Of a stretch of DNA of 49,299 bases, positions 1-49,299 are shown piece by piece (positions within the stretch are counted from its first letter, which is position 1; the number at the start of each line of letters is the position of its first letter). The translations under genes and the position numbers were made by a program. The DNA lies in NCBI GenBank assembly GCA_034433965.1, contig DAOTZZ010000053.1, positions 1 through 49,299 of the forward strand, given 5' to 3'. This stretch comes from Anaerolineae bacterium. GTDB taxonomy: Bacteria; Chloroflexota; Anaerolineae; Aggregatilineales; Aggregatilineaceae. The notes below the pieces were generated by a model. That model was not told the DNA's origin, did not search any database, and saw nothing but the letters and a program-made list of their open reading frames with translations.

Positions 1-83
1 GATGAAAATGTTCCAGAATCCAGTTCGCACTTGCTTGCTGATCGAGTAGGGGGGTAATTGGGAACTCTATCATGCATTAGAGT

Positions 84-782
84 TTATCCGATCTCGTTCA
101 CTCTTTCTACAGATGAGCCAACCGGTTTGTTCAAGGTGTTGAAACTGACCTCGTCAAATTGCAACAAAGCCTGTCCTGCGGGACTTTCCAGCAGCTCCGC
201 CAGCTCCCCATCCATCACTTGCGGGATGATGTCGGCCAGCACCAGGGACACCGTCTGATAGCAGCGCTGACGCATGAAGTTGAAGACCGGCGCGTGCAGT
301 TCTTCGGGTTGATACGGCTCGCGCACCAGGTCGGTGGGAAGGATGTCCAGGCAATAGATCGCCGGATTGCCATCGGCCAGGAAGAGCTTGCGCACGAACA
401 GGGCGTCCGAGTCGGGGGGGCGTTCGAGCCGCGCGGCGATGTCGGCGGGCAACGGTTGGCGCTCGACGCTCAGCGGGCGAATTTCGGCATGATAGCCGGC
501 CTGGCGGATCAGGTCGGTGAATTCGTAGGCACTCTCGATGCTGGCCTGAATGTTGAGGGCGTACTGGTTGACGTAGGTGCCAGACCCCTGGCGGCGGAAG
601 ATTGCCCCTTCGCGTTCCAGGATGGCCAGGGCGTCGCGGATGGTGCCCCGGCTAACTCCGTATTCCTGCGCGATCTCCAGTTCGGAAGGCAGACGCCCGC
701 CGCTCTGGTACTCGCGCCGGAGACGTTGGCGCAGGGCGCGGGCCACATTCTTGGACAGTAAGGAGTGTCTCCGTAAGGTCAT
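84..782 (-). CDS. GntR/HutC-family transcriptional regulator (winged HTH + UTRA-like effector domain)
   Basis: ORF 84..968(-) trimmed to the ATG at 782 (MTLRRHS...). The HTH stretch LPSELEIAQEYGVSRGTIRDALAILEREGAI is typical of GntR. The C-terminal ~140 aa resembles UTRA. Confidence 0.8.
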   Translation of the reverse strand: MTLRRHSLLSKNVARALRQRLRREYQSGGRLPSELEIAQEYGVSRGTIRDALAILEREGAIFRRQGSGTYVNQYALNIQASIESAYEFTDLIRQAGYHAEIRPLSVERQPLPADIAARLERPPDSDALFVRKLFLADGNPAIYCLDILPTDLVREPYQPEELHAPVFNFMRQRCYQTVSLVLADIIPQVMDGELAELLESPAGQALLQFDEVSFNTLNKPVGSSVERVNEIG

Positions 783-1109
783 CTCTTCCCCCCTGTCAAT
801 AACTCTAAACCCCTGCAATCTCCGTGAAAGGTTTGACAACTTTATCTTAGTGACAAATTGGTTGCAAGATAAGTGAGGATCATCACACCTGGGCCGGAAA
901 AAAGCAGCCGACGGTGACAGTCGGCAGCCCAGATGGGTGCGTTCGGGTTTGGGGGCAGAATACTCCACAGAGCGCGCAGAGATCGGAAAGACACAGAGTT
1001 TCTGGGCTTGTCTTCCCCTCTGGCGCGCTCAGCGGTTCGAAAAATCACCACCCCGAAACGCGAATGTGCTCGCCCAGGATAAGCGCAGAGGAGCGGTGGG
1101 GAGCGCCCG

Positions 1110-1895
1110 TCAGGCAGGAGGCGCGCTGACCTCCGGATCGTCGTAGGTATAGTAGTGCCCGCCCTCGCCGGAGCCGCGCCCATAGTAGCCCCATTGTGGG
1201 AAGTTGAAGTCCGCTGTGACCGAGCGCGGCAGGAGCAGCACCGCCTGTAAGAACGTCTCCAGGTCGATCACGCCGTACAGGTTGACTTCGAACCCCCAGC
1301 GTTGCAGCAGGTCATAGAAGGCGGGGCGGTACTCGCTCAGGAAGTTGAGCGAGAAGCGGTTCATGCCCCAGGAGCGCAGCGTATCGAGAATGGCTTTGAG
1401 GTGATCGGGCAGGTTGAGGGCCAGCGCGCCCAGGAAATCTACTGGCGCTTGCAGGATCGCCCCTGGATACGCTTCTGCCAGCCGCCGGAACCCGCTCGCA
1501 GACAGGCGATGCAGATAGGCATTGAACCAGAGCTGATCGTCCCCAAAGCCATAGTGGGACACCAGGGCCAGCGTGCGCTCGATCAATTCGTCTCCGCCTT
1601 TGAGATCGAGCTTGGCGGCTTTGCCATGTTCGCGCATACGCGCCAGCAGACTGTCGAGGGTCAGCAGTGCTTCGGTTTCGGTAGTGGTGATTGCGTCGTG
1701 ATGCAGCACCAGCCGGTCGCGGTGCGGGTCCCAGTGAATGTCGCACTCGCCCCAGGTGATGTCCGAGGCCAGGAAGCGCTGCACATTCAGTTCGTCGTTC
1801 AGGCCGTGCCAGACCAACTGCACCTGCGGCGGCAGATCGCGGCGGGTCATCGTGTCGGACAGGCGCGGGGATGGGGTAACGGCGAAATCCGTCAT
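1110..1895 (-). CDS. hypothetical protein, possibly PLC-like/GDPD-like phosphodiesterase fold (DUF2181/FAM151-like); function tentative
   Basis: ORF 1110..2591(-) trimmed to the ATG at 1895 (MTDFAVTP...). The upstream 230 codons are Arg/Pro/Gly-rich and overlap the 2027..2557 gene in another frame. The pattern WHGLND..ECDIHWD..LHHD loosely recalls the menorin/GDPD-like family. Confidence 0.45.
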   Translation of the reverse strand: MTDFAVTPSPRLSDTMTRRDLPPQVQLVWHGLNDELNVQRFLASDITWGECDIHWDPHRDRLVLHHDAITTTETEALLTLDSLLARMREHGKAAKLDLKGGDELIERTLALVSHYGFGDDQLWFNAYLHRLSASGFRRLAEAYPGAILQAPVDFLGALALNLPDHLKAILDTLRSWGMNRFSLNFLSEYRPAFYDLLQRWGFEVNLYGVIDLETFLQAVLLLPRSVTADFNFPQWGYYGRGSGEGGHYYTYDDPEVSAPPA

Positions 1896-2026
1896 GGGTC
1901 TTGTTCTCCGGTGCGGTAGATCGGCAGCGTGTCGGCTGTCTGCGAGCGATGCTATCCCGGCTGGCGATTTGCCCGCCAGCCGCACCCTCCAAGCATAGCG
2001 CAAGGCGCTGACCTGACAACCTGCCC

Positions 2027-2557
2027 TCACCGCGCCGGGCGCGCGGCTCGCAGCCAGCCACGTTGTACGGCGCGCGCCTCCTCCACGGTGACGAAGGCAT
2101 TGGGGTTTTCCTGGCGGACAAAGTGCAGCAGGTCGCTCACGTCCTGTCGCTTGACCACACTGCGCAGCATGGTGACTACGCCGCTGGCCCCTTCGCCGAT
2201 TGTCTCGGTGACGCCGAAACCGCGTTCGCGCAGGTGCTCGGCGATCTCGCGGGCGCGGCCCGGCACGATCACGTTGACGGTCATGAAAGCGGTCACGAAG
2301 CGGGCTTCGATGACCTGGCCCAGGTAGCCGCCGATGGCATAACCGCCACAGTAGGCGGCCAGGTTCAGCAGATTGCTCAGGTCGGCCAGCACCGGGCCGA
2401 GCGACACGGCGAAGATCAGCGATTCCAGCACAGCCAGCACGGTCGCCAGGACGCGCTGATCGCGGTTGAGCACTACCAGGCGCACCGTGCTGACTGCATT
2501 GTTGATCAAGCGCAAGACGAAAATGCCCAGAGCCAGGGCAAGAGTTTCCAGGGGCAT
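2027..2557 (-). CDS. UPF0316/DUF2179-family membrane protein
   Basis: MPLETLALALGIFVLRLINNAVSTVRLVV... has hydrophobic N-terminal helices followed by a soluble C-terminal domain. It is collinear with Bacillus YebE-like UPF0316 proteins as I remember them. Start taken at ATG 2557. Confidence 0.7.
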   Translation of the reverse strand: MPLETLALALGIFVLRLINNAVSTVRLVVLNRDQRVLATVLAVLESLIFAVSLGPVLADLSNLLNLAAYCGGYAIGGYLGQVIEARFVTAFMTVNVIVPGRAREIAEHLRERGFGVTETIGEGASGVVTMLRSVVKRQDVSDLLHFVRQENPNAFVTVEEARAVQRGWLRAARPAR

Positions 2558-2632
2558 GAGTACCTCCACCCATAACAAACCGGCGTCCCACGAGCGGACG
2601 CCGGCGCGAATAAGGCGAACCGACACCAGAGT

Positions 2633-2989
2633 TCAGGTGAGAGCCACCAGCGCCTGCAACAGGCCGTCAGCGGGTTCGCTCTTGCTGACGAAGGCATCGG
2701 CACCGGTGTTGAGCGCCTGCTGGCGCATTTCCGGTTGTACGCTCAGCGCCACAATGCTTACGTGTGGCAGCAGCGCGCGAATGGCAGCGATGGTCGTCTG
2801 ATGCGCGGCGGCCAGGTCCCAGTCTACCAGTACCAGATCGGGTTGTAAACGGGCAATCGCGTCGGGCAGGCTGTCGAGCGAGTCCAGCAGCCCCACCACT
2901 TCAAGCGGTGCCTGATGTTGCCGTTGCAACAGGACGCGCAGAGCCTGACGCACATCCGGATGAGGTTCGATGACCAGAATGCGAGACAT
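2633..2989 (-). CDS. single-domain response regulator (receiver only)
   Basis: MSRILVIEPHPD...DLVLVDWDL...IVALS...FVSKS carries the phospho-acceptor Asp, Ser/Thr and Lys positions. The acidic pocket reads E-P instead of D-D. Start at ATG 2989. Confidence 0.75.
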   Translation of the reverse strand: MSRILVIEPHPDVRQALRVLLQRQHQAPLEVVGLLDSLDSLPDAIARLQPDLVLVDWDLAAAHQTTIAAIRALLPHVSIVALSVQPEMRQQALNTGADAFVSKSEPADGLLQALVALT

Positions 2990-3035
2990 GGATGTGATCC
3001 CGGCAGCGCAGGGAATACCCACGCTGCATGGCACA

Positions 3036-3070
3036 CCCTCTCCCCGCTGCCCGAAGGGTCGGGGAGAGGG
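3036..3070. repeat. GC-rich hairpin (CCCTCTCCCC ... GGGGAGAGGG) downstream of the ATP-grasp gene; short member of the CCCTC-type repeat family
   Basis: Perfect 10-bp inverted arms at 3036-3045 and 3061-3070, with an inner CCC-GAA-GGG stem. It lies 13 nt past the stop of 3083..4201(-). No U-tract follows. Confidence 0.6.
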
Positions 3071-3082
3071 CGCGCACTTACG

Positions 3083-4201
3083 TCAGCGGACCGAACGCGC
3101 CGTCACGCCCTCGATGAGTCCATGACGTACGGCGGCCAGTTCGGCGATGGTGTTGATCAGGCGCTCGTAGCTCCACCCCGCCGCGCGCGCCTGCAGCCAC
3201 AGGTCGCTCAGGTCGGGGTTGAGGCCGGGCAGGGGGTTGATTTCCAGGATATAGGGCTGATTGCCGTCCTCCACGTCCACGCGGAAGTCCACGCGCGACA
3301 CGTCTTTGCAGTCCAGGGCGCGGAAGACGTTGCCCGCCAGCACCTTCAGGCGATGTTCCAGTTCCGGCTCGATGGGAGCCGGGCACAGGTAAATGTCCAT
3401 CGTCTCGGCCCACTCGGTCTTGATGCGGTTGGTGTACAGCCGATCTTCCGAATGGGCGAAGTGATCGAGATCGATCTCCATCGGCGGCAGGAAAGTCAGA
3501 CCGCTGGGCAGTTCGTCGGAGGCCATGCCTTCGCCCACCTGGTAATCGCGCTGCGGGTCGAGGTTGCCCACCATGCCGACGGTGATCTCGCGGCCCTGGA
3601 TGTAGCGCTCGACCAGGATCGGCTGGCGATAGAGCGCGATCTGCCGGGCGACCTGCGTCCGCAGTTCGTCTACTGTGCGCACGATCGAGTCGGCGCTGAT
3701 GCCCATGCTGGTTCCCTCGCGGCTGGGCTTGACGAACATGGGGAAACGCAGCTCACCGCGTTCGTCCAGCAGATCGGGGGCCAGGGGAGCATCGGCCCGT
3801 TCCATCACCTGGAAGGCGGGCGTGGGCAGGCCGTAGTATTTGAGCAGGCGCTTGGTCATGGGCTTGTCTAGCGCCAGCGCCAGCGTCAACAACTTGCTGC
3901 CGGTATAGGGGATGCGCAGCATTTCCAGCAGCGCCGGTACCTGCGACTCGCGGCTATCGCCGAAATGGCTTTCGGCAATGTTGAAGCACAGGTCGGGCTG
4001 GAAACGCTGCAACGCCTCGATCAGGTTATAGGGCGGGTGAATGCTCGCTTCGATGAACTCCGCCTCGTGCCCGCCGCTGCGCAAAGCCGCAACGATAGCT
4101 TCGACGGTGCGCGGGCTATCGAGATCGTCCCACTGATCGGCGGGCATCCCTTCCCAGCGGGGCGCGTTTTTCTTCAGATTGGCCAGAACAGCGATCCGCA
4201 T
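3083..4201 (-). CDS. ATP-grasp ligase, D-alanine--D-alanine ligase-like family
   Basis: ORF 3083..4312(-) trimmed to ATG 4201 (MRIAVLANLKKN...). Layout is Ddl-like: an N-terminal pre-ATP-grasp domain, then KPMTKRLL..GLPTP..FPMFVKPSREGTSMGIS..ERYIQGREITVG. Its start lies 4 nt after the kamA stop. Confidence 0.8.
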   Translation of the reverse strand: MRIAVLANLKKNAPRWEGMPADQWDDLDSPRTVEAIVAALRSGGHEAEFIEASIHPPYNLIEALQRFQPDLCFNIAESHFGDSRESQVPALLEMLRIPYTGSKLLTLALALDKPMTKRLLKYYGLPTPAFQVMERADAPLAPDLLDERGELRFPMFVKPSREGTSMGISADSIVRTVDELRTQVARQIALYRQPILVERYIQGREITVGMVGNLDPQRDYQVGEGMASDELPSGLTFLPPMEIDLDHFAHSEDRLYTNRIKTEWAETMDIYLCPAPIEPELEHRLKVLAGNVFRALDCKDVSRVDFRVDVEDGNQPYILEINPLPGLNPDLSDLWLQARAAGWSYERLINTIAELAAVRHGLIEGVTARSVR

Positions 4202-4205
4202 CGGA

Positions 4206-5726
4206 CTAGGCTTCTCCCTGAGGGTGTGTATGACCGTTGCGACGGCGGATGGTGCGGCGCTTGCCATTGCCATTGCCGTTGCCGTTGCTCTGCGACTCCG
4301 TGCCCAGAGCATCGCCCATGTGGAAGCGCCGCCATTTCTGCTCGTCCGCGTTCAGGCGGTGCTGAATGCCATCGCGCCGGTGAATCTCGTCGAAGCCTTC
4401 GGGCTTGATGGCGCTGATGCGCCCATCGAGCAGACCGGCCACGCCCGCCTGTCCCGGTTCCGGATGGTGCGCCGCCTGACGATCCAGGTGATCAATGGCG
4501 TGCGGGTCGTAGTCGAGCGGCTCGTCGTAGACGGTGATGTAGCCCTCGTAGTTGCGCAGCACGACCTTGCCCGGAGCCTGGCTGATCAGGTAGTTAGGCA
4601 TGACGGGGATTTTGCCGCCGCCGCCGGGCGCGTCAATCACATAGGTGGGCACGGCGTAGCCGCTGGTGTGCCCGCGCAGCCCTTCGATGATCTCGATACC
4701 CTTGGCGACCGTGGTGCGGAAGTGTCCCGCGCCCTTGACCAGGTCGCACTGATAGAGGTAGTAGGGGCGCACGCGGTTGCGCACCAGCTTGTGCACCAGC
4801 TCGCGCTGAATATTGACGCTGTCGTTGATGCCCGCCAGCAAGACGCTCTGGTTGCCCAGGGGGATGCCCGCGCGGGACAGTTTGTCCAGCGCCCGGCTGA
4901 GTTCGGGCGTGATCTCCTTGGGATGGTTGACGTGAATGTTCATCCACAAGGGGTGATAGCGCCCCAGCATCTCGGCGAAGTCGTCGGTGATGCGCTGCGG
5001 CAGGAAGACAGGCACGCGGCTGCCAATGCGGATCACCTCGATATGATCAATGGCGCGCAGGCTGGAGAGGATGTATTCCAGCACCTTGGGCGACAGGGTG
5101 AGCGGATCGCCGCCGCTGATCAGCACGTCGCGCACCTGCGGCGTGCGGCGCAGATAGTCGAGTTGCAGTTCGAACTCGGCGCGGCTGAAGTTCGCGCCGG
5201 GGTTGCCGACGATGCGGCTGCGCGTGCAGTAACGGCAGTAGCTGGCGCACTGCGTGGTGACCAGCATCAGCACGCGGTCGGGGTAACGGTGTACCAGGCC
5301 GGGCACCGGGCTGTGCCGGTCTTCGGCCAGGCTGTCTTCCATCATCCCCTCGAAAGCGGCCAGTTCACGCCCCAGCGGGATCACCTGGCGACGGATCGGG
5401 CAGTGCGGATCGTCGGGATCGATCAGGCTGGCGAAGTAGGGCGTGATATCTACCCGAAAGCGATTTTCGGCGGTCAGCCCTTCGATTTCTTCGGGGGTGA
5501 GGTGAATCAGTTGGGCCAGGTCTTCGACGCTGTTCAGGCGGTGCGCCAGTTGCCAGCGCCAGTCGCTCCACTGTTCGTCGGGGACATCGGCCCACAGCGC
5601 CGGTCGCGGGGTGACGGCCAGGACCGGCGCGTTAGCGGGGGGTTCTTCAGCAACGCGCTCCGTATCCGGGCCAGGAGGCTCCTCAAGCTCAGCGGTTTGG
5701 GCATTGTCCAGAGGTTTGATTTCCAT
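4206..5726 (-). CDS. kamA: lysine 2,3-aminomutase (radical SAM, PLP-dependent, KamA/AblA family)
   Basis: Radical-SAM triad CASYCRYC. PLP-Lys context DAPGGGGKIPVMPNY. Long collinear similarity to clostridial KamA as remembered (YYLYQCDL..GHFRT..KGIEIIEGLRGHTSGYAVPTYV). Confidence 0.9.
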   Translation of the reverse strand: MEIKPLDNAQTAELEEPPGPDTERVAEEPPANAPVLAVTPRPALWADVPDEQWSDWRWQLAHRLNSVEDLAQLIHLTPEEIEGLTAENRFRVDITPYFASLIDPDDPHCPIRRQVIPLGRELAAFEGMMEDSLAEDRHSPVPGLVHRYPDRVLMLVTTQCASYCRYCTRSRIVGNPGANFSRAEFELQLDYLRRTPQVRDVLISGGDPLTLSPKVLEYILSSLRAIDHIEVIRIGSRVPVFLPQRITDDFAEMLGRYHPLWMNIHVNHPKEITPELSRALDKLSRAGIPLGNQSVLLAGINDSVNIQRELVHKLVRNRVRPYYLYQCDLVKGAGHFRTTVAKGIEIIEGLRGHTSGYAVPTYVIDAPGGGGKIPVMPNYLISQAPGKVVLRNYEGYITVYDEPLDYDPHAIDHLDRQAAHHPEPGQAGVAGLLDGRISAIKPEGFDEIHRRDGIQHRLNADEQKWRRFHMGDALGTESQSNGNGNGNGKRRTIRRRNGHTHPQGEA

Positions 5727-5962
5727 GGCGCGTTTGTCTTATCCTCCCGTATGCCAGGTTCACGTTACGTACAGAGGCTTCGGGAGTCGCAGCGATCCCC
5801 CGAAGCCTGACCAGTGTGATCATAGGGGAACAACGAGCCGGGCGGTATTGTCCACTCGCCCGATTTGTCCCTGGCCAGATGGCCGATATAGGAAAAAACA
5901 CCGCAGAGCGCAGAGTCTTCTTTTCCTCTGCATTCTCTGCACCTCGGCGGTTCAACTCAGTC

Positions 5963-6607
5963 TCAGGGCGAGACGAGCTTGTGTTCGACAGCCAGCGCCA
6001 CCGCCTCGGTGCGGCTGCTGACGCCGAGCTTGGCCAGGATGTTGCTCACGTGCACCTTCACCGTCGAGCGGCTGATGACCAGCCGGTCGGCGATCTCCAC
6101 GTTGTTCAGCCCCTTGACCATCAGCGCCAGCACTTCGCGTTCGCGCTCGGTCAGATCGTGACCCAGGCGCGTCGGCTGAGCGTGCGTGCGGATCAGCGCC
6201 TGCAGGGCTTCCGGGGCCATCGTCGGCTGACCGGCGGCAGCGGCGCGGATGGCGCGGATCAATTCGTCGGATGACACGTTCTTGTACAGGAAGCCCAGCG
6301 CGCCCGCCTGAATCGCTTCCTGTACCAGTTCCTGTTCCTTGAAGCTGGTCAGCGCGATGATCTGCGCCTGCGGGCACAGGCTGCGGATGGCGCGGATGGC
6401 CGCTGGCCCATTCATGCCCGGCATGACCATATCCATCAGCACCACATCCGGGCAGGTTTGCTCGCACAGGCGCACCGCTTCCTCACCGCTGTCCGCTTCT
6501 CCCACATTCTCCAGGTCTTTGTGCACCAGCAGAAAGGCGGCCAGGCCGGTGCGCACCATCTCGTGATCGTCCACGATCAGCACGCGAATCTTGCGCGCTT
6601 CGCTCAT
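5963..6607 (-). CDS. NarL/FixJ-family response regulator (REC + LuxR-type HTH)
   Basis: VLIVDDHEMVR, DVVLMDMVMPGMNG, IIALTS. C-terminal HTH: LTEREREVLALMVKGLNNVEIADRLVISRSTVKVHVSNILAKLG. Its ATG at 6607 overlaps the kinase stop (ATGA). Confidence 0.9.
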   Translation of the reverse strand: MSEARKIRVLIVDDHEMVRTGLAAFLLVHKDLENVGEADSGEEAVRLCEQTCPDVVLMDMVMPGMNGPAAIRAIRSLCPQAQIIALTSFKEQELVQEAIQAGALGFLYKNVSSDELIRAIRAAAAGQPTMAPEALQALIRTHAQPTRLGHDLTEREREVLALMVKGLNNVEIADRLVISRSTVKVHVSNILAKLGVSSRTEAVALAVEHKLVSP

Positions 6608-8148
6608 ATCTCCTCCTGAGTGGGGCTGTGCCACTGCACCGCCACTGACGTGCCCTCGCCGATGCGCGTGTTGAGCGTCAGCGCTGCGCCGATGCTCGCC
6701 GCCCGCTCGCGCATGATGCGCAGCCCAAAGTGATCGGCAGGCACGTTCTGCGGGTCGAAGCCCTGCCCGTCGTCTTCGATGGTCAGGGACACCTGCGCGG
6801 GCGTAGTCACCAGCGCCACGCGCAGGGTGTGAGCACGAGCGTGTTTGACCACATTGCGCAGCGCTTCTTGCGCGATGCGATAGAGCGCCAACTGTATCTC
6901 GGCGGGGTAGACATGCTGTCCCCCGTTGGCGGTGAATTCCACATCCAGCCGCGTGCGCCCGGTGATGGCCTCGACCAGTTGACGCACCAGGTCGCGCAGG
7001 GGGGTCTCGACCAGGGCGGCGGGGCGCAGTTCGAGTAGCAACGTGCGCATCTCGGCCAGCGCACCGCGCGTCAGGCGGCGCAGGTCGGCTACACGCTGCA
7101 TGAACTCGTCCGGGTCTTCTTGCCAGAGTTGCGGCAGCACCTCGGCGATCAGGTTGGCGGAGAACAGAGTCTGCGTGACCGCGTCGTGCAATTCGCGGGC
7201 CAGGCGTTGGCGTTCAGCCATTGTCGCGGCCTGCTCGGCCTGCATACGCAGGCGAGCGTTGGCGATGGCCAGCGCCACCTGATCGCCGAAGGCCACGGCC
7301 AGTTCGATATCTTCCGGCGTCAGGTCGCGCGGCTCGGCGTAGTAGAGCACCAGACTGCCGTAGACCTCATCGCGCATCCACAGCGGCACGGCCAGCACCG
7401 CGCGGTAATGTTCCATGAGCTGCATCAGCAACATTTCGCGGCGCGGATCGCCCAGGCGCTGATAGTCCGGCAGCGCGGCGCGCATATCGGGCATGTAGAC
7501 GGGGCGATGTTCGGACACCGCCCTGCCGATGGCGCCCACGCCCGGCGGCATCTTCATACCGGATACATAGTCGGGGGGTAGCTCGCGCGCCGCTTCCAGT
7601 TCGAGTATTTGCTGATCGTCCTCGTCGCGCAGCCGGAAGATAGCCACGGCACCTGCTTTGAGCAGGCGCTGTGCCTCGACCATGATGTATTCCAGGATTT
7701 CGCCCGCCGGACGCTCGGAGTTGAGTACATCCAGGATGCCGCGCAGCCCCTCGGCGATCAGGCGCTTCTCGTGCTCGTTGCGAATCAGCCGCTCGTATCT
7801 CTGTACCTGCTCGGTGACATCGCGCAGGGTGATTAGCAGATGCGTCTTCCCCGCGTGCACAAACGTCGAGCGGCGCATTTCCACCGAAAGCGTCCCGCCA
7901 TCCTGTCGCCGGAGCGATAGTTCCAGCGCGGGCGCTTCCTGAAGGGCCTGCACCAGGTTCCCGTCCCCGTCAGGCAGCGACAGCAGCGCGTCCAGAGGCT
8001 GCCCGACTATCTCGGCGGGCGACGAGCCGACCAGCCGACCGAGGGCCGGGTTGGCGATCAGCACGCGCCCTTCCTCATTGGCCACCAGGACGCCGTCGGG
8101 TAGCTCGTCGAAGAGATAGTGGTACAGTTCCGCAGTCGCAACCGTCAT
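6604..8148 (-). CDS. PAS/GAF-containing sensor histidine kinase (HisKA_3 / NarX-DegS type)
   Basis: N-terminal PAS-like and GAF-like segments. H-box ARELHDAVTQTLFS, N-box EALRNVVKHARA, G-boxes EDDGQGFD and GLRIMRERA. Confidence 0.9.
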   Translation of the reverse strand: MTVATAELYHYLFDELPDGVLVANEEGRVLIANPALGRLVGSSPAEIVGQPLDALLSLPDGDGNLVQALQEAPALELSLRRQDGGTLSVEMRRSTFVHAGKTHLLITLRDVTEQVQRYERLIRNEHEKRLIAEGLRGILDVLNSERPAGEILEYIMVEAQRLLKAGAVAIFRLRDEDDQQILELEAARELPPDYVSGMKMPPGVGAIGRAVSEHRPVYMPDMRAALPDYQRLGDPRREMLLMQLMEHYRAVLAVPLWMRDEVYGSLVLYYAEPRDLTPEDIELAVAFGDQVALAIANARLRMQAEQAATMAERQRLARELHDAVTQTLFSANLIAEVLPQLWQEDPDEFMQRVADLRRLTRGALAEMRTLLLELRPAALVETPLRDLVRQLVEAITGRTRLDVEFTANGGQHVYPAEIQLALYRIAQEALRNVVKHARAHTLRVALVTTPAQVSLTIEDDGQGFDPQNVPADHFGLRIMRERAASIGAALTLNTRIGEGTSVAVQWHSPTQEEI

Positions 8149-8237
8149 GGGGAAGGCACCTGCGCAGGGTGCGCGGTGATGCAGGCGATACGCCTCTGAT
8201 CATAGCACATTCGCCGGGCAGGGGGATGGGCGCTCAT

Positions 8238-8450
8238 CGCGACGGGTGCGTGCAAATGTGTCAGGCGGTTTGCCGTGATCGGCTGCCCCTCACCCCTCAG
8301 TCCTCTCTCCCTCGCGATCTGCGTCGCGGAGCGAGGGGAAGCGCCTTCCTCGCCCGGACACGCCCCTTTGCCCGCGCGAAAGAAGGGGGCGGGGGATGAG
8401 GGCCATCGGGCGAGGCAAGTCGCTGACAACCTTTGCACGCACTCCATCGC
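8238..8450. repeat. ~210-bp imperfect palindromic GC-rich repeat element (CCCTCACCCC / CTCTCCCTCGCGA core)
   Basis: The left arm GTGCGTGCAAATGTGTCAGGCGGTTTGCC (from 8246) is mirrored by the reverse complement of 8411-8442 (GTGCGTGCAAAGGTTGTCAGCGACTTGCC). The core at 8286-8402 matches the modules of the elements at 40975, 44119 and 49164. Confidence 0.7.
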
Positions 8451-8554
8451 GCACGCGCAGGAGCTCCCATCCCCGGAGCACTGACGCAGCCGGAGATGGG
8501 GACGAGGGCAGCGGGTCACTTGTCGCGCGTGAGGGTGAAGCCGCTCATGAACTG

Positions 8555-9394
8555 CTATTGCAGCAGGATGAAGATGCTCACCGGCGGCAGGCTGACGATC
8601 ACCGTGCCCAGCATCAGCGGCCCAAAGCGCAACGCGCCGCCACCCAGGCGCAGCGCCCCAATGCCCGTCTGCACGGTCTGCATGTCCGGGTCGGACATGA
8701 CCAGGTTCGGCCACAGGTACATGTTCCAGGCATAGATGGTCTGCACCACGGCCAGCGCCCCGATGGTGTTCCAGCTCATGGGCACCAGCACGCGGAACAG
8801 GAATTGCAGCGGGTTGGCCCCGTCGAGTTGAGCCGCTTCGGAGAGTTCCGCCGGTATGCTGGAAAAATGTTGGCGGAACAGGAAGGTGCCTGTCGCGCTG
8901 GCTGTGAAGGGCACGATCAGCGCCCAATAGGTGTTCTGCCAGTGCAGCTTGTTGATGAAGCGGAACAGGGCGATGATCAGCACTTCGGTGGGCATCATCA
9001 GCGTGATGAGCACGAAGCCGAAGACCAGCCATTTGCCCGGAAACCGGAAATAGACGAACGCCAGGCCGGAGAGTAGCGAGAAGATCGTCTTGCCCAGGGT
9101 GATGCCCAGGGTCATGATCACGCTGTTGATCATGTAGGTGTGCAGATGGCGTTCGTAGAAGACTACGTGCCAGTTCTCGTGCAGCCCGCTGCCTGGCGTG
9201 AACTGATAGCGGAAGACTTCTGCGTTGGTCTGCGTGCTGACGATGAGCGCATAGAACAGGGGAATGCCCGACATGAAGCAGGCCGCTATCAGAATGAGGT
9301 GCGCGTACCAGCGCTTGGGCCACCACCTGCGCACCCTCTGCCAGGCTGCGGCTAGCGGTGATACGCGGGTGCTTTCTCGTGAAACAACCGTCAT
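8555..9394 (-). CDS. carbohydrate-type (CUT1) ABC transporter permease
   Basis: Six hydrophobic segments and the EAA-loop motif LSEAAQLDGANPLQF. It directly follows the other permease. Confidence 0.85.
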   Translation of the reverse strand: MTVVSRESTRVSPLAAAWQRVRRWWPKRWYAHLILIAACFMSGIPLFYALIVSTQTNAEVFRYQFTPGSGLHENWHVVFYERHLHTYMINSVIMTLGITLGKTIFSLLSGLAFVYFRFPGKWLVFGFVLITLMMPTEVLIIALFRFINKLHWQNTYWALIVPFTASATGTFLFRQHFSSIPAELSEAAQLDGANPLQFLFRVLVPMSWNTIGALAVVQTIYAWNMYLWPNLVMSDPDMQTVQTGIGALRLGGGALRFGPLMLGTVIVSLPPVSIFILLQ

Positions 9395-9398
9395 GGCC

Positions 9399-10595
9399 TC
9401 ATACTCCGTAGGTGACCTGCCGCCCGCCCGTCCGGAACAGCACCACGGTGATGCCGATCACCGTCAGGAATAGCACGATCGATTCCGCGGCGGCTTTGCC
9501 CATGTCGTTGTTCTGCACGCCAAGCTGAATGACCCGGTACATCATGGTTGTCGTCGAGCGCAGCGGGCCGCCGCCGGGCGTCAAGTAGTCTATGGTGGCA
9601 TACGTCTCGAAGAAAGCATAAGTCAGGTTGGTGACGACCAGGAAGAAGGTGATGGGCGATAGCATCGGCCAGACGATGTGCCAGAACCGCCGCAAGACCC
9701 CCGCGCCGTCAATCGCGCCCGCTTCGATCAGGTCTTTGGGCACATTCTGCAGACCGGCGATGTAGAACAGGATGTTGAAGCCCATAGACTTCCACACGCT
9801 GGCCAGGATGATCGTCCAGGGGGCAACCTGGGGATCGTTGAGCCAGCCCAGCTTGATGCCCAACCATTTGCCCAGCAGGTAGTTGATCAGACCTCCCGAC
9901 GGGTTGAACATCAGCAGGAAGATGATCCCTGCCACGGCGGGAGACATGGCATAGGGCCAGACCAGCAGGATGCGGTAGATGGAAGCGCCGCGCAACGGCA
10001 GATAGGCCATGGTGGCGATCAGCAGCGACAACCCCATGCTCAGCACGACGATGAAGAAGGACATATACATCGTGCGCACAACCGTGTCGAAGTAGGTCTG
10101 GTCTTTCACCAGGCGGGTGAAGTTGTCCACGCAGACGAAAACTTCGCGCCGCGCGCCCAGTCGCGAGAGCATGGTCGAAAGGCGCAGCGTCTCCAATGAG
10201 GGGTAGTACAGGAACAGCAACAGGATGGTCAGGGTTGGCGCGAGCAGGGGCAGGGCAATCCACCAGTGCCGGAAGGCCCCCTGGCTTTGCTGCCCTTCTA
10301 TCAGACTCTCGCGGCGCAGCAACTTGCCGCTGAGCCAGCCGATGGGAGCCACGACGATAGCCGTGCCCGCCGCGGCCAGGATCAGCCCGAAGGCCTGATC
10401 CAGCGATTCGCGACCTGCCTCAAAGGTACAGTAGTCTAGCGGGGCCAGGAACAGGGCCGAGCCAAATGCCCCGGCGATGGCCCCCAGCCCCAGGCCGAGC
10501 AGCCAGAGTCCGCCGGCGCGTTTGAAGATATAGGCCACGACAGCGGCCCCGATCGCTGCGCCCGCCAGCATCAGAACCACAGGAGAAACGACCAT
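9399..10595 (-). CDS. carbohydrate-type (CUT1) ABC transporter permease with ~110-aa N-terminal membrane extension
   Basis: EAA-loop LIEAGAIDGAGVLRRF. The UgpA-like core begins near RHWWIALPLLAP and is preceded by about three additional hydrophobic helices. Confidence 0.85.
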   Translation of the reverse strand: MVVSPVVLMLAGAAIGAAVVAYIFKRAGGLWLLGLGLGAIAGAFGSALFLAPLDYCTFEAGRESLDQAFGLILAAAGTAIVVAPIGWLSGKLLRRESLIEGQQSQGAFRHWWIALPLLAPTLTILLLFLYYPSLETLRLSTMLSRLGARREVFVCVDNFTRLVKDQTYFDTVVRTMYMSFFIVVLSMGLSLLIATMAYLPLRGASIYRILLVWPYAMSPAVAGIIFLLMFNPSGGLINYLLGKWLGIKLGWLNDPQVAPWTIILASVWKSMGFNILFYIAGLQNVPKDLIEAGAIDGAGVLRRFWHIVWPMLSPITFFLVVTNLTYAFFETYATIDYLTPGGGPLRSTTTMMYRVIQLGVQNNDMGKAAAESIVLFLTVIGITVVLFRTGGRQVTYGV

Positions 10596-10702
10596 GATGA
10601 CTTTTTCTCTCTAGGCTTCCTGTTCAGGACTCTTGAGAAAACCCGATTGGGGGGCGACCCCTGCGTCGCCCCCCAGGTGAACAGACCAGTTGCGCCCCAG
10701 GT

Positions 10703-12055
10703 TTACGGCGCGTTCAGCAGGTTGTACTCTTCGATGATGCGATTGGCTTCGGCCACCGCTTCGTCGAGCACCGCCTTGGGGTCGTCGTCGCTCAGCAATA
10801 CACGGTCAATGGCCGCCGTGACCACGTTGCGGATGGCCGGGAAGCCGCCCACCAGCGCGCCGCTGGTCGCCGGCGTGACCTTGCTCTGGGCGAGCTGTTG
10901 CACCGCAACCGTCTGGTTGGGCCACTGCTCGAACCAGCCCTCGGCCTCCAGCAGGTCGTAGGCGCTGTAGCGGATCGGGATGTAGCCGGTGATCTTGTGC
11001 CAGTCCGCCGCGTTCTCGGTGTTGGTCAGGTAGACCAGGAAGGCCAACGCGCCTTCCTCAACCGCCGGGTCGAGGCCGTCGGCCAGCCACAGGGTCGCGC
11101 CGCCGATCAGGTTGCCCGTCCAGCCCGTGTCGTCGTTGTAGGGCAGGAACGAAGCGACAGTCTCGAAGCCGCCCTCGATGCCCATCTGCGTGTAGAGGGT
11201 CGTATCGGAGCTGCTGTAGGCGGCCATGGCAACCTGCTGCGTCGAGTACGCCTGATCCACCGTTGACCAGGAATCGCCGCCCTGCGCGCCGCTGTAGTAC
11301 AGATACCCCTTGTTGTAGAGGTCATCCAGCCACTGCAGGATGGCCACGCCCGCTTCGCTGTTGAAGACAGCTTCCGTCGCGCGGGCCGAACGGCCATTGT
11401 CGTTGTTGACATACAGCGCGTTCTGCTGCGCCAGCCACTGCTCGAAGAACCAGCCATGATTCGGCCAGGTGAAGCAGTATTCTGGCGCGTTCTCCAGGGC
11501 CATGATCGCTTCGCAGGCCTTCTCGACCTCGTCCCAGGTCGCCGGCGGCTTTTCCCAACCGGCAGCCCGCAGGTAATTCATGTTGGAGAACATGATTGCC
11601 GAGGAAGTGTTCCAGGGCATGGAAGTCCACTTGCCATCCAGGGTGTAGTAGGCGCGCACCGGCTCGACGAAGTCGTCGAAGTCAACCGGCAGGCCGAGGA
11701 TTTCGGTGCGGCCGCCCAGCGCATCGGCGATCGGCTTGAACAGGCCGCTGTCGCGGGCATCCTGCGTGCCAGCCTCAAAGAACTGCACGACGGCGGGCAG
11801 TTGGCCCTGCTCTGCGGCGACGGCCACCTGCGCGAAGACGGTCTCGTAGCTGTAGCCGCCGGTGACGACGACCTCATACTGCGGGAACATCTCGTTGAAG
11901 CGGGCGGCGACCTCCTTGGTCCAGTCCCAGCGATAGTCCTGGAAGGCGATCCACACGTCAATCTTGGTCTTTTCCTGCGCGACGCTCGTCGCCCCTGGCG
12001 CGGCCAGCGCCAGCATCATGACCAGCACAACGGATAGAAATACGAGTTTTTTCAT
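10703..12055 (-). CDS. ABC transporter extracellular solute-binding protein (family 1)
   Basis: Signal peptide MKKLVFLSVVLVMMLALAAPGA. About 450 aa with a Trp/Tyr-rich SBP_bac_1-like composition. It sits first in the gene order SBP-permease-permease. Confidence 0.85.
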   Translation of the reverse strand: MKKLVFLSVVLVMMLALAAPGATSVAQEKTKIDVWIAFQDYRWDWTKEVAARFNEMFPQYEVVVTGGYSYETVFAQVAVAAEQGQLPAVVQFFEAGTQDARDSGLFKPIADALGGRTEILGLPVDFDDFVEPVRAYYTLDGKWTSMPWNTSSAIMFSNMNYLRAAGWEKPPATWDEVEKACEAIMALENAPEYCFTWPNHGWFFEQWLAQQNALYVNNDNGRSARATEAVFNSEAGVAILQWLDDLYNKGYLYYSGAQGGDSWSTVDQAYSTQQVAMAAYSSSDTTLYTQMGIEGGFETVASFLPYNDDTGWTGNLIGGATLWLADGLDPAVEEGALAFLVYLTNTENAADWHKITGYIPIRYSAYDLLEAEGWFEQWPNQTVAVQQLAQSKVTPATSGALVGGFPAIRNVVTAAIDRVLLSDDDPKAVLDEAVAEANRIIEEYNLLNAP

Positions 12056-12329
12056 CTCCTCACCTCAATAGACTAAGCGTTGCGGATGGACAGCAGTGCT
12101 CGGAGCACAAAGCGGAACTTTAGACTCTCCACACCAAATCCACCCTAACACAGCGTTAAAAGAACCTGATGTACCTGAAAACCGCTTGAAACTTCTTTAA
12201 TCTGCTCCTGCTACGTCTCCTTTCCTGGGGATTTCGTCAGTAGGGGGACGTTCTGCACGTGAAGGGCCAGACTGCGGCGAACTGATTATCCCCGACCTAC
12301 CGCCATTGTATGCCAAAAAAGTCTCCGTG

Positions 12330-12358
12330 CCAACACAAGCCAACACCCCAGTTGTTGG
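12330..12358. promoter_or_regulatory. candidate operator: tandem CAACAC(A/C) repeats plus an inverted half-site
   Basis: CCAACACAAGCCAACACCCCAGTTGTTGG has two CAACAC units 10 bp apart followed by GTTGTTGG. The same motif architecture occurs upstream of the DeoR gene at 17627..17666. Confidence 0.35.
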
Positions 12359-12398
12359 ATTGCGCACATAGAACGCACGCCCCCCTAACATCGCCTGC

Positions 12399-13163
12399 CT
12401 AGAAGTAATTGACCGTGATGCCGCCGTCCACCACCAGGCTGGCCCCGTTGACCCACGATGCCTCATCCGACGCCAGGTAGAGCGCGGCATAGGCCACGTC
12501 CGGCGGCTGACCAAAACGCCCCATCGGGATACGGCGCAGGCGCAGCATCTTGGCCTCTTCGGTGGCGAAGAGCGTTTCCATCAGCGGTGTGATGATCGGG
12601 CCGGGGCAGATGGCGTTGGAGCGCACTTTCTTGGGGCCGAACTGCACCGCCAGCGAGTGCGTGAGGGCGATTACCGCGCCTTTGCTGGCGGTGTAGGCGT
12701 CCTGCGGCACAGAGCAGCCCACCAATGCCACGAACGACGCGATATTGACCACTGCGCCGCCGCCCGCCTTGATGATCTCCGGAATGCCGTATTTGCAGCA
12801 CAGGGCCACGCCCTGCACGTTGACATCCAGCACGCGCCGCCAGACGTCCGGCTCCATGGTCAGCACGGAAATATCTTCGTCGGGCATAATGCCAGCGTTG
12901 TTGACGAGCGTATCCACCTTGCCGAACTTCGCCACGCCCGCCTTGATGGCCTTCTCGACATCAGCCTCCACCGCCACGTTGCCGGCGACGGCAATCGCCT
13001 GGCCGCCCGCCTGAGCGATCATCTGCGCCGTCTGCTCAACCGTCTGCGCGTTGATGTCGTTGAGCACCAGCCGCGCGCCCTCTTTGGCGAAGAGCAGGGC
13101 CGTCTCGCGGCCCAGGCCGCTGCCCGCGCCAGTGATGAAAGCAACCTTGTTCTCTAGTCGCAT
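12399..13163 (-). CDS. short-chain dehydrogenase/reductase (SDR) family oxidoreductase
   Basis: TGAGSGLGR cofactor motif, NNAG, catalytic YTASK. Start set at ATG 13163, preceded by AAGGAG; the 13223 track start is a TTG codon. Confidence 0.9.
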   Translation of the reverse strand: MRLENKVAFITGAGSGLGRETALLFAKEGARLVLNDINAQTVEQTAQMIAQAGGQAIAVAGNVAVEADVEKAIKAGVAKFGKVDTLVNNAGIMPDEDISVLTMEPDVWRRVLDVNVQGVALCCKYGIPEIIKAGGGAVVNIASFVALVGCSVPQDAYTASKGAVIALTHSLAVQFGPKKVRSNAICPGPIITPLMETLFATEEAKMLRLRRIPMGRFGQPPDVAYAALYLASDEASWVNGASLVVDGGITVNYF

Positions 13164-13219
13164 GGTGTATCTGGCTCCTTCTGTATAAATCTGCGAAAAC
13201 TGCCCAAAGGTGTTGCTCT

Positions 13220-14617
13220 TCAAATCTGCTCGAAGAAACGCGCGCGCTCCCAGCAGGTGACCGCTTCGTCGAACTTGCGCTGCTCGGTGCGCGCGAAGTG
13301 CAGGTAGTGCTCGACCACCTCCTCACCAAAAGCCGCGCGAGCCAGCTCGCTGCCCTCGAAGGCGGCAATCGCTTCGGGCAAGGTGCGGGGTACGCGCGGC
13401 AACTCCGCCGCCAGGTAGGCGTTGCCGGCGAACATGGGCGACGGCTCCGTCTGTCGCTCGATGCCATCTAGCGCCGCCGCCAGCAACGCAGCGAAGGCCA
13501 GGTAGGGGTTGGCGTCAGCGCCAGGGATACGGCATTCGACGCGCAGCGAGTCACCGCGCCCCACCACGCGGAAACCGGTGGTGCGGTTGTCGTAGGCCCA
13601 GGCGATGGCCGTCGGCGCGAACGATTCGGCCTGATAGCGCTTGTAGGAATTGACCGTCGGGGCGAAGAACAGCGCCAACTCGCGGGCGTGCGCCAGCATC
13701 CCGCCCACAGCCCAGCGAAACGTGGCGCTGGCCGTGACGGGCAGCCCCTCGGCCAGGGGGCGGTCTCCGGCAAAGAGATTGCGCGTGCCTCTTTTGTCCC
13801 ACAGGCTGAAGTGCAGGTGCATGCTGCTGCCGGCGTGATGCTCGTCCCACTTGGCCATGAAGGTGATCGCCAGCCCCTGTTGCCAGGCGATCTCGCGGGC
13901 CAGTTGCTTGAAGATGACGGTGCGATCGCCCATGGTCAGCAGGTCGCTGTAGCGGATGTTGATCTCTTCCTGGCCCGCGCCCCATTCGCCTTTGCTGAAC
14001 TCGACCGGCACGCCGGAGAGATGCAGATGCTGACGCATAGCGCCGAGCAGCCCTTCGACCTTGCTGCCCTGAAACAGGTGATAGTCCTCGATATAGGCCC
14101 CGAAGGTTTGTAGATCGTGGTAGTGTTTGGCGCGGGCGGAGTCGTAGGTCTCCTGGAAGACGAAGAATTCCAGCTCGCTCGCGCCCATCGGCAGCAAGTC
14201 CAGCGCCCGCGCCCGCTCGATCTGTCGGCGCAACACCGAGCGCGGCGCGATGCTCACCAGATCGCCGGTCATCTCGTTGCGCACGTCGCACAAGACCAGC
14301 GCCGACCGGTCGAGCCACGACGCGCGACGCAGCGTACTCCAGTCCACCGTCGCCCAGGCATCGCGGTAGCCCTGCTCCCAACTGGCGAAGCGATAGCCGG
14401 GCACCGGGTCCATGGCCAGGTCGCAGGCCAGCAGGTAGTCGCAGAAGTGCAGGCCGTGCTCCGCTGACTCCAGGAAGTAGCGGGCATCGTAGCGCTTGCC
14501 CAGCAGCCGCCCGTACAGGTCGGGGAAGGCTACCAGGACGGTTTCGATTTCCCCGCGCTGTACGGCTTCGGCCAGCGCCGCGCGACTCAGCAGACCGACC
14601 TGCTGCGACTCAGTCAT
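13220..14617 (-). CDS. glutamine synthetase-family ligase (gamma-glutamyl-amine synthetase-like, PuuA/GlnA3-4 type)
   Basis: GS catalytic-domain motifs: FSKGEWGAGQEEINI, MAKWDEHHAGSSMHLHFSLW, NSYKRY, RIPGADANPYLA. Its start overlaps the AOR stop by 8 nt. Confidence 0.85.
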   Translation of the reverse strand: MTESQQVGLLSRAALAEAVQRGEIETVLVAFPDLYGRLLGKRYDARYFLESAEHGLHFCDYLLACDLAMDPVPGYRFASWEQGYRDAWATVDWSTLRRASWLDRSALVLCDVRNEMTGDLVSIAPRSVLRRQIERARALDLLPMGASELEFFVFQETYDSARAKHYHDLQTFGAYIEDYHLFQGSKVEGLLGAMRQHLHLSGVPVEFSKGEWGAGQEEINIRYSDLLTMGDRTVIFKQLAREIAWQQGLAITFMAKWDEHHAGSSMHLHFSLWDKRGTRNLFAGDRPLAEGLPVTASATFRWAVGGMLAHARELALFFAPTVNSYKRYQAESFAPTAIAWAYDNRTTGFRVVGRGDSLRVECRIPGADANPYLAFAALLAAALDGIERQTEPSPMFAGNAYLAAELPRVPRTLPEAIAAFEGSELARAAFGEEVVEHYLHFARTEQRKFDEAVTCWERARFFEQI

Positions 14618-16529
14618 CGCCTGCCCCTTGCGGCGCGGTGCGCACGGCTTCCAGTTCGTCGGCCACCCAGCCGATGCCCAGTTCTTCCAGTTTGGCGCGG
14701 GTGGGCGTGCCGGTCGTCACATCCCAGCCGGCCATGGCGTAGTAGATGTCCTTGGCGCGCTCGAACTCTTCGACCGTCACATACAGGCCATCGCTCTTGC
14801 CGCCGCGCAACGGTTTGGTGAGCTTCTTGGGCAGCGTGTCCTGGTCGCGCCCGAAACCTTCACGGGCGTTGAAGGCGCGCAGCATGTTCAGGCGACGTTC
14901 GCCCAGCTTCTGCAACTCGAACACCGTCACCGACCAGCCTGTCACCGCGCGCACGAAGTCGGCGAGCTGTCGCAGGCTGAAGAGTTGCCAGTCTGGTCCC
15001 CACACGAATTGACACAGGCTGAGCGTATCGAGCGCGCTATAGGTGCACTGCGTGTAGAAGGCATAGCGCACCTTTTCGGCGTTGAGCACAGTGAGCGGCT
15101 GCGGGTTGAGCAGCCCCAGTTCGGCGATGCGCGGGTTGAACTCGGTGTAGCTGCCGTCGTGCTCGCTGGACATGTGATCCGCACCGAAAGGATTGACGCC
15201 GTAGATCAGCGCCAGGCTGCGCTTGACCTGCGGCATATGCGCGGGCATCTCCGATCCCTTGACGGTGATCAGCAAGTCCTCTGCCGCCGGGCCGAAGCGC
15301 CGCGCAGCGATGGCCGAACCGTCGGCCAGCACATCGCCGAACCCCTCGCGGCGGGCGATCATCTCGGTCAGGCGCACCATGGCCTCGGCGTTGCCAAAGC
15401 GCAGCTCCAGGCCGCCGGTGTCGGCCTGCGTGATGATGCCCTGCTCGTAGCAATCCATGGCCCAGGCGATCGTCGCTCCGCAGGTGATGGTGTCCATGCC
15501 GTACATGTTGCATAGCTGATTGGCATAGGCCACGGCCTTCAGGTCGGAAACACCGCAATAGGTGCCGAACGTGCTGAGCGTCTCGTATTCCGGGCCGCCG
15601 TAGATCGGGTTGAGGGGATAGGGGCCATCGTGACTTTCGACCACGCGCTTACAACGCACCGTACAGGCGTAGCACGTATCCGTCTCTTTGAGGATCGTCG
15701 CGCGCATGGTCTCGCCGCTGAGGGAGTCGTAGCCCTCGAAGACGCCGCTGGCGTAGTTGTACGCGGGCAGCCCGCCGCGACTCTGCTGCTTGCGGATAAG
15801 GGCCGTTGTGCCCAGCAAAGTCATGCTGCCCATGATGTCTTCGGTGTTGTCCGCGCCCCATTTGGCCAGCGCCTTGAACGCTTCGCCGTCGAAGACGGAT
15901 GGGCGCTGCCTGCCGCGCACGACGACCGCTTTGAGATTCTTGCTGCCCATCACCGCGCCCATGCCGGTGCGCCCGTTGGCGCGGTTGGACATGTTGATCA
16001 TGGCGGCGAAGCGCACGCCGCGTTCGCCCGCCGGGCCACACTGCAACACCTGCACGCGGCGGTCGCCCAACTCGTCCTCGATGGCGCGCTGCACGTCGTG
16101 GGTCACGCGCCCCCACAGGTGCGAGGCGTCGCGCAATTCGGCCTCACCGTCGTGAATCCACAGGTAGACGGGCCTTTCGGCGCGGCCCCAGATGACGATG
16201 CCATCGAAGCCAGCGAATTTCAGTTCGGCAGGCCAGAAGCCGCCGCACTGCGAATCGCCGACCATGCCGGTGAGCGGCGAGCGCGCGGTTGCGCACATGC
16301 GACTCTGGCCGGAGATAGGCATACCGGTCACCACGCTGTCCATCAGCGCCAGCGTGTTCTCCGGCGCGAGCGGGTCGGTGCCTGGGGGCGTGTTCTTGAG
16401 CAGGTAGTACAGCCCCATGGCGCTGCCCCCCATGTAAGTGCGGTAAAAAATCTCGTCCGGCTCCTCAACGGTCAGGCTGCCGGTGGTCAGGTTGACGTGC
16501 AGAATTTTGCCGTGATACCCGTAAGGCAT
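14610..16529 (-). CDS. aor: aldehyde:ferredoxin oxidoreductase (AOR family, tungsto/molybdopterin + 4Fe-4S)
   Basis: 639 aa. AOR-type N-terminus MPYGYHGKILHVNLTTG. 4Fe-4S cysteine motif CYACTVRC (C-x2-C-x3-C). AAGGAAGGA SD upstream of ATG 16529. Confidence 0.88.
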   Translation of the reverse strand: MPYGYHGKILHVNLTTGSLTVEEPDEIFYRTYMGGSAMGLYYLLKNTPPGTDPLAPENTLALMDSVVTGMPISGQSRMCATARSPLTGMVGDSQCGGFWPAELKFAGFDGIVIWGRAERPVYLWIHDGEAELRDASHLWGRVTHDVQRAIEDELGDRRVQVLQCGPAGERGVRFAAMINMSNRANGRTGMGAVMGSKNLKAVVVRGRQRPSVFDGEAFKALAKWGADNTEDIMGSMTLLGTTALIRKQQSRGGLPAYNYASGVFEGYDSLSGETMRATILKETDTCYACTVRCKRVVESHDGPYPLNPIYGGPEYETLSTFGTYCGVSDLKAVAYANQLCNMYGMDTITCGATIAWAMDCYEQGIITQADTGGLELRFGNAEAMVRLTEMIARREGFGDVLADGSAIAARRFGPAAEDLLITVKGSEMPAHMPQVKRSLALIYGVNPFGADHMSSEHDGSYTEFNPRIAELGLLNPQPLTVLNAEKVRYAFYTQCTYSALDTLSLCQFVWGPDWQLFSLRQLADFVRAVTGWSVTVFELQKLGERRLNMLRAFNAREGFGRDQDTLPKKLTKPLRGGKSDGLYVTVEEFERAKDIYYAMAGWDVTTGTPTRAKLEELGIGWVADELEAVRTAPQGAGDD

Positions 16530-16714
16530 AGCAATCCTTCCTTAAATGAAAAAGGCGAGCGGTGCGGTGAGAGCGCGTGTCTTGAGCTTTCCGTCGTCTC
16601 GCAGAGCGCGGAAGTCTGGCTGGCAAGAGCGGTGAGTAGTATTTTTTGCCCACATGATGTATTTTCGAATCCACACAAATCTTGTTTGATGCTGTTTGAA
16701 AGGAAACAGACCTC

Positions 16715-17581
16715 ATGTATAGAGACCTGCCCCTCGCCATCGCCATCCTGAATGGCTATCCCAGAGCCAGCCGCGAACGCTTCGACGCCGCCGACGTAGG
16801 TCACCCGCACGAGATGTACGCCCGCTTCGTGCGCTCCTACGTCCCCCAGGCTACCCTGGACGTGATCTTCATTGCCGACCTGGATAGCGCCCTGCCCAGC
16901 GGGGCCAACCTGCGCTCCTACGACGCCTACATCTGGACCGGCTCCGATCTGACCATCTATCACACCGACGACCCGCGCGTCACCCGGCAGGTGGAGCTGG
17001 CCCGCGCCATCTACGAGGCAGGCGTGCCCTGCTATGGCAGTTGTTGGGGCATTCAGATGGCCGCCTATGCCGCCGGTGGCGAGGTGCGCAAAAACCCCAG
17101 AGGCCGCGAGTGGGCCATTGCCCGCCGCATCACGCGCACCGAAGCCGGACGGGCGCACCCCTTGCTGCGCGGCAAGCCGGATGTCTACGACGGCTTCATC
17201 ATGCATCTGGACGAAGTCGTCACCCTGCCGCCCGGCGCGACGCTGCTGGCCACCAACGAGCACACCCCCGTGCAGGCGTTGGAAGTCAAACACAAGAACG
17301 GCGTCTTCTGGGCCACGCAATACCATCCGGAGTACAATTTCTTCGAGATGGCCCGCCTGATCCGCGCCCGCGCTGAACCGCTTGTTAAAGAAGGCTTCTT
17401 CGCCACCATCGAGGACGTGCAGGCCTACGCCGAGGCCATGTTCGCTCTGCACGAGCGCCCCGACGATCCGGCGCTGCGCGAGCGTTTTGCCGTCGGGCCG
17501 GACATCCTCGACCCGCTCTACCGCGAGGCCGAGCTGCGCAACTGGTTCGACTATCTGGTCATCCCATCGCGGCGACGCTAG
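16715..17581 (+). CDS. class-I glutamine amidotransferase-like protein (candidate gamma-glutamyl amide hydrolase)
   Basis: Nucleophile elbow CYGSCWGIQM and His-Glu pair in QYHPE. Divergently transcribed from the AOR operon. Confidence 0.8.
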   Translation: MYRDLPLAIAILNGYPRASRERFDAADVGHPHEMYARFVRSYVPQATLDVIFIADLDSALPSGANLRSYDAYIWTGSDLTIYHTDDPRVTRQVELARAIYEAGVPCYGSCWGIQMAAYAAGGEVRKNPRGREWAIARRITRTEAGRAHPLLRGKPDVYDGFIMHLDEVVTLPPGATLLATNEHTPVQALEVKHKNGVFWATQYHPEYNFFEMARLIRARAEPLVKEGFFATIEDVQAYAEAMFALHERPDDPALRERFAVGPDILDPLYREAELRNWFDYLVIPSRRR

Positions 17582-17626
17582 CGTCAGTCGCGGCGCAGGG
17601 TGAGAATGATGGCGCTTTGTGTCTAT

Positions 17627-17666
17627 TTCAACACAATTCAACACAAAATGCAACTTATTCGTGTTG
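17627..17666 (+). promoter_or_regulatory. candidate DeoR operator: perfect tandem 10-bp repeat TTCAACACAA x2 plus inverted GTGTTG
   Basis: TTCAACACAA at 17627-17636 and again at 17637-17646. GTGTTG at 17661-17666. The site lies in an AT-richer stretch 40-80 nt upstream of the deoR-like ATG. Confidence 0.4.
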
Positions 17667-17705
17667 GCAAAATGACATAAAACGCCGTGCCGAAAGGCAG
17701 TTGGC

Positions 17706-18488
17706 ATGAACGCAATCGAACGTCAGAAGATCATCTTGCAGATCATCGCCGAGCAGGGCGCGGTGACGGTCGCCGAGCTATGTGAGCGCTTCGGCGTCTC
17801 GGATATGACCATCCGGCGCGACCTCTCCACCCTGGAGCGCGCCAGCCTGCTGCGGCGGATTCACGGCGGGGCGGTCAGCGCGCGGGGGCGCAGTTACGAG
17901 CCGCCCGTGTTGACGCGCGTGCACGAAGCCCCCGAAGCCAAGCGCGCCATCGGCAAACTGGCCGCTACGCTGGTGCACGAAGGCGACAGTATCGCCCTGG
18001 ACATCGGCACGACGACGCTGGAACTGGCCCGCAACCTCACCCGCCTGCAAGACATCACCGTGCTGACCAACAGCCTGCCCATCGCCAACCTGCTCACCGA
18101 TCAGCCCGGCATTCGTCTGATGCTGTGCGGCGGGATCGTGCGCCCTGGCGAGCGCTCGCTGATCGGGCCAGTGGCGGAGTACACTTTCAGTCAGTTCTAT
18201 GTGGACAAGGCGTTCATTGGCATCGGCGGGGTAGACCTGGAAGCGGGCCTGACCGAGTACAATACCGACGACGCCGAAGTCAAACGGCACATGATCCACA
18301 ATGCGCAGCGCTGCATCTTGCTGACCGACAGCCGCAAGTTCGGGCTGAAGACGTTCGCCAGCGTCGCGCCGCTGTCGGTGGTGGACGATATTGTCACCGA
18401 CGATGGTCTGAAACCGGAGTTTCGCGAAGCCCTGGAGCGAGAGGGGATCGTCGTGCATATCGCCTCTGTCGCCCGCAATGCGCCCTAG
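17706..18488 (+). CDS. DeoR-family transcriptional regulator
   Basis: N-terminal HTH VTVAELCERFGVSDMTIRRDLSTLE, followed by a DeoR C-terminal sensor-like domain. Confidence 0.9.
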   Translation: MNAIERQKIILQIIAEQGAVTVAELCERFGVSDMTIRRDLSTLERASLLRRIHGGAVSARGRSYEPPVLTRVHEAPEAKRAIGKLAATLVHEGDSIALDIGTTTLELARNLTRLQDITVLTNSLPIANLLTDQPGIRLMLCGGIVRPGERSLIGPVAEYTFSQFYVDKAFIGIGGVDLEAGLTEYNTDDAEVKRHMIHNAQRCILLTDSRKFGLKTFASVAPLSVVDDIVTDDGLKPEFREALEREGIVVHIASVARNAP

Positions 18489-18520
18489 CCCATACTCACC
18501 GGAGAAACCTCCACACGCCT

Positions 18521-19327
18521 ATGATCAGCAAAACCCTTTTAGTCATCTTCGACGGTTGCCGGCCCGATGCCCTGGCGCTGGCCCACACACCACATGTTGA
18601 CCGGCTCTGGCAGCAGGGAGCTTATACCTGGGATGCGCAATCAGTCGTGCCCAGCTACACCCTGCCCGCCCACATGTCCATGTTCCGCGGTGTGACGCCC
18701 GAACGGCACGGCGTGACCGACAACAACTTTCAGCCTTCGGCAGTGGACTTCCCCAGCTTCGTTGACATCGCGCATCAGCACCGACGGCAGACGGCCATGT
18801 TTTACAGTTGGGAGCAACTGCGCGACCTGTCGGCGCACGGCAGCCTGACCGTCAGCTATTGCCGCGACGGGGCTGTGACGCCGGACGCCGATCAGATCGT
18901 CGCCGCCCAGGCCGCCGATCTGCTGATCCGCGAGCGCCCCGATCTGGTGGTGGTGTACCTGGCCGAGTCCGACCTGGTGGGGCACGCCGCTGGTTGGATG
19001 TCGGCGGCTTATCTGCAGGCCATCGAGCGCATGGATCAGGCGTTGGGGCTGCTGCTGGCGACGCTCGACGAGGCCAATTTGCGCGACGAGTACACGGTGA
19101 TCTTTCTCTCCGATCACGGCGGACACGAACATACACATGGCACCGCTTCGCCCGAAGACCTGACCATCCCCTGGATCATCAGCGGCCCGGCGATCAAAGC
19201 GGGGCACGCTCTGACGACGCCAGTGCGCATCTACGACACCGCCGCCACCATCGCCCACCTGCTGGGCGTCCCCCGCCCCGACGTGTGGGAAGGGCAACCC
19301 ATCTGGGAGGCATTCGACCGTGACTAG
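18521..19327 (+). CDS. alkaline-phosphatase-superfamily phosphodiesterase/pyrophosphatase-like enzyme (short type)
   Basis: ORF 18125..19327 trimmed to ATG 18521 (MISKTLLVIFDGCRPD). Metal-ligand and nucleophile motifs: DGCRPD, PSYTLPAH, DLVGHAAG, SDHGGHEHTHG. Confidence 0.75.
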   Translation: MISKTLLVIFDGCRPDALALAHTPHVDRLWQQGAYTWDAQSVVPSYTLPAHMSMFRGVTPERHGVTDNNFQPSAVDFPSFVDIAHQHRRQTAMFYSWEQLRDLSAHGSLTVSYCRDGAVTPDADQIVAAQAADLLIRERPDLVVVYLAESDLVGHAAGWMSAAYLQAIERMDQALGLLLATLDEANLRDEYTVIFLSDHGGHEHTHGTASPEDLTIPWIISGPAIKAGHALTTPVRIYDTAATIAHLLGVPRPDVWEGQPIWEAFDRD

Positions 19328-20585
19328 GCTCCTGGCGTGGCGGCAACGGCTGCCCGCCGAACAAGCCCTGCTGATCATCGGCCTGGGTGTGGCGGTGTCG
19401 CTGCTGGGCGATCTGACGCTCTATGTGGTGTTGCCCACCCATACTGAAGACGCGGGGATTGCCCTGGCGAACGTCGGCCTGATGCTCTCCGCCAACCGCT
19501 TGATTCGCATCGTCCTCAACGGGCCGCTGGGCGTGCTGATCGAGCGTATTCCCCGGCGGCGCATCGCTGTCCCGGCGCTGTTCTGCGGCGCGCTCTCGTC
19601 GCTGCTCTACACTGTGCCGGGCTTCTGGCCGCTGTTGATCGGGCGGCTGTTATGGGGCATTTCGTGGGCGGGCATCTGGCTCAGCGCCAGCACCATGGCG
19701 CTCGATCTCTCCACCTTCGCCAATCGGGGACGTTTCGTCGGGCGTCTGCAGATGTGGTTCTTTATCGGCTCAGGGGGCGCGTCGCTGGCCGGAGGAGTGC
19801 TCACCGACTGGTTGGGCTACAGCGCGGCGCTGCGCGTCTGCTCGCTGATCGCGCTGGCAGCGGCGGTCGGCTGGTGGTTAGCGCTGCCGGAGACCCAACC
19901 GGCGCGTACCCCCGCCAGGGCTAGCGGCTCCCAGACCCTGCCGGGCACACCTGTGCCTCCGCCCAACAGGCTGTTGCCGCTGGCGATGGCCATCGCCTTG
20001 CTGGGCGTCAACTGGCTGATCTTCATCGGCATTCTCGGCGCGGTGTTGCCCTTGCTGCTCGAAGAGCGCATCGGCGAGACTGTGCAGATAGCCGGGACGA
20101 TCATCTACCTGTCCACCTTCACCGGCGCGATGGCCGCCGCCAGCCAGGTGCTCAGTCTGGTGGCGTCGCCCCTGGCGGGGTGGCTTTCTGACCTCAGTGG
20201 CGATCGCTGGCGATTGGTGATCGGCGCGCTGATCCTGGGCGTGGCTGCCATGGCGCTCACGGCAGGCGGGACGGGCGCAGTGGTCGTGACAGCGATCATG
20301 CTCGGCGCGATCGCCACCAGTGTGCTGCAAACACAGGTGATGACGCTGGTCGGCGACTATGGCGGGGATAACAATCGGGGGCGCATCCTGGGCATCATCA
20401 ATACGGTGGGCGACGTAGGCAGCGCCGCCGGCCCGTTGATCGCCTATGCGCTGCTGCCGCTGGTACATATCGGCGGGTTGTTCTGGCTGGCAACCGCTAT
20501 CCTGGGCGCAGCCCTGCCCGGCGCCTGGTGGGTTGCCCGGCAGGAAGCGCAGCGCCTGCGCCCGGCCCATACGCCGCCGGTGTAG
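19320..20585 (+). CDS. MFS transporter
   Basis: About 12 hydrophobic segments with an MFS loop motif (ERIPRRR). The GTG start overlaps the upstream stop by 8 nt. Confidence 0.85.
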   Translation: MTRLLAWRQRLPAEQALLIIGLGVAVSLLGDLTLYVVLPTHTEDAGIALANVGLMLSANRLIRIVLNGPLGVLIERIPRRRIAVPALFCGALSSLLYTVPGFWPLLIGRLLWGISWAGIWLSASTMALDLSTFANRGRFVGRLQMWFFIGSGGASLAGGVLTDWLGYSAALRVCSLIALAAAVGWWLALPETQPARTPARASGSQTLPGTPVPPPNRLLPLAMAIALLGVNWLIFIGILGAVLPLLLEERIGETVQIAGTIIYLSTFTGAMAAASQVLSLVASPLAGWLSDLSGDRWRLVIGALILGVAAMALTAGGTGAVVVTAIMLGAIATSVLQTQVMTLVGDYGGDNNRGRILGIINTVGDVGSAAGPLIAYALLPLVHIGGLFWLATAILGAALPGAWWVARQEAQRLRPAHTPPV

Positions 20586-20613
20586 GGGTTTCATCGCAGA
20601 GGCGCGGAGACTT

Positions 20614-20715
20614 CAGAGCGCGTTATGCTTTTCTCTCGCCTTCAATCCCCTGTCCCCTGTGAGACCGTTAGGTTGTAGGGGCGGGCTTCGAAACCCGTCC
20701 CTACCGGTTTGCTTT
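20614..20715 (-). repeat. composite intergenic repeat: 3' module of the 40975/44119 element family plus a GTAGGGGCGGGCTTCGAAACCCGTCCCTAC hairpin
   Basis: AGAGCGCGTTATGCTTTTCTCTCGCC matches the left ends of the elements at 40975 and 44119. A 30-nt hairpin lies at 20675-20704. The repeat abuts the stop codon of the FmdE-like gene. Confidence 0.6.
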
Positions 20716-21336
20716 TCACGCCAGGGGATCGTAGTAACGATCTCCGGCGCAGGCGCGGCACAGCACCGTGCCCTCGTGTACGACCTCGCGCTCGTTGATG
20801 ATCTCCTCGCCGCAGGTCTCGCAGGTCACGCGCCGCCCCGGTTTGCTCAGCAGCGCTTCCAGCGACACGCGCAATGTCACCGGCTGAGCGATCAGCAACT
20901 CCTCGTCGGGCATGATCTGGTAGGCGAGCAACTGAGCCTGCCAGCGACTGCGCGCATCTGGCGCGTAGGCAGAGGCCAGCGCTCGACTGTGCGGGCTGGG
21001 GACGATGCGGAAGGCGCGTTCTGTCTGCGAGTCCACCAGCGTCACGGCTACCTTGCCGTAGTCTATCACGCGCAGTGTGCGGTGCCCGACGGTGCAGCCA
21101 GTCGCCACGGCGACGCCATCGGCAGCGCAACCGTCCGTCTCTACGAAGGCCAGCAGCCGCTTGCCAGTCTGCGGCACGTCCAGCCCCAGCAAGCGCCCGC
21201 CCAGCAGTCCCATGCGCACACCGAGCACCTGGCGCGGGCAGAGATGGGCGTGTAGCGCCGCGCACTGTTCCAGCAGGGCAGGCAGACGCCTGTCGGCCAG
21301 GCGCGACGTGGGGGCGAACAGAGTATCGGTCACCAA
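20716..21336 (-). CDS. FmdE/FwdE-family protein with C-terminal zinc ribbon
   Basis: HLCPRQVLGVRMG-type FmdE motif. C-terminal CETCGEE...CRAC. TTG start at 21336 preceded by AAGGAG. It begins 11 nt after the Rieske stop. Confidence 0.7.
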   Translation of the reverse strand: MVTDTLFAPTSRLADRRLPALLEQCAALHAHLCPRQVLGVRMGLLGGRLLGLDVPQTGKRLLAFVETDGCAADGVAVATGCTVGHRTLRVIDYGKVAVTLVDSQTERAFRIVPSPHSRALASAYAPDARSRWQAQLLAYQIMPDEELLIAQPVTLRVSLEALLSKPGRRVTCETCGEEIINEREVVHEGTVLCRACAGDRYYDPLA

Positions 21337-21347
21337 GATATGCTCCT

Positions 21348-21809
21348 TCAGGCGATCAGCCGGTCGTCGGGGTGTGTCTCGCGGTCGCGGTGAATGACCA
21401 GCGCGCCCGTCGCGTCCAGTTCCACCACCAGGTAGCGCAGGCCGCGCGGCGCTGGCCCGCTGAGCCGTTCACCCTGGGCGTCGTAGCGGCTGTTGTGACA
21501 GGGACACTCGAAACCAAGCAGTGGCGCGCTTTGCCCGTCGCCGACGGCGCGCACCAGGCAGCCCAGGTGTGAACAGACCGCGTCCAGGGCATAGAAACCG
21601 AGTTCGTCGCGCACCAGATAGGCGCGCGCCTCGCGCACGAAGGTCACGCCGGGCGCGGCGTAGTCTTCCGGACGCCCGGCGGTTGCGGCTTCGGGTGGCT
21701 GCGGCTGCGACGAGTGCGCCACCATCTGAGCAGCTTCGCCCGCGGCCAGCGCTCCTGTCGCGGCCAGCAACGCTTTGCGCAGTCCCCCGAACAGTTCGCG
21801 GCGGCTCAT
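21348..21809 (-). CDS. Rieske [2Fe-2S] protein with Tat signal (Rieske/cyt b complex subunit)
   Basis: Box I CSHLGC and box II CPCHNS. Tat-like MSRRELFGGLRKALLAATGALAAG. Start is ambiguous: 21809 chosen, and the 21851/21935 alternatives overlap the upstream gene. Confidence 0.8.
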   Translation of the reverse strand: MSRRELFGGLRKALLAATGALAAGEAAQMVAHSSQPQPPEAATAGRPEDYAAPGVTFVREARAYLVRDELGFYALDAVCSHLGCLVRAVGDGQSAPLLGFECPCHNSRYDAQGERLSGPAPRGLRYLVVELDATGALVIHRDRETHPDDRLIA

Positions 21810-21837
21810 CGGTTCCACGTCCGTATCTCCTGGCAAC

Positions 21838-23190
21838 TCAGTCTCGTTCATAGGCATGGCACTCATGGCAATAGCGGCTCTCCTGCTGATCGGGGCGCTG
21901 CTGGCACGCCGATCCCAGCACCAGGGGCACGTCATAGCGCTGCCCAGTGGCTTTCATGGTCAGTTCCAGCCGGTCACCGCGCCAGACGACGTGTGGCAAC
22001 GGCTCGCCCAGGCTGGTCATCAAGATAGTATCGCCGACCTGCAGGTCGAGGTAGGGGTTGAGGAAAGCCAGCCGCAGCGCCAGATCGTCCGGGTCGGTGA
22101 TGGTATAGGCGAGCGGGGGGGCGTCGAGCGTCCCGTGACAGGTGCGGCACTCGGTGTAGCGGGCGTCGCGCTGATTGCTGTAGAGATAGCCGTCGCCCAT
22201 CGTTTCGCGCCGCGTGTGGCAGTCCACGCAATCCAGTTCCCACTCGCACAGGGTGAATTGCCCGATCGGTTGGTAGTATTCGTGTACGCGCCGCTCGATG
22301 GCGTTCAGGTAGTCTGGCGCGGGGATGTCCGTCCGCGGCACGAAGGTCATGGTCGGCAACTCGTAATTGCCGCGGTTGTGGCAATGGTTACACTGCGTAT
22401 AGGGGATGGCCGTGGTCAGTTCGTGACGGCGCATATGCCCCGGTTCGTCGCGCGGCAGGGTGGGATCGCCGCCCTTGTACAGCCCGTCGTTGTCATAGAG
22501 CACATGGCACGCCGAGCAACCCGTCGCGCGGTAGAAATAGGGGGCCTGGATCGCCTCGGCGCTCAGGTGACAGGTCAGGCAATTCGCGGCGAACTGCTGT
22601 ACCAGCGGCGGCGCATCCGGCGCGGGAGCGAAAGCGGCCAGCGCCTCCACCACCGGGCGACCGCCATTGTCTGGCGGACCCTCGTAGCTCTGCACGGCAT
22701 GTATCCCAAAGCGGGCTACGTCGTCGGGCTGCACACCAAAAGCGCGCAGCACATAGGCGATCGCGCCGGCATAGGTCGCCTGGATGCTGCGCTCGACGCG
22801 CGGCAGATGATCGCGGTGATCGGCGGGCGCGCCGCTGTGACAGGCGCTGCCGCCGCAGGTCTGCGCGGCCACAGCGAGATCGCCGGGGTTGCGGATCAGG
22901 CCAGTATGCGCCAGGTCAGCGTCCAGGGCGACCCCCACCCCGCCGTGACAGGCGACGCAGCCCACCACCTCGACCGGATGCGAAGGGCTGATCTCCTCGA
23001 TACCCCAGTGACAGGTCAGGCATAACTCGCGCTGACCGGTCAGGCTAGGCACGACGGCACGCACCTGCGGCGCATCCTGGTAACGCCGCCAGGGGGCGGA
23101 GCGTTCGCGCAGCCAGGCTCCCACGACAACCAGCAGCAGCCCCGCCGCCGCCAGCAGCGGCCAGAGTTCCGTGCGCGTCGGTCGCCTCAT
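21838..23190 (-). CDS. membrane-anchored multihaem c-type cytochrome (8 CXXCH + 1 CX4CH)
   Basis: ORF 21838..23949 trimmed to ATG 23190 (MRRPTRTELWPLLAAAGLLLVVVGAW), which overlaps the cyt b stop as ATGA. Haem motifs: CLTCH, CVACH, CGGSACH, CLTCH, CSACH, CNHCH, CVDCH, CRTCH, CHECH. Confidence 0.85.
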   Translation of the reverse strand: MRRPTRTELWPLLAAAGLLLVVVGAWLRERSAPWRRYQDAPQVRAVVPSLTGQRELCLTCHWGIEEISPSHPVEVVGCVACHGGVGVALDADLAHTGLIRNPGDLAVAAQTCGGSACHSGAPADHRDHLPRVERSIQATYAGAIAYVLRAFGVQPDDVARFGIHAVQSYEGPPDNGGRPVVEALAAFAPAPDAPPLVQQFAANCLTCHLSAEAIQAPYFYRATGCSACHVLYDNDGLYKGGDPTLPRDEPGHMRRHELTTAIPYTQCNHCHNRGNYELPTMTFVPRTDIPAPDYLNAIERRVHEYYQPIGQFTLCEWELDCVDCHTRRETMGDGYLYSNQRDARYTECRTCHGTLDAPPLAYTITDPDDLALRLAFLNPYLDLQVGDTILMTSLGEPLPHVVWRGDRLELTMKATGQRYDVPLVLGSACQQRPDQQESRYCHECHAYERD

Positions 23191-24203
23191 CGCAGCGCTC
23201 CTCGCACCGTGAGCGCGACCACGGCCAGCAGCACGGCGACGAAGACGATCTGCGCCCGCCGTCCTGCTGTGTTGAACCAGTGCCCTTCGCCTTCTGTCGC
23301 CCGATCCAGGGCGTAGGGCAGGGCAGCCAGCACAGCGAGCACAAGCAGCGGCGCGATCACGCCGGCCAGCAGGGGACTGGCGAAGCGCAGCGCTTCCTGT
23401 ACGCCCAGGAAGAACCAGGGAGCGGCGCTTTCGTGCGTGGGGGGCGAGGTGAGATCGGCGGGCGGGGCCAGCGGAGCATCCCACAGCAGGCTGCTGAGGC
23501 CCAGCGCGGCCAGGACGATCAGCGTCGCCAGCCCTTCGACGCGCACCAGCGCCCGCCGCGGCAGACGTGGCGCGTGCGCGGCATGGCTGATCCCGCCGTC
23601 GCGCCGGACGCGCCAGATGTGCCACACGCCCAGAAAAAGCAGGGCGATCGTCAGCCCGGCGATGTGCCAGCCGTAGAAGCGGACAGGGGTGGCCGCGCCA
23701 ACCGCCTCGCCGCCCACGACTAGCCGGTAGAGTGTCTCGCCTGCCAGCGGCACTTCGCGCAGCAGGTTGGTGCCCACCAGCAATGCCCAGCTCACGTCGG
23801 CGTCCCAGCGCAGCACCAGACCGGTGAAGTCCAGCAGAATTACCAGGACGAGCAGCCCCAGGCCGATCAACCAGTTGGCACGGCGACGCTTGTAGCCGCC
23901 GGTGAAGACGACGCGGGCCATGTGCAGTGTGGCGGTGATCACCAGCCATTGCCCGGCCCAGTAGTGCAGATTGCGCACGAACCAGCCGAAGGGCGCTTCG
24001 AAGGTGATTTCGGCGACGGAGCTATAGGCGCGCGCCAGCGACGGCTCGTAGAGGAACATCAGCAGCGCGCCCGTCACCAGCAACACCAGCACCAGCAACA
24101 CGCTGATCCCGCCCAGCCCGAAGGTATAGGTGAACGAAGCCGAGCGGGCGGGAATCGTCGCCGGGTGCAGGTGTTCGAAGAAGTTGGCGCGGGAGTCACC
24201 CAT
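23187..24203 (-). CDS. cytochrome b (b6-like N-terminal domain fused to subunit-IV-like C-terminal domain)
   Basis: The helix-B His pair is spaced 13 (NLHYWAGQWLVITATLHM). The helix-D His pair is spaced 14 (WHIAGLTIALLFLGVWH). The Qo-site PEWY-equivalent reads APWF in PWFFLGVQE. Confidence 0.85.
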   Translation of the reverse strand: MGDSRANFFEHLHPATIPARSASFTYTFGLGGISVLLVLVLLVTGALLMFLYEPSLARAYSSVAEITFEAPFGWFVRNLHYWAGQWLVITATLHMARVVFTGGYKRRRANWLIGLGLLVLVILLDFTGLVLRWDADVSWALLVGTNLLREVPLAGETLYRLVVGGEAVGAATPVRFYGWHIAGLTIALLFLGVWHIWRVRRDGGISHAAHAPRLPRRALVRVEGLATLIVLAALGLSSLLWDAPLAPPADLTSPPTHESAAPWFFLGVQEALRFASPLLAGVIAPLLVLAVLAALPYALDRATEGEGHWFNTAGRRAQIVFVAVLLAVVALTVRGALR

Positions 24204-24577
24204 TGGCTCTTGCGACGCTCAGCGATTGGCGATCGGTGTGTGCAATCTTGCCCTGTTTTCCGTGCAGATAGGCTTGTGCCAGCCCGCCGCTATATGGAGC
24301 GGCAAGGCTGAGATGGCGCACAGACGAAAGCAGGCACGAAAGATTGTAGCAGAGTTGGGGGCAACCGGTGATCCCTGGCTGTGCTTGGCGAGATTCACCG
24401 CCGAGACGGCTGCTCTGCCTTGCTTTGCTTCACCCCCAGCCCTGTTTCCTCTCCATGTTGCAGACTAACAAGTTAGCGCGGATACCAGCGGCGGGTTGGC
24501 CCCCTCGTTGAGCGTTCAGGGGCGTATTGCAATATCCCCTACCTCGACCTTCGCCGCGACAATGTGCCGTGCCCGGC

Positions 24578-24610
24578 AATACACAAAGAGAGCGCCACCC
24601 ACGGCGCTCC
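24578..24610 (-). terminator. candidate intrinsic terminator of the DUF4012 gene
   Basis: On the minus strand, GAGCGCC-GTGGGT-GGCGCTC is followed by CTTTGTGTATT. The hairpin lies about 50 nt past the stop at 24656. Confidence 0.5.
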
Positions 24611-24655
24611 GCAATCCCAGGCTACCATATCCCCTCGTGCTGCTACAGGGCGCCA

Positions 24656-26686
24656 TCAGCGCGTATAGACCACCTCGATTGTCCGGTCGGAGGTCAGCGT
24701 CAGGCGGAACTCCAGTACCGGCTGATCCAGGCTATAGCTGGCGGCGGGCTGCGGGTCGGTGTAGACCGTGCGCGCGCCCGCGGGCAGGGTGATCTGCACG
24801 TTGAGCGGCTCGGCCAGCGTGCCCGCCTGTTTCTGTGCCAGCAACTTGTAGCGATAGTAAGGGCCTTCCTGGATCACCAGGGGAGGCGTGCGGTAGAGAA
24901 ACTGATAGCGCTCGCTGTGATTGTAGTCCACGGCGGCCCGCGCCACGAACGCGGTATGCGCCTCCCATGGCACGACGACCGGTTGCTGAGGCAGGTTGCT
25001 GGTCTCGTTGAGCGTGCTCTGGGCGGGCACGAAGACCTGTACCAGGCTGCGATAGTCCAGGTCGCCGTGCGCTGGAGCGACGGCGGGGTCGTTTTCGGCC
25101 ACCCGTTCCGAGTAATCGTAGGCGATGGCCAGACGACTGCTCAGCGAGCCGTCGTCCTGGATCGTCACGTCGTAAGTGAACTGCCGCAGCACCGAACGGT
25201 TGGCCTTGTTGCCCAGGTTGGCTTCGGCTACCAGCAGATAGTCGTGATCCTGAGCGGGTTTCTGGTCGCCCAGCCAGCCCAGCACGCGCATCGCCTCGTT
25301 GAGACCCTCGTCGGTGAAGTAGAGCATGATGTGCTTTTCCAGCAGCGCTTTGAGCAACGCGCCGCGCAGTTGCACACTTTTTTCCTGATCCACCCGCTGC
25401 CAGTTGTCGAAAATCTGGCGGTAGACGGCGGCCACGAATTCCTTGTGTTCGCCTTCGCTGGCTGCGCGAATGGTGTAGACCGTCTCGCGGAAGTTGGCGC
25501 TGTTGACGGTGATGCCGTAGTCGGGCACGTAGACGCTGCCCAATTCGGCCAGGATGTACTCAAACGCCACCAGGTCAATGCCGATCACGCCGTCTACCGG
25601 GCTGTGCGGATTGCCGCCGTTGTCATAGAACCAGGCGGCCATGCGCGCCGTAGTGGGGAAGTCTGGCGACCAGCTCGAATCCCAGGCGGCGTAGATGGGC
25701 TGCTGATAGGGAATCCACCACTCTGGAATCTGTACCTGATCAGCCATGGTCAGCGGCGGCGGGTTGGGGCTGTTGGGCGTGGTGGCGCGATAGTCATAGT
25801 CCATCACGCGCCCGTTGCGCACGGTCATCCAGCCGTAGGTGCTCAGATAGCCGCCCGCAGGGCGCAGCTCGTCGTTGTTCTGGGCCAGGATCAGGTAGGT
25901 TTGTGTCTCCTCCAGGCCCAGGGCGGCGGTCAGCAACTCCGGCGAACGGAGCAACACGCGGTCCATGTCGGTGAGCAGTTGATAGGTGCTTTCCAGGCCA
26001 TCTACCGTAGCCAGCAGGCCGGGCGAGACCTTGGTGGGGTCAAGGCGCTCGATGATGGCTTTGGCCGCGTCCAGATGTTGTCCGGCGCGGGTGAAGCGTC
26101 CCCGACCCAGGCTCAGTAACTCCACCACGCGCTCGCCGGACGAGAATTGTGTGGCGACGCGCTCCTCTTCTTCGCCCTGCGTCAGGAAGAACAACGCCGG
26201 TTGCAGGCCGGTGAGCAGGTTATCGGCGGCCAGGGTGAGTTCCTGGGCCGCGTCGAGCATGTTGAAGGTCGTTTGCAGATCGCCGTTCAGGCGGGTAAAG
26301 GGGCGCAGGAAGAGCGTTTGACGGCGGGCGCTGCTCAGGCTGGCGTTCAGATCGCGCACGCCTGCCTGCAAGTGCTCGAAGTCGGAGAGCGTCAGGTCAG
26401 CGCCAGACTTGCGGCCTACGGTCGTCCAGATGCGATCCAGGCTCTCCCACGAGTTTTCGACCTGCGTGCGGGCGTTCATGGCGAGAATGAGCGCTCCCAT
26501 GACGATCGCCGCCGGAATGGTGATCGCCATCAGCAGCAGCACACGCCAGTTGTAACGCCCCAGCCGCCGCGTCAACTTGCGATACCAGCGTCGCTTGGTG
26601 CGCCGACGTCGGCGCCGCTTTTCGCGAAAGAGTTCTTCGGGCGCATCCAGCGGCTTGGGCAGCGTGGGAGTTTCCAGATCGGGCAT
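24656..26686 (-). CDS. DUF4012 domain-containing membrane-anchored extracytoplasmic protein
   Basis: ORF trimmed to ATG 26686 (MPDLETPTLP...). Arg-rich cytoplasmic N-terminus, one TM helix, and the signature NNDELRPAGGYLSTYG that I associate with DUF4012. Confidence 0.7.
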   Translation of the reverse strand: MPDLETPTLPKPLDAPEELFREKRRRRRRTKRRWYRKLTRRLGRYNWRVLLLMAITIPAAIVMGALILAMNARTQVENSWESLDRIWTTVGRKSGADLTLSDFEHLQAGVRDLNASLSSARRQTLFLRPFTRLNGDLQTTFNMLDAAQELTLAADNLLTGLQPALFFLTQGEEEERVATQFSSGERVVELLSLGRGRFTRAGQHLDAAKAIIERLDPTKVSPGLLATVDGLESTYQLLTDMDRVLLRSPELLTAALGLEETQTYLILAQNNDELRPAGGYLSTYGWMTVRNGRVMDYDYRATTPNSPNPPPLTMADQVQIPEWWIPYQQPIYAAWDSSWSPDFPTTARMAAWFYDNGGNPHSPVDGVIGIDLVAFEYILAELGSVYVPDYGITVNSANFRETVYTIRAASEGEHKEFVAAVYRQIFDNWQRVDQEKSVQLRGALLKALLEKHIMLYFTDEGLNEAMRVLGWLGDQKPAQDHDYLLVAEANLGNKANRSVLRQFTYDVTIQDDGSLSSRLAIAYDYSERVAENDPAVAPAHGDLDYRSLVQVFVPAQSTLNETSNLPQQPVVVPWEAHTAFVARAAVDYNHSERYQFLYRTPPLVIQEGPYYRYKLLAQKQAGTLAEPLNVQITLPAGARTVYTDPQPAASYSLDQPVLEFRLTLTSDRTIEVVYTR

Positions 26687-26873
26687 CGAGCCAGTCCCTC
26701 GATTCACAACAACACACCCCAGATAACCATTGCTGTCAGCGACGCAGCTACAATAACCAGAATCGGCGCAAAAGCAAAATGGGGCGGGCCAAGCGGGGGG
26801 AAAACCGCCCGGCTCATTTGTGAAGGTTTTGTGAAAGGCGTATAAGAGCACCAGTATGTTGGACAAAAGGTAG

Positions 26874-26902
26874 TTGCCTGCAGACGACAAACCTTGTACT
26901 AT
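26874..26902 (+). promoter_or_regulatory. candidate sigma-70-type promoter (TTGCCT-17-TACTAT)
   Basis: The -35 at 26874-26879 and the -10 at 26897-26902 have exact 17-nt spacing, in the least GC-rich part of a 686-nt intergenic region. It would give a ~460-nt leader for 27373..29631. Confidence 0.3.
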
Positions 26903-27372
26903 AAGAGCATAATGTGTGCATCATAGCACATTGACGATTTCTGCGAGCACGGATGACGCACTCTGTGGCAGGGGAGGTGTGTCTTGCCGTCTCGCGGCTT
27001 AGAATGCCTGGTGGGGTCAGGGGGATAACCATATAGACGGTCTCCTTTAAAGCGGCCCAGAGGTGTTCTCTTTGAGCGCCTTCTTGTGCGATTGCCCCCT
27101 TGTAGCCTGGTCGCATCCCACAGGGCGTCTTCTGAACACTATGCGGGTGGTCTCTCTCTGCGTAGGGGAGGGGTGTTTTGACAGATCGAAGTCTGTCGTG
27201 ACGCTCGACACTCCAGAGTGTTGAGATAACGGGGTGTTTCATGTATGAGGGGGAAGAGAGCGCTCCATCGCACAGTCCGCTGACAAGGTTCCAACATTCA
27301 CCACGTTCGCGCCGCGTGGGCAAAGGCCACTGTCATCAGCCGGGGCGTGACAGGCTGGCAAGGAGTTATCTT

Positions 27373-29631
27373 ATGAAACGCATATCTCTTCTTGTAGCGA
27401 TCGTTATTGTGCTGGTTATGGTCGTTCCTGCGCCACAAGCAAGCCGGGCGCAGGTGGGCTACGAACAACTCGTGCGTCGGGCGCTGTCCGAACTGGACAC
27501 CAACTGCGCCAACCTGGAAGCGAACAGCGCCTGCTACGGCTTCGCCGAGGTGAGCGCCACGTTTTCGCAGGCGGTGCCTGGCGCAGCCCTGGACGAACCC
27601 GGTGACCGCGCTCCTCTGACAGGTTTGCTCAGCCTGCGCACCTCGCCGATCAACCTGACTACTGGCACCTGGGGCGTGGCCGTGATGAACGTACAGGCCA
27701 ACGTCCCCGCGGGCCTCACGGGCGAGTCGGCGGTCTTCCTGTTGCTGGGCGACGTGGAAGTGACCAATGCCGTAACCCCAGAGCAGGCGCTGGTGCCGCT
27801 GACGGTAGTCCCTGTGACGCTTACCAGAGTGACCAACGTCCTGCGTACGCCGGGCGCGAGCGGCCAGGTGTTGGGTAGCCTGTCCGCGGGCACGGTCCTG
27901 CAGGCCGACGGCATCAGCCCAGATGGAGTCTGGCTGCGCGTCATGTTCGACCGGCAGGTGGCCTGGGTGCCGCGTGCGAGCGTCAACAGCGACGCGCCGG
28001 TGGGCGGGTTGCCGGTGATCACGCGCGATAGCCTGACGCCTATGCAGGCATTCACCTTCCGCACGGGCGGGGGTATGCCGCCTTCCTTGGTGGTGCCGCC
28101 GGATGTGCTGGTGGTGCAGAGTCCGCGCGGCGTGCCGGTGGACATCGTCGCCAACGAGGTGCCTATCCGCGTAGATGGTGTGGTCTTTCTGCGCACCCTG
28201 CCCGATGGGCGCTTCCAGCTTCTGGCCAGCGACGGCGAAGCCTGGGCCTATCCGGACGCGCCCAATCGGGTGCGCGTGCAGGCGGGCACCGCGGTGATCC
28301 TGGGCGGCGGCACCTGGACGGGGTGGCGCACGCTCGAACAGCCAGAATGGGACGCCTTTGGCTCGCTGGAGCTGATCACCAATGTGGTGGTGTATCAGTT
28401 GGTGCTCCCCAATGTGATCAAGCCCTCCGGCATCGGCGTGCCGCCGGTGATCATCGAAATCCCTGGCGGGACGATCATCCCCATCCCGCCGCGTCCGCCG
28501 GTCTTCCCGGTGGTGCCGGTGACCTTCGGCGAGCCGGGCACCGAACTGGAGCGCCTGGCCTGGGAACCGATCGAGATTGGGTGTGGCGTGTGCCGCCCGC
28601 AGGACGCCTTCTATCATAGCGACAGCGACGGCGACTGGGACATCTATCGCCTGGCCGAGGACGGCCTTAACACCCTGGTCAACAATGTCACGCGGGGCAA
28701 CGGCAGCCAGGACGTGCAGCCGTCCTACTCCGCCGATGGCGAGTGGGTGGCCTTCACCACCAATCGCGACATCCTGGGCGGCTGGGAAATCTACCTGGCC
28801 CGCGTGGATGGCTCGCAGCAGGTCCGCCTGACCTACAACACCGCCAACGACGTGAACCCTGTCTGGGGGCCGGCGAACCTGATCGCCTGGGAGAGCAACC
28901 GCGACGGCAACTGGGAACTGTACATGGCTGACGTGTCCGGCGATGGCCTGCCCGTCCGCCTGACCGACGACGCGGCCAACGACATCAACCCGTTCTGGTT
29001 CCCGGATGGCGGCTGTGGTCAGCCGGAGGGCGCGCGCCTGGTCTTCCAGAGCGACCGCGACGGCGACTGGGAAATCTTCCTGCTGGATGTGATCTCCGGC
29101 GAACTGACCCAACTGACCGACAACGACACCGAAGACATCGTGCCGGTGCTCACGCGCGATGGCAGCACGCTGGCCTGGCTGCAACGCAATGACTTCGGCG
29201 TCTACGATCTGTGGGTGATGGATATGGGGACGCTGCAGGCGCGCCGTCTGGTAGACCTGGGCGTAGATGTGGCCGGGCACACTTTCGCGCCGGATGGGGC
29301 CTCGCTGGCCTTCTTCGCCAACGTGGACGGCGACGCGGATGTCTTCCTGGCCGACGTGGCGACTGGTCAGGTGAGACCTCTGACCACCAACACCTTCGAG
29401 GATCGCGCGCCGGGCTTCACCTGCGACGGGACGGCGGTGGTCTTCCACAGCGACGCTGCGGCCAGCGAAGAAAACCCCGGTCAGCGCGACCTGTTCTCGG
29501 TGCGGCTGGGCACGGTGCCCGGACCGGCTGTCCGCCTGACGCAGGATGTCCAGGCCGACGACCTGTACCCGATCGCCGACCCGCACGAGGAGATCAACAG
29601 CAAGGAAGGGCGGATGCCACCGCATCCCTAG
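27373..29631 (+). CDS. secreted protein with SH3b-like domain and C-terminal TolB-type (PD40) beta-propeller repeats
   Basis: ATG 27373 preceded by AGGAG. Signal peptide MKRISLLVAIVIVLVMVVPAPQASRA. Repeated units of the form DG.W.AF.S.RDG.WE.Y/L (for example NRDGNWELYMADV and DRDGDWEIFLLDV). Confidence 0.8.
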   Translation: MKRISLLVAIVIVLVMVVPAPQASRAQVGYEQLVRRALSELDTNCANLEANSACYGFAEVSATFSQAVPGAALDEPGDRAPLTGLLSLRTSPINLTTGTWGVAVMNVQANVPAGLTGESAVFLLLGDVEVTNAVTPEQALVPLTVVPVTLTRVTNVLRTPGASGQVLGSLSAGTVLQADGISPDGVWLRVMFDRQVAWVPRASVNSDAPVGGLPVITRDSLTPMQAFTFRTGGGMPPSLVVPPDVLVVQSPRGVPVDIVANEVPIRVDGVVFLRTLPDGRFQLLASDGEAWAYPDAPNRVRVQAGTAVILGGGTWTGWRTLEQPEWDAFGSLELITNVVVYQLVLPNVIKPSGIGVPPVIIEIPGGTIIPIPPRPPVFPVVPVTFGEPGTELERLAWEPIEIGCGVCRPQDAFYHSDSDGDWDIYRLAEDGLNTLVNNVTRGNGSQDVQPSYSADGEWVAFTTNRDILGGWEIYLARVDGSQQVRLTYNTANDVNPVWGPANLIAWESNRDGNWELYMADVSGDGLPVRLTDDAANDINPFWFPDGGCGQPEGARLVFQSDRDGDWEIFLLDVISGELTQLTDNDTEDIVPVLTRDGSTLAWLQRNDFGVYDLWVMDMGTLQARRLVDLGVDVAGHTFAPDGASLAFFANVDGDADVFLADVATGQVRPLTTNTFEDRAPGFTCDGTAVVFHSDAAASEENPGQRDLFSVRLGTVPGPAVRLTQDVQADDLYPIADPHEEINSKEGRMPPHP

Positions 29632-29653
29632 GTGAGCAGCTCTGAGAACGGCA

Positions 29654-29688
29654 CAGGGGCTTCCGAAATGGAGGCCCCTGTTTTGATT
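29654..29688 (+). terminator. intrinsic terminator after the TolB-like gene
   Basis: CAGGGGCTTCC-GAAAT-GGAGGCCCCTG is followed by TTTTGATT. It starts 23 nt after the stop. Confidence 0.75.
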
Positions 29689-29717
29689 CTGAGGTTCGTT
29701 GTCGGTTGTGGAGAGAG

Positions 29718-30028
29718 TGGGCCCGGCAGGATTCGAACCTGCGACCGACCGGTTATGCTTCCCAGCTACAGCTTTCGCTGCCCCTTTCGGGTTTGTGGGC
29801 TGGACTGTCTCTTCACCCCTCGTCTGAGGGGGCCTGCCGTACAGTCTCTACACCTTCCCCAGGTCATGGGGCTTGGCTCGGGATTACCATGTCTGCCGAC
29901 GAAGGCTTCCCCGAATTTGACAGGTTTTCCCCTGGAAATTACTCTCCAGAGCGCCCATCCTGCAACAAATCCTATCGAGAGAACCTGTTGCTTTGAGCCG
30001 GCTGCTCTAACCGCTGAGCTACGGGCCC
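29718..30028 (-). tRNA. tRNA with anticodon CAU (elongator type; acceptor stem resembles tRNA-Ile2/lysidine) interrupted by a group I intron
   Basis: Exon 1, 30028-29996: GGGCCCGTAGCTCAGCGGTTAGAGCAGCCGGCT. Exon 2, 29757-29718: CATAACCGGTCGGTCGCAGGTTCGAATCCTGCCGGGCCCA. Joined they form a 73-nt cloverleaf with a 7-bp acceptor, GCTC/GAGC D-arm, GCCGG/CCGGT anticodon stem, loop CTCATAA, 5-nt variable loop and GCAGG-TTCGAAT-CCTGC T-arm. No CCA is encoded. Confidence 0.85.
29758..29995 (-). ncRNA. group I intron (IC3-like bacterial tRNA intron), 238 nt, no ORF
   Basis: The intron follows U33 and ends in G. Core strings: CCTGTCAAATTCGGGGAAGCC, CCCGAGCCAAGCC, GAAGGTGTAGAGACTGTACGGCAGG, CCCCTCAGACGAGGGG, AAGAGACAGTCCAG, CCCGAAAGGG, CAGCGAAAGCTG. 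These match remembered Azoarcus tRNA-Ile and cyanobacterial tRNA-Leu introns. Pairings are consistent: P3 CCTG/CAGG, P4 TTCGGGG/TCCCGAG, P7 GACTGT/ACAGTC. Confidence 0.8.
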
Positions 30029-30068
30029 TGAACAGAGCGCCCAGCCGATCGCCGGGCGCTGCTGTGAG

Positions 30069-30139
30069 AGCGGGCAACGGGACTCGAACCCGTGACGACA
30101 GCTTGGAAGGCTGTAGTGTTACCGCTACACCATGCCCGC
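30069..30139 (-). tRNA. tRNA-Gly (anticodon UCC)
   Basis: Minus strand: GCGGGCATGGTGTAGCGGTAACACTACAGCCTTCCAAGCTGTCGTCACGGGTTCGAGTCCCGTTGCCCGCT. This is a 71-nt cloverleaf with anticodon loop CTTCCAA, close to E. coli tRNA-Gly(UCC) as remembered. Confidence 0.9.
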
Positions 30140-30158
30140 ATAGTGCTCGCTGACCATT

Positions 30159-30187
30159 ATCTTACCGGAAGGGCGGCGGTAGTGCAA
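30159..30187 (-). promoter_or_regulatory. candidate promoter of the tRNA-Gly/tRNA(CAU) operon (TTGCAC-17-TAAGAT)
   Basis: On the minus strand the -35 TTGCAC lies at 30187-30182 and the -10 TAAGAT at 30164-30159. The -10 ends 19 nt upstream of the tRNA-Gly 5' end. Confidence 0.5.
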
Positions 30188-30228
30188 GAGTCTGCTGTCT
30201 GCTCGACGCAAGGGTGCGTTCGGATTTG

Positions 30229-30429
30229 GGGGCAATGCTGAGGTCCGGACGTAAATGGTTGACCGGGACTGTGAAAGCCTCACCGATAGCCCCTCACCCT
30301 AAGTCCCTCTCCCTCAAGGTGAGAGGGATTTGTTCCCCTCTCCCCGCGACGCAGTTGCGTCGCAGTGGGAGAGGGGGCAGGGGGTGAGGGGCAGCCTTAG
30401 ATTTACGTCCGGGTCTCAGGGGCAATGCT
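30229..30429. mobile_element. MITE-like element: 179-bp body with terminal inverted repeats, flanked by an 11-bp perfect direct repeat
   Basis: The direct repeat GGGGCAATGCT occurs at 30229-30239 and 30419-30429. The body spans 30240-30418. Its ends are GAGGTCCGGACGTAAAT and ATTTACGTCCGGGTCTCA, giving 12 perfect bp of TIR (CCGGACGTAAAT). The interior carries CCCTCACCC / CTCTCCC palindromic modules. Confidence 0.65.
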
Positions 30430-30680
30430 CTTGCACCGCAGAAACGCCGAGAGCGCAGAGGAGAGGGACGAGAGAGCTCTGAGCTTTCTGCGAACTCCGT
30501 GGTAAGCCTGCCACCAAGTCCGAAATGTACCCGCCTGGCCATAGACACGCCCCTGTCTGAAGCAAGTTCACCGCGGAGATGCCGGGGCCGCAGGGGGAAA
30601 CGACACGGGGTCTCCGCGCTCTTCGCCTCTCCGCGGTTCGGTCTTTGCCTGTCAGATGCGCCCCGCGCCGTCCGCTGCCC

Positions 30681-31271
30681 TCACGAGAGCGCCAGGATGG
30701 TGATCACCAGGACGGCGAAGGGAAAGGACGAGGCGAACACCGCCGCGTACCAGCGGCTATCGTAGCGCAGGTGCATGAAGTAGAGCGCCACAAGCAATAC
30801 TTTGCTGGTCGAGAGCGCCACCAGCGGCCCGGTGACCGGGAAAGGCAGGTCGAATACGGTCAGCAGCACCTCAATGACTGTGATTACGGCCAGCGCGATC
30901 GCCACGCTCACATAGGTCAGGCGGTGCGAGTGCCCGTGCGCGCGCGCCCGCGGCCAGAAGTTGGCTCGCAGCGCAACCAGCAGCCCTGGCGTCGCGCGTT
31001 TGGCGCGGGCGGCGACCTGTAGTTCGTCCAGGGTGACGGCGTCAGCGCGCCACCGCGGGTGCACCAGCGGACGATCGGGCAGCAGGCGCAGCACCAGCCA
31101 CAAGGGGATCAGCGCGATCAGGCTGCCGATGCTCCCCAGGACAAGGCCCGCCAGCGTCGCCAGCCACTCGTTGATGCGTTTGCGCTCGGCGATCAGCGGC
31201 GTCAGCACGCCGCCCACGAACGACCCGGCGGCTGCCCACAGCGTCACCCACAACAGCGTGTCGGAATTCAT
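30681..31271 (-). CDS. cytochrome c oxidase subunit IV-like protein (COX4_pro-type C-terminus) with ~110-aa N-terminal membrane extension
   Basis: The C-terminal 80 aa (HSHRLTYVSVAIALAVITVIEVLLT...SKVLLVALYFMHLRYD) fit bacterial subunit IV. The gene is last in the cta operon. GGAG SD upstream of ATG 31271. Confidence 0.7.
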   Translation of the reverse strand: MNSDTLLWVTLWAAAGSFVGGVLTPLIAERKRINEWLATLAGLVLGSIGSLIALIPLWLVLRLLPDRPLVHPRWRADAVTLDELQVAARAKRATPGLLVALRANFWPRARAHGHSHRLTYVSVAIALAVITVIEVLLTVFDLPFPVTGPLVALSTSKVLLVALYFMHLRYDSRWYAAVFASSFPFAVLVITILALS

Positions 31272-31290
31272 AATTGCTCCGTCCCCCCGC

Positions 31291-32115
31291 TCACTCGATC
31301 AGATAGATGATCGTGAACAGCACGATCCACACCACGTCCACGAAGTGCCAGTACAGCCCGAACAGCTCGACCCCCATGTTGTCGTTGGCCGAGTAGTGTC
31401 CGCGCCGGGCGCGCAGCAACAGAATGACCAGCCAGCCGACGCCGATCAACACGTGCAGCCCGTGAAAGCCGGTGGTGGCGAAGAAGGCCGTGCCGAAGAT
31501 ATTGCTGGCCTTGATGCCCTCGTGCATCAGTTCGTACCATTCGAACGCCTGAATGCCCAGGAACATCGCCCCGAAGAAGATCGTCAGCCCCATCCAGTTG
31601 AAGAACACCCGCCGGTCGTCCGACTGAATGGCTTCCAGGCCCATCACCACGGCGAAGCTGCTGACGATGAGCACCGAGGTGCCCAGCGTCGCCAGGGGCA
31701 GGCTGAGCACTTCGTGCGCCGCGCGGAACACTTCCGGATGGTCTACCTTGAAGCGGAGGAAGGTGCCGATCAGCGACCCGAAGAACAGCACTTCCGACGC
31801 CAGGAAGGCCCACATCGCCAGCTTGCGGTGATCCAGCTCGGCGAAGAAACGCCCGTGCAGATCGATCTCCGGAAAGCTGGCCATGCGCAGCAGCCCGAAG
31901 AGGGTGACAGGTACTCCCAGCACCAGCAGCGGCGGCGCGATCAGCCCGATGACCGCCAGCGTGGCTCCAACGCCCACGATGAAGGGGGCCAGGCTGGGCG
32001 GCGGCAGGTGCACCTCTTCGGGTTCGGCGGGGCCCGCCGGAGCGACTTCCGGGCAGGGCACCGCCTCGATCATTTCTTCGGCATCGCGCGGAGCGAGCAG
32101 TTGCGCGTCAGACAT
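31291..32115 (-). CDS. ctaE: cytochrome c oxidase subunit III
   Basis: Typical C-terminus: ELFGLYWHFVDVVWIVLFTIIYL. Multiple TM helices. Position directly after subunit I. Confidence 0.9.
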   Translation of the reverse strand: MSDAQLLAPRDAEEMIEAVPCPEVAPAGPAEPEEVHLPPPSLAPFIVGVGATLAVIGLIAPPLLVLGVPVTLFGLLRMASFPEIDLHGRFFAELDHRKLAMWAFLASEVLFFGSLIGTFLRFKVDHPEVFRAAHEVLSLPLATLGTSVLIVSSFAVVMGLEAIQSDDRRVFFNWMGLTIFFGAMFLGIQAFEWYELMHEGIKASNIFGTAFFATTGFHGLHVLIGVGWLVILLLRARRGHYSANDNMGVELFGLYWHFVDVVWIVLFTIIYLIE

Positions 32116-32118
32116 GCG

Positions 32119-33753
32119 TTATTCCCCCTCTGGAGTCAGGCCCAGGCGCAGATCGCGGGCCGGACGACGGCTGTACACCACCGGTATCCGCGCGAAGTTG
32201 TACTCTGGCGGCGGTGAGGTCGTCGTCCATTCCAGCGTGTCGCCTTCCCAGGGATCGTTCCCCGCCGGTTGATGATGGCGGGCGCTGCGAATCATATTGT
32301 AGACCAGGATCAGCACCGAGATGCCCATGATGATCCCGCCCACCGTCGAAAGCTGATTGAGCGTCGTCCAGCCGCGATCTTCCGGGTAGTCGTAGACGCG
32401 GCGCGGCATGCCCATCAACCCCAGGATGTGCATGGGGAAGTAGGTGATGTGGAAGCCAATATACAGCGTCCAGAACTGCAGCTTGCCCAGCCGCTCGTTC
32501 AGCCGATAGCCGAACATCTTCGGCCACCAGTAATACAGTCCGGCGAAGATGCCAAAGCCGCCTCCGCCGAACACGGCATAGTGCAGGTGCGCCACCAGCC
32601 ACATCGAGTCCGCGACCACTTCGTCAATGGGCAGCACCGACTGCATGACGCCGGTGATGCCGCCAATGAGGAACGTCGTCAGGAAGCCGATGGCGTAGAG
32701 CATGGGCGTATCGAAGCGCAGCGAGCCGCCGATCATGGTGAAGACCCAGTTGAACATCTTCACACCGGTGGGGACGGCAATGAGCATGGTAGTGAGCACG
32801 AAGAAGATTTCCAGCGCAGGCGGCAGTCCAATGGTGTACATGTGGTGCGCCCATGTCCAGAAACCCTGGAAGCCGATCAGGATCGTCGAGATGACCATGA
32901 CCTTATAGCCGAAGATCGGCTTGCGCGAGAAGACCGGGATCACCTCGGAAATGATGCCCATGGCCGGCAGAACGATGATGTAGACCGCCGGATGCGAGTA
33001 GAACCAGAACAGATGCTGCCATAGCACGGCATCCCCGCCCGCCGCCGGGTTGAAAAATTGCGTGCCCAGGTTGCGGTCGAGCAGCAGCAGCAAACCGTTG
33101 ACCGTCAGCACGGGCGTGGCCGCGACGATCATGAAGGCCATGACCAGCACGGTCCAGGGGAAGAGCGGCATCTTCATCAGCGTCATGCCTGGCGCGCGCA
33201 GCTTGAGAATGGTCACGATGAAGTTGAACGCGCCGATCAGTGATGACGTGCCCACCAACGCTACCGCGATCAGCCACAGGTCGGTGCCGAAGCCCGGTGA
33301 ATAGTCTTTGCCCGCCAGCGGCACGTACGATGTCCAGCCGTTGGCCGCCGCGCCCCCCTCCACCAGGAAGCCCCCATACATGGTCAGGCCGCCGAAGAGC
33401 AGCAACCAATAGCTGAGGGCGTTCAGGCGCGGGAAGGCCATGTCGCGCGCGCCGATCATCAGTGGCACGGCGTAGTTGGCCAGCCCGGCCAGCATGGGGA
33501 TGACGAACAGGAAGATCATCGTCGAGCCGTGGATGGAGAAAATCTGGTTGTATTCCTGCGCCGAGACGACCTGCCCGCCGGGCAGCGCCAGCTCTGCACG
33601 CAGAATCTGCGCCAGAAAGACGCCGATCACAAAGAAGGTGAAGGTCGTCAGCACGTACATGATGCCGATCTTCTTGTGATCGACAGTGGTCAGCCAAGCC
33701 AGCAGACCGCGCGGCTGGTGCGCTACGGGATAGGGGGATGCAATCGTGGCCAT
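32119..33753 (-). CDS. ctaD: cytochrome c oxidase subunit I (haem-copper oxidase, A-type)
   Basis: Highly conserved strings: [48 protein letters not shown]. Start set at ATG 33753 (GGGAGA SD) rather than GTG 33771. Confidence 0.93.
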
Positions 33754-33789
33754 TGTCAATTTCTCTCCCACTCAAACGGACTCGCGCGC

Positions 33790-34854
33790 TTAATGCGACA
33801 GCAGGTAGGCGATGATGTCGGCCAGGCCCTGCGCGTTCAGTTTCTCGCCGTAGTCGGCGGGCATGATCTGACAGTTGAAGCCTTCGGCCTGCACGGCGCA
33901 CGGCACCAGGATCGATTCGCGCAGGTAGCTTTCGGGTGTGTAGCCGTCCGCGGCGCGGGCATCGCGGGCCATGGCAGCCAGCGACGGGCCAACGCCAGGC
34001 TGTTCGCCATGACAACTGACGCAGCCCAGTTCGGCGAAGTGCTGCTCACCGCGCGCCACATCGCCCGCGGGTAGCGGCGAAGTCAGGTCGGTCCCAATGG
34101 GCACAAAACGCCCCAAAGACGCCATTTGTTCGGCCAACCAGGCATCGAATGCCGCTGGTTCCAGCACCTCTACGTCTATGAGCATGTCGTAGTGCAGCGT
34201 ACCGCAGTATTCGGCGCAGTTGCCGGTATAAAGACCCGTCTTGGGCACGTTGAGCCACATGGTGTTGGTGTAGCCGGGAATGGCGTCCACTTTGCCCGCC
34301 AGATCGGGCACCCAAAAACTGTGCTGTACATCGGTGGAGGTGATTTCCAGCAGCACGTTGCGGTTGGCAGGGATGGTCAGCTTGCGTGTGGTGATCACCC
34401 CCGTCTCTTCACCCGCGCCCAGGAAATATTCGTAGTCCCAGTTGAACATGTAACCGGTCACGTGCACGGTCAGGTCGGGGGTGGTATCCCCGTTGTCGGC
34501 CTGAACCTGATAGCGAGTGGTCATAAAGCGAGCAGTCAGGATGAAGATGACGGCGATGATCAGCAGCGACAACACCGTCCAGGTGATCTCCAGGGGACGG
34601 TGTCCCTCGATCTGCTCTGGCATCTCATCGTGTCGCCGACGACGGTAACGAATGATGGCATAGAGGATCAATCCCTCTACCAACAGGAAGATGGGCACAG
34701 AAATCCAGAACAAGACGTTGAACAGGTCGTTGATGTCGGTGCGGGACGCGCCGCCGGAGACCGGGCCGTGCGCCCAGACCCTGGCAGGGAGCGCCAGCAA
34801 CATCAGCGCCAGGGCTGCCAGCCCCGGAACATAAGTGAAGACGGATCGTTTCAT
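33790..34854 (-). CDS. ctaC: cytochrome c oxidase subunit II with fused C-terminal cytochrome c domain (caa3 type)
   Basis: CuA motif HSFWVP...CAEYCGTLHYDM. C-terminal haem motif CVSCHG. Signal/TM helices at the N-terminus. Confidence 0.92.
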   Translation of the reverse strand: MKRSVFTYVPGLAALALMLLALPARVWAHGPVSGGASRTDINDLFNVLFWISVPIFLLVEGLILYAIIRYRRRRHDEMPEQIEGHRPLEITWTVLSLLIIAVIFILTARFMTTRYQVQADNGDTTPDLTVHVTGYMFNWDYEYFLGAGEETGVITTRKLTIPANRNVLLEITSTDVQHSFWVPDLAGKVDAIPGYTNTMWLNVPKTGLYTGNCAEYCGTLHYDMLIDVEVLEPAAFDAWLAEQMASLGRFVPIGTDLTSPLPAGDVARGEQHFAELGCVSCHGEQPGVGPSLAAMARDARAADGYTPESYLRESILVPCAVQAEGFNCQIMPADYGEKLNAQGLADIIAYLLSH

Positions 34855-35304
34855 GCGTGTTCTTCCCGCTTTTGCCTGCTATCTCTTGTGGGTGAGGGTG
34901 AACGCCCGCCGCAGGGCTGCTCTGCTGCTCGTCACCGGGGTGGCACGTACAGGGGGATGGGTGACGTTCTTCACACGCTTTGGCCACAGAGGACCCTCGC
35001 CCACAGATTATAACCGATTAGTGTCATAAAAAACAGCCTTTATTGAAAAATTTATCACGAAATCGGCGGAATGCCATTCTGGGGTCGGGGGTATTCTGGT
35101 CCTGGGGCAATGGTTTTGAACCGCAGAGCGCAAAGAAAGGCTCAGCGCATTTTCTGCCCTCATCCTTTGCTCTACCTGCGCAGCGCCTGATGAAGCGTCT
35201 CTTCCACAAAATTGAACAATACCTTGATAAAATGAAACTTCTTGCGCGTTTCTGCGTAAAATGTTAATGTGCGAATTGATTTTTCTGATCAAGGACGAAG
35301 AGTT

Positions 35305-36669
35305 ATGGCTCACCGCCACTCTCTGCGCACCTTTTACCTGCTTATCGTCACCCAGACCTTTTCCCTGATCGGCAGTGAAATGACCTCGCTGGCGGTCAGC
35401 ATCTGGGTCTACAAAGAGTCCGGCGATGTCACGCCACTGACGCTGGCCGCTTTCTTCGCCGCTGTGCCCCGTCTGATCACGCCCAGCTTCGCCGGCGTGC
35501 TGGCCGACCGTTGGGATCGCCGCCATGTGATGATCCTGGCGGACGCCGGGCAGGCGGTGGGCACGTTCCTGCTCATGCTCAGTTTCCTGTCCGGCGCGTT
35601 CCAGTTGTGGCATCTGTATCTGGTCTCGGCGCTGCAGGCTGCCTTCTCCATGTTCCAGGGGCCGGCGTTCTCGGCCTCGGTGACCATGCTCGTGCCGGAC
35701 AATCACCGCGACCGTGCCAACGCCGTGCAGCAGATGCGCGGGGCGGCGGCGGGCCTGGTCGCCCCCACGCTGGCCGGAGCGCTTTTCGCCCTGGTGGATG
35801 CGCCGGGCGTGATGGCGATTGACCTGTTCACGTTTGCGGTGGCGATTGTCGTGGTGGGGCTGGTGCGTATTCCCCGCCCGCCGCAGTCGGCAGAAGGGCG
35901 CGCCACGCAGGGCAGCCTGTGGCGCGAGGCGTCGGTCGGCTTCCGCTATCTGTGGCGGCGTCGCCCCTTGTTCTTGCTGGTGTTCACGGCGACCGCGGTC
36001 AACTTCTTCTTCGCCGTGATCGGCGTGTTGATGACGCCCTACATCCTCAGCCGGACGGGCAGCGAAGCCACGCTGGGCGTGCTGCTCAGCCTGTTCAGCG
36101 CGGGCGCGCTGGTGGGTGGCCTGATCATGAGCACCTGGGGTGGCACACGCCCGCGTACCCGCACCATCTTCCCCGGTGTTCTCTTCGCCGGGCTGATGTT
36201 CGCCGGGCTGGGCGTGGCCCGCTCGCCGGTCGCGCTGGGGGTGATCGCCTTCGCCATGATGATCCCCCTGCCCATCGTCAACGCTGCTTTCGACGCCATC
36301 CTGCAGATCAAAGTCCCACCCGACCTGCAGGGCCGCGTCTTCGCCGCGGTGATGCAACTGTCCATGCTGCTCATGCCCGTGGCGTATCTGCTGTCTGGTG
36401 TGCTGGCCGACGGCGTCTTCGAGCCAGCGGTGCGCAGTGAAGGCTGGACGCTGGTTGCGCCGCTGGTGGGGGAACAGGCTGGATCGGGCATCGGACTGAT
36501 GACGGTAATGGCCGGGCTGCTGGTGATGTTCATCACCATCGTCGCGTACCTCAGACCAGACGTGCGCCGTATAGAAGCGATCTTGCCGGATTACGTGGCG
36601 GTGCCTGACGAACTATCCGCAGTCTCACCAGTCGGCGAGCACTCACCCGTGCCAGAGGGATCGGCCTGA
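35305..36669 (+). CDS. MFS transporter
   Basis: ATG 35305 (MAHRHSLRTFYLLIV...). About 12 TM segments. The motif GVLADRWDRRHVM is typical of MFS loop 2-3. Confidence 0.85.
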   Translation: MAHRHSLRTFYLLIVTQTFSLIGSEMTSLAVSIWVYKESGDVTPLTLAAFFAAVPRLITPSFAGVLADRWDRRHVMILADAGQAVGTFLLMLSFLSGAFQLWHLYLVSALQAAFSMFQGPAFSASVTMLVPDNHRDRANAVQQMRGAAAGLVAPTLAGALFALVDAPGVMAIDLFTFAVAIVVVGLVRIPRPPQSAEGRATQGSLWREASVGFRYLWRRRPLFLLVFTATAVNFFFAVIGVLMTPYILSRTGSEATLGVLLSLFSAGALVGGLIMSTWGGTRPRTRTIFPGVLFAGLMFAGLGVARSPVALGVIAFAMMIPLPIVNAAFDAILQIKVPPDLQGRVFAAVMQLSMLLMPVAYLLSGVLADGVFEPAVRSEGWTLVAPLVGEQAGSGIGLMTVMAGLLVMFITIVAYLRPDVRRIEAILPDYVAVPDELSAVSPVGEHSPVPEGSA

Positions 36670-36686
36670 GTGGTGCCCGTTGGCGT

Positions 36687-37970
36687 TCACGCCTGCGCCG
36701 GAGCCGGGCGGCAGTAGCGCAGCAGCACCAGCAATGCGCCGCCCAGGGCGGCCAGAGCCGCCGCAAAAGCAGCTTCGTAGCCGAAGCTCTGCACCAGACT
36801 CCCACCCAGCAGCGGCGCGATCAGCAGGCCAGCCGCCGAGAGCGTGTTGAACAGTCCGGCGTAGACGGGGCGCTGTTCCGGCGAGGCGTAGACGATGACC
36901 CAGTTGAGGAAGCTGATACCCAGGCTACCGGCGGCGACCCCACCGCTCAGAAAAGCCAGATAGAGCGGCCCTGGCCCCAGGGCGCTGGCAAGCAGGGCCA
37001 GCAGGGGTTGCGCGCAGGCAAAGACCAGTGCGATGCGGGTGAAGCGCATAGTACGGTCGTGCCCGTAGCGCGAGAAGACCAGCGCTCCGGCCACGCTGCC
37101 CAGCGTCTGCATCAGCAGCAGGCGGCTGACAGCCACATCGCTCGACAGCCCCAACTTCTCCGTGGCCAGACCAATGTAGAACGGCGCGGCCATGGTCGCC
37201 AGGGTGGTCAGCAGGCGGGCGCTCACCACGGCGCGGAAGGGCAGGTCGCGGCGCAGCACCGTCATCAGCCCTGGCAGAAACTCGCGCAGGGGCGGGATCG
37301 TCTCCAGCGGTTTGGCAGAGGGCAGCTCGCGGATGGGCAGGATGGGCGGCAGCGTCAGCAGAAACAGCACGCCGGAGACCGCGAACAGCAGGGCGTAGTT
37401 GTTGGGGAAATCCGGCCCTCCCTCGCCGAGAATGTAACCGGCCAGTGGAGCCAGACCCAGGATGGTGATGCCCACGGCGGCGTTGCCCAGCCCGAACAGC
37501 CGCGCGCGTCGCCGGTCGTCCAGGCTGCTGCCGACCAGGTCCATCCAGGGCACGCCCACCAGCCCGTCGCCCAGCGCGGCCAGCCCGTAGAAGATCAGAA
37601 AGGCGACCAGGATCGCGCCGGGGCGTTCTGGGCCGAGCAGCACGATCACCCAGCTGAAGATCAGAATCAGGGTGCGCACAGGGATATTCGGCCCCACAAA
37701 CCACCACTTTTTGTGAGCGACGCGCACCAGTCGCCGCGCCACCAGCAACTGCGGCAGCAGCCAGCCGATCTCGAACATCTGGCTGGAGATGGCGATGAGA
37801 ATCTCCGAGTCGGTGAGCTTGCGCACGAAGTCGGGGATGACCGTCGTCGGGCCGATCAGGTTGAGCGCGATGGAGAAGATGGTGTAATCGGCCAGGAAGA
37901 AGATGAAATTGCGGCGGTAGATACGCTCGCGTTCCTCCGCCGTCAGGGGTGGGGCTGCCGGGTTGACCAT
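36687..37970 (-). CDS. MFS transporter
   Basis: 427 aa with about 12 hydrophobic segments. Convergent with the preceding MFS gene. Confidence 0.8.
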   Translation of the reverse strand: MVNPAAPPLTAEERERIYRRNFIFFLADYTIFSIALNLIGPTTVIPDFVRKLTDSEILIAISSQMFEIGWLLPQLLVARRLVRVAHKKWWFVGPNIPVRTLILIFSWVIVLLGPERPGAILVAFLIFYGLAALGDGLVGVPWMDLVGSSLDDRRRARLFGLGNAAVGITILGLAPLAGYILGEGGPDFPNNYALLFAVSGVLFLLTLPPILPIRELPSAKPLETIPPLREFLPGLMTVLRRDLPFRAVVSARLLTTLATMAAPFYIGLATEKLGLSSDVAVSRLLLMQTLGSVAGALVFSRYGHDRTMRFTRIALVFACAQPLLALLASALGPGPLYLAFLSGGVAAGSLGISFLNWVIVYASPEQRPVYAGLFNTLSAAGLLIAPLLGGSLVQSFGYEAAFAAALAALGGALLVLLRYCRPAPAQA

Positions 37971-38193
37971 AGCTGGCTCGTCCTGGAGATGGGTGGCAAC
38001 ACTCCGCTATTCTATGCGAAGGGCGCGGCGCTGTCCAGCGTGCGTGCTGCGGCGGGTGTATTCGAGAGTTTTGGGGCAGTAGTCTTGAGCCGCCGAGGGC
38101 AAAGAGGGAGGAGATAGAGGGCCTCTAATGTGCTTCTCTGCGGTCTCGGCGTCTCCGCCCCAGAGACCAGATCAACCGCCGGGCGGGGCGAGC

Positions 38194-38232
38194 CTCGAAA
38201 GAAAAGCCCCCTCATGGGGGGCGAGGGGGCTT
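38194..38232 (-). terminator. intrinsic terminator of the BMP-family gene
   Basis: Perfect 10-bp stem AAGCCCCCTC / GAGGGGGCTT (38204-38213 / 38223-38232). It is followed on the minus strand by TTTCTTTCGA. The hairpin lies 29 nt past the stop. Confidence 0.7.
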
Positions 38233-38260
38233 GTAGCTATGCGGTTGTCAACGGCAGGCG

Positions 38261-39328
38261 TTATTCGGCGCTTTCGCCGTAGCCGGTCTTGATCGTGCCG
38301 TCGAGCAGGCCCTTGGTGATCTCCTCCAGTTCGGCCTTGACTTCGTCGGGTACGTAGTCGGCCAGATCATGGAAGTCGGCCAGGGCGGCTTCGCCGAAGA
38401 AGTTGCCCGGCTCCAGCGTGCCGTCCACGTAGGCCATGATGATATCCGCCACGCCCTTGTCCAGCAGCTTCATCGCGCTCGACACCAGGCAGGGATGCGC
38501 TTCGGGGACGGTGTTCCACTGATCGGTGTCCACGCCGATGCAGAACGGCGGCGGGCCATCGGGGCCAACGGCGTTGGCGACCTCGATCAGGCCACCGTTG
38601 CCTGTCTTGCCGCCCGCGGCAAAGATCACGTCGGCGTTCTGGTCGAGCGCCTGACGGGCCGTGGTCGCGCCCCATTCGGGGTCGGTGAAGGCCTGGTCAA
38701 TTGCGCCGGGGTGATAGGTGGAGATGATCTTGATATCCGGGTTGACGTAGCGCGCGCCCGCCTCATAGCCTTCCTTGAAGGCCACCACGGGCGGCACCTG
38801 GTCGGTGCCCAGCACGGCGGCGATGGTGCCGGTCTTGGTCAGCCGCGCCGCCAGCACGCCCGCCAGGAAGCCGGACTGATCTTCGTGGAATACCAGACCG
38901 ACCACGTTGTCCACCGGCTCAACCTGGAACTGATCCACGCCGATGAACAGCACATCCGGATAGAGCTTGGCAGCTTCCAGGGTGGCCGGACCCAGCGCAA
39001 AGCCGACGGTGACGATGATGTCGTAGTCGGCTTCGGCGAACTCGGCAATGTTGTCAGCATAGTCTGCGGCGTTCTGAGTCTCAATGTAGTTCACCGTCGC
39101 GCCGCAGGCTTCGGCTGCCAGCACGCCTTCCCACGAGCTTTGGTTGAAGCTCTTGTCGTCAATTTCTCCCACGTCTGTCACCAGGCCGATGCGCAGGTCG
39201 CTGAGATCGTACTCGTCGCAGGGGATGAGTTCCTTCACCGTGAACTCCTCGCCCTCCTGCGCGACGGCAACCTGAGCCGCCATCAGCACGAGCACCACCA
39301 CCAGCAGTGACGTCAGCAGTCGCTTCAT
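38261..39328 (-). CDS. BMP-family (PnrA-like) ABC transporter substrate-binding protein
   Basis: Signal peptide MKRLLTSLLVVVLVLMAAQVAVA. LVTDVGEIDDKSFNQSSWEG is a hallmark of Bmp/PnrA proteins. AAGGAG SD present. No cognate permease or ATPase gene is adjacent. Confidence 0.85.
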   Translation of the reverse strand: MKRLLTSLLVVVLVLMAAQVAVAQEGEEFTVKELIPCDEYDLSDLRIGLVTDVGEIDDKSFNQSSWEGVLAAEACGATVNYIETQNAADYADNIAEFAEADYDIIVTVGFALGPATLEAAKLYPDVLFIGVDQFQVEPVDNVVGLVFHEDQSGFLAGVLAARLTKTGTIAAVLGTDQVPPVVAFKEGYEAGARYVNPDIKIISTYHPGAIDQAFTDPEWGATTARQALDQNADVIFAAGGKTGNGGLIEVANAVGPDGPPPFCIGVDTDQWNTVPEAHPCLVSSAMKLLDKGVADIIMAYVDGTLEPGNFFGEAALADFHDLADYVPDEVKAELEEITKGLLDGTIKTGYGESAE

Positions 39329-39512
39329 AGCAGGTAATCTCCTTGTAACTCTCTAGGCGAAATACACGGTCCGCAGACCGTTTTTAAGTATAGCGGATTT
39401 CGTGCAGTTTGCGAAAAGCGCAGTATGTGCAGATAGGCCAAATCTTTATACACCCTGTCCCCTGCCGACGGATGTGACGACCGCCCGACAGGCCCAGGCG
39501 ACCGGCAGACCA

Positions 39513-39541
39513 CCAGGGGGCTTGTCGTTCAAGCCCCCTGG
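39513..39541 (-). terminator. strong hairpin downstream of ino1 (no U-tract; terminator or processing site uncertain)
   Basis: CCAGGGGGCTTG-TCGTT-CAAGCCCCCTGG forms a 12-bp perfect stem. It lies 20 nt past the ino1 stop. Confidence 0.35.
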
Positions 39542-39560
39542 CAGCGGGCGCGGCGCAGCG

Positions 39561-40715
39561 CTACTCGTCTGCGTGTGGGTTATGGGGTACGGAGGGGCTG
39601 TCGCTGCCCTTCCAGCCCGCGGGCGGTTTGACCGTGCGGTTGTTCTCGCCGCGGATGAACGCCTCCACGCTGTTGCGGGCGATGTCGTCGGGCATCTGCA
39701 CCGGCGGAGACTTCATGAAGTAGGCCGCGGGCGCTTCCAGTGTGCCGCTCAGACCACGATCCAGCCCAATCTTGGCGCAGCGCACCGCGTCAATGATCAC
39801 GCCGGCGCTGTTGGGGCTATCCCACACCTCCAGCTTGCACTCGATGGAGAGCGGCACGTCGCCGAAGGCCGAACCCTCCAGGCGAATGTACGCCCATTTG
39901 CGATCCCTGAGCCAGGGGACGTAGTCGCTGGGGCCGATGTAGACGTTCTCCGGATCGATTTCGTAGGGCAGTTGGCTGGTGACGGCGTTGGTCTTGGAGA
40001 TCTTCTTGCTCTCCAGACGCTCGCGCTCCAGCATGTTGAAGAAGTCCATGTTGCCGCCCACATTGAGCTGACTGGTGCGTTCCAGGCGCAGCCCGCGATC
40101 GTTGAACAGATTGGTCAGCACGCGGTGCAGGATCGTCGCGCCGACCTGGGACTTGATGTCGTCGCCGATGAGTGGCAGGCCGCGCTCGGCAAAACGCTGC
40201 TGCCAGTAGGGTTCGCGGGCGATGAAGACCGGAATGGCGTTGACGAAGGCGCAACCTGCGTTGAGCACCTGCTCCACATACCATTTGGTGGCCTGCTCGC
40301 TGCCCACCGGCAGGTAGTTGACCACCACGTCGGTGCCGGTGTCTTTGAGAATCTGCACGATGTCGGCGGTGGGGCCGGGGGCCTTGGTGATCTTCTGCTT
40401 GAGATATTTGCCCAGGCCATCGTGCGTCATGCCGCGATGCACAGGGACGCCCAGGCGCGGCACATCGGCGAACTTGATGGTGTTGTTCTGCCCGCTCCAG
40501 ATGGCCTCGCTGAGGTCTTTGCCCACCTTTTCCACGTCAATATCGAAGGCGGCGCTGAACTCGATGTCGCGCACGTGATAGCCGCCCAGCACCACGTGCA
40601 TCAGACCAGGGACGTGCTGATCCGGATGCGCGTCGCGGTAGTAGTGCACGCCCTGGACCAGCGAGTTGGCGCAGTTGCCCACGCCGATAATGGCGACACG
40701 AACCTTATCGGACAC
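39561..40715 (-). CDS. ino1: inositol-3-phosphate synthase (myo-inositol-1-phosphate synthase)
   Basis: 384 aa. N-terminal Rossmann [18 protein letters not shown]. Collinear with bacterial/archaeal MIPS ([12 protein letters not shown]..., [14 protein letters not shown]). GTG start preceded by AGGAGG. Confidence 0.88.
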
Positions 40716-40974
40716 AGAAACCTCCTATGTTCCTGAATGGATTGATCACGGCCCGCCCAGGGAGGGCAGGCGCAGGCTGGCACATATGGACGTTGCGCTG
40801 TCCCTCGCCGGCACGCGAGGTGACGAGCCGTCCACTCAAGCGCCAAAGTGTACCCTTAGCGGCGTCAAATGCCCAATTTCGAGCACAGATCAAGACTTAC
40901 GAAGTCGTGCAGACCTCGGGGGTCTTGTTCCGGTCGGGCTGAGGACAGAGGAAAAGAAGACCTGAGCCGCCCAA

Positions 40975-41131
40975 GGGCGCGTTATGCACTCTTTCGCCCT
41001 CCTGTGCTGCGGGTGAAGGAGAGCGCCTGTACGAGAGACAGCAAATCCCCTCGCCCTGCGACGCAATCGCGAGGGAGAGGGGATTTAGGGGTGAGGGAAA
41101 GACACTCCCCGAAAGTTCATGACAGCCTCTA
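40975..41131 (-). repeat. ~157-bp TIR-bounded palindromic repeat element, copy A (sense orientation on the minus strand)
   Basis: The minus strand begins TAGAGGCTGTCATGAACTTTCGG and ends GAAAGAGTGCATAACGCGCCC. An internal 10-bp perfect stem AAATCCCCTC/GAGGGGATTT encloses GCGA-TTGCG-TCGC. Over its terminal and core modules it is near-identical to copy B at 44119. Its first three bases form the stop codon of 41129..42745. Confidence 0.75.
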
Positions 41132-42745
41132 TGGCACGCCCGTCATACGCCAGGTGCCGCCCAGGCAATCGCCGCGAATATCCTGCTCGAAGAACGAGAT
41201 GCTCTCGTTGTAGAGCGTGGTCAGGCGGTGTTCGCCGGGGCCAGGGAAGTACTGATTGTCCTGCACGTAGCCTCCGGCGATATAGGTGTAGTTGCTGGTC
41301 AGCTCGAACTCCGGCGTGATGGCCCACCCCAGCGCGCTCTTCAGTTCGGGACGATTGCGCCACAGCTTGCCGAAGCCGCGCCGCGGCTGATACGTCCCTT
41401 CCGGCGGCACCAGCGACGGGTCAATCTCCGGCTCGCCTTCCACGAAGGTGTCGTTGTAGCAGAACCAGTCACCGCCCGGCGCGTCCGGCGGCACGTTGAC
41501 CATCACCCAGATTTGCCGCGTATGGCGAATCCAGAACATGCGCCCGTGCTCGAAAACCTGCTCGGCGATCTGCACCTGCGCCACGGTATTGGTAGGGAAG
41601 ATCTCCGGGCGCGGGGTAGCGGAGGCGGGCAGCGGCGTAGGCGTGATGGTGGGCGTGGGGGTGGGGGTGGGCAGCGCCGGGGCCAGCGTCACGGCCTTGC
41701 TGAGAGGTACTTCTACCAGCAGGGCCGCGTTGAGCGGCGGCACCCAGCGGAACGCGCCGACGACCGGCGTGCCTGCCACGTCGTTGTATGTGCCGGTGCC
41801 GTTCTCTCCGGCCAGCGCCCGTGCGATGCCAGCACTATCCAGGCGTGGTAGGGCGCTCAGTTCCGCCGGAGCCAGCGCTGTGTGCGTGGCCCCGGAGACC
41901 AGGTAATCGGTCGCTTCCAGGGTAACGCCCAGCAGAGACGCCAGGCGGCCCTCGAATTCCGTGGGGGCGGCGAACAGCGCGGCCAGGGTATTCAGGTCAA
42001 CCAGGCCCGCCAGCACACCGACGGTCTGACCGCTGTCGGCGAAGATGGGGCGGGTGACGATCATCACCAATTCGCCGCTGCTCGCGCCGAGCGCAGGCGG
42101 TTGTGTGAGCGGTCCCTGCAGGCTGGCGCGAAAATAAGGCTGATCGGCGACGCTGGCGAGCGCCGGAGCACCCTCGGTAGAGGCCAGCACGCGCCCCTCT
42201 ATGTCGTAGACGAACAGCGCGCGGAAGCGATCCTGTCCCGCCAGCAGCGAGGGCAACAGGCTGGTCAGCGCTGCGCTATCTGCCGTCGCCAGCTCGTTGG
42301 CGGTGAGCATCACTTCGAGCGTCACCTGGTTTTCGCCCAGCCAGCGGGTGATGGCCTGCGCCCGCTCGTCGGCGACGGCGTTCAGGGCGGCCAGCACACC
42401 GGGCATGGTCTGGCCCAGGGCTTCGGCAGTGGCTGTTGCCAGGGGAGCAGCGGTGGCGGTGAGCGCCTGATTGAAGGCGGCGTCTACCGTGGCGACGAAG
42501 GCGGCGGTCAGAGTGGGAGCCAAGAGCGTCGCCGCTTCGGCGGTCTGCGTCATGCCCAGTTGCTGCTGGACGGCGGCGGTCTGCGTGAAGCGCTCGGCAA
42601 TGATGGCATCTATAGTCTGTTGTTGCTGCGTGGGATCGATCTGCGCCCCAGGCCCGTTTTCCCAGGCGAAGGGGACAGCGCCCAGCGCCAACACGCTCGC
42701 CAGAATCAACAGGGCCGGTAGGCCGATCGTGCGTCGTCTGCTCAT
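41129..42745 (-). CDS. secreted/membrane-anchored protein with Cache-like sensor region, Pro/Thr linker and uncharacterised C-terminal domain
   Basis: ATG 42745 (AGGAAGG SD). Signal/anchor MSRRRTIGLPALLILASVLALGA. The central segment (FVYDIEGRVLAST...PYF...VMIVTRPIF...GVLAGLVDLNTL) resembles a Cache fold. The linker is PTPTPTPTITPTP. The C-terminal ~150 aa match nothing I recognise. Confidence 0.55.
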   Translation of the reverse strand: MSRRRTIGLPALLILASVLALGAVPFAWENGPGAQIDPTQQQQTIDAIIAERFTQTAAVQQQLGMTQTAEAATLLAPTLTAAFVATVDAAFNQALTATAAPLATATAEALGQTMPGVLAALNAVADERAQAITRWLGENQVTLEVMLTANELATADSAALTSLLPSLLAGQDRFRALFVYDIEGRVLASTEGAPALASVADQPYFRASLQGPLTQPPALGASSGELVMIVTRPIFADSGQTVGVLAGLVDLNTLAALFAAPTEFEGRLASLLGVTLEATDYLVSGATHTALAPAELSALPRLDSAGIARALAGENGTGTYNDVAGTPVVGAFRWVPPLNAALLVEVPLSKAVTLAPALPTPTPTPTITPTPLPASATPRPEIFPTNTVAQVQIAEQVFEHGRMFWIRHTRQIWVMVNVPPDAPGGDWFCYNDTFVEGEPEIDPSLVPPEGTYQPRRGFGKLWRNRPELKSALGWAITPEFELTSNYTYIAGGYVQDNQYFPGPGEHRLTTLYNESISFFEQDIRGDCLGGTWRMTGVP

Positions 42746-42797
42746 AGGCTGCCTTCCTGTCGCTCGGTTTCTCACCAGGTTATACGGGAATCGCCCA

Positions 42798-44069
42798 TCA
42801 GGACACCACTGTCCGCGCCAGTTGCTGAATGCTGCGGGCGAAGGCGCTGTCCGGTTTGGTGCTCACCAGGGGCACGCCACGCCGCACAGCGATCGGTTGC
42901 CCTGGCTCATAAGGCACGTCCACCGAAATGGGGCGTTTGAGCGCTTTCTGGATCGCGTCGGCGGGCACATCGAAGGTAGGCCGCACATGGTTGAGCACCA
43001 CGCGGATACGCCCCATCTCTACCCCCATGCCGGCCAGCACGCCCAGCAACTGACTGGTGGACTGCACAGCGGCGGGATCATCGGTCATCACCACCACCAC
43101 CGAACTGGAGACCTGCAGCGCGCCTTTCGTCGCTGGATCGAGTTGGCGGCTGTCCACCACCACGGGGGCATAGGTCGCCGTGAGAGCGCGCAGCACGCTG
43201 TGAGTGGCGGGGGTGGAGAGCGTCTCATCCAGTGGGCGCGACGGCGCGGCCAGCACTGCCAGGCCGGAGGCAGTATGCGGTGTGAGCAGGCCGGGCAACT
43301 CCGCGACGGCGGGCGTGTCGCCCTGGGCCAGCAGGTCTTGCCACGAATGCTGAGGCTTGAGGTGCAGGTAGAGCGCCACATGCCCGCCCGCAACGCTGAA
43401 ATCGGCCAGGCACACGCGCCGGGCATCACCTGCCAGCGCGGCGGCCAGGTTGATGGCGATGGTGGTACACCCCGTGCCCCCACGCAGACTGATCACCGTG
43501 GTGACGGGCAGGCGCGGCGGCGGTTTGGGGGACGTGCGGGTGGTTTCAGCGGTGCTCGTCGGTTGCGCGGCAGCACCGGACGCAGGCGGAGTCGGTGTCT
43601 GGCGCGGCGGGGTCAGCGGGCCTGTGGCCGGGCGACCTGCCGGGCGGCCCAGCCGCGAGGGGATGGGTTCGGTGAGCAGGCCAGTGTGCACGCGGTAATT
43701 GACGCCCGCTCGAATCACCGCTTCCACGCGCTCGGTCAATTCGTGCGCCGTGACCGGCTTGGACATGAAGGCGTTGGCTCCCGCCTCCAGCGCCATTTCT
43801 TTGTCCATGGGCTGACTGCGCGCGGTCAGAATGAGGATGGGGATGCGCGCGGTGCGTGGGTCCTGGCGCATCTTGCGCACCACATCATACCCGCTGAGGC
43901 CAGGCATCATCACATCAATGATGGCCAGGTCGGGTTGGTGCTCGGCGGCCATCTGAATACCCTGCATCCCCTCCTTGGCCGTTTCGACCTGATGCCCGAC
44001 GCGCTCCAGCATCAGCTTGACCATCTGCAGCAGGTTGACATCGTCATCAATGACCAGTATGCGAGACAT
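42798..44069 (-). CDS. response-regulator receiver fused to ParA/MinD (TadZ/CpaE-like) domain with degenerate Walker A
   Basis: The REC domain is canonical (ILVIDDD, IIDVMMPGLSG, ILILTA, FMSKP). A Pro/Thr-rich linker follows. The P-loop position reads SLRGGTGCTT instead of KGGxGK[ST]T. Confidence 0.75.
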   Translation of the reverse strand: MSRILVIDDDVNLLQMVKLMLERVGHQVETAKEGMQGIQMAAEHQPDLAIIDVMMPGLSGYDVVRKMRQDPRTARIPILILTARSQPMDKEMALEAGANAFMSKPVTAHELTERVEAVIRAGVNYRVHTGLLTEPIPSRLGRPAGRPATGPLTPPRQTPTPPASGAAAQPTSTAETTRTSPKPPPRLPVTTVISLRGGTGCTTIAINLAAALAGDARRVCLADFSVAGGHVALYLHLKPQHSWQDLLAQGDTPAVAELPGLLTPHTASGLAVLAAPSRPLDETLSTPATHSVLRALTATYAPVVVDSRQLDPATKGALQVSSSVVVVMTDDPAAVQSTSQLLGVLAGMGVEMGRIRVVLNHVRPTFDVPADAIQKALKRPISVDVPYEPGQPIAVRRGVPLVSTKPDSAFARSIQQLARTVVS

Positions 44070-44118
44070 GGATGAGTCCTTGAGTCCTTCATGAACGAAC
44101 GCACTGCTAAAAAACGCC

Positions 44119-44289
44119 TAGAGCGTGTTATGCATTTTTTCGCCCTCACCCCCCGGCCCCTTCGCCCGCCACGGGCGAAAGGGAGCACTCGTGCGAGAGA
44201 CAGCAAGTCCTCTTGCCTCGCGACACCGTCGCGAGGGGGGATTTAGGGGTGAGGGAAAGACTCTCCGCGAAAGTTCATAACAACCTCTA
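44119..44289 (-). repeat. ~171-bp TIR-bounded palindromic repeat element, copy B
   Basis: The minus strand begins TAGAGGTTGTTATGAACTTTCGCGG and ends AAAAAATGCATAACACGCTCTA. The termini are inverted repeats (TAGAGGTTGTTATGAA versus TAGAGCGTGTTATGCA). Internal stem CCTCGCGAC-GGT-GTCGCGAGG. Its first three bases form the stop codon of 44287..44814. Confidence 0.75.
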
Positions 44290-44814
44290 ATCTTTGAGCA
44301 TGGCAAAGACTTCGATGTGGCTCCGGTTGACCAGGATCGCACCGCCTTTGAAGACAATGCTACGGCGGGCGGTGAGTGTCGCCTTGGCGTCGAAGATGGG
44401 AATGAACTGTTCGGGCGTGGTGCGTACGAAGTTGGGCACGTTCACCGATTTGTGCAGGCGGATCGCCCCCTCGACCTCGAAGCCAGACACCACCACGAAC
44501 ACTTCCCGGTCTACGTGATCCGGCCCCACGTAGCGCCCCTCGCGCAGTGGCAGACCGTCGCGCCACTGACTGAGCACCACCAGCCCCAGCGTGTCTTTGC
44601 GCACCTCGCCCTGCTCGAAGTTGCCGGTCAGCACGGCGGGGTCGAGCAGCGGCGAGATGAACATGCGCTCCAGGTGCAGAAAGAGCGCGTTGAGGTCGTT
44701 GAGCTGATCCAGGATGGGGGTGCCCTTCGCCTCCACCTCTCCGCTGATGCGGTAGGTGCGCGTCATGAATTCGCCCGCCACATAGCCCTGTCGGATGCTC
44801 GCCTGTCCTTGCAT
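44287..44814 (-). CDS. hypothetical protein (175 aa), no family recognised
   Basis: Clean ORF with normal amino-acid composition in an otherwise well-packed co-directional gene string. ATG 44814 is preceded by AAAGGGGTGG. No motif I can name. Confidence 0.6.
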   Translation of the reverse strand: MQGQASIRQGYVAGEFMTRTYRISGEVEAKGTPILDQLNDLNALFLHLERMFISPLLDPAVLTGNFEQGEVRKDTLGLVVLSQWRDGLPLREGRYVGPDHVDREVFVVVSGFEVEGAIRLHKSVNVPNFVRTTPEQFIPIFDAKATLTARRSIVFKGGAILVNRSHIEVFAMLKD

Positions 44815-44867
44815 CGTCCAGCCACCCCTTTCTTACCTGAAACACTCCCAAACCCTGCAGCCGACGC

Positions 44868-45983
44868 TCATCCCGCCGCCAACCGCGCGACGGCCTGCTG
44901 CACGGCCACGTCCAGCGTCGAGAGATCGGGCGTAGTGGGAATATCTGCGTCCCAGTCGTTGGCGCGGGTGATAGTCGCCTGGGCGCGCAGATCGTCCACC
45001 CACAGCTCGAAGTACCCCTGCTGCGCCTCCTGATATTGTTCTTCGGTGAGCGCCTGTACACGCCGGTCGAGCACCTCGATCAGATGCAGACCGTATTCAG
45101 TCTCCACCGGCCCGACGATGGTATTGAGATCGGCGGTGCGGGCAGCGTTGGCATAGGCTTCGGTCAGGTAGCTGAGCAGCACCCAGCCCAGGTCGCCTCC
45201 TCTGGCTGCGCTGTTGCGGTCGTCGGAGAGCGCGGCGGCCACGTCGGCGAACGGTTCGCCCGTCGCCAGGCGCGCCTGCGCGGAGCGAATACATTGCCGG
45301 GCCGCTTCGCGTTCGTCTTCGGTAGGAGGAGCGGTGTTGTCTGGCTGACCGGGGTGAAAGCTGCACAGGATATGGCGTGAGCGCACCGCCGGTTCTTCGG
45401 CGGGCACGCTGGCAGCCACAAAGTCATACAGACGGGCGCGCAACGCTTCGGTGGCGAAGAGGGTCAGGATGTCGTCGCGCCCCAGCCCCGACGCGGCCTG
45501 TGCTCCGGCATACCAGTCGCTGATGAACGCCTGCGCTTCGGCGTTGCCGGGCAGCTCGCTGACGGGCACGTTCGTCCACAGGCTGAAGAAAGCTGCCTCG
45601 CGCGCGGCGGCGTCCTCGGCAGTAGGCGTCAGTCCCTGTGCCTCGCCTGCCTGCCACAACAGGCGCTCGGTCTCCATCTCGGAGAGCACGGCGTCGGCCA
45701 GCGCCCGCGGATCGCTGAGACTGGCGGCGAGCCGACCGGCGTGTGTGGCTACCAGCGCCAGATTGCCGCCGGTCAGTTCGTAGAGCGTGCTCAGTTCCTT
45801 GAGGTACTGCCAGCGCACCAGTTGTACGCGGGCGTGGAACTCGGCGCGGGAAATGGGATCGCCGTTGACGGTGCTGACGATCTCCCCCTCCTGGGCCAGG
45901 ACAGGCACCGTCAGCGTCAGGGCCAGCGCGGCCATCAGCAGCGCCCATAGCGCGCGTCGGGGGAACTGAGACACTCGTCGCAT
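44868..45983 (-). CDS. secreted peptidyl-prolyl cis-trans isomerase (parvulin/PpiC-type, SurA/PrsA-like)
   Basis: Signal peptide MRRVSQFPRRALWALLMAALALTLTVPVLA. Rotamase domain: VRSRHIL...GGDLGWV...GPVETEYGLHLIEVLDRR. Confidence 0.85.
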   Translation of the reverse strand: MRRVSQFPRRALWALLMAALALTLTVPVLAQEGEIVSTVNGDPISRAEFHARVQLVRWQYLKELSTLYELTGGNLALVATHAGRLAASLSDPRALADAVLSEMETERLLWQAGEAQGLTPTAEDAAAREAAFFSLWTNVPVSELPGNAEAQAFISDWYAGAQAASGLGRDDILTLFATEALRARLYDFVAASVPAEEPAVRSRHILCSFHPGQPDNTAPPTEDEREAARQCIRSAQARLATGEPFADVAAALSDDRNSAARGGDLGWVLLSYLTEAYANAARTADLNTIVGPVETEYGLHLIEVLDRRVQALTEEQYQEAQQGYFELWVDDLRAQATITRANDWDADIPTTPDLSTLDVAVQQAVARLAAG

Positions 45984-46194
45984 GGCGTACCTTTCGCCTT
46001 CGTCGCAGACACCGCGCCCCTATGATAGCGGATTCCGGCCTTCGGCGACAATCGCCCGTTGGGGCTAGCGCTTGAACCGCTGAGGGGCGGAGGGTGCGGA
46101 GGAGAACGCAGAAGGGCGTTGGTCTTGCTCCGTGTGCCCTCGGCGTCTTCGCGGTGAAGCCTGCCGCGACGGTGTTGTCTTCAGACGTGAAAGC

Positions 46195-46227
46195 GCGCGA
46201 CCGGACGGCTGAGCTATCCGGTCGCGC
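46195..46227 (-). terminator. candidate terminator hairpin downstream of the sigma-factor gene
   Basis: GCGCGACCGGA-11 nt-TCCGGTCGCGC forms an 11-bp perfect stem. On the minus strand it is followed by GCTTTCACG, a weak U-tract. It lies about 50 nt past the stop. Confidence 0.4.
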
Positions 46228-46276
46228 TACACCATGAGGGGGATCACAGTGCGAAGCTGTCTGAAGCGAGACGGGC

Positions 46277-47350
46277 CTATTCCAGATAGTCGGCCAGGCC
46301 GTACTCCTGCTGCATCTGCCGCAGTTTGCTGAGCGCCGCGTGCTGCAGTTGACGGATCCGCTCACGGCTATAGCCCATCAGTTGCCCGATCTGCGACATG
46401 CTGTGCGCATCGCCGTTTTCCAGACCGAAGCGCAGGCGGATGATGCGCGCCTCGCGCGGGGGCAGCGCACCCAGCAGGAAGCTGATCGACTCTACCAGCA
46501 GTTGCCGGGCAGTTGCTTCCTCCGGCAACTCGCTCTCCTGGTCGGCGACCAGATCGGCGCGGGGGCGATTTTCTTCGTCGCCCACCAGCTCGTCGAGCTG
46601 CACCGGTTCGCGGGCGGCCAGCAAGGTGGTCTCCACCTGTTCGGGGGTCAGGCTGGCTTCTTCGGCCAGTTCTTCGGTGGTCGGTTCACGGCCCAGTTCC
46701 TGGGCCAGGCGTTCGCTCATGCGACGCAGCCGTCCCCAGCGCTGCCCCTGGTTGATGGGCAGGCGGATGGTGCGTCCGCGGTCGCCCGCTGCCCGCGCGA
46801 TGGATTGCCGAATCCACCACGTGGCGTAGGTGCTCAGGCGCACCCCCCGCGACGGATCGAAGCGATCCACGGCCTTCATCAGGCCCAGGTTACCCTCCTG
46901 GATCAGGTCGGGCAGGGGCAGGCCGCGCCCCTGATACTTCTTGGCAATGGAGATCACCAAACGAGTATTGGCCAGGATCAACTCCTGGCGGGCCGCCTCG
47001 GCCAGAGCGATCACGTCGCAATACTCGTCGTCAACCTCGTCGCAGTCCAGGTCCTGACGGGCCAGTTGTTCCTGGGCGCGCAGTCCGGCCTGCACCAGGC
47101 GGGCCAGGGCCTGCTCGCGTTCGGGATCAATAGGTTCGGAGATGGGGCGGATGTCGCGAAAGTAGAATTGCAGCAAGTCGGCGTCGGTCTGCGGCATATA
47201 GGCTATATCAGGCGACGAGGCCGGTTCCTCAGCCGCCGTCTCGCCCTCCAAAGCAAACTCCACATCGCTGTCGAATGGCTCGAATTCCGAGGCCCATTCC
47301 AGCGTCGAGTCTGCGACAAAGTTGTGCTGGGGTTTGGTTATGGCGACCAC
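46277..47350 (-). CDS. RNA polymerase sigma-70 family factor (RpoD-like, group 1/2 architecture)
   Basis: Region 2: [32 protein letters not shown]. Region 3 is present. Region 4.2: [31 protein letters not shown] start at 47350. Confidence 0.88.
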
Positions 47351-47438
47351 TTGAGCCTACCTTCTTTGTGATACCAGCGGGAAGTGTCCCGCCCAGCCAG
47401 CGGTCCGAGAGATGCGGTACCGAAGTATTTCGCCCTTC

Positions 47439-47467
47439 ATGATACGATTTTTTCAGATAAAAATCAA
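47439..47467 (-). promoter_or_regulatory. candidate promoter of the sigma-factor gene (TTGATT-17-TATCAT)
   Basis: On the minus strand the -35 lies at 47467-47462 and the -10 at 47444-47439, with exact 17-nt spacing. Both sit in a conspicuously AT-rich 60-nt patch. Confidence 0.45.
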
Positions 47468-47653
47468 TTTATTTTGATTAGAATTAGATAAATGTTGACA
47501 ACGAGGGCACAAGGTGGCTGAAACAAGAAGGCTATGCTCATCCTTTAGATGCACGGACGGGGCGTCGGACTCACATAAAAGGGACAAATTCGCGGCGAAC
47601 AACTTTTACGATATAACACGTCGCTGAGAAGATGCTGGGTATTTGCTGAAAGG

Positions 47654-48310
47654 ATGATGAGTGTGCACCTGACCATACCCTATCTCATGGCTCCCGGTCA
47701 AACACCCATCACGCCGCGCTTGCACCCCCGCGTGCTGGTGGGGTTTGGCGCGGCAGGCGGCGTGCTGATGGTGATCGGGGGCATCGTCTGGGCGCTGCTG
47801 GCCGGACAAGACCTGCCCGCGGCCTGGTTCCCGCGCAATAGCTGGCTGCACGACGTGTTGCTGGGCGTGCTCGTGGGCGAGGTCTTCGCCTTCCTGGCCT
47901 GGCGTGTCTTTCAGAAAGTGCCATCGCTGCGCCGCGTCGAGCGTATGTTGACGTCGGTGCTGGATATGCGCGCGCTGCGCTTTCATCACGCGCTGCTCCT
48001 TGGCCTGCTGGCGGGCATTCCGGAGGAAATCCTGTTTCGCGGAGCCATGCAACCGTCCTGGGGACTGCTGCTCGCCTCGGTGATCTTCGGGGCGCTGCAC
48101 GCCATCTCGTTCGCCTACTTCCTCTACGCGACCTGTGCCGGCCTGTTGCTGGGTGCGCTGGCCCTGTGGCGCGACGGCCTGTGGGCGCCCATCGCCGCGC
48201 ACACGGTCATTGATGTGCTCATGTTCCTGCTGCTGCTGCGCAACTGGCAGGAGCAACAGCAGCGCGCAGCCCGCGCCATCGCCGATGTCCAGGATTCGCA
48301 GGATTCATGA
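47654..48310 (+). CDS. CPBP-family intramembrane glutamic endopeptidase (CAAX protease/Abi)
   Basis: Motifs PEEILFRG, FGALH and a distal H in HTVIDVLMF, within a polytopic membrane protein. The exact start is uncertain. Confidence 0.8.
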   Translation: MMSVHLTIPYLMAPGQTPITPRLHPRVLVGFGAAGGVLMVIGGIVWALLAGQDLPAAWFPRNSWLHDVLLGVLVGEVFAFLAWRVFQKVPSLRRVERMLTSVLDMRALRFHHALLLGLLAGIPEEILFRGAMQPSWGLLLASVIFGALHAISFAYFLYATCAGLLLGALALWRDGLWAPIAAHTVIDVLMFLLLLRNWQEQQQRAARAIADVQDSQDS

Positions 48311-48325
48311 GAGGAGATGCGGGCG

Positions 48326-49105
48326 ATGTGGATTGATGCTCACGCTCACCTGGATCATTACGGCGACGCGCTGCCTGCCGCGCTGGACGAGATCACCCGG
48401 CAGCGCATTGTGACGTTCAGTGTGAGTGTGGACGTGGACTCCTACCGGCAGGCGCAGGCCATCGCCGGACGCAACCCCTACGTGCTGGCGTCGTTTGGCA
48501 TTCACCCCTGGGAAGCACCCCGCTTCGCCGATAATCTGCCAACCCTCGACGGGCTGATTGCCGGGAGTCCAATGCTGGGCGAAATCGGCCTGGACACATA
48601 CTGGGTAGAAGACCCGGCGACGTATCCGGCTCAGCGGCGCGTCTTCGAATACTTCCTGGCCGCGGCCCGCGAGCAGGGCAAGATCGTCAACCTGCACACC
48701 AAAGGGGCCGAGCAGGAAGTGCTCGACCTGCTGCGCCGCTACGACATCCGGCGGGCCATCGTGCACTGGTATTCCGGTCCGCTGGACGTGCTGGACGGCT
48801 TGATCGCCTGGGGCGCGTATTTCACGGTGGGCGTCGAGGTGCTGCGCTCGGAAACCATCCGCATCATCGCCCGCCGTGTCCCGCCGGAACAACTGCTCAC
48901 CGAGACGGACAACCCCGGCGGCTGGGCATGGCTGATGGGCGAGCCAGGGATGCCGCGCCTGCTGATAGACGTGGTACGCGCGCTGGCCGAATTGCGCCGC
49001 ACCGACGAGGAGACGCTCGCCGCCCAGGTGCGCGCGAATCTGGCGCGGCTGGTCGGCGACGATCCCCGTCTGGCCTCCCTGCAAAATCTGCTCACGAGGC
49101 CGTGA
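48326..49105 (+). CDS. TatD-family metal-dependent hydrolase
   Basis: MWIDAHAHLD metal-binding start, plus the internal HTKGA and HWYSG motifs. ATG 48326 lies 9 nt after GAGGAG; the track start at 48317 is too close to the SD. Confidence 0.85.
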   Translation: MWIDAHAHLDHYGDALPAALDEITRQRIVTFSVSVDVDSYRQAQAIAGRNPYVLASFGIHPWEAPRFADNLPTLDGLIAGSPMLGEIGLDTYWVEDPATYPAQRRVFEYFLAAAREQGKIVNLHTKGAEQEVLDLLRRYDIRRAIVHWYSGPLDVLDGLIAWGAYFTVGVEVLRSETIRIIARRVPPEQLLTETDNPGGWAWLMGEPGMPRLLIDVVRALAELRRTDEETLAAQVRANLARLVGDDPRLASLQNLLTRP

Positions 49106-49163
49106 GCCAGAGACGAACGCGGCCCGCTTAGCGGCGGGCCACGTGCAGGCACCATGCCAGGGC

Positions 49164-49299
49164 TAGAGGCTGTTATGGACTTGTGCCCGGTGTTTTTCCC
49201 TCACCCCTGCGCCCCTCTCCCACGCGACTGCGTCGCGGGGCGAGGGGAACGGCCTGCGCTGTCACCCGCTGGCGCAGCAGAACAGCGCCGCTACGAGCG
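49164..49299 (+). repeat. repeat element copy C (plus-strand sense), truncated by the window end
   Basis: TAGAGGCTGTTATGGACTT...TTTTCCCTCACCCCTGCGCCCCTCTCCCACGCGACTGCGTCGCGGGGCGAGGGGAAC is collinear with the sense strands of copies A and B. It starts 58 nt downstream of the TatD stop. Confidence 0.7.

Follow-up and report, generated by a model that had tools for sequence, protein, structure and literature searches.

The stretch of DNA analysed here (the window; 49,299 nucleotides of contig DAOTZZ010000053.1, assembly GCA_034433965.1) comes from the metagenome-assembled genome of an Anaerolineae bacterium, a hot-spring member of the Chloroflexi. This genome is 91.6% complete, so that gene absences from it are unproven. 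The locus described here consists of ten genes (Table 1). Six of them lie on the minus strand, in the order AOR, glutamine synthetase (GS)-like ligase, SDR, UgpB-like binding protein and two permeases. The other four run divergently on the plus strand: a class-I amidotransferase-like hydrolase, a DeoR regulator, an NPP-type phosphodiesterase and an MFS transporter.

Table 1. Genes and candidate regulatory elements of the locus, with positions in the window.
Feature	Position	Strand	Matches and remarks
AOR-family (W/Mo-pterin, [4Fe-4S]) aldehyde oxidoreductase, 639 aa	14610..16529	-	AFOR_N 244 bits, AFOR_C 400 bits
GS-like ligase, putative gamma-glutamyl-amine ligase, 465 aa	13220..14617	-	Gln-synt_C 314 bits
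SDR, ~254 aa from ATG at 13163	12399..13163 (ORF 12399-13223)	-	adh_short_C2
UgpB-like ABC substrate-binding protein, CUT1 type	10703..12055	-	SBP_bac_8
ABC permease, UgpA-like	9399..10595	-	BPD_transp_1; NF007852 238 bits, cut-off 335; synteny conserved
ABC permease, UgpE-like	8555..9394	-	BPD_transp_1; NF008210 188 bits, cut-off 297; synteny conserved
Class-I glutamine-amidotransferase-like protein, 288 aa	16715..17581	+	GATase 53 bits, Peptidase_C26 33 bits
DeoR/GlpR-family regulator	17706..18488	+	HTH_DeoR, DeoRC; conserved beside hydrolase gene, 76-97% identity
Short NPP-type (alkaline-phosphatase superfamily) phosphodiesterase, 268 aa	18521..19327	+	Phosphodiest PF01663 117 bits; synteny conserved
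MFS transporter	19320..20585	+	MFS_1; synteny conserved
CAACAC-N4-CAACAC direct repeat, candidate operator upstream of binding-protein gene	12331..12346	+	
Second CAACAC-N4-CAACAC repeat, candidate autoregulatory operator upstream of deoR	17629..17644	+	

A first-pass annotation of this DNA had described seven genes. All seven are present where they had been placed and on the strands assigned to them, including the divergent amidotransferase-like gene, but the conserved locus is larger: in relatives, too, the amidotransferase-like gene is followed by the DeoR, phosphodiesterase and MFS genes, in unchanged order. The reported 8-nt overlap of the AOR stop with the ligase start is real (14610-14617). 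The SDR gene does follow the ligase gene as had been noted; its start, however, which had been put at TTG 13223, is most likely ATG 13163, which is preceded by AAGGAG and lies 56 nt past the ligase stop. A caa3 oxidase had also been noticed elsewhere on the window and was recovered at 30681-34854 (COX4_pro, COX3, COX1, and COX2 with a C-terminal cytochrome c domain).

The association of AOR, ligase and hydrolase, on whose presence in related genomes the first-pass annotation had made its reading depend, is conserved in the synteny of relatives. Of the 15 other genomes of the family with a close ligase orthologue (71-92% identical), 14 have the AOR gene directly 5' of the ligase gene. The arrangement is far beyond chance. 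Among 12 distinct loci of relatives, 11 show the two genes overlapping or nearly abutting (-13 to +12 nt), and the SDR gene directly follows the ligase gene in most loci. In synteny comparison, the neighbourhood of the ligase is conserved across phyla.

As the first-pass reading required, the ligase stands apart from true glutamine synthetases, both in the tree and in its residue pattern. The tree joins it (SH-aLRT 97) with the ligase from the ethanolamine operon of Paracoccus denitrificans and with the Thermomicrobium roseum ligase that is linked to eat, whereas E. coli GlnA, PuuA and the two other GS paralogues of the window genome lie outside this clade. The metal, ATP and glutamate ligands are retained; the ammonium-site residues D50, S53 and E327 are replaced by A, P and F, while both other paralogues keep them. 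Among solved structures, the ligase scores 451 bits with 11zs and 396 bits with 5dm3, which we take to be Csal_0679, as compared with at most 151 bits for any true GS or GmaS. That the gene could encode an ordinary ammonium-assimilating glutamine synthetase with unrelated neighbours is suggested by its Gln-synt_C domain and by sources that annotate homologues as 'glutamine synthetase'. Yet the protein reaches 228 bits with the model of glutamine synthetase type I (TIGR00653; cut-off 429), and given its altered ammonium site, its position outside the GS clade and its conserved neighbourhood this explanation is hardly credible. The ligase stays under every NCBIfam equivalog cut-off. An assignment as PuuA was rejected, as the PuuA model NF045547 gave 186 bits against a cut-off of 650 and PuuA falls outside the clade. 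The ligase is 48% identical to its counterpart in the P. denitrificans operon (RpiR-FGase-TRAP-ligase-ALDH-FeADH), the gene order of which has also been published for Phaeobacter and C. salexigens (PMC10132767). We propose that the ligase acts as an ethanolamine gamma-glutamylase.

Orthologues of the ligase adjoin three kinds of ethanolamine transporter. T. roseum has the order ligase-SDR-eat, and the permease passes the cut-off of the ethanolamine-permease model TIGR00908 (436 vs 381.75 bits). Eat homologues (62-74% identity) adjoin the ligase in seven further loci, and an EtoX-like TRAP binding protein (63% identical) does so in locus L087. The ligases linked to eat and EtoX transporters are 58-66% identical to that of the window. 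Ethanolamine is also the common primary-amine alcohol released from glycerophosphodiesters. The substrate is most likely ethanolamine, freed from glycerophosphodiesters.

However, no ethanolamine-specific transporter was found in the window, which counts against this reading; the window has the UgpB-like ABC system and the MFS transporter (no informative NCBIfam match), without eat or EtoX. Moreover, such ligases frequently take several amines as substrates (PMC13740247). The cluster could hence degrade another primary amino alcohol or amine, such as alaninol, 3-aminopropanol, serinol or an unusual head group of thermophile lipids. One source labels a 68%-identical homologue of the ligase 'Glutamate--isopropylamine ligase', the sole link to IpuC. 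In domain searches, though, no gene for an Ipu-type gamma-glutamyl-isopropylamide monooxygenase was found in the locus. Together with the recurrent eat and EtoX linkage, the prevalence of ethanolamine in glycerophosphodiesters and the ethanolamine-operon type of the aldehyde dehydrogenase (ALDH) discussed below, this makes a different amine rather improbable.

For the alcohol step, the locus contains no iron-containing alcohol dehydrogenase (PF00465) but the SDR, so that the step would be analogous, not homologous, to that of the Paracoccus-type operon. The SDR is 48% identical to the SDR of an ALDH-type cluster of Binatia and is proposed to be a gamma-glutamylethanolamide dehydrogenase. The Paracoccus FGase (PF05013) has no match in the window. 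The class-I amidotransferase-like protein, whose triad Cys110-His204-Glu206 is invariant in 16 orthologues, is the proposed gamma-glutamylglycine amidohydrolase. In three loci of relatives (L022, L025 and L040) its gene lies directly 3' of the ligase, in the slot of the C26 hydrolase of other clusters. The two proteins are only 27% identical, over part of their length. An assignment as a PuuD orthologue was rejected in favour of a GuaA-like class-I amidotransferase-type protein.

The AOR has the AFOR_N and AFOR_C architecture of its family, together with the catalytic Glu and His and the four Cys residues that bind the [4Fe-4S] cluster. Cys286/289/293/506, Glu314 and His452 are invariant and aligned with the corresponding residues of 1aor. 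Its best matches among solved relatives are 9mqx and 1aor (383 and 377 bits), followed by 9g7j and 8c0z (319-336 bits). The Pyrococcus furiosus AOR (1aor) and the other three share with it both AFOR domains, the CxxCxxxC motif plus distal Cys and the catalytic Glu/His. To our knowledge, these solved AORs count as oxidisers of a broad range of aldehydes and have no dedicated operon partner, and few bacterial enzymes of the AOR family have an established physiological substrate. Unlike the solved enzymes, the AOR of the window is translationally coupled to a catabolic ligase, and the organism has a caa3 oxidase. As AORs are generally oxygen-sensitive, this oxidase counts against our reading, as does the lack of a gene for ferredoxin or another AOR partner in the locus. 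Cofactor genes in the genome include MoeA (three copies) and MoaC; a tungstate transporter could not be clearly called there.

No ALDH (PF00171) was found in the locus; the AOR stands in its position. Three observations support the earlier suggestion that the AOR replaces an NAD(P)-dependent aldehyde dehydrogenase: position, orthology, and complementary presence and absence within the family. In sister families of the same order, a dedicated ALDH occupies the slot of the AOR beside the ligase. It is 54-55% identical to the ALDH of the Paracoccus ethanolamine operon and 65-67% identical to that of the A. silvanus cluster. The five ALDHs of the window genome are at most 32% identical to it, and no orthologue was found among them. 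Among 42 genomes of the family, this ALDH type occurs only in G524, where it adjoins the ligase, and in G401; it is missing from all AOR-bearing genomes of the family. G401 is the only member of the genus that has the cluster without the AOR and, with a best match of 37% identity, has no AOR orthologue anywhere; the complementarity within the genus rests on this single switch event. A more distant lineage, L049, also links an AOR (62% identical) to the cluster. By position and orthology, the exchange of the dedicated ALDH for the AOR is a non-orthologous displacement. We found no paper describing an AOR substitution in a gamma-glutamylation pathway, and in all versions of the pathway that we know of, the aldehyde step is carried out by an NAD(P)-dependent aldehyde dehydrogenase.

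The ligase-linked AOR clade shows no clear set of specialised residues when compared with unlinked relatives (55-61% identity), and therefore the AOR could be broad-range. It might scavenge free toxic aldehydes (aminoacetaldehyde, glycolaldehyde, acetaldehyde), while the gamma-glutamyl aldehyde is oxidised by an unlinked dehydrogenase. AORs are typically promiscuous, and besides the cluster the genome holds four AOR paralogues in addition to the five ALDHs. This explanation is nevertheless unlikely in view of an AOR that sits in the exact slot of the dedicated ALDH, overlaps the ligase start codon and is found where that ALDH is missing, the one AOR-less genus member having the ALDH instead. 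We infer the substrate, metal (W or Mo) and electron acceptor of the AOR. The most far-reaching version of a pathway-bound AOR, to which we give slightly less than an even chance, is that it is a dedicated gamma-glutamyl-aminoacetaldehyde:ferredoxin oxidoreductase. It would then be the first of its family to act physiologically on an N-acylated amino-aldehyde, and would catalyse the first W/Mo-pterin step in the recycling of phospholipid head-group nitrogen.

On the uptake side, the binding protein has E. coli UgpB (4aq4; 161 bits) as its closest solved structure and reaches 193 bits with the UgpB model NF008211 (cut-off 411). A gene for a UgpC-type ABC ATPase is absent from the locus. As the UgpB, UgpA and UgpE matches all stay under their cut-offs as well, the designation as a true Ugp importer was rejected, and the system is called Ugp-like. 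UgpB of M. tuberculosis binds glycerophosphoethanolamine (10.1101/529602). GDPD genes lie beside the ligase in five loci of relatives (L022, L040, L049, L068, L077) and at the edge of the cluster in two (L006, L020). However, the cluster of the window has none, and the two GDPD genes of the genome are on other contigs, which counts against our reading. The nearest solved relatives of the NPP-type phosphodiesterase are ENPP enzymes; possibly it releases the head group.

We consider it probable that the locus imports a phospholipid-derived glycerophosphodiester, most likely glycerophosphoethanolamine, and degrades the ethanolamine by gamma-glutamylation with the AOR as the aldehyde step. The observations behind it are the gene content, orthology and synteny of the locus, its intact catalytic residues and the way in which the AOR and the dedicated dehydrogenase complement each other in distribution; every substrate is deduced. 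The diester would be imported by the UgpB-like ABC system, and ethanolamine would be freed by a phosphodiesterase, either the NPP-type enzyme of the locus or a GDPD, which is cluster-encoded in several relatives. The GS-like ligase would then join ethanolamine to the gamma-carboxyl of glutamate at the expense of ATP. The SDR would convert gamma-glutamylethanolamide to gamma-glutamyl-aminoacetaldehyde, which the AOR would oxidise to gamma-glutamylglycine, passing the electrons to a ferredoxin encoded elsewhere. Finally, the class-I amidotransferase-like hydrolase would split gamma-glutamylglycine into glutamate and glycine.

The logic of gamma-glutamylation itself is already published. According to the account in PMC10132767, which cites Vetting et al., the ethanolamine route of C. 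salexigens, Phaeobacter sp. MED193 and Paracoccus comprises ETAGA, GETADH, GAADDH and GGAH together with the EtoVWX TRAP transporter. The window shares with these the four-step logic and a homologous ligase, and the ALDH displaced by its AOR belongs to the same subfamily as the ALDH of their operon. It differs in that an SDR takes the place of the iron-containing alcohol dehydrogenase, an AOR that of the ALDH, a class-I amidotransferase-like hydrolase that of one from the N-formylglutamate amidohydrolase family, and a UgpB-like ABC system that of the TRAP transporter. For the GlnA4 cluster of Streptomyces coelicolor (SCO1610-1615), demonstration is limited to the GlnA4 step (PMC6529630). Going by the published description, it likewise begins with a GS-like gamma-glutamylethanolamide synthetase, has the same predicted later steps and ends in glycine and glutamate, but relies on SCO1612, an ALDH, and on SCO1615, a hydrolase of the FGase family. 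An uncharacterised SDR/C26/ALDH version of the cluster was found in Binatia, cyanobacteria, A. silvanus and Streptomyces viridifaciens. It has an orthologous ligase (57-68% identity in uncultured and A. silvanus loci), an orthologous SDR (48-55%) and the same gene order. In the window, its NAD(P) ALDH has its counterpart in the AOR, and its PuuD-like C26 hydrolase in the GuaA-like hydrolase. The E. coli Puu pathway (PuuA-PuuB-PuuC-PuuD) also tags its substrate with glutamate, oxidises it to the aldehyde and then to the acid and has the amide cleaved by an enzyme of class-I amidotransferase fold, yet PuuA is a distant branch, the substrate is a diamine and the first oxidation is done by a flavin oxidase.

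The pathway thus appears modular, with alcohol dehydrogenase, aldehyde oxidation, hydrolase and uptake each swapped between unrelated enzyme families across lineages. Our reading would extend the gamma-glutamylation route for ethanolamine to thermophilic Chloroflexi and tie it to the uptake of glycerophosphodiesters, i. e. to the recycling of membrane lipids in microbial mats. Comparative genomics would here assign a precise reaction and pathway to one AOR clade, the sister genome with an ordinary dehydrogenase serving as a natural control. A poorly understood enzyme family would gain a concrete and testable role in the breakdown of ethanolamine, a phospholipid head group. If the AOR is indeed dedicated, mat Chloroflexi would run the ethanolamine route without NAD(P), placing low-potential electrons onto ferredoxin in anoxic periods, and its repeated recruitment (in family f1, in L049 and perhaps in L079) would be the outcome of selection in thermal waters rich in tungsten.

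A single transcript for all minus-strand genes is unlikely, because 343 bp with a separate promoter-like site lie between the transporter genes and AOR-ligase-SDR. CAACAC-N4-CAACAC has only two exact matches in the window (Table 1). The repeat upstream of the binding-protein gene overlaps the -35 element of a promoter-like site (12333-12305, minus strand), and the site is kept in the closest relative. We infer regulation by DeoR, with at least the transporter operon and deoR itself as probable targets. Contigs from two mat RNA libraries map onto the binding-protein gene.

All seven genes of the locus were recovered from an ORF list and by Pfam/NCBIfam scans at the coordinates where the first-pass annotation had placed them. 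The divergent orientation of the hydrolase gene with respect to the AOR operon and the 8-nt overlap of the AOR stop with the ligase start were confirmed, and the caa3 oxidase mentioned there is real. The end point of the locus has to be revised, since genes for a DeoR regulator, an NPP-type phosphodiesterase and an MFS transporter continue past it. No ABC ATPase gene was found in the locus. A 393-aa ORF at 8145-9326 was discarded as spurious; it is read in another frame over a permease gene. Relative to UgpA, the UgpA-like permease is extended at its N-terminus by about 100 residues (the match begins at residue 104), and its counterpart in a compared relative (L006) has 578 aa. The two-component genes just downstream of the permeases are probably unrelated to the cluster, because they are not kept beside it in L006. 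Upstream of these two genes lies a lysine-2,3-aminomutase-like radical SAM gene.

Features of the locus and its surroundings
Feature	Position	Strand	Remarks
Lysine-2,3-aminomutase-like radical SAM gene	4206-5726		LAM_C and Radical_SAM domains
PAS-GAF histidine kinase and NarL-type response regulator	5963-8148
Permease	8555-9394	minus	Pfam/NCBIfam scans
Permease, UgpA-like	9399-10595	minus	Pfam/NCBIfam scans
UgpB-like binding protein	10703-12055	minus	Pfam/NCBIfam scans
CAACAC-N4-CAACAC repeat	12331-12346		upstream of binding-protein gene
SDR	start ATG 13163 (most likely)	minus	AAGGAG precedes that ATG
GS-like ligase	13220-14617	minus	Gln-synt_C domain
AOR	14610-16529	minus	AFOR_N and AFOR_C domains
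Class-I amidotransferase-like hydrolase	16715-17581	plus, divergent	Pfam/NCBIfam scans
CAACAC-N4-CAACAC repeat	17629-17644		upstream of deoR
DeoR regulator	17706-18488	plus	beyond the earlier locus end
NPP-type phosphodiesterase, short	18521-19327	plus	beyond the earlier locus end
MFS transporter	19320-20585	plus	beyond the earlier locus end
caa3 oxidase	30681-34854

The ligase falls below every NCBIfam equivalog cut-off: it reached 234 bits with the Type III/GmaS-like model (cut-off 470), 228 bits with the Type I GS model (cut-off 429) and 186 bits with the PuuA model (cut-off 650). Among solved structures it matched 11zs with 451 bits and 5dm3, which we take to be Csal_0679 of Chromohalobacter salexigens, with 396 bits; true GS, GmaS and any other solved entry stayed at or below 151 bits. 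In the alignment the metal, ATP and glutamate ligands are kept (E129, E131, E212, E220, H269, H271, R321, R339, R344, E357 and R359 in E. coli numbering), whereas at the ammonium site D50, S53 and E327 are replaced by A, P and F. Similar losses occur in PuuA and in the Paracoccus operon ligase; D50 and E327 are retained in both other GS paralogues of the genome, S53 in just one. A tree of 91 rows placed the ligase in a clade (SH-aLRT 97) with the ligases of the P. denitrificans PD1222 plasmid operon, T. roseum and a Streptomyces viridifaciens cluster; PuuA and GlnA of E. coli lie outside, as do the paralogues from the genome itself. GlnA2-4, IpuC and Csal_0679 were left out of this tree, with PDB scores as the only comparison for them. 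Tree, scores and residue losses thus set the protein apart from true glutamine synthetases, as had been proposed, and by its sequence it is classed as an ethanolamine-type gamma-glutamyl-amine ligase.

The logic of such a pathway is already published. The Paracoccus operon (RpiR-FGase-TRAP(3)-ligase-ALDH-FeADH) is a gene-for-gene match to the ethanolamine operon of Phaeobacter and C. salexigens, where ethanolamine is converted via gamma-glutamylethanolamide, gamma-glutamylacetaldehyde amide and gamma-glutamylglycine to Glu and Gly (PMC10132767; review PMC9397018). For S. coelicolor GlnA4 an identical scheme has been put forward (PMC6529630). Clusters of ligase, SDR and ALDH were found in Binatia, bacterium HR30, cyanobacteria, Acidobacteriota and A. 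silvanus, and except in A. silvanus and a few others they also contain a C26 hydrolase. This SDR/C26 variant, known from genes alone, is widespread. Two cultured thermophiles have the SDR-type ethanolamine cluster on megaplasmids, T. roseum DSM 5159 (L092, 8992-12743; ligase-SDR-eat) and A. silvanus DSM 9946 (pMESIL01, L093, 5919-12540; permease-aminotransferase-ligase-SDR-ALDH). They are convenient organisms to probe the SDR variant.

For the aldehyde step, the distribution of AOR and ALDH in related genomes (family, genus and order as GTDB groups) is informative. The ligase is present in all eight other genomes of the genus and in 16 of the 41 other genomes of the family. The adjacency of AOR and ligase proved to be conserved: in 14 of the 15 family genomes with a 71-92% identical ligase, the AOR lies directly upstream of it on the same strand, and in most of these loci AOR stop and ligase start overlap or nearly abut. 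Sister families of the same order, with ligases of 56-60% identity, carry an ALDH in precisely this upstream slot. This enzyme is 54-55% identical to the ALDH of the Paracoccus operon and 65-67% to that of the A. silvanus cluster, and therefore represents the dedicated dehydrogenase type of the pathway. None of the five ALDHs of the window genome is more than 32% identical to it.

Among the 42 family genomes only two have the dedicated type. In one of them (G524) it adjoins the ligase, and an AOR orthologue is absent. The other (G401) is the sole genus member with an AOR-less cluster: the hydrolase gene and the ligase are separated by a gap of 225 bp without any AOR remnant, and this 98% complete genome contains no AOR orthologue (best match 37% identical). 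Its ethanolamine-operon-type ALDH, 73% identical to that of the compared locus L115, stands alone beside uvrA on contig C44 (L147:5992-7416), unlinked to the ligase cluster. AOR and ALDH are thus mutually exclusive both by position and by genome, and a natural control genome exists for the AOR comparison. Within the genus, the contrast rests on a single evolutionary event. With the shared slot and the complementary distribution, the earlier proposal that the AOR stands in for an NAD(P)-dependent ALDH gains support, and we infer from these comparisons that the AOR replaces the dedicated aldehyde dehydrogenase of the ethanolamine pathway.

In a sample of 400 Chloroflexota genomes, the window was the only case in which AOR and ligase lie side by side; as the sample missed the window's family, this shows no more than that the arrangement lacks a wide distribution. 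A more distant Anaerolineae MAG (L049) has AOR, hydrolase, binding protein, two permeases, GDPD, ligase and SDR on one strand, the AOR being 62% identical to that of the window. In another Chloroflexota MAG (L079:9965-16972), ligase, an inserted DUF6036-like gene and SDR are followed by a 733-aa AOR-family protein of a different subfamily, which is 27% identical to the window AOR and 72% to the paralogue on contig C230 of the window genome. This single case may be a further independent AOR recruitment, and the 4Fe-4S (Fer4)/CCG protein encoded next could be the electron acceptor there.

By its scores the window AOR belongs to AOR in the strict sense (9mqx and 1aor 377-383 bits; formaldehyde ferredoxin oxidoreductase 282; BamB and WOR5 about 208). 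Across the 33 sequences compared there is no variation in the CxxCxxxC motif, in the distal Cys or in the Glu and His that match the catalytic residues of 1aor. Pterin cofactor genes are present in the genome; a PF13531 search gave no clear call for a tungstate or molybdate transporter. Within the family, the AORs linked to the ligase make up a single clade (SH-aLRT 100). Its nearest relatives, 55-61% identical, are encoded by ligase-free genomes of the same class; the linked AORs therefore derive, by recruitment, from an AOR lineage resident in Chloroflexota. The clade is separated from the ten nearest unlinked AORs by 24 alignment columns, of which L049 has five and none of the three strongest, so that this comparison yielded no usable specificity signature. 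The window genome also encodes three AOR-family paralogues (contigs C392, C93 and C230; 29-38% identical to the cluster AOR) and five full-length ALDHs.

The hydrolase had been assigned the role of the gamma-glutamyl amide hydrolase in a scheme that follows the logic of the Puu, Ipu and GlnA4 pathways. Its invariant Cys-His-Glu triad agrees with this, as does its position directly after the ligase in three compared loci (L022, L025, L040), the slot of the C26 protein elsewhere. Its kinship to the C26/PuuD-like protein of ALDH-type clusters is only distant, the two sharing 27% identity across 177 residues. As unrelated families serve the alcohol, aldehyde and hydrolysis steps across lineages, every enzymatic step of the route is variably filled.

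Ethanolamine transporters are repeatedly linked to orthologues of the window ligase (58-66% identical). The T. roseum permease beside ligase and SDR passes the TIGR00908 'ethanolamine permease' cut-off, a 62-74% identical Eat adjoins the ligase in seven more loci (five cyanobacteria, a Deferribacteres MAG and a Roseiflexaceae MAG), and L087 contains an EtoX-like TRAP binding protein. EutB was not found in the window genome (a MAG of 4.07 Mb in 393 contigs, 91.6% complete). The transporter of the window lineage is Ugp-like, E. coli UgpB being the closest solved structure; M. tuberculosis UgpB binds glycerophosphoethanolamine (10.1101/529602). GDPD genes lie directly beside the ligase in L022, L040, L049, L068 and L077 and at the cluster edge in L006 and L020. 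Ethanolamine-linked orthologues, Ugp-like transporter and GDPD neighbours together point to a locus that would import a glycerophosphodiester, free ethanolamine from it and degrade this by gamma-glutamyl catabolism. Head-group release is the weakest link of this reading: the window cluster has only the NPP-type phosphodiesterase, and the two GDPDs of the genome are on other contigs.

We consider the full mechanism, from uptake through ethanolamine release to a gamma-glutamyl route with AOR, fairly probable, and give more weight to pathway type and ethanolamine than to head-group release and AOR specificity. Its main value is that a specific physiological substrate is predicted for a bacterial AOR. 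In the searchable literature no paper was found that links AOR or tungsten to gamma-glutamyl or ethanolamine metabolism, or that gives the aldehyde step to an AOR-family enzyme, which is not proof of absence.

The window contains just two exact CAACAC-N4-CAACAC repeats, one upstream of the binding-protein gene, where it overlaps a promoter-like site, and one upstream of deoR; behind each comes an inverted copy that resembles GTGTTGG or GTTGTTGG. The repeat is absent from the divergent AOR/hydrolase promoter region, and among the relatives the closest alone retains it, solely at the binding-protein site. The two repeats are candidate DeoR operators and suggest that DeoR controls the transporter and its own gene.

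Expression was assessed with the assembled contigs of two mat metatranscriptomes, among which none matched ligase or SDR. Contigs with about 95-97% identity cover 10703-12022 of the binding-protein gene, and single contigs of 151-155 nt match AOR (X23) and the hydrolase gene (X24). They are a weak hint that the binding-protein gene and pieces of the AOR and hydrolase genes are present in mat RNA libraries; they speak neither for nor against co-expression, DNA carry-over being possible. Near-identical DNA was found in sediment, microbial-mat and hot-spring metagenomes, and mat contigs of one set (X2) carry the same gene arrangement.

Follow-up and report, generated by a model that had tools for sequence, protein, structure and literature searches.

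The 49,299-nucleotide stretch of DNA analysed here (hereafter the window) carries on its minus strand, between positions 20716 and 24203, a four-gene operon encoding a cytochrome b, a nonahaem cytochrome c, a Rieske protein and an FmdE-like protein. Judging from sequence and gene context, I put at slightly better than even (about 0.55) the probability that this operon specifies a variant menaquinol-oxidising Rieske/b complex of the complex III type, with a nine-haem c subunit and with the caa3 oxidase, a PhsA-like molybdoenzyme system or both as its partners. It would represent a complex-III-like quinol oxidase of a hot-spring Chloroflexi bacterium in which a nine-haem membrane-anchored cytochrome stands where a small cytochrome c is usual.

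The operon and its products

The gene order had been proposed in a first-pass annotation, and every element was found on the minus strand at the positions assigned to it (Table 1). The ATGA overlap between the cytochrome c start and the cytochrome b stop, by which the two genes are translationally coupled, is likewise seen in the sequence. The hairpin downstream of the FmdE-like gene likely marks the 3' end of the operon. At the other end, the terminator-like hairpin after the DUF4012 gene suggests that the operon is a separate transcription unit with its promoter within 24204-24588, an interval in which no sigma-70 consensus was found. Small metatranscriptome contigs map to three of the operon's genes, those for cytochrome b, the multihaem protein and the Rieske protein.

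Table 1. Features of the operon and its surroundings in the window.
Feature	Position	Strand	Remarks
GC-rich hairpin	20675..20704	.	in the gap where the FmdE-like gene and an MFS transporter gene converge; consensus scan only
FmdE-like protein	20716..21336	-	PF02663, 7.9e-30; C-terminal TraR/DksA-type C4 zinc ribbon
bc-type Rieske [2Fe-2S] protein, twin-arginine signal	21348..21866	-	start uncertain: 21809, 21851, 21857 or 21866
Membrane-anchored nonahaem cytochrome c, ExtM-related	21838..23190	-	450 aa; N-terminal TM, small C-terminal beta domain
Cytochrome b, fused b6-like N-terminal and subunit-IV-like C-terminal domains	23187..24203	-	338 aa
Terminator-like hairpin	24589..24610	-	directly past the upstream DUF4012 gene; consensus scan
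caa3-type haem-copper oxidase (context, outside the operon)	30681..34854	-	gene order II (with fused cytochrome c domain), I, III, IV

In profile searches the cytochrome b matches Pfam Cytochrome_B at 4.6e-34; its C-terminal third matches ExtQ at 2.3e-9 and, weakly and under the gathering score, Cytochrom_B_C (0.0011), and the best solved matches of its N-terminal domain are PetB proteins (8e-31). Hydropathy gives six clear transmembrane segments which, with an amphipathic helix B, make approximately seven. The histidine spacing, described earlier as b6-type, stands on alignment: H80/H94 (13 apart) and H180/H195 (14 apart) fall on b6 His86/100/187/202, none of the four haem ligands is missing, and each is conserved without exception in 33 + 120 homologues. 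The protein lacks the haem-ci cysteine of b6 (FGLGG) and keeps both b-haem sites and the Qo loop. The Qo motif does read APWF (residues 261-264), as had been noted, but it is not peculiar to the multihaem version, being found in 120 of 120 cytochrome b homologues, conventional operons included. Since relatives with APWF lie in conventional operons with two monohaem c genes, the cytochrome b would be of a working complex III type, with the multihaem protein filling the c-subunit slot. These sister Chloroflexi operons, which share the cytochrome b family, bear out the proposal that the nonahaem cytochrome stands in for a mono- or dihaem c subunit.

The count of eight CXXCH motifs and one CX4CH motif was confirmed for the nonahaem cytochrome: the former lie at residues 57, 78, 204, 225, 267, 321, 348 and 441, the latter (CGGSACH) at 112. 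All nine are essentially invariant across 120 homologues and are therefore no chance pattern. The single N-terminal transmembrane helix spans residues 9-27. No solved structure resembles the protein, either by sequence or by fold.

The third gene encodes a Tat-dependent Rieske protein, as proposed, with the Tat motif SRRELF, the bc-type cluster boxes CSHLGC and CPCHNSRY (both disulfide cysteines included) and the Pro-loop GPAP. Its N-terminal stretch is only weakly hydrophobic (19-aa hydropathy 1.33), and a stable transmembrane anchor cannot be taken for granted. The serine-tyrosine signature that follows CPCH predicts a high-potential cluster, above +260 mV by the published S-Y rule (PMC4122944). 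The closest solved relatives are Kuenenia Kuste4569/Kustd1480 (9rk4, 1.9e-16; 9rk3, 6.4e-12), which upholds the anammox comparison drawn in the first-pass annotation; the Kuenenia Rieske proteins were measured above +300 mV (PMC12954380). The window Rieske is up to 58% identical to proteins from loci without a bc-type cytochrome b, against 35-42% for cytochrome-b-containing loci. Because of this closer kinship and of the weak N-terminal region, it may not be a canonical tethered ISP.

The operon closes, as anticipated, with the FmdE-like gene. In relatives this gene adjoins the PhsA-like molybdoenzyme genes discussed below or follows the Rieske gene, and its product probably has an accessory or maturation role.

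The coexistence of a caa3 oxidase carrying its own cytochrome c domain was also confirmed, and this oxidase, 6.5 kb from the operon, is a plausible electron sink. A simpler explanation is that the operon encodes the organism's (only) menaquinol:cytochrome c oxidoreductase, the nonahaem protein being a lineage-specific substitute for two monohaem cytochromes that passes electrons only to caa3, and the link to the molybdoenzyme being historical or regulatory. The cytochrome b family is indeed the ordinary Chloroflexi bc-complex type, molybdoenzyme genes are absent from the window, and among named relatives an Aggregatilineaceae MAG comes closest. The class Ca. Thermofonsia I take to correspond to the order Aggregatilineales. 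In Ca. Thermofonsia a 'bc complex' is reported to have been inherited together with the A-family oxidase (Ward et al., PMC5826079). I nevertheless regard an exclusive partnership with caa3 as unlikely, if well worth keeping in view, on account of the gene neighbourhoods of relatives.

Gene neighbourhoods of the multihaem family

The survey covered 61 multihaem loci, 37 of them with full flanks, with a distance limit of 6 kb. Of the two genes expected to be co-conserved with the multihaem gene, the Rieske gene lies immediately downstream in 44/61 loci; for the cytochrome b gene, immediately upstream in 34/61 and linked in 17/37 full-flank loci, co-conservation is only partial. The Rieske gene is thus the more tightly linked of the two. 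Because 27 of the 61 loci contain no bc-type cytochrome b gene within 6 kb, and one of them (L099) none within 10 kb, the multihaem-Rieske pair can apparently function without it, or at any rate occur as a gene pair in its absence.

What recurs instead is a molybdoenzyme resembling thiosulfate and polysulfide reductases. PhsA-like molybdenum and FeS subunit genes occur within 6 kb of the multihaem gene in 32 of the 37 full-flank loci; the molybdenum subunit belongs to one PhsA-like family (567-621 bits) across all architectures, and YeeE-type sulfur transporters and rhodaneses are often nearby. Beyond the 88-98% group the nearest relative is L068; its cytochrome b is 74% identical to that of the window, and its genes run Mo-FeS-b561-cytb-multihaem. 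Sequencing run X2, which shows zero differences from the window, contains contigs of similar depth that are 80-90% identical to the L068 PhsA-like, FeS and b561 genes. The window organism therefore appears to encode these parts elsewhere in its genome, an attribution made by depth and by the run's single organism label. The molybdoenzyme has a quinone-reactive subunit of its own, which leaves the need for a Rieske/b complex unexplained and counts against the favoured reading.

With an exclusive link to caa3 these patterns agree poorly: the multihaem gene tracks the PhsA-like genes far better than any oxidase gene, and oxidase clusters are not a recurrent feature of the 61 neighbourhoods. Four loci (L004, L052, L023 and L044) carry monohaem c genes in the same operon as the multihaem gene, whose product there adds to the monohaem cytochromes instead of replacing them. 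The FmdE gene has been kept in the operon, and two Rieske/b complexes, in addition to ACIII, have been reported from the Chloroflexi genome RBG-9.

Route and direction of electron flow

In the preferred reading, a menaquinol-oxidising complex with a nine-haem c subunit, menaquinol would be oxidised at the Qo site; one electron would pass via the high-potential Rieske cluster into the haems of the multihaem cytochrome, outside the membrane, and the other would cross by way of haems bL and bH and reach a Qi site devoid of haem ci. The nine-haem chain would then serve partners outside the membrane. One would be the caa3 oxidase, reached via the cytochrome c domain of subunit II; the other, suggested by comparative genomics, would be the PhsA-like system (Mo, four-cluster FeS and b561- or NrfD-type subunits, with YeeE-type transporters and rhodaneses). 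Thiosulfate and polysulfide are beyond the reducing power of a Rieske cluster at +260 mV or above, so that coupling to this system needs either a high-potential chalcogen acceptor, for which tetrathionate, selenite and tellurite are candidates, or inward flow, with substrate oxidation delivering electrons into the haem chain. The literature lists precedents for Rieske/b complexes that feed periplasmic molybdoenzymes, namely Qcr to Nap/Tor in Campylobacter. In the window organism the module may feed an acceptor other than the oxidase.

Inward flow can be taken further: the PhsA-like enzyme would oxidise reduced sulfur, or a similar substrate, in the periplasm and pass electrons through the multihaem and Rieske proteins to the oxidase and, by a Rieske/cytochrome b running in reverse, to the menaquinone pool. 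PhsA/PsrA-type enzymes are not known to work oxidatively. A high-potential Rieske would suit an acceptor for oxidations, the neighbouring genes include those for extracytoplasmic rhodaneses, YeeE-type sulfur transporters and an ArsR-family regulator, and the region is present in metagenomes of hot springs and microbial mats, where reduced sulfur is available. APWF is also close to the APWY of a clade including Chloroflexi, for which reverse running with input from the high-potential side has been proposed (Kao and Hunte; PMC4122944), a direction that speaks against the preferred reading. However, APWF also occurs in conventional monohaem c operons and is therefore no marker of a special direction; furthermore, reverse flow is mainly known from chemolithoautotrophs, and the window bears no sign of autotrophy. 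I judge this scheme to be quite improbable.

A metal, a nitrogen oxide or an extracellular acceptor, as suggested in the first-pass annotation, fares worst. A nine-haem protein might carry electrons from quinol oxidation to an electrode, a mineral or an N-oxide reductase, and a long haem chain does fit long-range transfer. The nearest named families, ExtM, ExtP and ExtQ, come from a Geobacter cluster upregulated with Fe(III) oxide (PMC5877670), and in Ardenticatena maritima, an iron-reducing member of the Chloroflexi, a membrane-bound 430-aa cytochrome with seven CXXCH motifs and a single TM, ARMA_0580, was immunostained on intact filaments (PMC5808234). Yet ARMA_0580 did not appear when the 120 best relatives of a multihaem family member from Ardenticatenaceae were collected, and for the Geobacter cluster the genetic evidence relates to selenite and tellurite rather than to iron (PMC5877670). 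The nonahaem protein is anchored only once, at its N-terminus, and shows nothing that would span the cell wall. In the 61 loci the multihaem gene has no recurrent neighbour of the outer-surface, metal or nitrogen-oxide kind, be it a porin, an outer-surface cytochrome, nir/nor/nos or an HAO-like gene, the recurrent partner being the PhsA-like molybdoenzyme with its sulfur-trafficking genes. Such wiring therefore seems very doubtful.

Comparison with known systems

Conventional Chloroflexi bc operons (e.g. L062-L064) comprise two monohaem c genes, a bc-type Rieske gene, as in the window, and a cytochrome b gene whose product is 55-60% identical to that of the window and equally fused (337-338 aa), with APWF, the four histidines and no haem-ci cysteine. 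They differ in gene order, in lacking FmdE, in having two C-terminally anchored monohaem cytochromes rather than one N-terminally anchored nonahaem protein, and in a Rieske with a clear transmembrane anchor and an S-F signature. With b6f and Firmicute b6c complexes the window shares the 13/14 histidine spacing and the subunit-IV-like part; unlike them, it has b6 and subunit IV fused, lacks the haem-ci cysteine, has neither cytochrome f nor a cytochrome c fused to subunit IV, and reads APWF instead of PEWY or PDWY.

The wider gene set of the relatives resembles Alternative complex III (ActABCDEF) and Qrc in its N-terminally anchored multihaem c, molybdopterin-family, four-cluster FeS, NrfD-type membrane and monohaem c subunits. 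The Rieske and cytochrome b are extras over those complexes, none of the molybdenum genes lies in the window, and the molybdenum subunit is PhsA-like, not ActB- or QrcB-like; with its Tat signal, Fe4S4 domain and nearby MobA and TorD-like genes it looks catalytically competent. A Tat-exported bc-type Rieske encoded with a Mo-bisPGD enzyme also recalls arsenite oxidase AioAB, most strongly in relatives such as L099. The relatives' enzyme is nevertheless of the Psr/Phs family, with FeS and membrane subunits of its own, and not AioA; the window Rieske matches the AioB model weakly (0.004).

The likeness to Geobacter sulfurreducens holds as remote homology (ExtP 3.9e-65, ExtQ 2.3e-9, ExtM 1.6e-45). 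ExtP (219.5 bits), ExtQ and ExtM (155.5 bits, residues 51-446) are the best NCBIfam matches of the window proteins, all under the equivalog cut-offs (290, 150 and 800). The module ExtM-ExtN-ExtO-ExtP-ExtQ (GSU2935-2932, GSU3620), part of extHIJKLMNOPQS, has in common with the window a Rieske, a b6-type cytochrome b, a subunit-IV-like part and a multihaem cytochrome c, and the rhodanese ExtH has its counterpart in the rhodaneses that recur beside the Chloroflexi multihaem family. In Geobacter, however, the cytochrome b is split and a 12-haem ExtM and a 10-haem ExtN take the place of the single nine-haem protein; the window lacks ExtKL, ExtS, the ExtI porin and ExtJ and adds the FmdE-like gene, and the PhsA-like molybdoenzyme linked in its relatives is missing from the ext cluster. 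The anammox complexes of Kuenenia stuttgartiensis (Kuste4569-4574, Kustd1480-1485) differ in having an NAD(P) oxidoreductase subunit and an HAO-like octahaem protein, both lacking in the window, and in that the cytochrome b of the window is fused. They share its b6-like character, and in them hexa- or octahaem cytochromes c replace cytochrome f, a likeness to the window multihaem protein by role that does not imply homology.

The operon and its redox subunits

The Rieske/cytochrome b operon with a nonahaem cytochrome c described in the first-pass annotation is confirmed: gene order and motifs are as it had them, domain matches agree, and the caa3 oxidase that it placed in the window, with a cytochrome c domain of its own, is also there. 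The four operon genes seem to form a single transcription unit, as there is a terminator-like hairpin behind the upstream DUF4012 gene and another hairpin where the FmdE-like and MFS genes converge. A microbial-mat metatranscriptome yielded small contigs for the Rieske, multihaem and cytochrome b genes, a weak indication that they are expressed in situ. The closest relatives of the window (GC ~64%) are Anaerolineae MAGs (Chloroflexota), namely Anaerolineales UBA2029 (95%) and an Aggregatilineaceae MAG (91% on cytochrome b); the metagenomes that hold the region come from sediment, hot springs and microbial mats. The remaining window genes are housekeeping and regulatory.

Positions of the operon genes and of other features in the window
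Feature	Position	Strand	Remarks
Cytochrome b	23187-24203	-	one of four tightly packed genes
Multihaem cytochrome c	21838-23190	-	start codon shares ATGA with the cytochrome b stop
Rieske protein	21348 to 21809/21866	-	start codon ambiguous
N-terminus of Rieske protein	21760-21866	-	weak hydrophobic region after the twin-arginine motif
FmdE-like protein	20716-21336	-	FmdE 7.9e-30; TraR-type zinc ribbon
caa3 oxidase	30681-34854		subunit II with cytochrome c domain
Aldehyde:ferredoxin oxidoreductase (AFOR)	14610-16529	-	tungsten type
tRNA-Leu(CAA)	29717-30028	-	anticodon loop split by 238-nt group I intron (ARAGORN with introns)
Group I intron of tRNA-Leu(CAA)	29778-29977		Rfam Intron_gpI, 59 bits
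tRNA-Gly(TCC)	30068-30139	-	adjoins tRNA-Leu(CAA)

The AFOR gene lies ~4 kb from the FmdE-like gene, and another AFOR (L099:15265-17082) lies ~4 kb from the multihaem and Rieske genes of the related locus L099. This proximity may be a coincidence, or may be tied to the FmdE-like protein as a protein of Mo/W enzyme operons. DNA contigs from other runs join position 29746 to 29994/29996 within tRNA-Leu(CAA), indicating that relatives carry intron-less alleles of this gene.

The cytochrome b is a single polypeptide of 338 residues, unlike the separate b6 and subunit IV of the b6f/b6c type. It matches Pfam Cytochrome_B (4.6e-34), and its C-terminal third matches Cytochrom_B_C (subunit IV) weakly and ExtQ, a protein of the Geobacter sulfurreducens ext cluster, at 2.3e-9; among NCBIfam models, ExtP of that cluster scores best (219.5 bits, against 139 bits for b6). 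In an alignment with cyanobacterial PetB, H80, H94, H180 and H195 fall on H86, H100, H187 and H202 of b6, with spacings of 13 and 14. Helices B and D thus carry the two bis-His b-haem sites that characterize the Rieske/cytochrome b superfamily, and none of the four histidines varies in sets of 33 and of 121 sequences. The Cys of b6 that serves haem ci (cn) is absent, the window reading FGLGG where PetB has YCLGG and homologues having F/W/L-G at this place; the nonahaem subunit does not match cytochrome f.

At the aligned PEWY position of the Qo ef loop the protein reads APWF, one residue from the APWY variant of a cytochrome b clade that includes Chloroflexi and that was proposed to operate in reverse (Kao and Hunte 2014, PMC4122944). 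The first-pass annotation had noted APWF at this position. It is kept in 120 of 121 homologues and is common to conventional operons with monohaem cytochromes c, and was therefore rejected as a sign of special function; the sequence comparison makes it a lineage trait. Homologues with 55-60% identity are equally long, read APWF and lack the ci Cys. Their operons contain no multihaem gene; besides cytochrome b and a Rieske protein they encode two monohaem cytochromes c with C-terminal anchors. On account of these homologues in conventional operons, the window cytochrome b is assigned by sequence to the normal Chloroflexi 'bc complex'. Since the sister operons carry two monohaem c genes instead, the nonahaem protein takes the place of the small c subunits, as had been supposed from the window itself. 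Two such conventional operons, in the related loci L062 (7902-11017) and L064 (8141-11014), have two paralogous C-terminally anchored monohaem c genes followed by the Rieske gene and a fused cytochrome b, again with APWF.

The Rieske protein has a twin-arginine motif, CSHLGC and CPCHNSRY boxes with the disulfide cysteines, and a GPAP Pro loop, that is, the CxHxGC and CxCH boxes, disulfide and Pro loop of the superfamily. It matches Pfam Rieske at 1.7e-9; its best NCBIfam model is PetC and its best PDB matches are bc/b6f-type Rieske proteins. After CPCH it carries the S-Y signature, which by a rule quoted by Kao and Hunte goes with a potential above +260 mV (PMC4122944). Its closest solved relatives, Kuste4569 and Kustd1480 of Kuenenia, were measured at more than +300 mV (PMC12954380). 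Four in-frame ATGs (21866, 21857, 21851 and 21809) are available as start codons. The maximum 19-residue hydropathy of the N-terminal hydrophobic region is 1.33, as against 1.5-1.7 in relatives linked to a cytochrome b and 0.1 in relatives without one. Judged from this region, the protein may be cleaved and periplasmic rather than tethered by a transmembrane helix.

The multihaem protein has one N-terminal transmembrane helix, eight CXXCH motifs and one CGGSACH. Across 120 homologues with 50-98% identity, all nine motifs show essentially no variation, and the core motifs are kept in relatives of other lineages that are 25-39% identical. His 71, 95, 128, 252, 256 and 442 and Met 281 and 331 are also conserved, giving eight candidate distal ligands for nine haems, and Lys413 is 97% conserved. 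All members of the Chloroflexi family share two further cysteines, Cys315 and Cys429, with the Nitrospirae homologue, while distant ExtM-like homologues lack Cys315 and only some have Cys429; the pair could form a disulfide or provide a lineage-specific ligand, and the reading of the two as the mark of a catalytic His/Cys haem was dropped. Residues 51-446 match NCBIfam ExtM with 155.5 bits. The family has more than 1,800 matches in a set of 5.8 billion proteins. Clustering at 50% identity (E <= 1e-30) gives 217 clusters, among them many longer ExtM-like proteins of 600-750 residues; members are known from activated sludge, sediments and hot-spring mats. ARMA_0580 of Ardenticatena maritima, a putative member at most and the object of the one experiment that might bear on the family, is not among the best 120 relatives of an Ardenticatenaceae family member. 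Since neither the AlphaFold2 model (pLDDT 76; best Foldseek E value in the PDB, 1.1) nor a 60-sequence profile of the family led to a solved relative, no structural analogy is claimed.

Association with a PhsA-like molybdoenzyme

The multihaem protein served to find 61 genome loci, in which conservation of the module was followed with tblastn, clustering of ORFs and an HMM for cytochrome b. The expectation that the multihaem gene would be co-conserved with both partners held for the Rieske gene, which is directly downstream in 44 loci, but less well for a bc-type cytochrome b gene, which is directly upstream in only 34; an FmdE gene is nearby in 22. In a neighbour-joining tree of the multihaem protein, family members with a cytochrome b form a clade apart from those without. 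The window protein belongs to the former, and the window Rieske and FmdE proteins and the gene order multihaem-Rieske-FmdE resemble the clade without cytochrome b. A cytochrome-b-centred metagenome scan returned mostly near-identical or very distant loci. The distant ones (25-34% identity) again show Rieske, cytochrome b and an ExtM-like cytochrome, some of them with Mo and FeS genes.

A different partner recurs. Of the 37 loci whose 6-kb flanks are complete, 32 have the multihaem gene beside genes for a Tat-exported molybdopterin (Mo) subunit and a four-cluster FeS subunit of HybA/HmcB type; in most of these 32, a membrane subunit, NrfD/HybB-like or b561/FdnI-like, adjoins them (clusters of this kind include L003, L013-L016, L022, L043 and L097-L099). 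Because the Mo subunit scores 567-621 bits against the PhsA (thiosulfate reductase) model, whose cut-off is 694, in every architecture tested, it is taken for one conserved Psr/Phs-type enzyme. Recurrent companions are two half-size YeeE/YedE-type 'sulphur transport' proteins, multi-domain rhodaneses with a signal peptide, an ArsR-family regulator, a trihaem cytochrome, MobA, a TorD-like chaperone and a VKOR/thioredoxin protein. Independent gene calls with Pfam labels in a Thermoflexales genome give ten co-directional genes, ArsR-(trihaem)-YeeE-YeeE-Mo-FeS-b561-cytb-multihaem-Rieske. The ten-gene operon L099:2813-11727 reads ArsR-(trihaem)-YeeE-YeeE-Mo-FeS-b561-monohaem c-multihaem-Rieske, and no bc-type cytochrome b was found within 10 kb of it, so that its bc-type Rieske protein apparently serves a molybdoenzyme system that lacks the usual cytochrome b. 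At L098 a split cytochrome b and a Rieske gene lie divergently, 7-8.6 kb away. A literature search found no paper that interprets the association.

Homologues of the Mo, FeS and NrfD subunits are absent from the 49-kb window (tblastn, 1e-3), and none adjoins the operon in relatives of at least 88% identity (L001, L002, L065-L067). In the next closest relative, L068, which was obtained from the metagenome scan and whose cytochrome b is 74% identical, Mo-FeS-b561 genes lie immediately upstream of the cytochrome b and multihaem genes. The public sequencing run X2, a 2.3-Mb single-label data set, shows zero differences from the window over 8 kb (19300-27300), which identifies it as the same organism. 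Since X2 also contains, at similar depth, contigs that share 80-90% identity with L068:1-4949 in the Mo, FeS and b561 genes, it is most likely that the window organism has the PhsA-like enzyme, encoded apart from the operon.

As far as gene neighbourhoods tell, the link of the multihaem-Rieske pair to the PhsA-like molybdoenzyme is closer than its link to cytochrome b. I tentatively suggest that this pair, and not Rieske/cytochrome b, may be the invariant unit, a dedicated high-potential electron-transfer module of an undescribed PhsA-like respiratory system of Anaerolineae. On this view the system, with its YeeE-type transporters and rhodaneses, would apparently extend to other phyla. If so, this would be the second bc-type Rieske protein to serve a molybdoenzyme, after that of arsenite oxidase, with sulfur or selenium compounds as substrates; the window operon would be the module joined to a complex-III cytochrome b, and some organisms (e.g. 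that of L099) would run the system without any bc-type cytochrome b.

Direction and destination of electron flow

The operon encodes the full set of cofactor sites of a Q-cycle enzyme, the cytochrome b and multihaem genes are translationally coupled, and the multihaem-Rieske adjacency is conserved. Going by the ATGA overlap and this adjacency, the subunits may form one membrane complex with bifurcated quinol oxidation. Menaquinol would be oxidized at Qo, one electron passing through the high-potential Rieske cluster to the haem chain and the other through bL and bH to Qi; the haem chain would then deliver to the caa3 oxidase, to the PhsA-like system, or to both. Such a forward-running variant of complex III, with caa3 and/or PhsA-like partners, is the preferred reading (probability roughly 0.55).

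That the operon is simply an aerobic complex III is rather unlikely, given the recurrent molybdoenzyme, although the cytochrome b type and the caa3 oxidase speak for it. Genome papers that infer aerobic respiration usually count the multihaem-bearing operon as 'the bc complex'. Of the named relatives, an Aggregatilineaceae MAG is the closest to the window in cytochrome b, and I take Thermofonsia and Aggregatilineales to be the same lineage. In Ca. Thermofonsia the 'bc complex' is described as belonging to the aerobic chain (PMC5826079).

Standard potentials imply that a Rieske centre of at least +260 mV could not drive thiosulfate or polysulfide reduction. If the molybdoenzyme is the partner, either a high-potential substrate or oxidative electron flow would therefore be called for. 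The substrate might be a high-potential chalcogen compound (tetrathionate, selenite or tellurite), in keeping with the genetics of the ext cluster, which has been linked to the reduction of selenite and tellurite and whose expression rises with Fe(III) oxide (PMC5877670). Alternatively, substrate oxidation might feed the haem chain, which would fit the reverse operation proposed for the APWY clade. An electron-collecting or reverse role for the operon, to which that proposal would lend itself, is distinctly unlikely; conventional operons share the Qo motif. Very improbable is a metal, nitrogen-oxide or extracellular acceptor, as guessed in the first-pass annotation: genes for metal or nitrogen-oxide acceptors do not recur in the neighbourhoods of related loci.

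Delivery from a Rieske/cytochrome b complex to a periplasmic molybdoenzyme has a precedent in the selenate reductase of Thauera. Another reported one is Campylobacter Qcr, which feeds Nap and Tor. Should a PhsA-like sulfur/selenium enzyme be the real partner of the window complex, metabolic reconstructions of Anaerolineae would need revision, and the module would offer a tractable model for a Q-cycle enzyme wired through a haem chain to a periplasmic molybdoenzyme.

Relation to known Rieske/cytochrome b systems

The likeness to Geobacter and anammox modules that the sequence had suggested is upheld, as remote homology to Ext proteins and as Kuenenia Rieske proteins being the nearest solved ones. 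The extHIJKLMNOPQS cluster of G. sulfurreducens encodes ExtM with 12 haems, ExtN with 10, the Rieske protein ExtO, ExtP, ExtQ, a rhodanese and a porin (PMC5877670). By contrast, the window proteins fall below the NCBIfam cut-offs (ExtP, 219.5 vs 290; ExtQ, 37.6 vs 150; ExtM, 155.5 vs 800), and on these scores they are homologous to ExtM, ExtP and ExtQ but are not equivalogs. The ExtH rhodanese, the ExtI porin, ExtKL, ExtN and ExtS have no counterpart in the 49-kb window, rhodaneses being found in related loci only. The NAD(P) oxidoreductase and the hexa-/octahaem (HAO-like) cytochromes of anammox-type complexes are absent from the operon and its neighbours, and tblastn (1e-3) detected in the window no Mo, FeS or NrfD homologue, the kinds of subunit (ActB, Mo-like/FeS; ActC/F, NrfD) that accompany the multihaem ActA in alternative complex III.

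To my knowledge, no Rieske/cytochrome b complex with a multihaem cytochrome has been purified intact or given a partner. Such combinations are known from Geobacter and anammox gene clusters and also from the uncharacterized APWY clade. The operon module is a new variant of a kind of Rieske/cytochrome b and multihaem module already known from gene clusters.

Follow-up and report, generated by a model that had tools for sequence, protein, structure and literature searches.

A predicted self-splicing group I intron between U33 and C34 of a tRNA-Ile2(CAU) gene from an Anaerolineae bacterium

The window analyzed here, a stretch of 49,299 nucleotides from an Anaerolineae bacterium, carries on its minus strand the two halves of a tRNA gene, which are separated by 238 nucleotides (Table 1). 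When the halves are joined, ARAGORN returns a perfect 73-nt cloverleaf without mismatch and with the anticodon CAT, exactly as the original prediction had stated. The CCA end is not encoded, and CTCTCT comes after the 3′-exon. A tRNA-Gly(UCC) gene precedes the split gene, and the two are probably co-transcribed. The candidate promoter upstream of tRNA-Gly was picked by eye; a scan for sigma-70-type promoters yielded none above threshold, and this TTGCAC/TAAGAT site falls below it. At the other end, a 13-bp hairpin separates the tRNA operon (minus strand) from the convergent TolB/Tricorn-like gene (27241-29631, plus strand), lying between their ends, and it probably represents a shared bidirectional terminator.

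The tRNA locus is located downstream of a cox operon (COX2, COX1, COX3, COX4_pro), and the G+C content of the window is 60-68 %. COX4 and the tRNA operon are 500 nt apart, and the intervening sequence comprises G/C-rich imperfect inverted repeats (30290-30400, minus strand), e.g., GGGGAGAGGGG ... CCCTCTC ... GAGGGAGAGGGA, and a second terminator-like site is found among these repeats at 30310-30328. In addition, positions 28291-34576 of the window are 100 % identical to contig Ga0212093_1009044 of the JGI metagenome 3300022554, and ENA contig ERZ781397 likewise encodes the COX3 protein.

Table 1. Features of the tRNA operon and of the intron in the window (↓, exon-intron junction).
Feature	Position	Strand	Basis
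tRNA-Gly(UCC), 39 nt upstream of tRNA-Ile2	30068..30139	-	ARAGORN; RF00005, 68.5 bits
Candidate promoter TTGCAC-17 nt-TAAGAT, upstream of tRNA-Gly	30159..30187	-	By eye; weak, 8/12 match
G+C-rich hairpin, 13 bp, terminator candidate	29653..29681	.	Scored terminator-like on the plus strand
tRNA-Ile2(CAU) 5′-exon (33 nt), nt 1-33, last nt U33; GGGCCCGTAGCTCAGCGGTTAGAGCAGCCGGCT	29996..30028	-	ARAGORN: 73-nt cloverleaf with the 3′-exon
tRNA-Ile2(CAU) 3′-exon (40 nt), nt 34-73, CAU anticodon to discriminator A73; CATAACCGGTCGGTCGCAGGTTCGAATCCTGCCGGGCCCA	29718..29757	-	ARAGORN and sequence
Group I (IC3-like) intron, 238 nt, without ORF	29758..29995	-	RF00028, homologues, covariation, MFE z = -3.0
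P1 5′-strand GCU↓CA, 3 exon nt and 2 intron nt	29994..29998	-	Helix 97.8 % paired
Internal guide sequence UGGGC (P1 3′-strand)	29953..29957	-	
P1-loop hairpin, 8 bp, GCAACAGG ... UUUGUUGC	29962..29991	-	
P2, 9-bp helix with GUAA (GNRA) tetraloop cap	29930..29951	-	Relatives have GAAA/GUAA at this loop
P3 5′-strand CCUGUC	29919..29924	-	99.1 % paired; compensatory changes in 4/6 pairs
P3 3′-strand GGCAGG	29833..29838	-	Covariation
P4 (UCGGGG/UCCCGA) around J4/5 and P5-P5a (GGCA loop)	29878..29914	-	P4 100 % paired
P6 (GCC/GGU) and P6a (CCCCA/UGGGG)	29852..29877	-	P6 100 %, P6a 95.5 % paired
J6/7 and P7 5′-strand GUAG-A-GACUG	29842..29851	-	P7 100 % paired
J8/7 (UGAAGAGA) and P7 3′-strand CAGUCC	29802..29815	-	Alignment, covariation
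P8 hairpin CCCCUC-AGAC-GAGGGG	29816..29831	-	Fold; poorly aligned across homologues by MAFFT
P9.0 (CCCA/UGGG) around P9 (CCC-GAAA-GGG) and P9a (CAGC-GAAA-GCUG)	29761..29799	-	P9a 100 % paired

A search of the entire window against Rfam yielded two matches, the tRNA-Gly gene and the group I intron family RF00028. The latter spans positions 29977-29778 (minus strand) and the full model (1-253) with 59.0 bits, above the gathering threshold of 50, and an E-value of 1.6e-12. Thus, the insert is indeed a group I intron, as had been predicted, and no chance match. The U.G pair at the 5′-splice site, the terminal omega-G and a covarying P3-P8 core with the P3/P7 pseudoknot likewise mark it as a member of this class, and all six core strings quoted in the original prediction are present. 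Three ORFs overlap the tRNA and the intron, and none has a Pfam match, which led us to reject a protein-coding alternative for the locus. In line with the expectation that an ORF-based annotation would overlook the gene, neither these ORFs nor ARAGORN in default mode reveal it; the latter reports only tRNA-Gly in the window. The absence of Pfam matches among the overlapping ORFs holds for an intron-encoded homing endonuclease as well, and the intron is devoid of an ORF, since 238 nucleotides leave no room for one.

A full P1-P9 fold including P7 can be drawn for the intron. In P1, U33 (29996) forms a wobble pair with the G at 29955, and a U.G pair is present at this position in 18 of 18 aligned sequences. 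The helix comprises 5 bp, compared to 6-7 bp in most relatives, and P5 contains a U-U mismatch. Two readings of the guide by eye, as GGUU in the P1-loop hairpin or as AGCUGG near the 3′-end, were discarded when the published seeds and covariation gave UGGGC. The sequence alone provides a candidate P10 of 3 bp at most, in which AUG (29958-29956) would pair with CAU of the 3′-exon. The P1-loop hairpin occupies the position where homologues hold a homing-endonuclease ORF. Helices P3, P7 and P8 pair as originally proposed, whereas P4 is better drawn with 6 bp (UCGGGG/UCCCGA) and the seventh G assigned to P6. By analogy to the structures of the Azoarcus and Tetrahymena introns, the bulged A of P7 together with a conserved G-C pair constitutes the predicted guanosine-binding site. 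When the intron alone was folded with RNAfold, a minimum free energy (MFE) of -92.5 kcal/mol (z = -3.0) was obtained, and MFE folding by itself recovers P2, P4, P5a, P6a, P7, P8, P9 and P9a.

Homologous introns were collected by scanning genomes with a pattern for the 3′-junction (P9a hairpin, omega-G and CATAA) and subsequently with nhmmer, a procedure that provides a sample and not a census. At least 22 homologues were obtained (22-23 true introns among the 119 genome loci listed; the genome of the window itself is not among the matches), including the cyanobacterial members L119 and L046. The nhmmer E-values against these 22 introns range from 1e-17 to 1e-28, and all 22 reside at position 33/34 of tRNA(CAU) genes. 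Their guide follows the exon: GGCU↓CA occurs with UGGGCY and GACU↓UAA with UUGGGUU, and in two Chloroflexota relatives the exon/intron sequence CGGCU↓C pairs with the guide GGGCUG.

For the covariation analysis, 18 ORF-less introns including that of the window, representing at least eight phyla, were aligned with MAFFT, the window sequence was annotated with the P1-P9 structure, P7 being treated as a pseudoknot, and the pairs were counted. Paired cells amount to 88.0 %, versus 75.1 % in shuffled alignments and 29-50 % when the 3′-partners were slid by 1-3 columns, and 39 pairs are changed on both sides, versus a shuffled mean of 25.3. The observed values were reached by none of 500 shuffles on any of the five measures. 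Compensatory exchanges between G-C and A-U were found in P1 and between A-U and G-C in P9a (seven sequences each), and P4 shows a change from G-C to U-A in three sequences. Compensatory changes likewise occur in P3, P6 and P7; in P6a all five pairs are affected, and the fifth pair of P7 occurs in all four Watson-Crick types across the alignment. GUAGAGAC in J6/7-P7 is invariant (18/18), as is GUCC in P7. The lower pairing figures of the P1 loop, P2, P8 and P9 in this alignment are attributable to misregister by MAFFT in helices of variable length rather than to the fold. Moreover, at each core column that is invariant among the 18 aligned sequences, the window's own among them, the window copy has the family residue.

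At the loci L116, L112, L008 and L011, which come from MAGs of Chloroflexia, Nitrospiria, Acidobacteriota and Nitrospirae, introns of 514-662 nucleotides interrupt tRNA-fMet genes. Their P1 loop contains an ORF of approximately 130-190 codons, of which the copy in L011 looks truncated. The product of the L116 ORF matches PDB entry 2OST ('putative endonuclease') with an E-value of 1.2e-63, which we take to be I-Ssp6803I of the Synechocystis tRNA-fMet intron. The presence of these ORFs indicates that the endonuclease-bearing form of the intron has spread well beyond the cyanobacteria.

Because the intron starts with CAA and the 3′-exon with CAU, there are four formally possible placements of the 238-nt insert. 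Only with an insertion between nucleotides 33 and 34 of the anticodon loop CUCAUAA, with ...GGCU before the intron and CAUAACC after it, is the intron both preceded by a U and terminated by a G. The proposal that the insert follows U33 and terminates with G is thereby borne out, the first intron nucleotide being C29995 and omega-G residing at 29758 (minus strand). ARAGORN in its intron-tolerant mode, a check suggested along with the original prediction, detects the split gene but sets the intron at 36/37 and labels it tRNA-Leu(caa) i(37,238), as CAA comes after U33 and CAU before AACCGG. A boundary at 36/37, which would correspond to that of the Azoarcus tRNA-Ile intron (Ile2.5Ug) and produce a tRNA-Leu with the anticodon CAA, would leave the intron with a U instead of a G at its end and the 5′-exon with an A instead of a U. 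Moreover, the variable loop of the tRNA comprises 5 nucleotides, in contrast to the long arm of bacterial tRNA-Leu, the covariation of P1 and the invariant U.G pair set the splice after U33 in 18 of 18 homologues, and ARAGORN miscalls homologues in the same way. We consider the probability of a 36/37 boundary to be negligible. The U(-1)/omega-G rule, the guide/exon covariation in P1 and the invariant U.G pair support a splice site predicted between U33 and C34. The same 36/37 'tRNA-Leu(caa)' call was returned by ARAGORN for 29718-30028 of the window, L017 and L149; these calls are a systematic mis-annotation of introns whose first bases mimic the anticodon.

The nomenclature and seed alignment of Williams 2020 (bioRxiv 10.1101/2020.01.27.920355) number the sites of the anticodon loop 0-7, site 2 being located after U33, name the classical classes Leu.3Ug, Arg.5Ug, fMet.2Ug and Ile2.5Ug, to which 17 new ones were added, and include the seeds Sba135.Met.2Ug and Gba28.Ile2.2Ug. 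In these seeds, introns at site 2 form P1 from exon GCU and intron CA with UGGGC (Williams 2020), and P1 of the window has the same arrangement (GCU↓CA, 29998-29994; UGGGC, 29957-29953). The insertion at 33/34 in CUCAUAA and the homology to published members thus identify the window intron as a site-2Ug tRNA(CAU) intron. The original prediction had correctly pointed out that the Azoarcus intron sits elsewhere, at 36/37, but the implied novelty of the site was overstated. Position 33/34 is already known, being classical for tRNA-fMet (fMet.2Ug) and catalogued for elongator tRNA-Met and tRNA-Ile2; for the classical fMet intron, the position is taken from Williams's nomenclature and from the cyanobacterial loci of this analysis.

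We then turn to the host, which the original prediction had named as tRNA-Ile2 on account of C4-G69 and C5-G68. Both pairs are present, together with G3-C70, C11-G24 and U12-A23. G3 or C70 marks tRNA-Ile(CAT), whereas Met and fMet usually have C3-G70, and G3/A3-C70/T70 excludes both; Ile(CAT) often has C4-G69 and C5-G68 and lacks A11-T24/G12-C23, and C11-G24/U12-A23 exclude fMet (Silva 2006, PMC1635315). The best full-length (73/73 nt) E. coli matches of the window tRNA are PGAP-annotated tRNA-Ile genes (81-82 % identity), and the anticodon of the retrieved match is CAT, i.e., it is of the ileX type. These marks and the ileX-type match underlie our designation of the tRNA as tRNA-Ile2.

The same group I intron could alternatively reside in a gene for elongator tRNA-Met, as the class Met.2Ug is listed for this site in Williams's seed alignment, and tRNA-Met(cat) is the label that ARAGORN gives to the product of splicing. 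However, this label reflects only the reading of the anticodon, and G3-C70 is a negative discriminator for both Met and fMet (Silva 2006). The identity marks are imperfect, and Met and Ile(CAT) are hard to part in some phyla (Silva 2006); nevertheless, the window tRNA has the C4-G69 and C5-G68 of a typical Ile(CAT), and the E. coli genes that match it best over the full length are ileX-type tRNA-Ile and not metT. The hosts of the 22 homologues comprise 12 initiator tRNA-fMet genes (CGCGGGG..., C1xA72 mismatch, GGG/CCC anticodon stem) and 10 window-like genes, which start with GG(G/C)CC... and have G27.U43. This G27.U43 pair is common to E. coli ileX and all 10 Ile2-type hosts and is found in none of the 12 fMet-type hosts. 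An elongator tRNA-Met host appears improbable to us, and the sequence marks as well as the nearest annotated tRNA support tRNA-Ile2 as the likely host.

When compared to six published seeds, the window intron is 80 % identical to fMet.2Ug (seed Tpc1.fMet.2Ug, the highest value), 79 % to Leu.3Ug (seed Ncf2), 77 % to Arg.5Ug, 74 % to Met.2Ug, 72 % to the Azoarcus Ile2.5Ug intron and 67 % to Gba28.Ile2.2Ug, the lowest of the six tested. The kinship of its core with the Azoarcus and cyanobacterial tRNA introns claimed in the original prediction was therefore confirmed (IC3-like, 72-80 % identity to published seeds). The cyanobacterial fMet.2Ug introns have the same insertion point, after U33 and before C34 of CU↓CAUAA, the same P1 design (GCU↓CA with UGGGC) with a hairpin or an ORF in the P1 loop, and a P9.0/P9/P9a 3′-end nearly identical to that of the window. 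However, their host is the initiator tRNA (C1xA72, GGG/CCC anticodon stem) and not tRNA-Ile2, and some members carry the homing endonuclease I-Ssp6803I, whereas the window copy has no ORF. A group I intron in a cyanobacterial tRNA-fMet(CAU) gene was reportedly described by Biniszkiewicz et al. in 1994. The cyanobacterial and plastid tRNA-Leu(UAA) introns (Leu.3Ug) likewise have an IC3 core, with the GCGAAAGC hairpin as P9a and P9.0 arranged as in the window, but are inserted after U34 of tRNA-Leu and hence have a different guide sequence. Given the seed identities, the window intron looks like the cyanobacterial fMet/Leu IC3 type placed in a tRNA-Ile2 gene.

The intron in tRNA-Ile(CAU) of Azoarcus sp. 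BH72 (Ile2.5Ug), the model IC3 ribozyme, interrupts the same tRNA species and has the same IC3-type core strings (AAAUUCGG.GAA, CCGAGCCAAG, GAAGGUGUAGAGACU and AGUCCAG; the 72 % identity refers to aligned columns). It differs in that it follows U36 (36/37) with a guide GUG pairing to CAU, and it has a shorter P1 without P1-loop hairpin and another P9 region. As represented in the seed alignment, Gba28.Ile2.2Ug agrees with the window in the host tRNA type, the site, U(-1)/omega-G and P1 (GGCU↓CA ... UGGGCC). In contrast, its core is clearly another one, e.g., UAUAUCGGUAAAA versus AAAUUCGGGGAAG in the window, and so is its P9. Because of this different core and the 67 % identity to the one seed, the window intron appears to represent another lineage within the nominal Ile2.2Ug class.

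We regard it as highly probable that the locus is a two-gene tRNA operon with a self-splicing, 238-nt IC3 group I intron at U33/C34 of tRNA-Ile2. For the splicing chemistry, its order relative to TilS and the co-transcription with tRNA-Gly, we infer the following course of events. tRNA-Gly(UCC) and pre-tRNA-Ile2 would be contained in one transcript, in which P1, formed by GCU↓CA and UGGGC, would hold U33 in the U.G wobble, and the P3-P9 core would fold around the guanosine-binding P7. Free guanosine would attack after U33, whereupon CAU of the 3′-exon may displace intron CA on the guide AUG, giving the 3-bp P10. Omega-G (29758) would subsequently occupy the P7 site, and the 3′-OH of U33 would attack after omega-G, joining U33 to C34 and restoring the anticodon loop CUCAUAA. 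Since the splice junction abuts C34, TilS would act only after splicing; it would turn C34 into lysidine, and the tRNA could then be charged by IleRS and read AUA.

Judged from its sequence, the intron is well preserved and looks intact. The short P1 (5 bp) and the mismatch in P5 could be signs of a decayed, non-splicing relic, i.e., of a split tRNA pseudogene whose work is done by a second intact tRNA-Ile2 gene elsewhere; in the same vein, nothing maintains the intron by mobility, as it has no homing endonuclease. However, a neutral relic would be expected to gather disruptive changes, whereas both exons are flawless, U(-1), the wobble G and omega-G are intact, all core helices pair, and the family residue is retained at all alignment-invariant core columns. 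Moreover, compensatory changes have preserved the fold in relatives with approximately 80 % identity, a sign that the structure is under purifying selection. We judge a relic very unlikely and favor a splicing-competent intron. As it lacks an endonuclease gene, the window intron cannot home, and it was presumably inherited vertically within its lineage.

The split gene is missed by default tRNA finders and mislabelled as tRNA-Leu(CAA) by ARAGORN in intron mode; consequently, the genome would appear to be without its essential AUA decoder. The sporadic distribution of bacterial tRNA introns is extended by a Chloroflexota lineage, and the intron provides one more data point on the spread of introns among tRNA(CAU) genes; the knowledge of group I introns themselves is unchanged by it. 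With 238 nucleotides (206 nucleotides in L149), it is a compact natural ribozyme with a splice site abutting C34, the target of TilS.

Among the matches listed, the nearest introns reside in the tRNA-Ile2 genes of a Chloroflexia MAG (L108), an Anaerolineae MAG (L028) and a metagenome contig (L149), the exons of which are nearly identical to those of the window. Together with the window intron they form a clade with 79-81 % core identity and 70 % bootstrap support. The labels of these nearest MAGs make a Chloroflexota host likely for the window intron as well. The 206-nt intron of L149 scores 60.2 bits with RF00028, and the gene order on this contig is tRNA-Pro, tRNA-Gly(UCC) and split tRNA-Ile2, the tRNA-Gly(UCC) neighbor being common to the window. 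In addition, metagenomes were scanned with the 5′-exon through the base after U33, which catches alleles with and without the intron. Approximately 110 of the 120 contigs sampled run straight into CATAA (76 as CATAACCGG, approximately 35 as close variants), which indicates that the group I intron is rare among alleles of this tRNA type; one contig (L149) has a group I intron and two contain a group II intron. Such rarity is expected for a sporadically distributed element.

A bootstrapped neighbor-joining analysis of 170 columns separated the Ile2-hosted introns cleanly from the fMet-hosted ones in only 6 % of the replicates. This result is a hint that introns have passed between the two CAU tRNA genes more than once, 170 columns being too few to settle the matter. 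A more specific scenario, which we put forward only tentatively and hold to be rather doubtful, is that the Chloroflexota tRNA-Ile2 introns (window, L108, L028 and L149) stand apart from those of Proteobacteria, Planctomycetota and Acidobacteriota, each having arisen independently from tRNA-fMet introns. If true, the separate Ile2 lineages would be a natural record of repeated intron hops between paralogous tRNAs that share CU↓CAUAA. Plausible routes for such hops are reverse splicing or cleavage of a look-alike site by I-Ssp6803I.

The two contigs with a group II intron, L176 (Ga0209810_1000272, 4369-4993, plus strand) and L195 (WNGC01103976.1, from 2263), contain a tRNA-Ile2-type gene that is split after A38. 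The insert of approximately 552 nucleotides has no ORF and starts with AAAAGTGCG, and a match to RF00029 (group II intron domain V/VI) with 52-54 bits lies immediately ahead of the 3′-half of the tRNA. On L176, ARAGORN reports tRNA-Met(cat) i(39,552). A group II intron within the anticodon arm of a bacterial tRNA seems unusual. On another contig, L137 (Ga0209254_10022825), a tRNA-Ile2-type 5′-half through CATAATCGG leads into unrelated sequence, and a 3′-half is absent from its vicinity; this half gene may be a truncated tRNA copy at an integration site.
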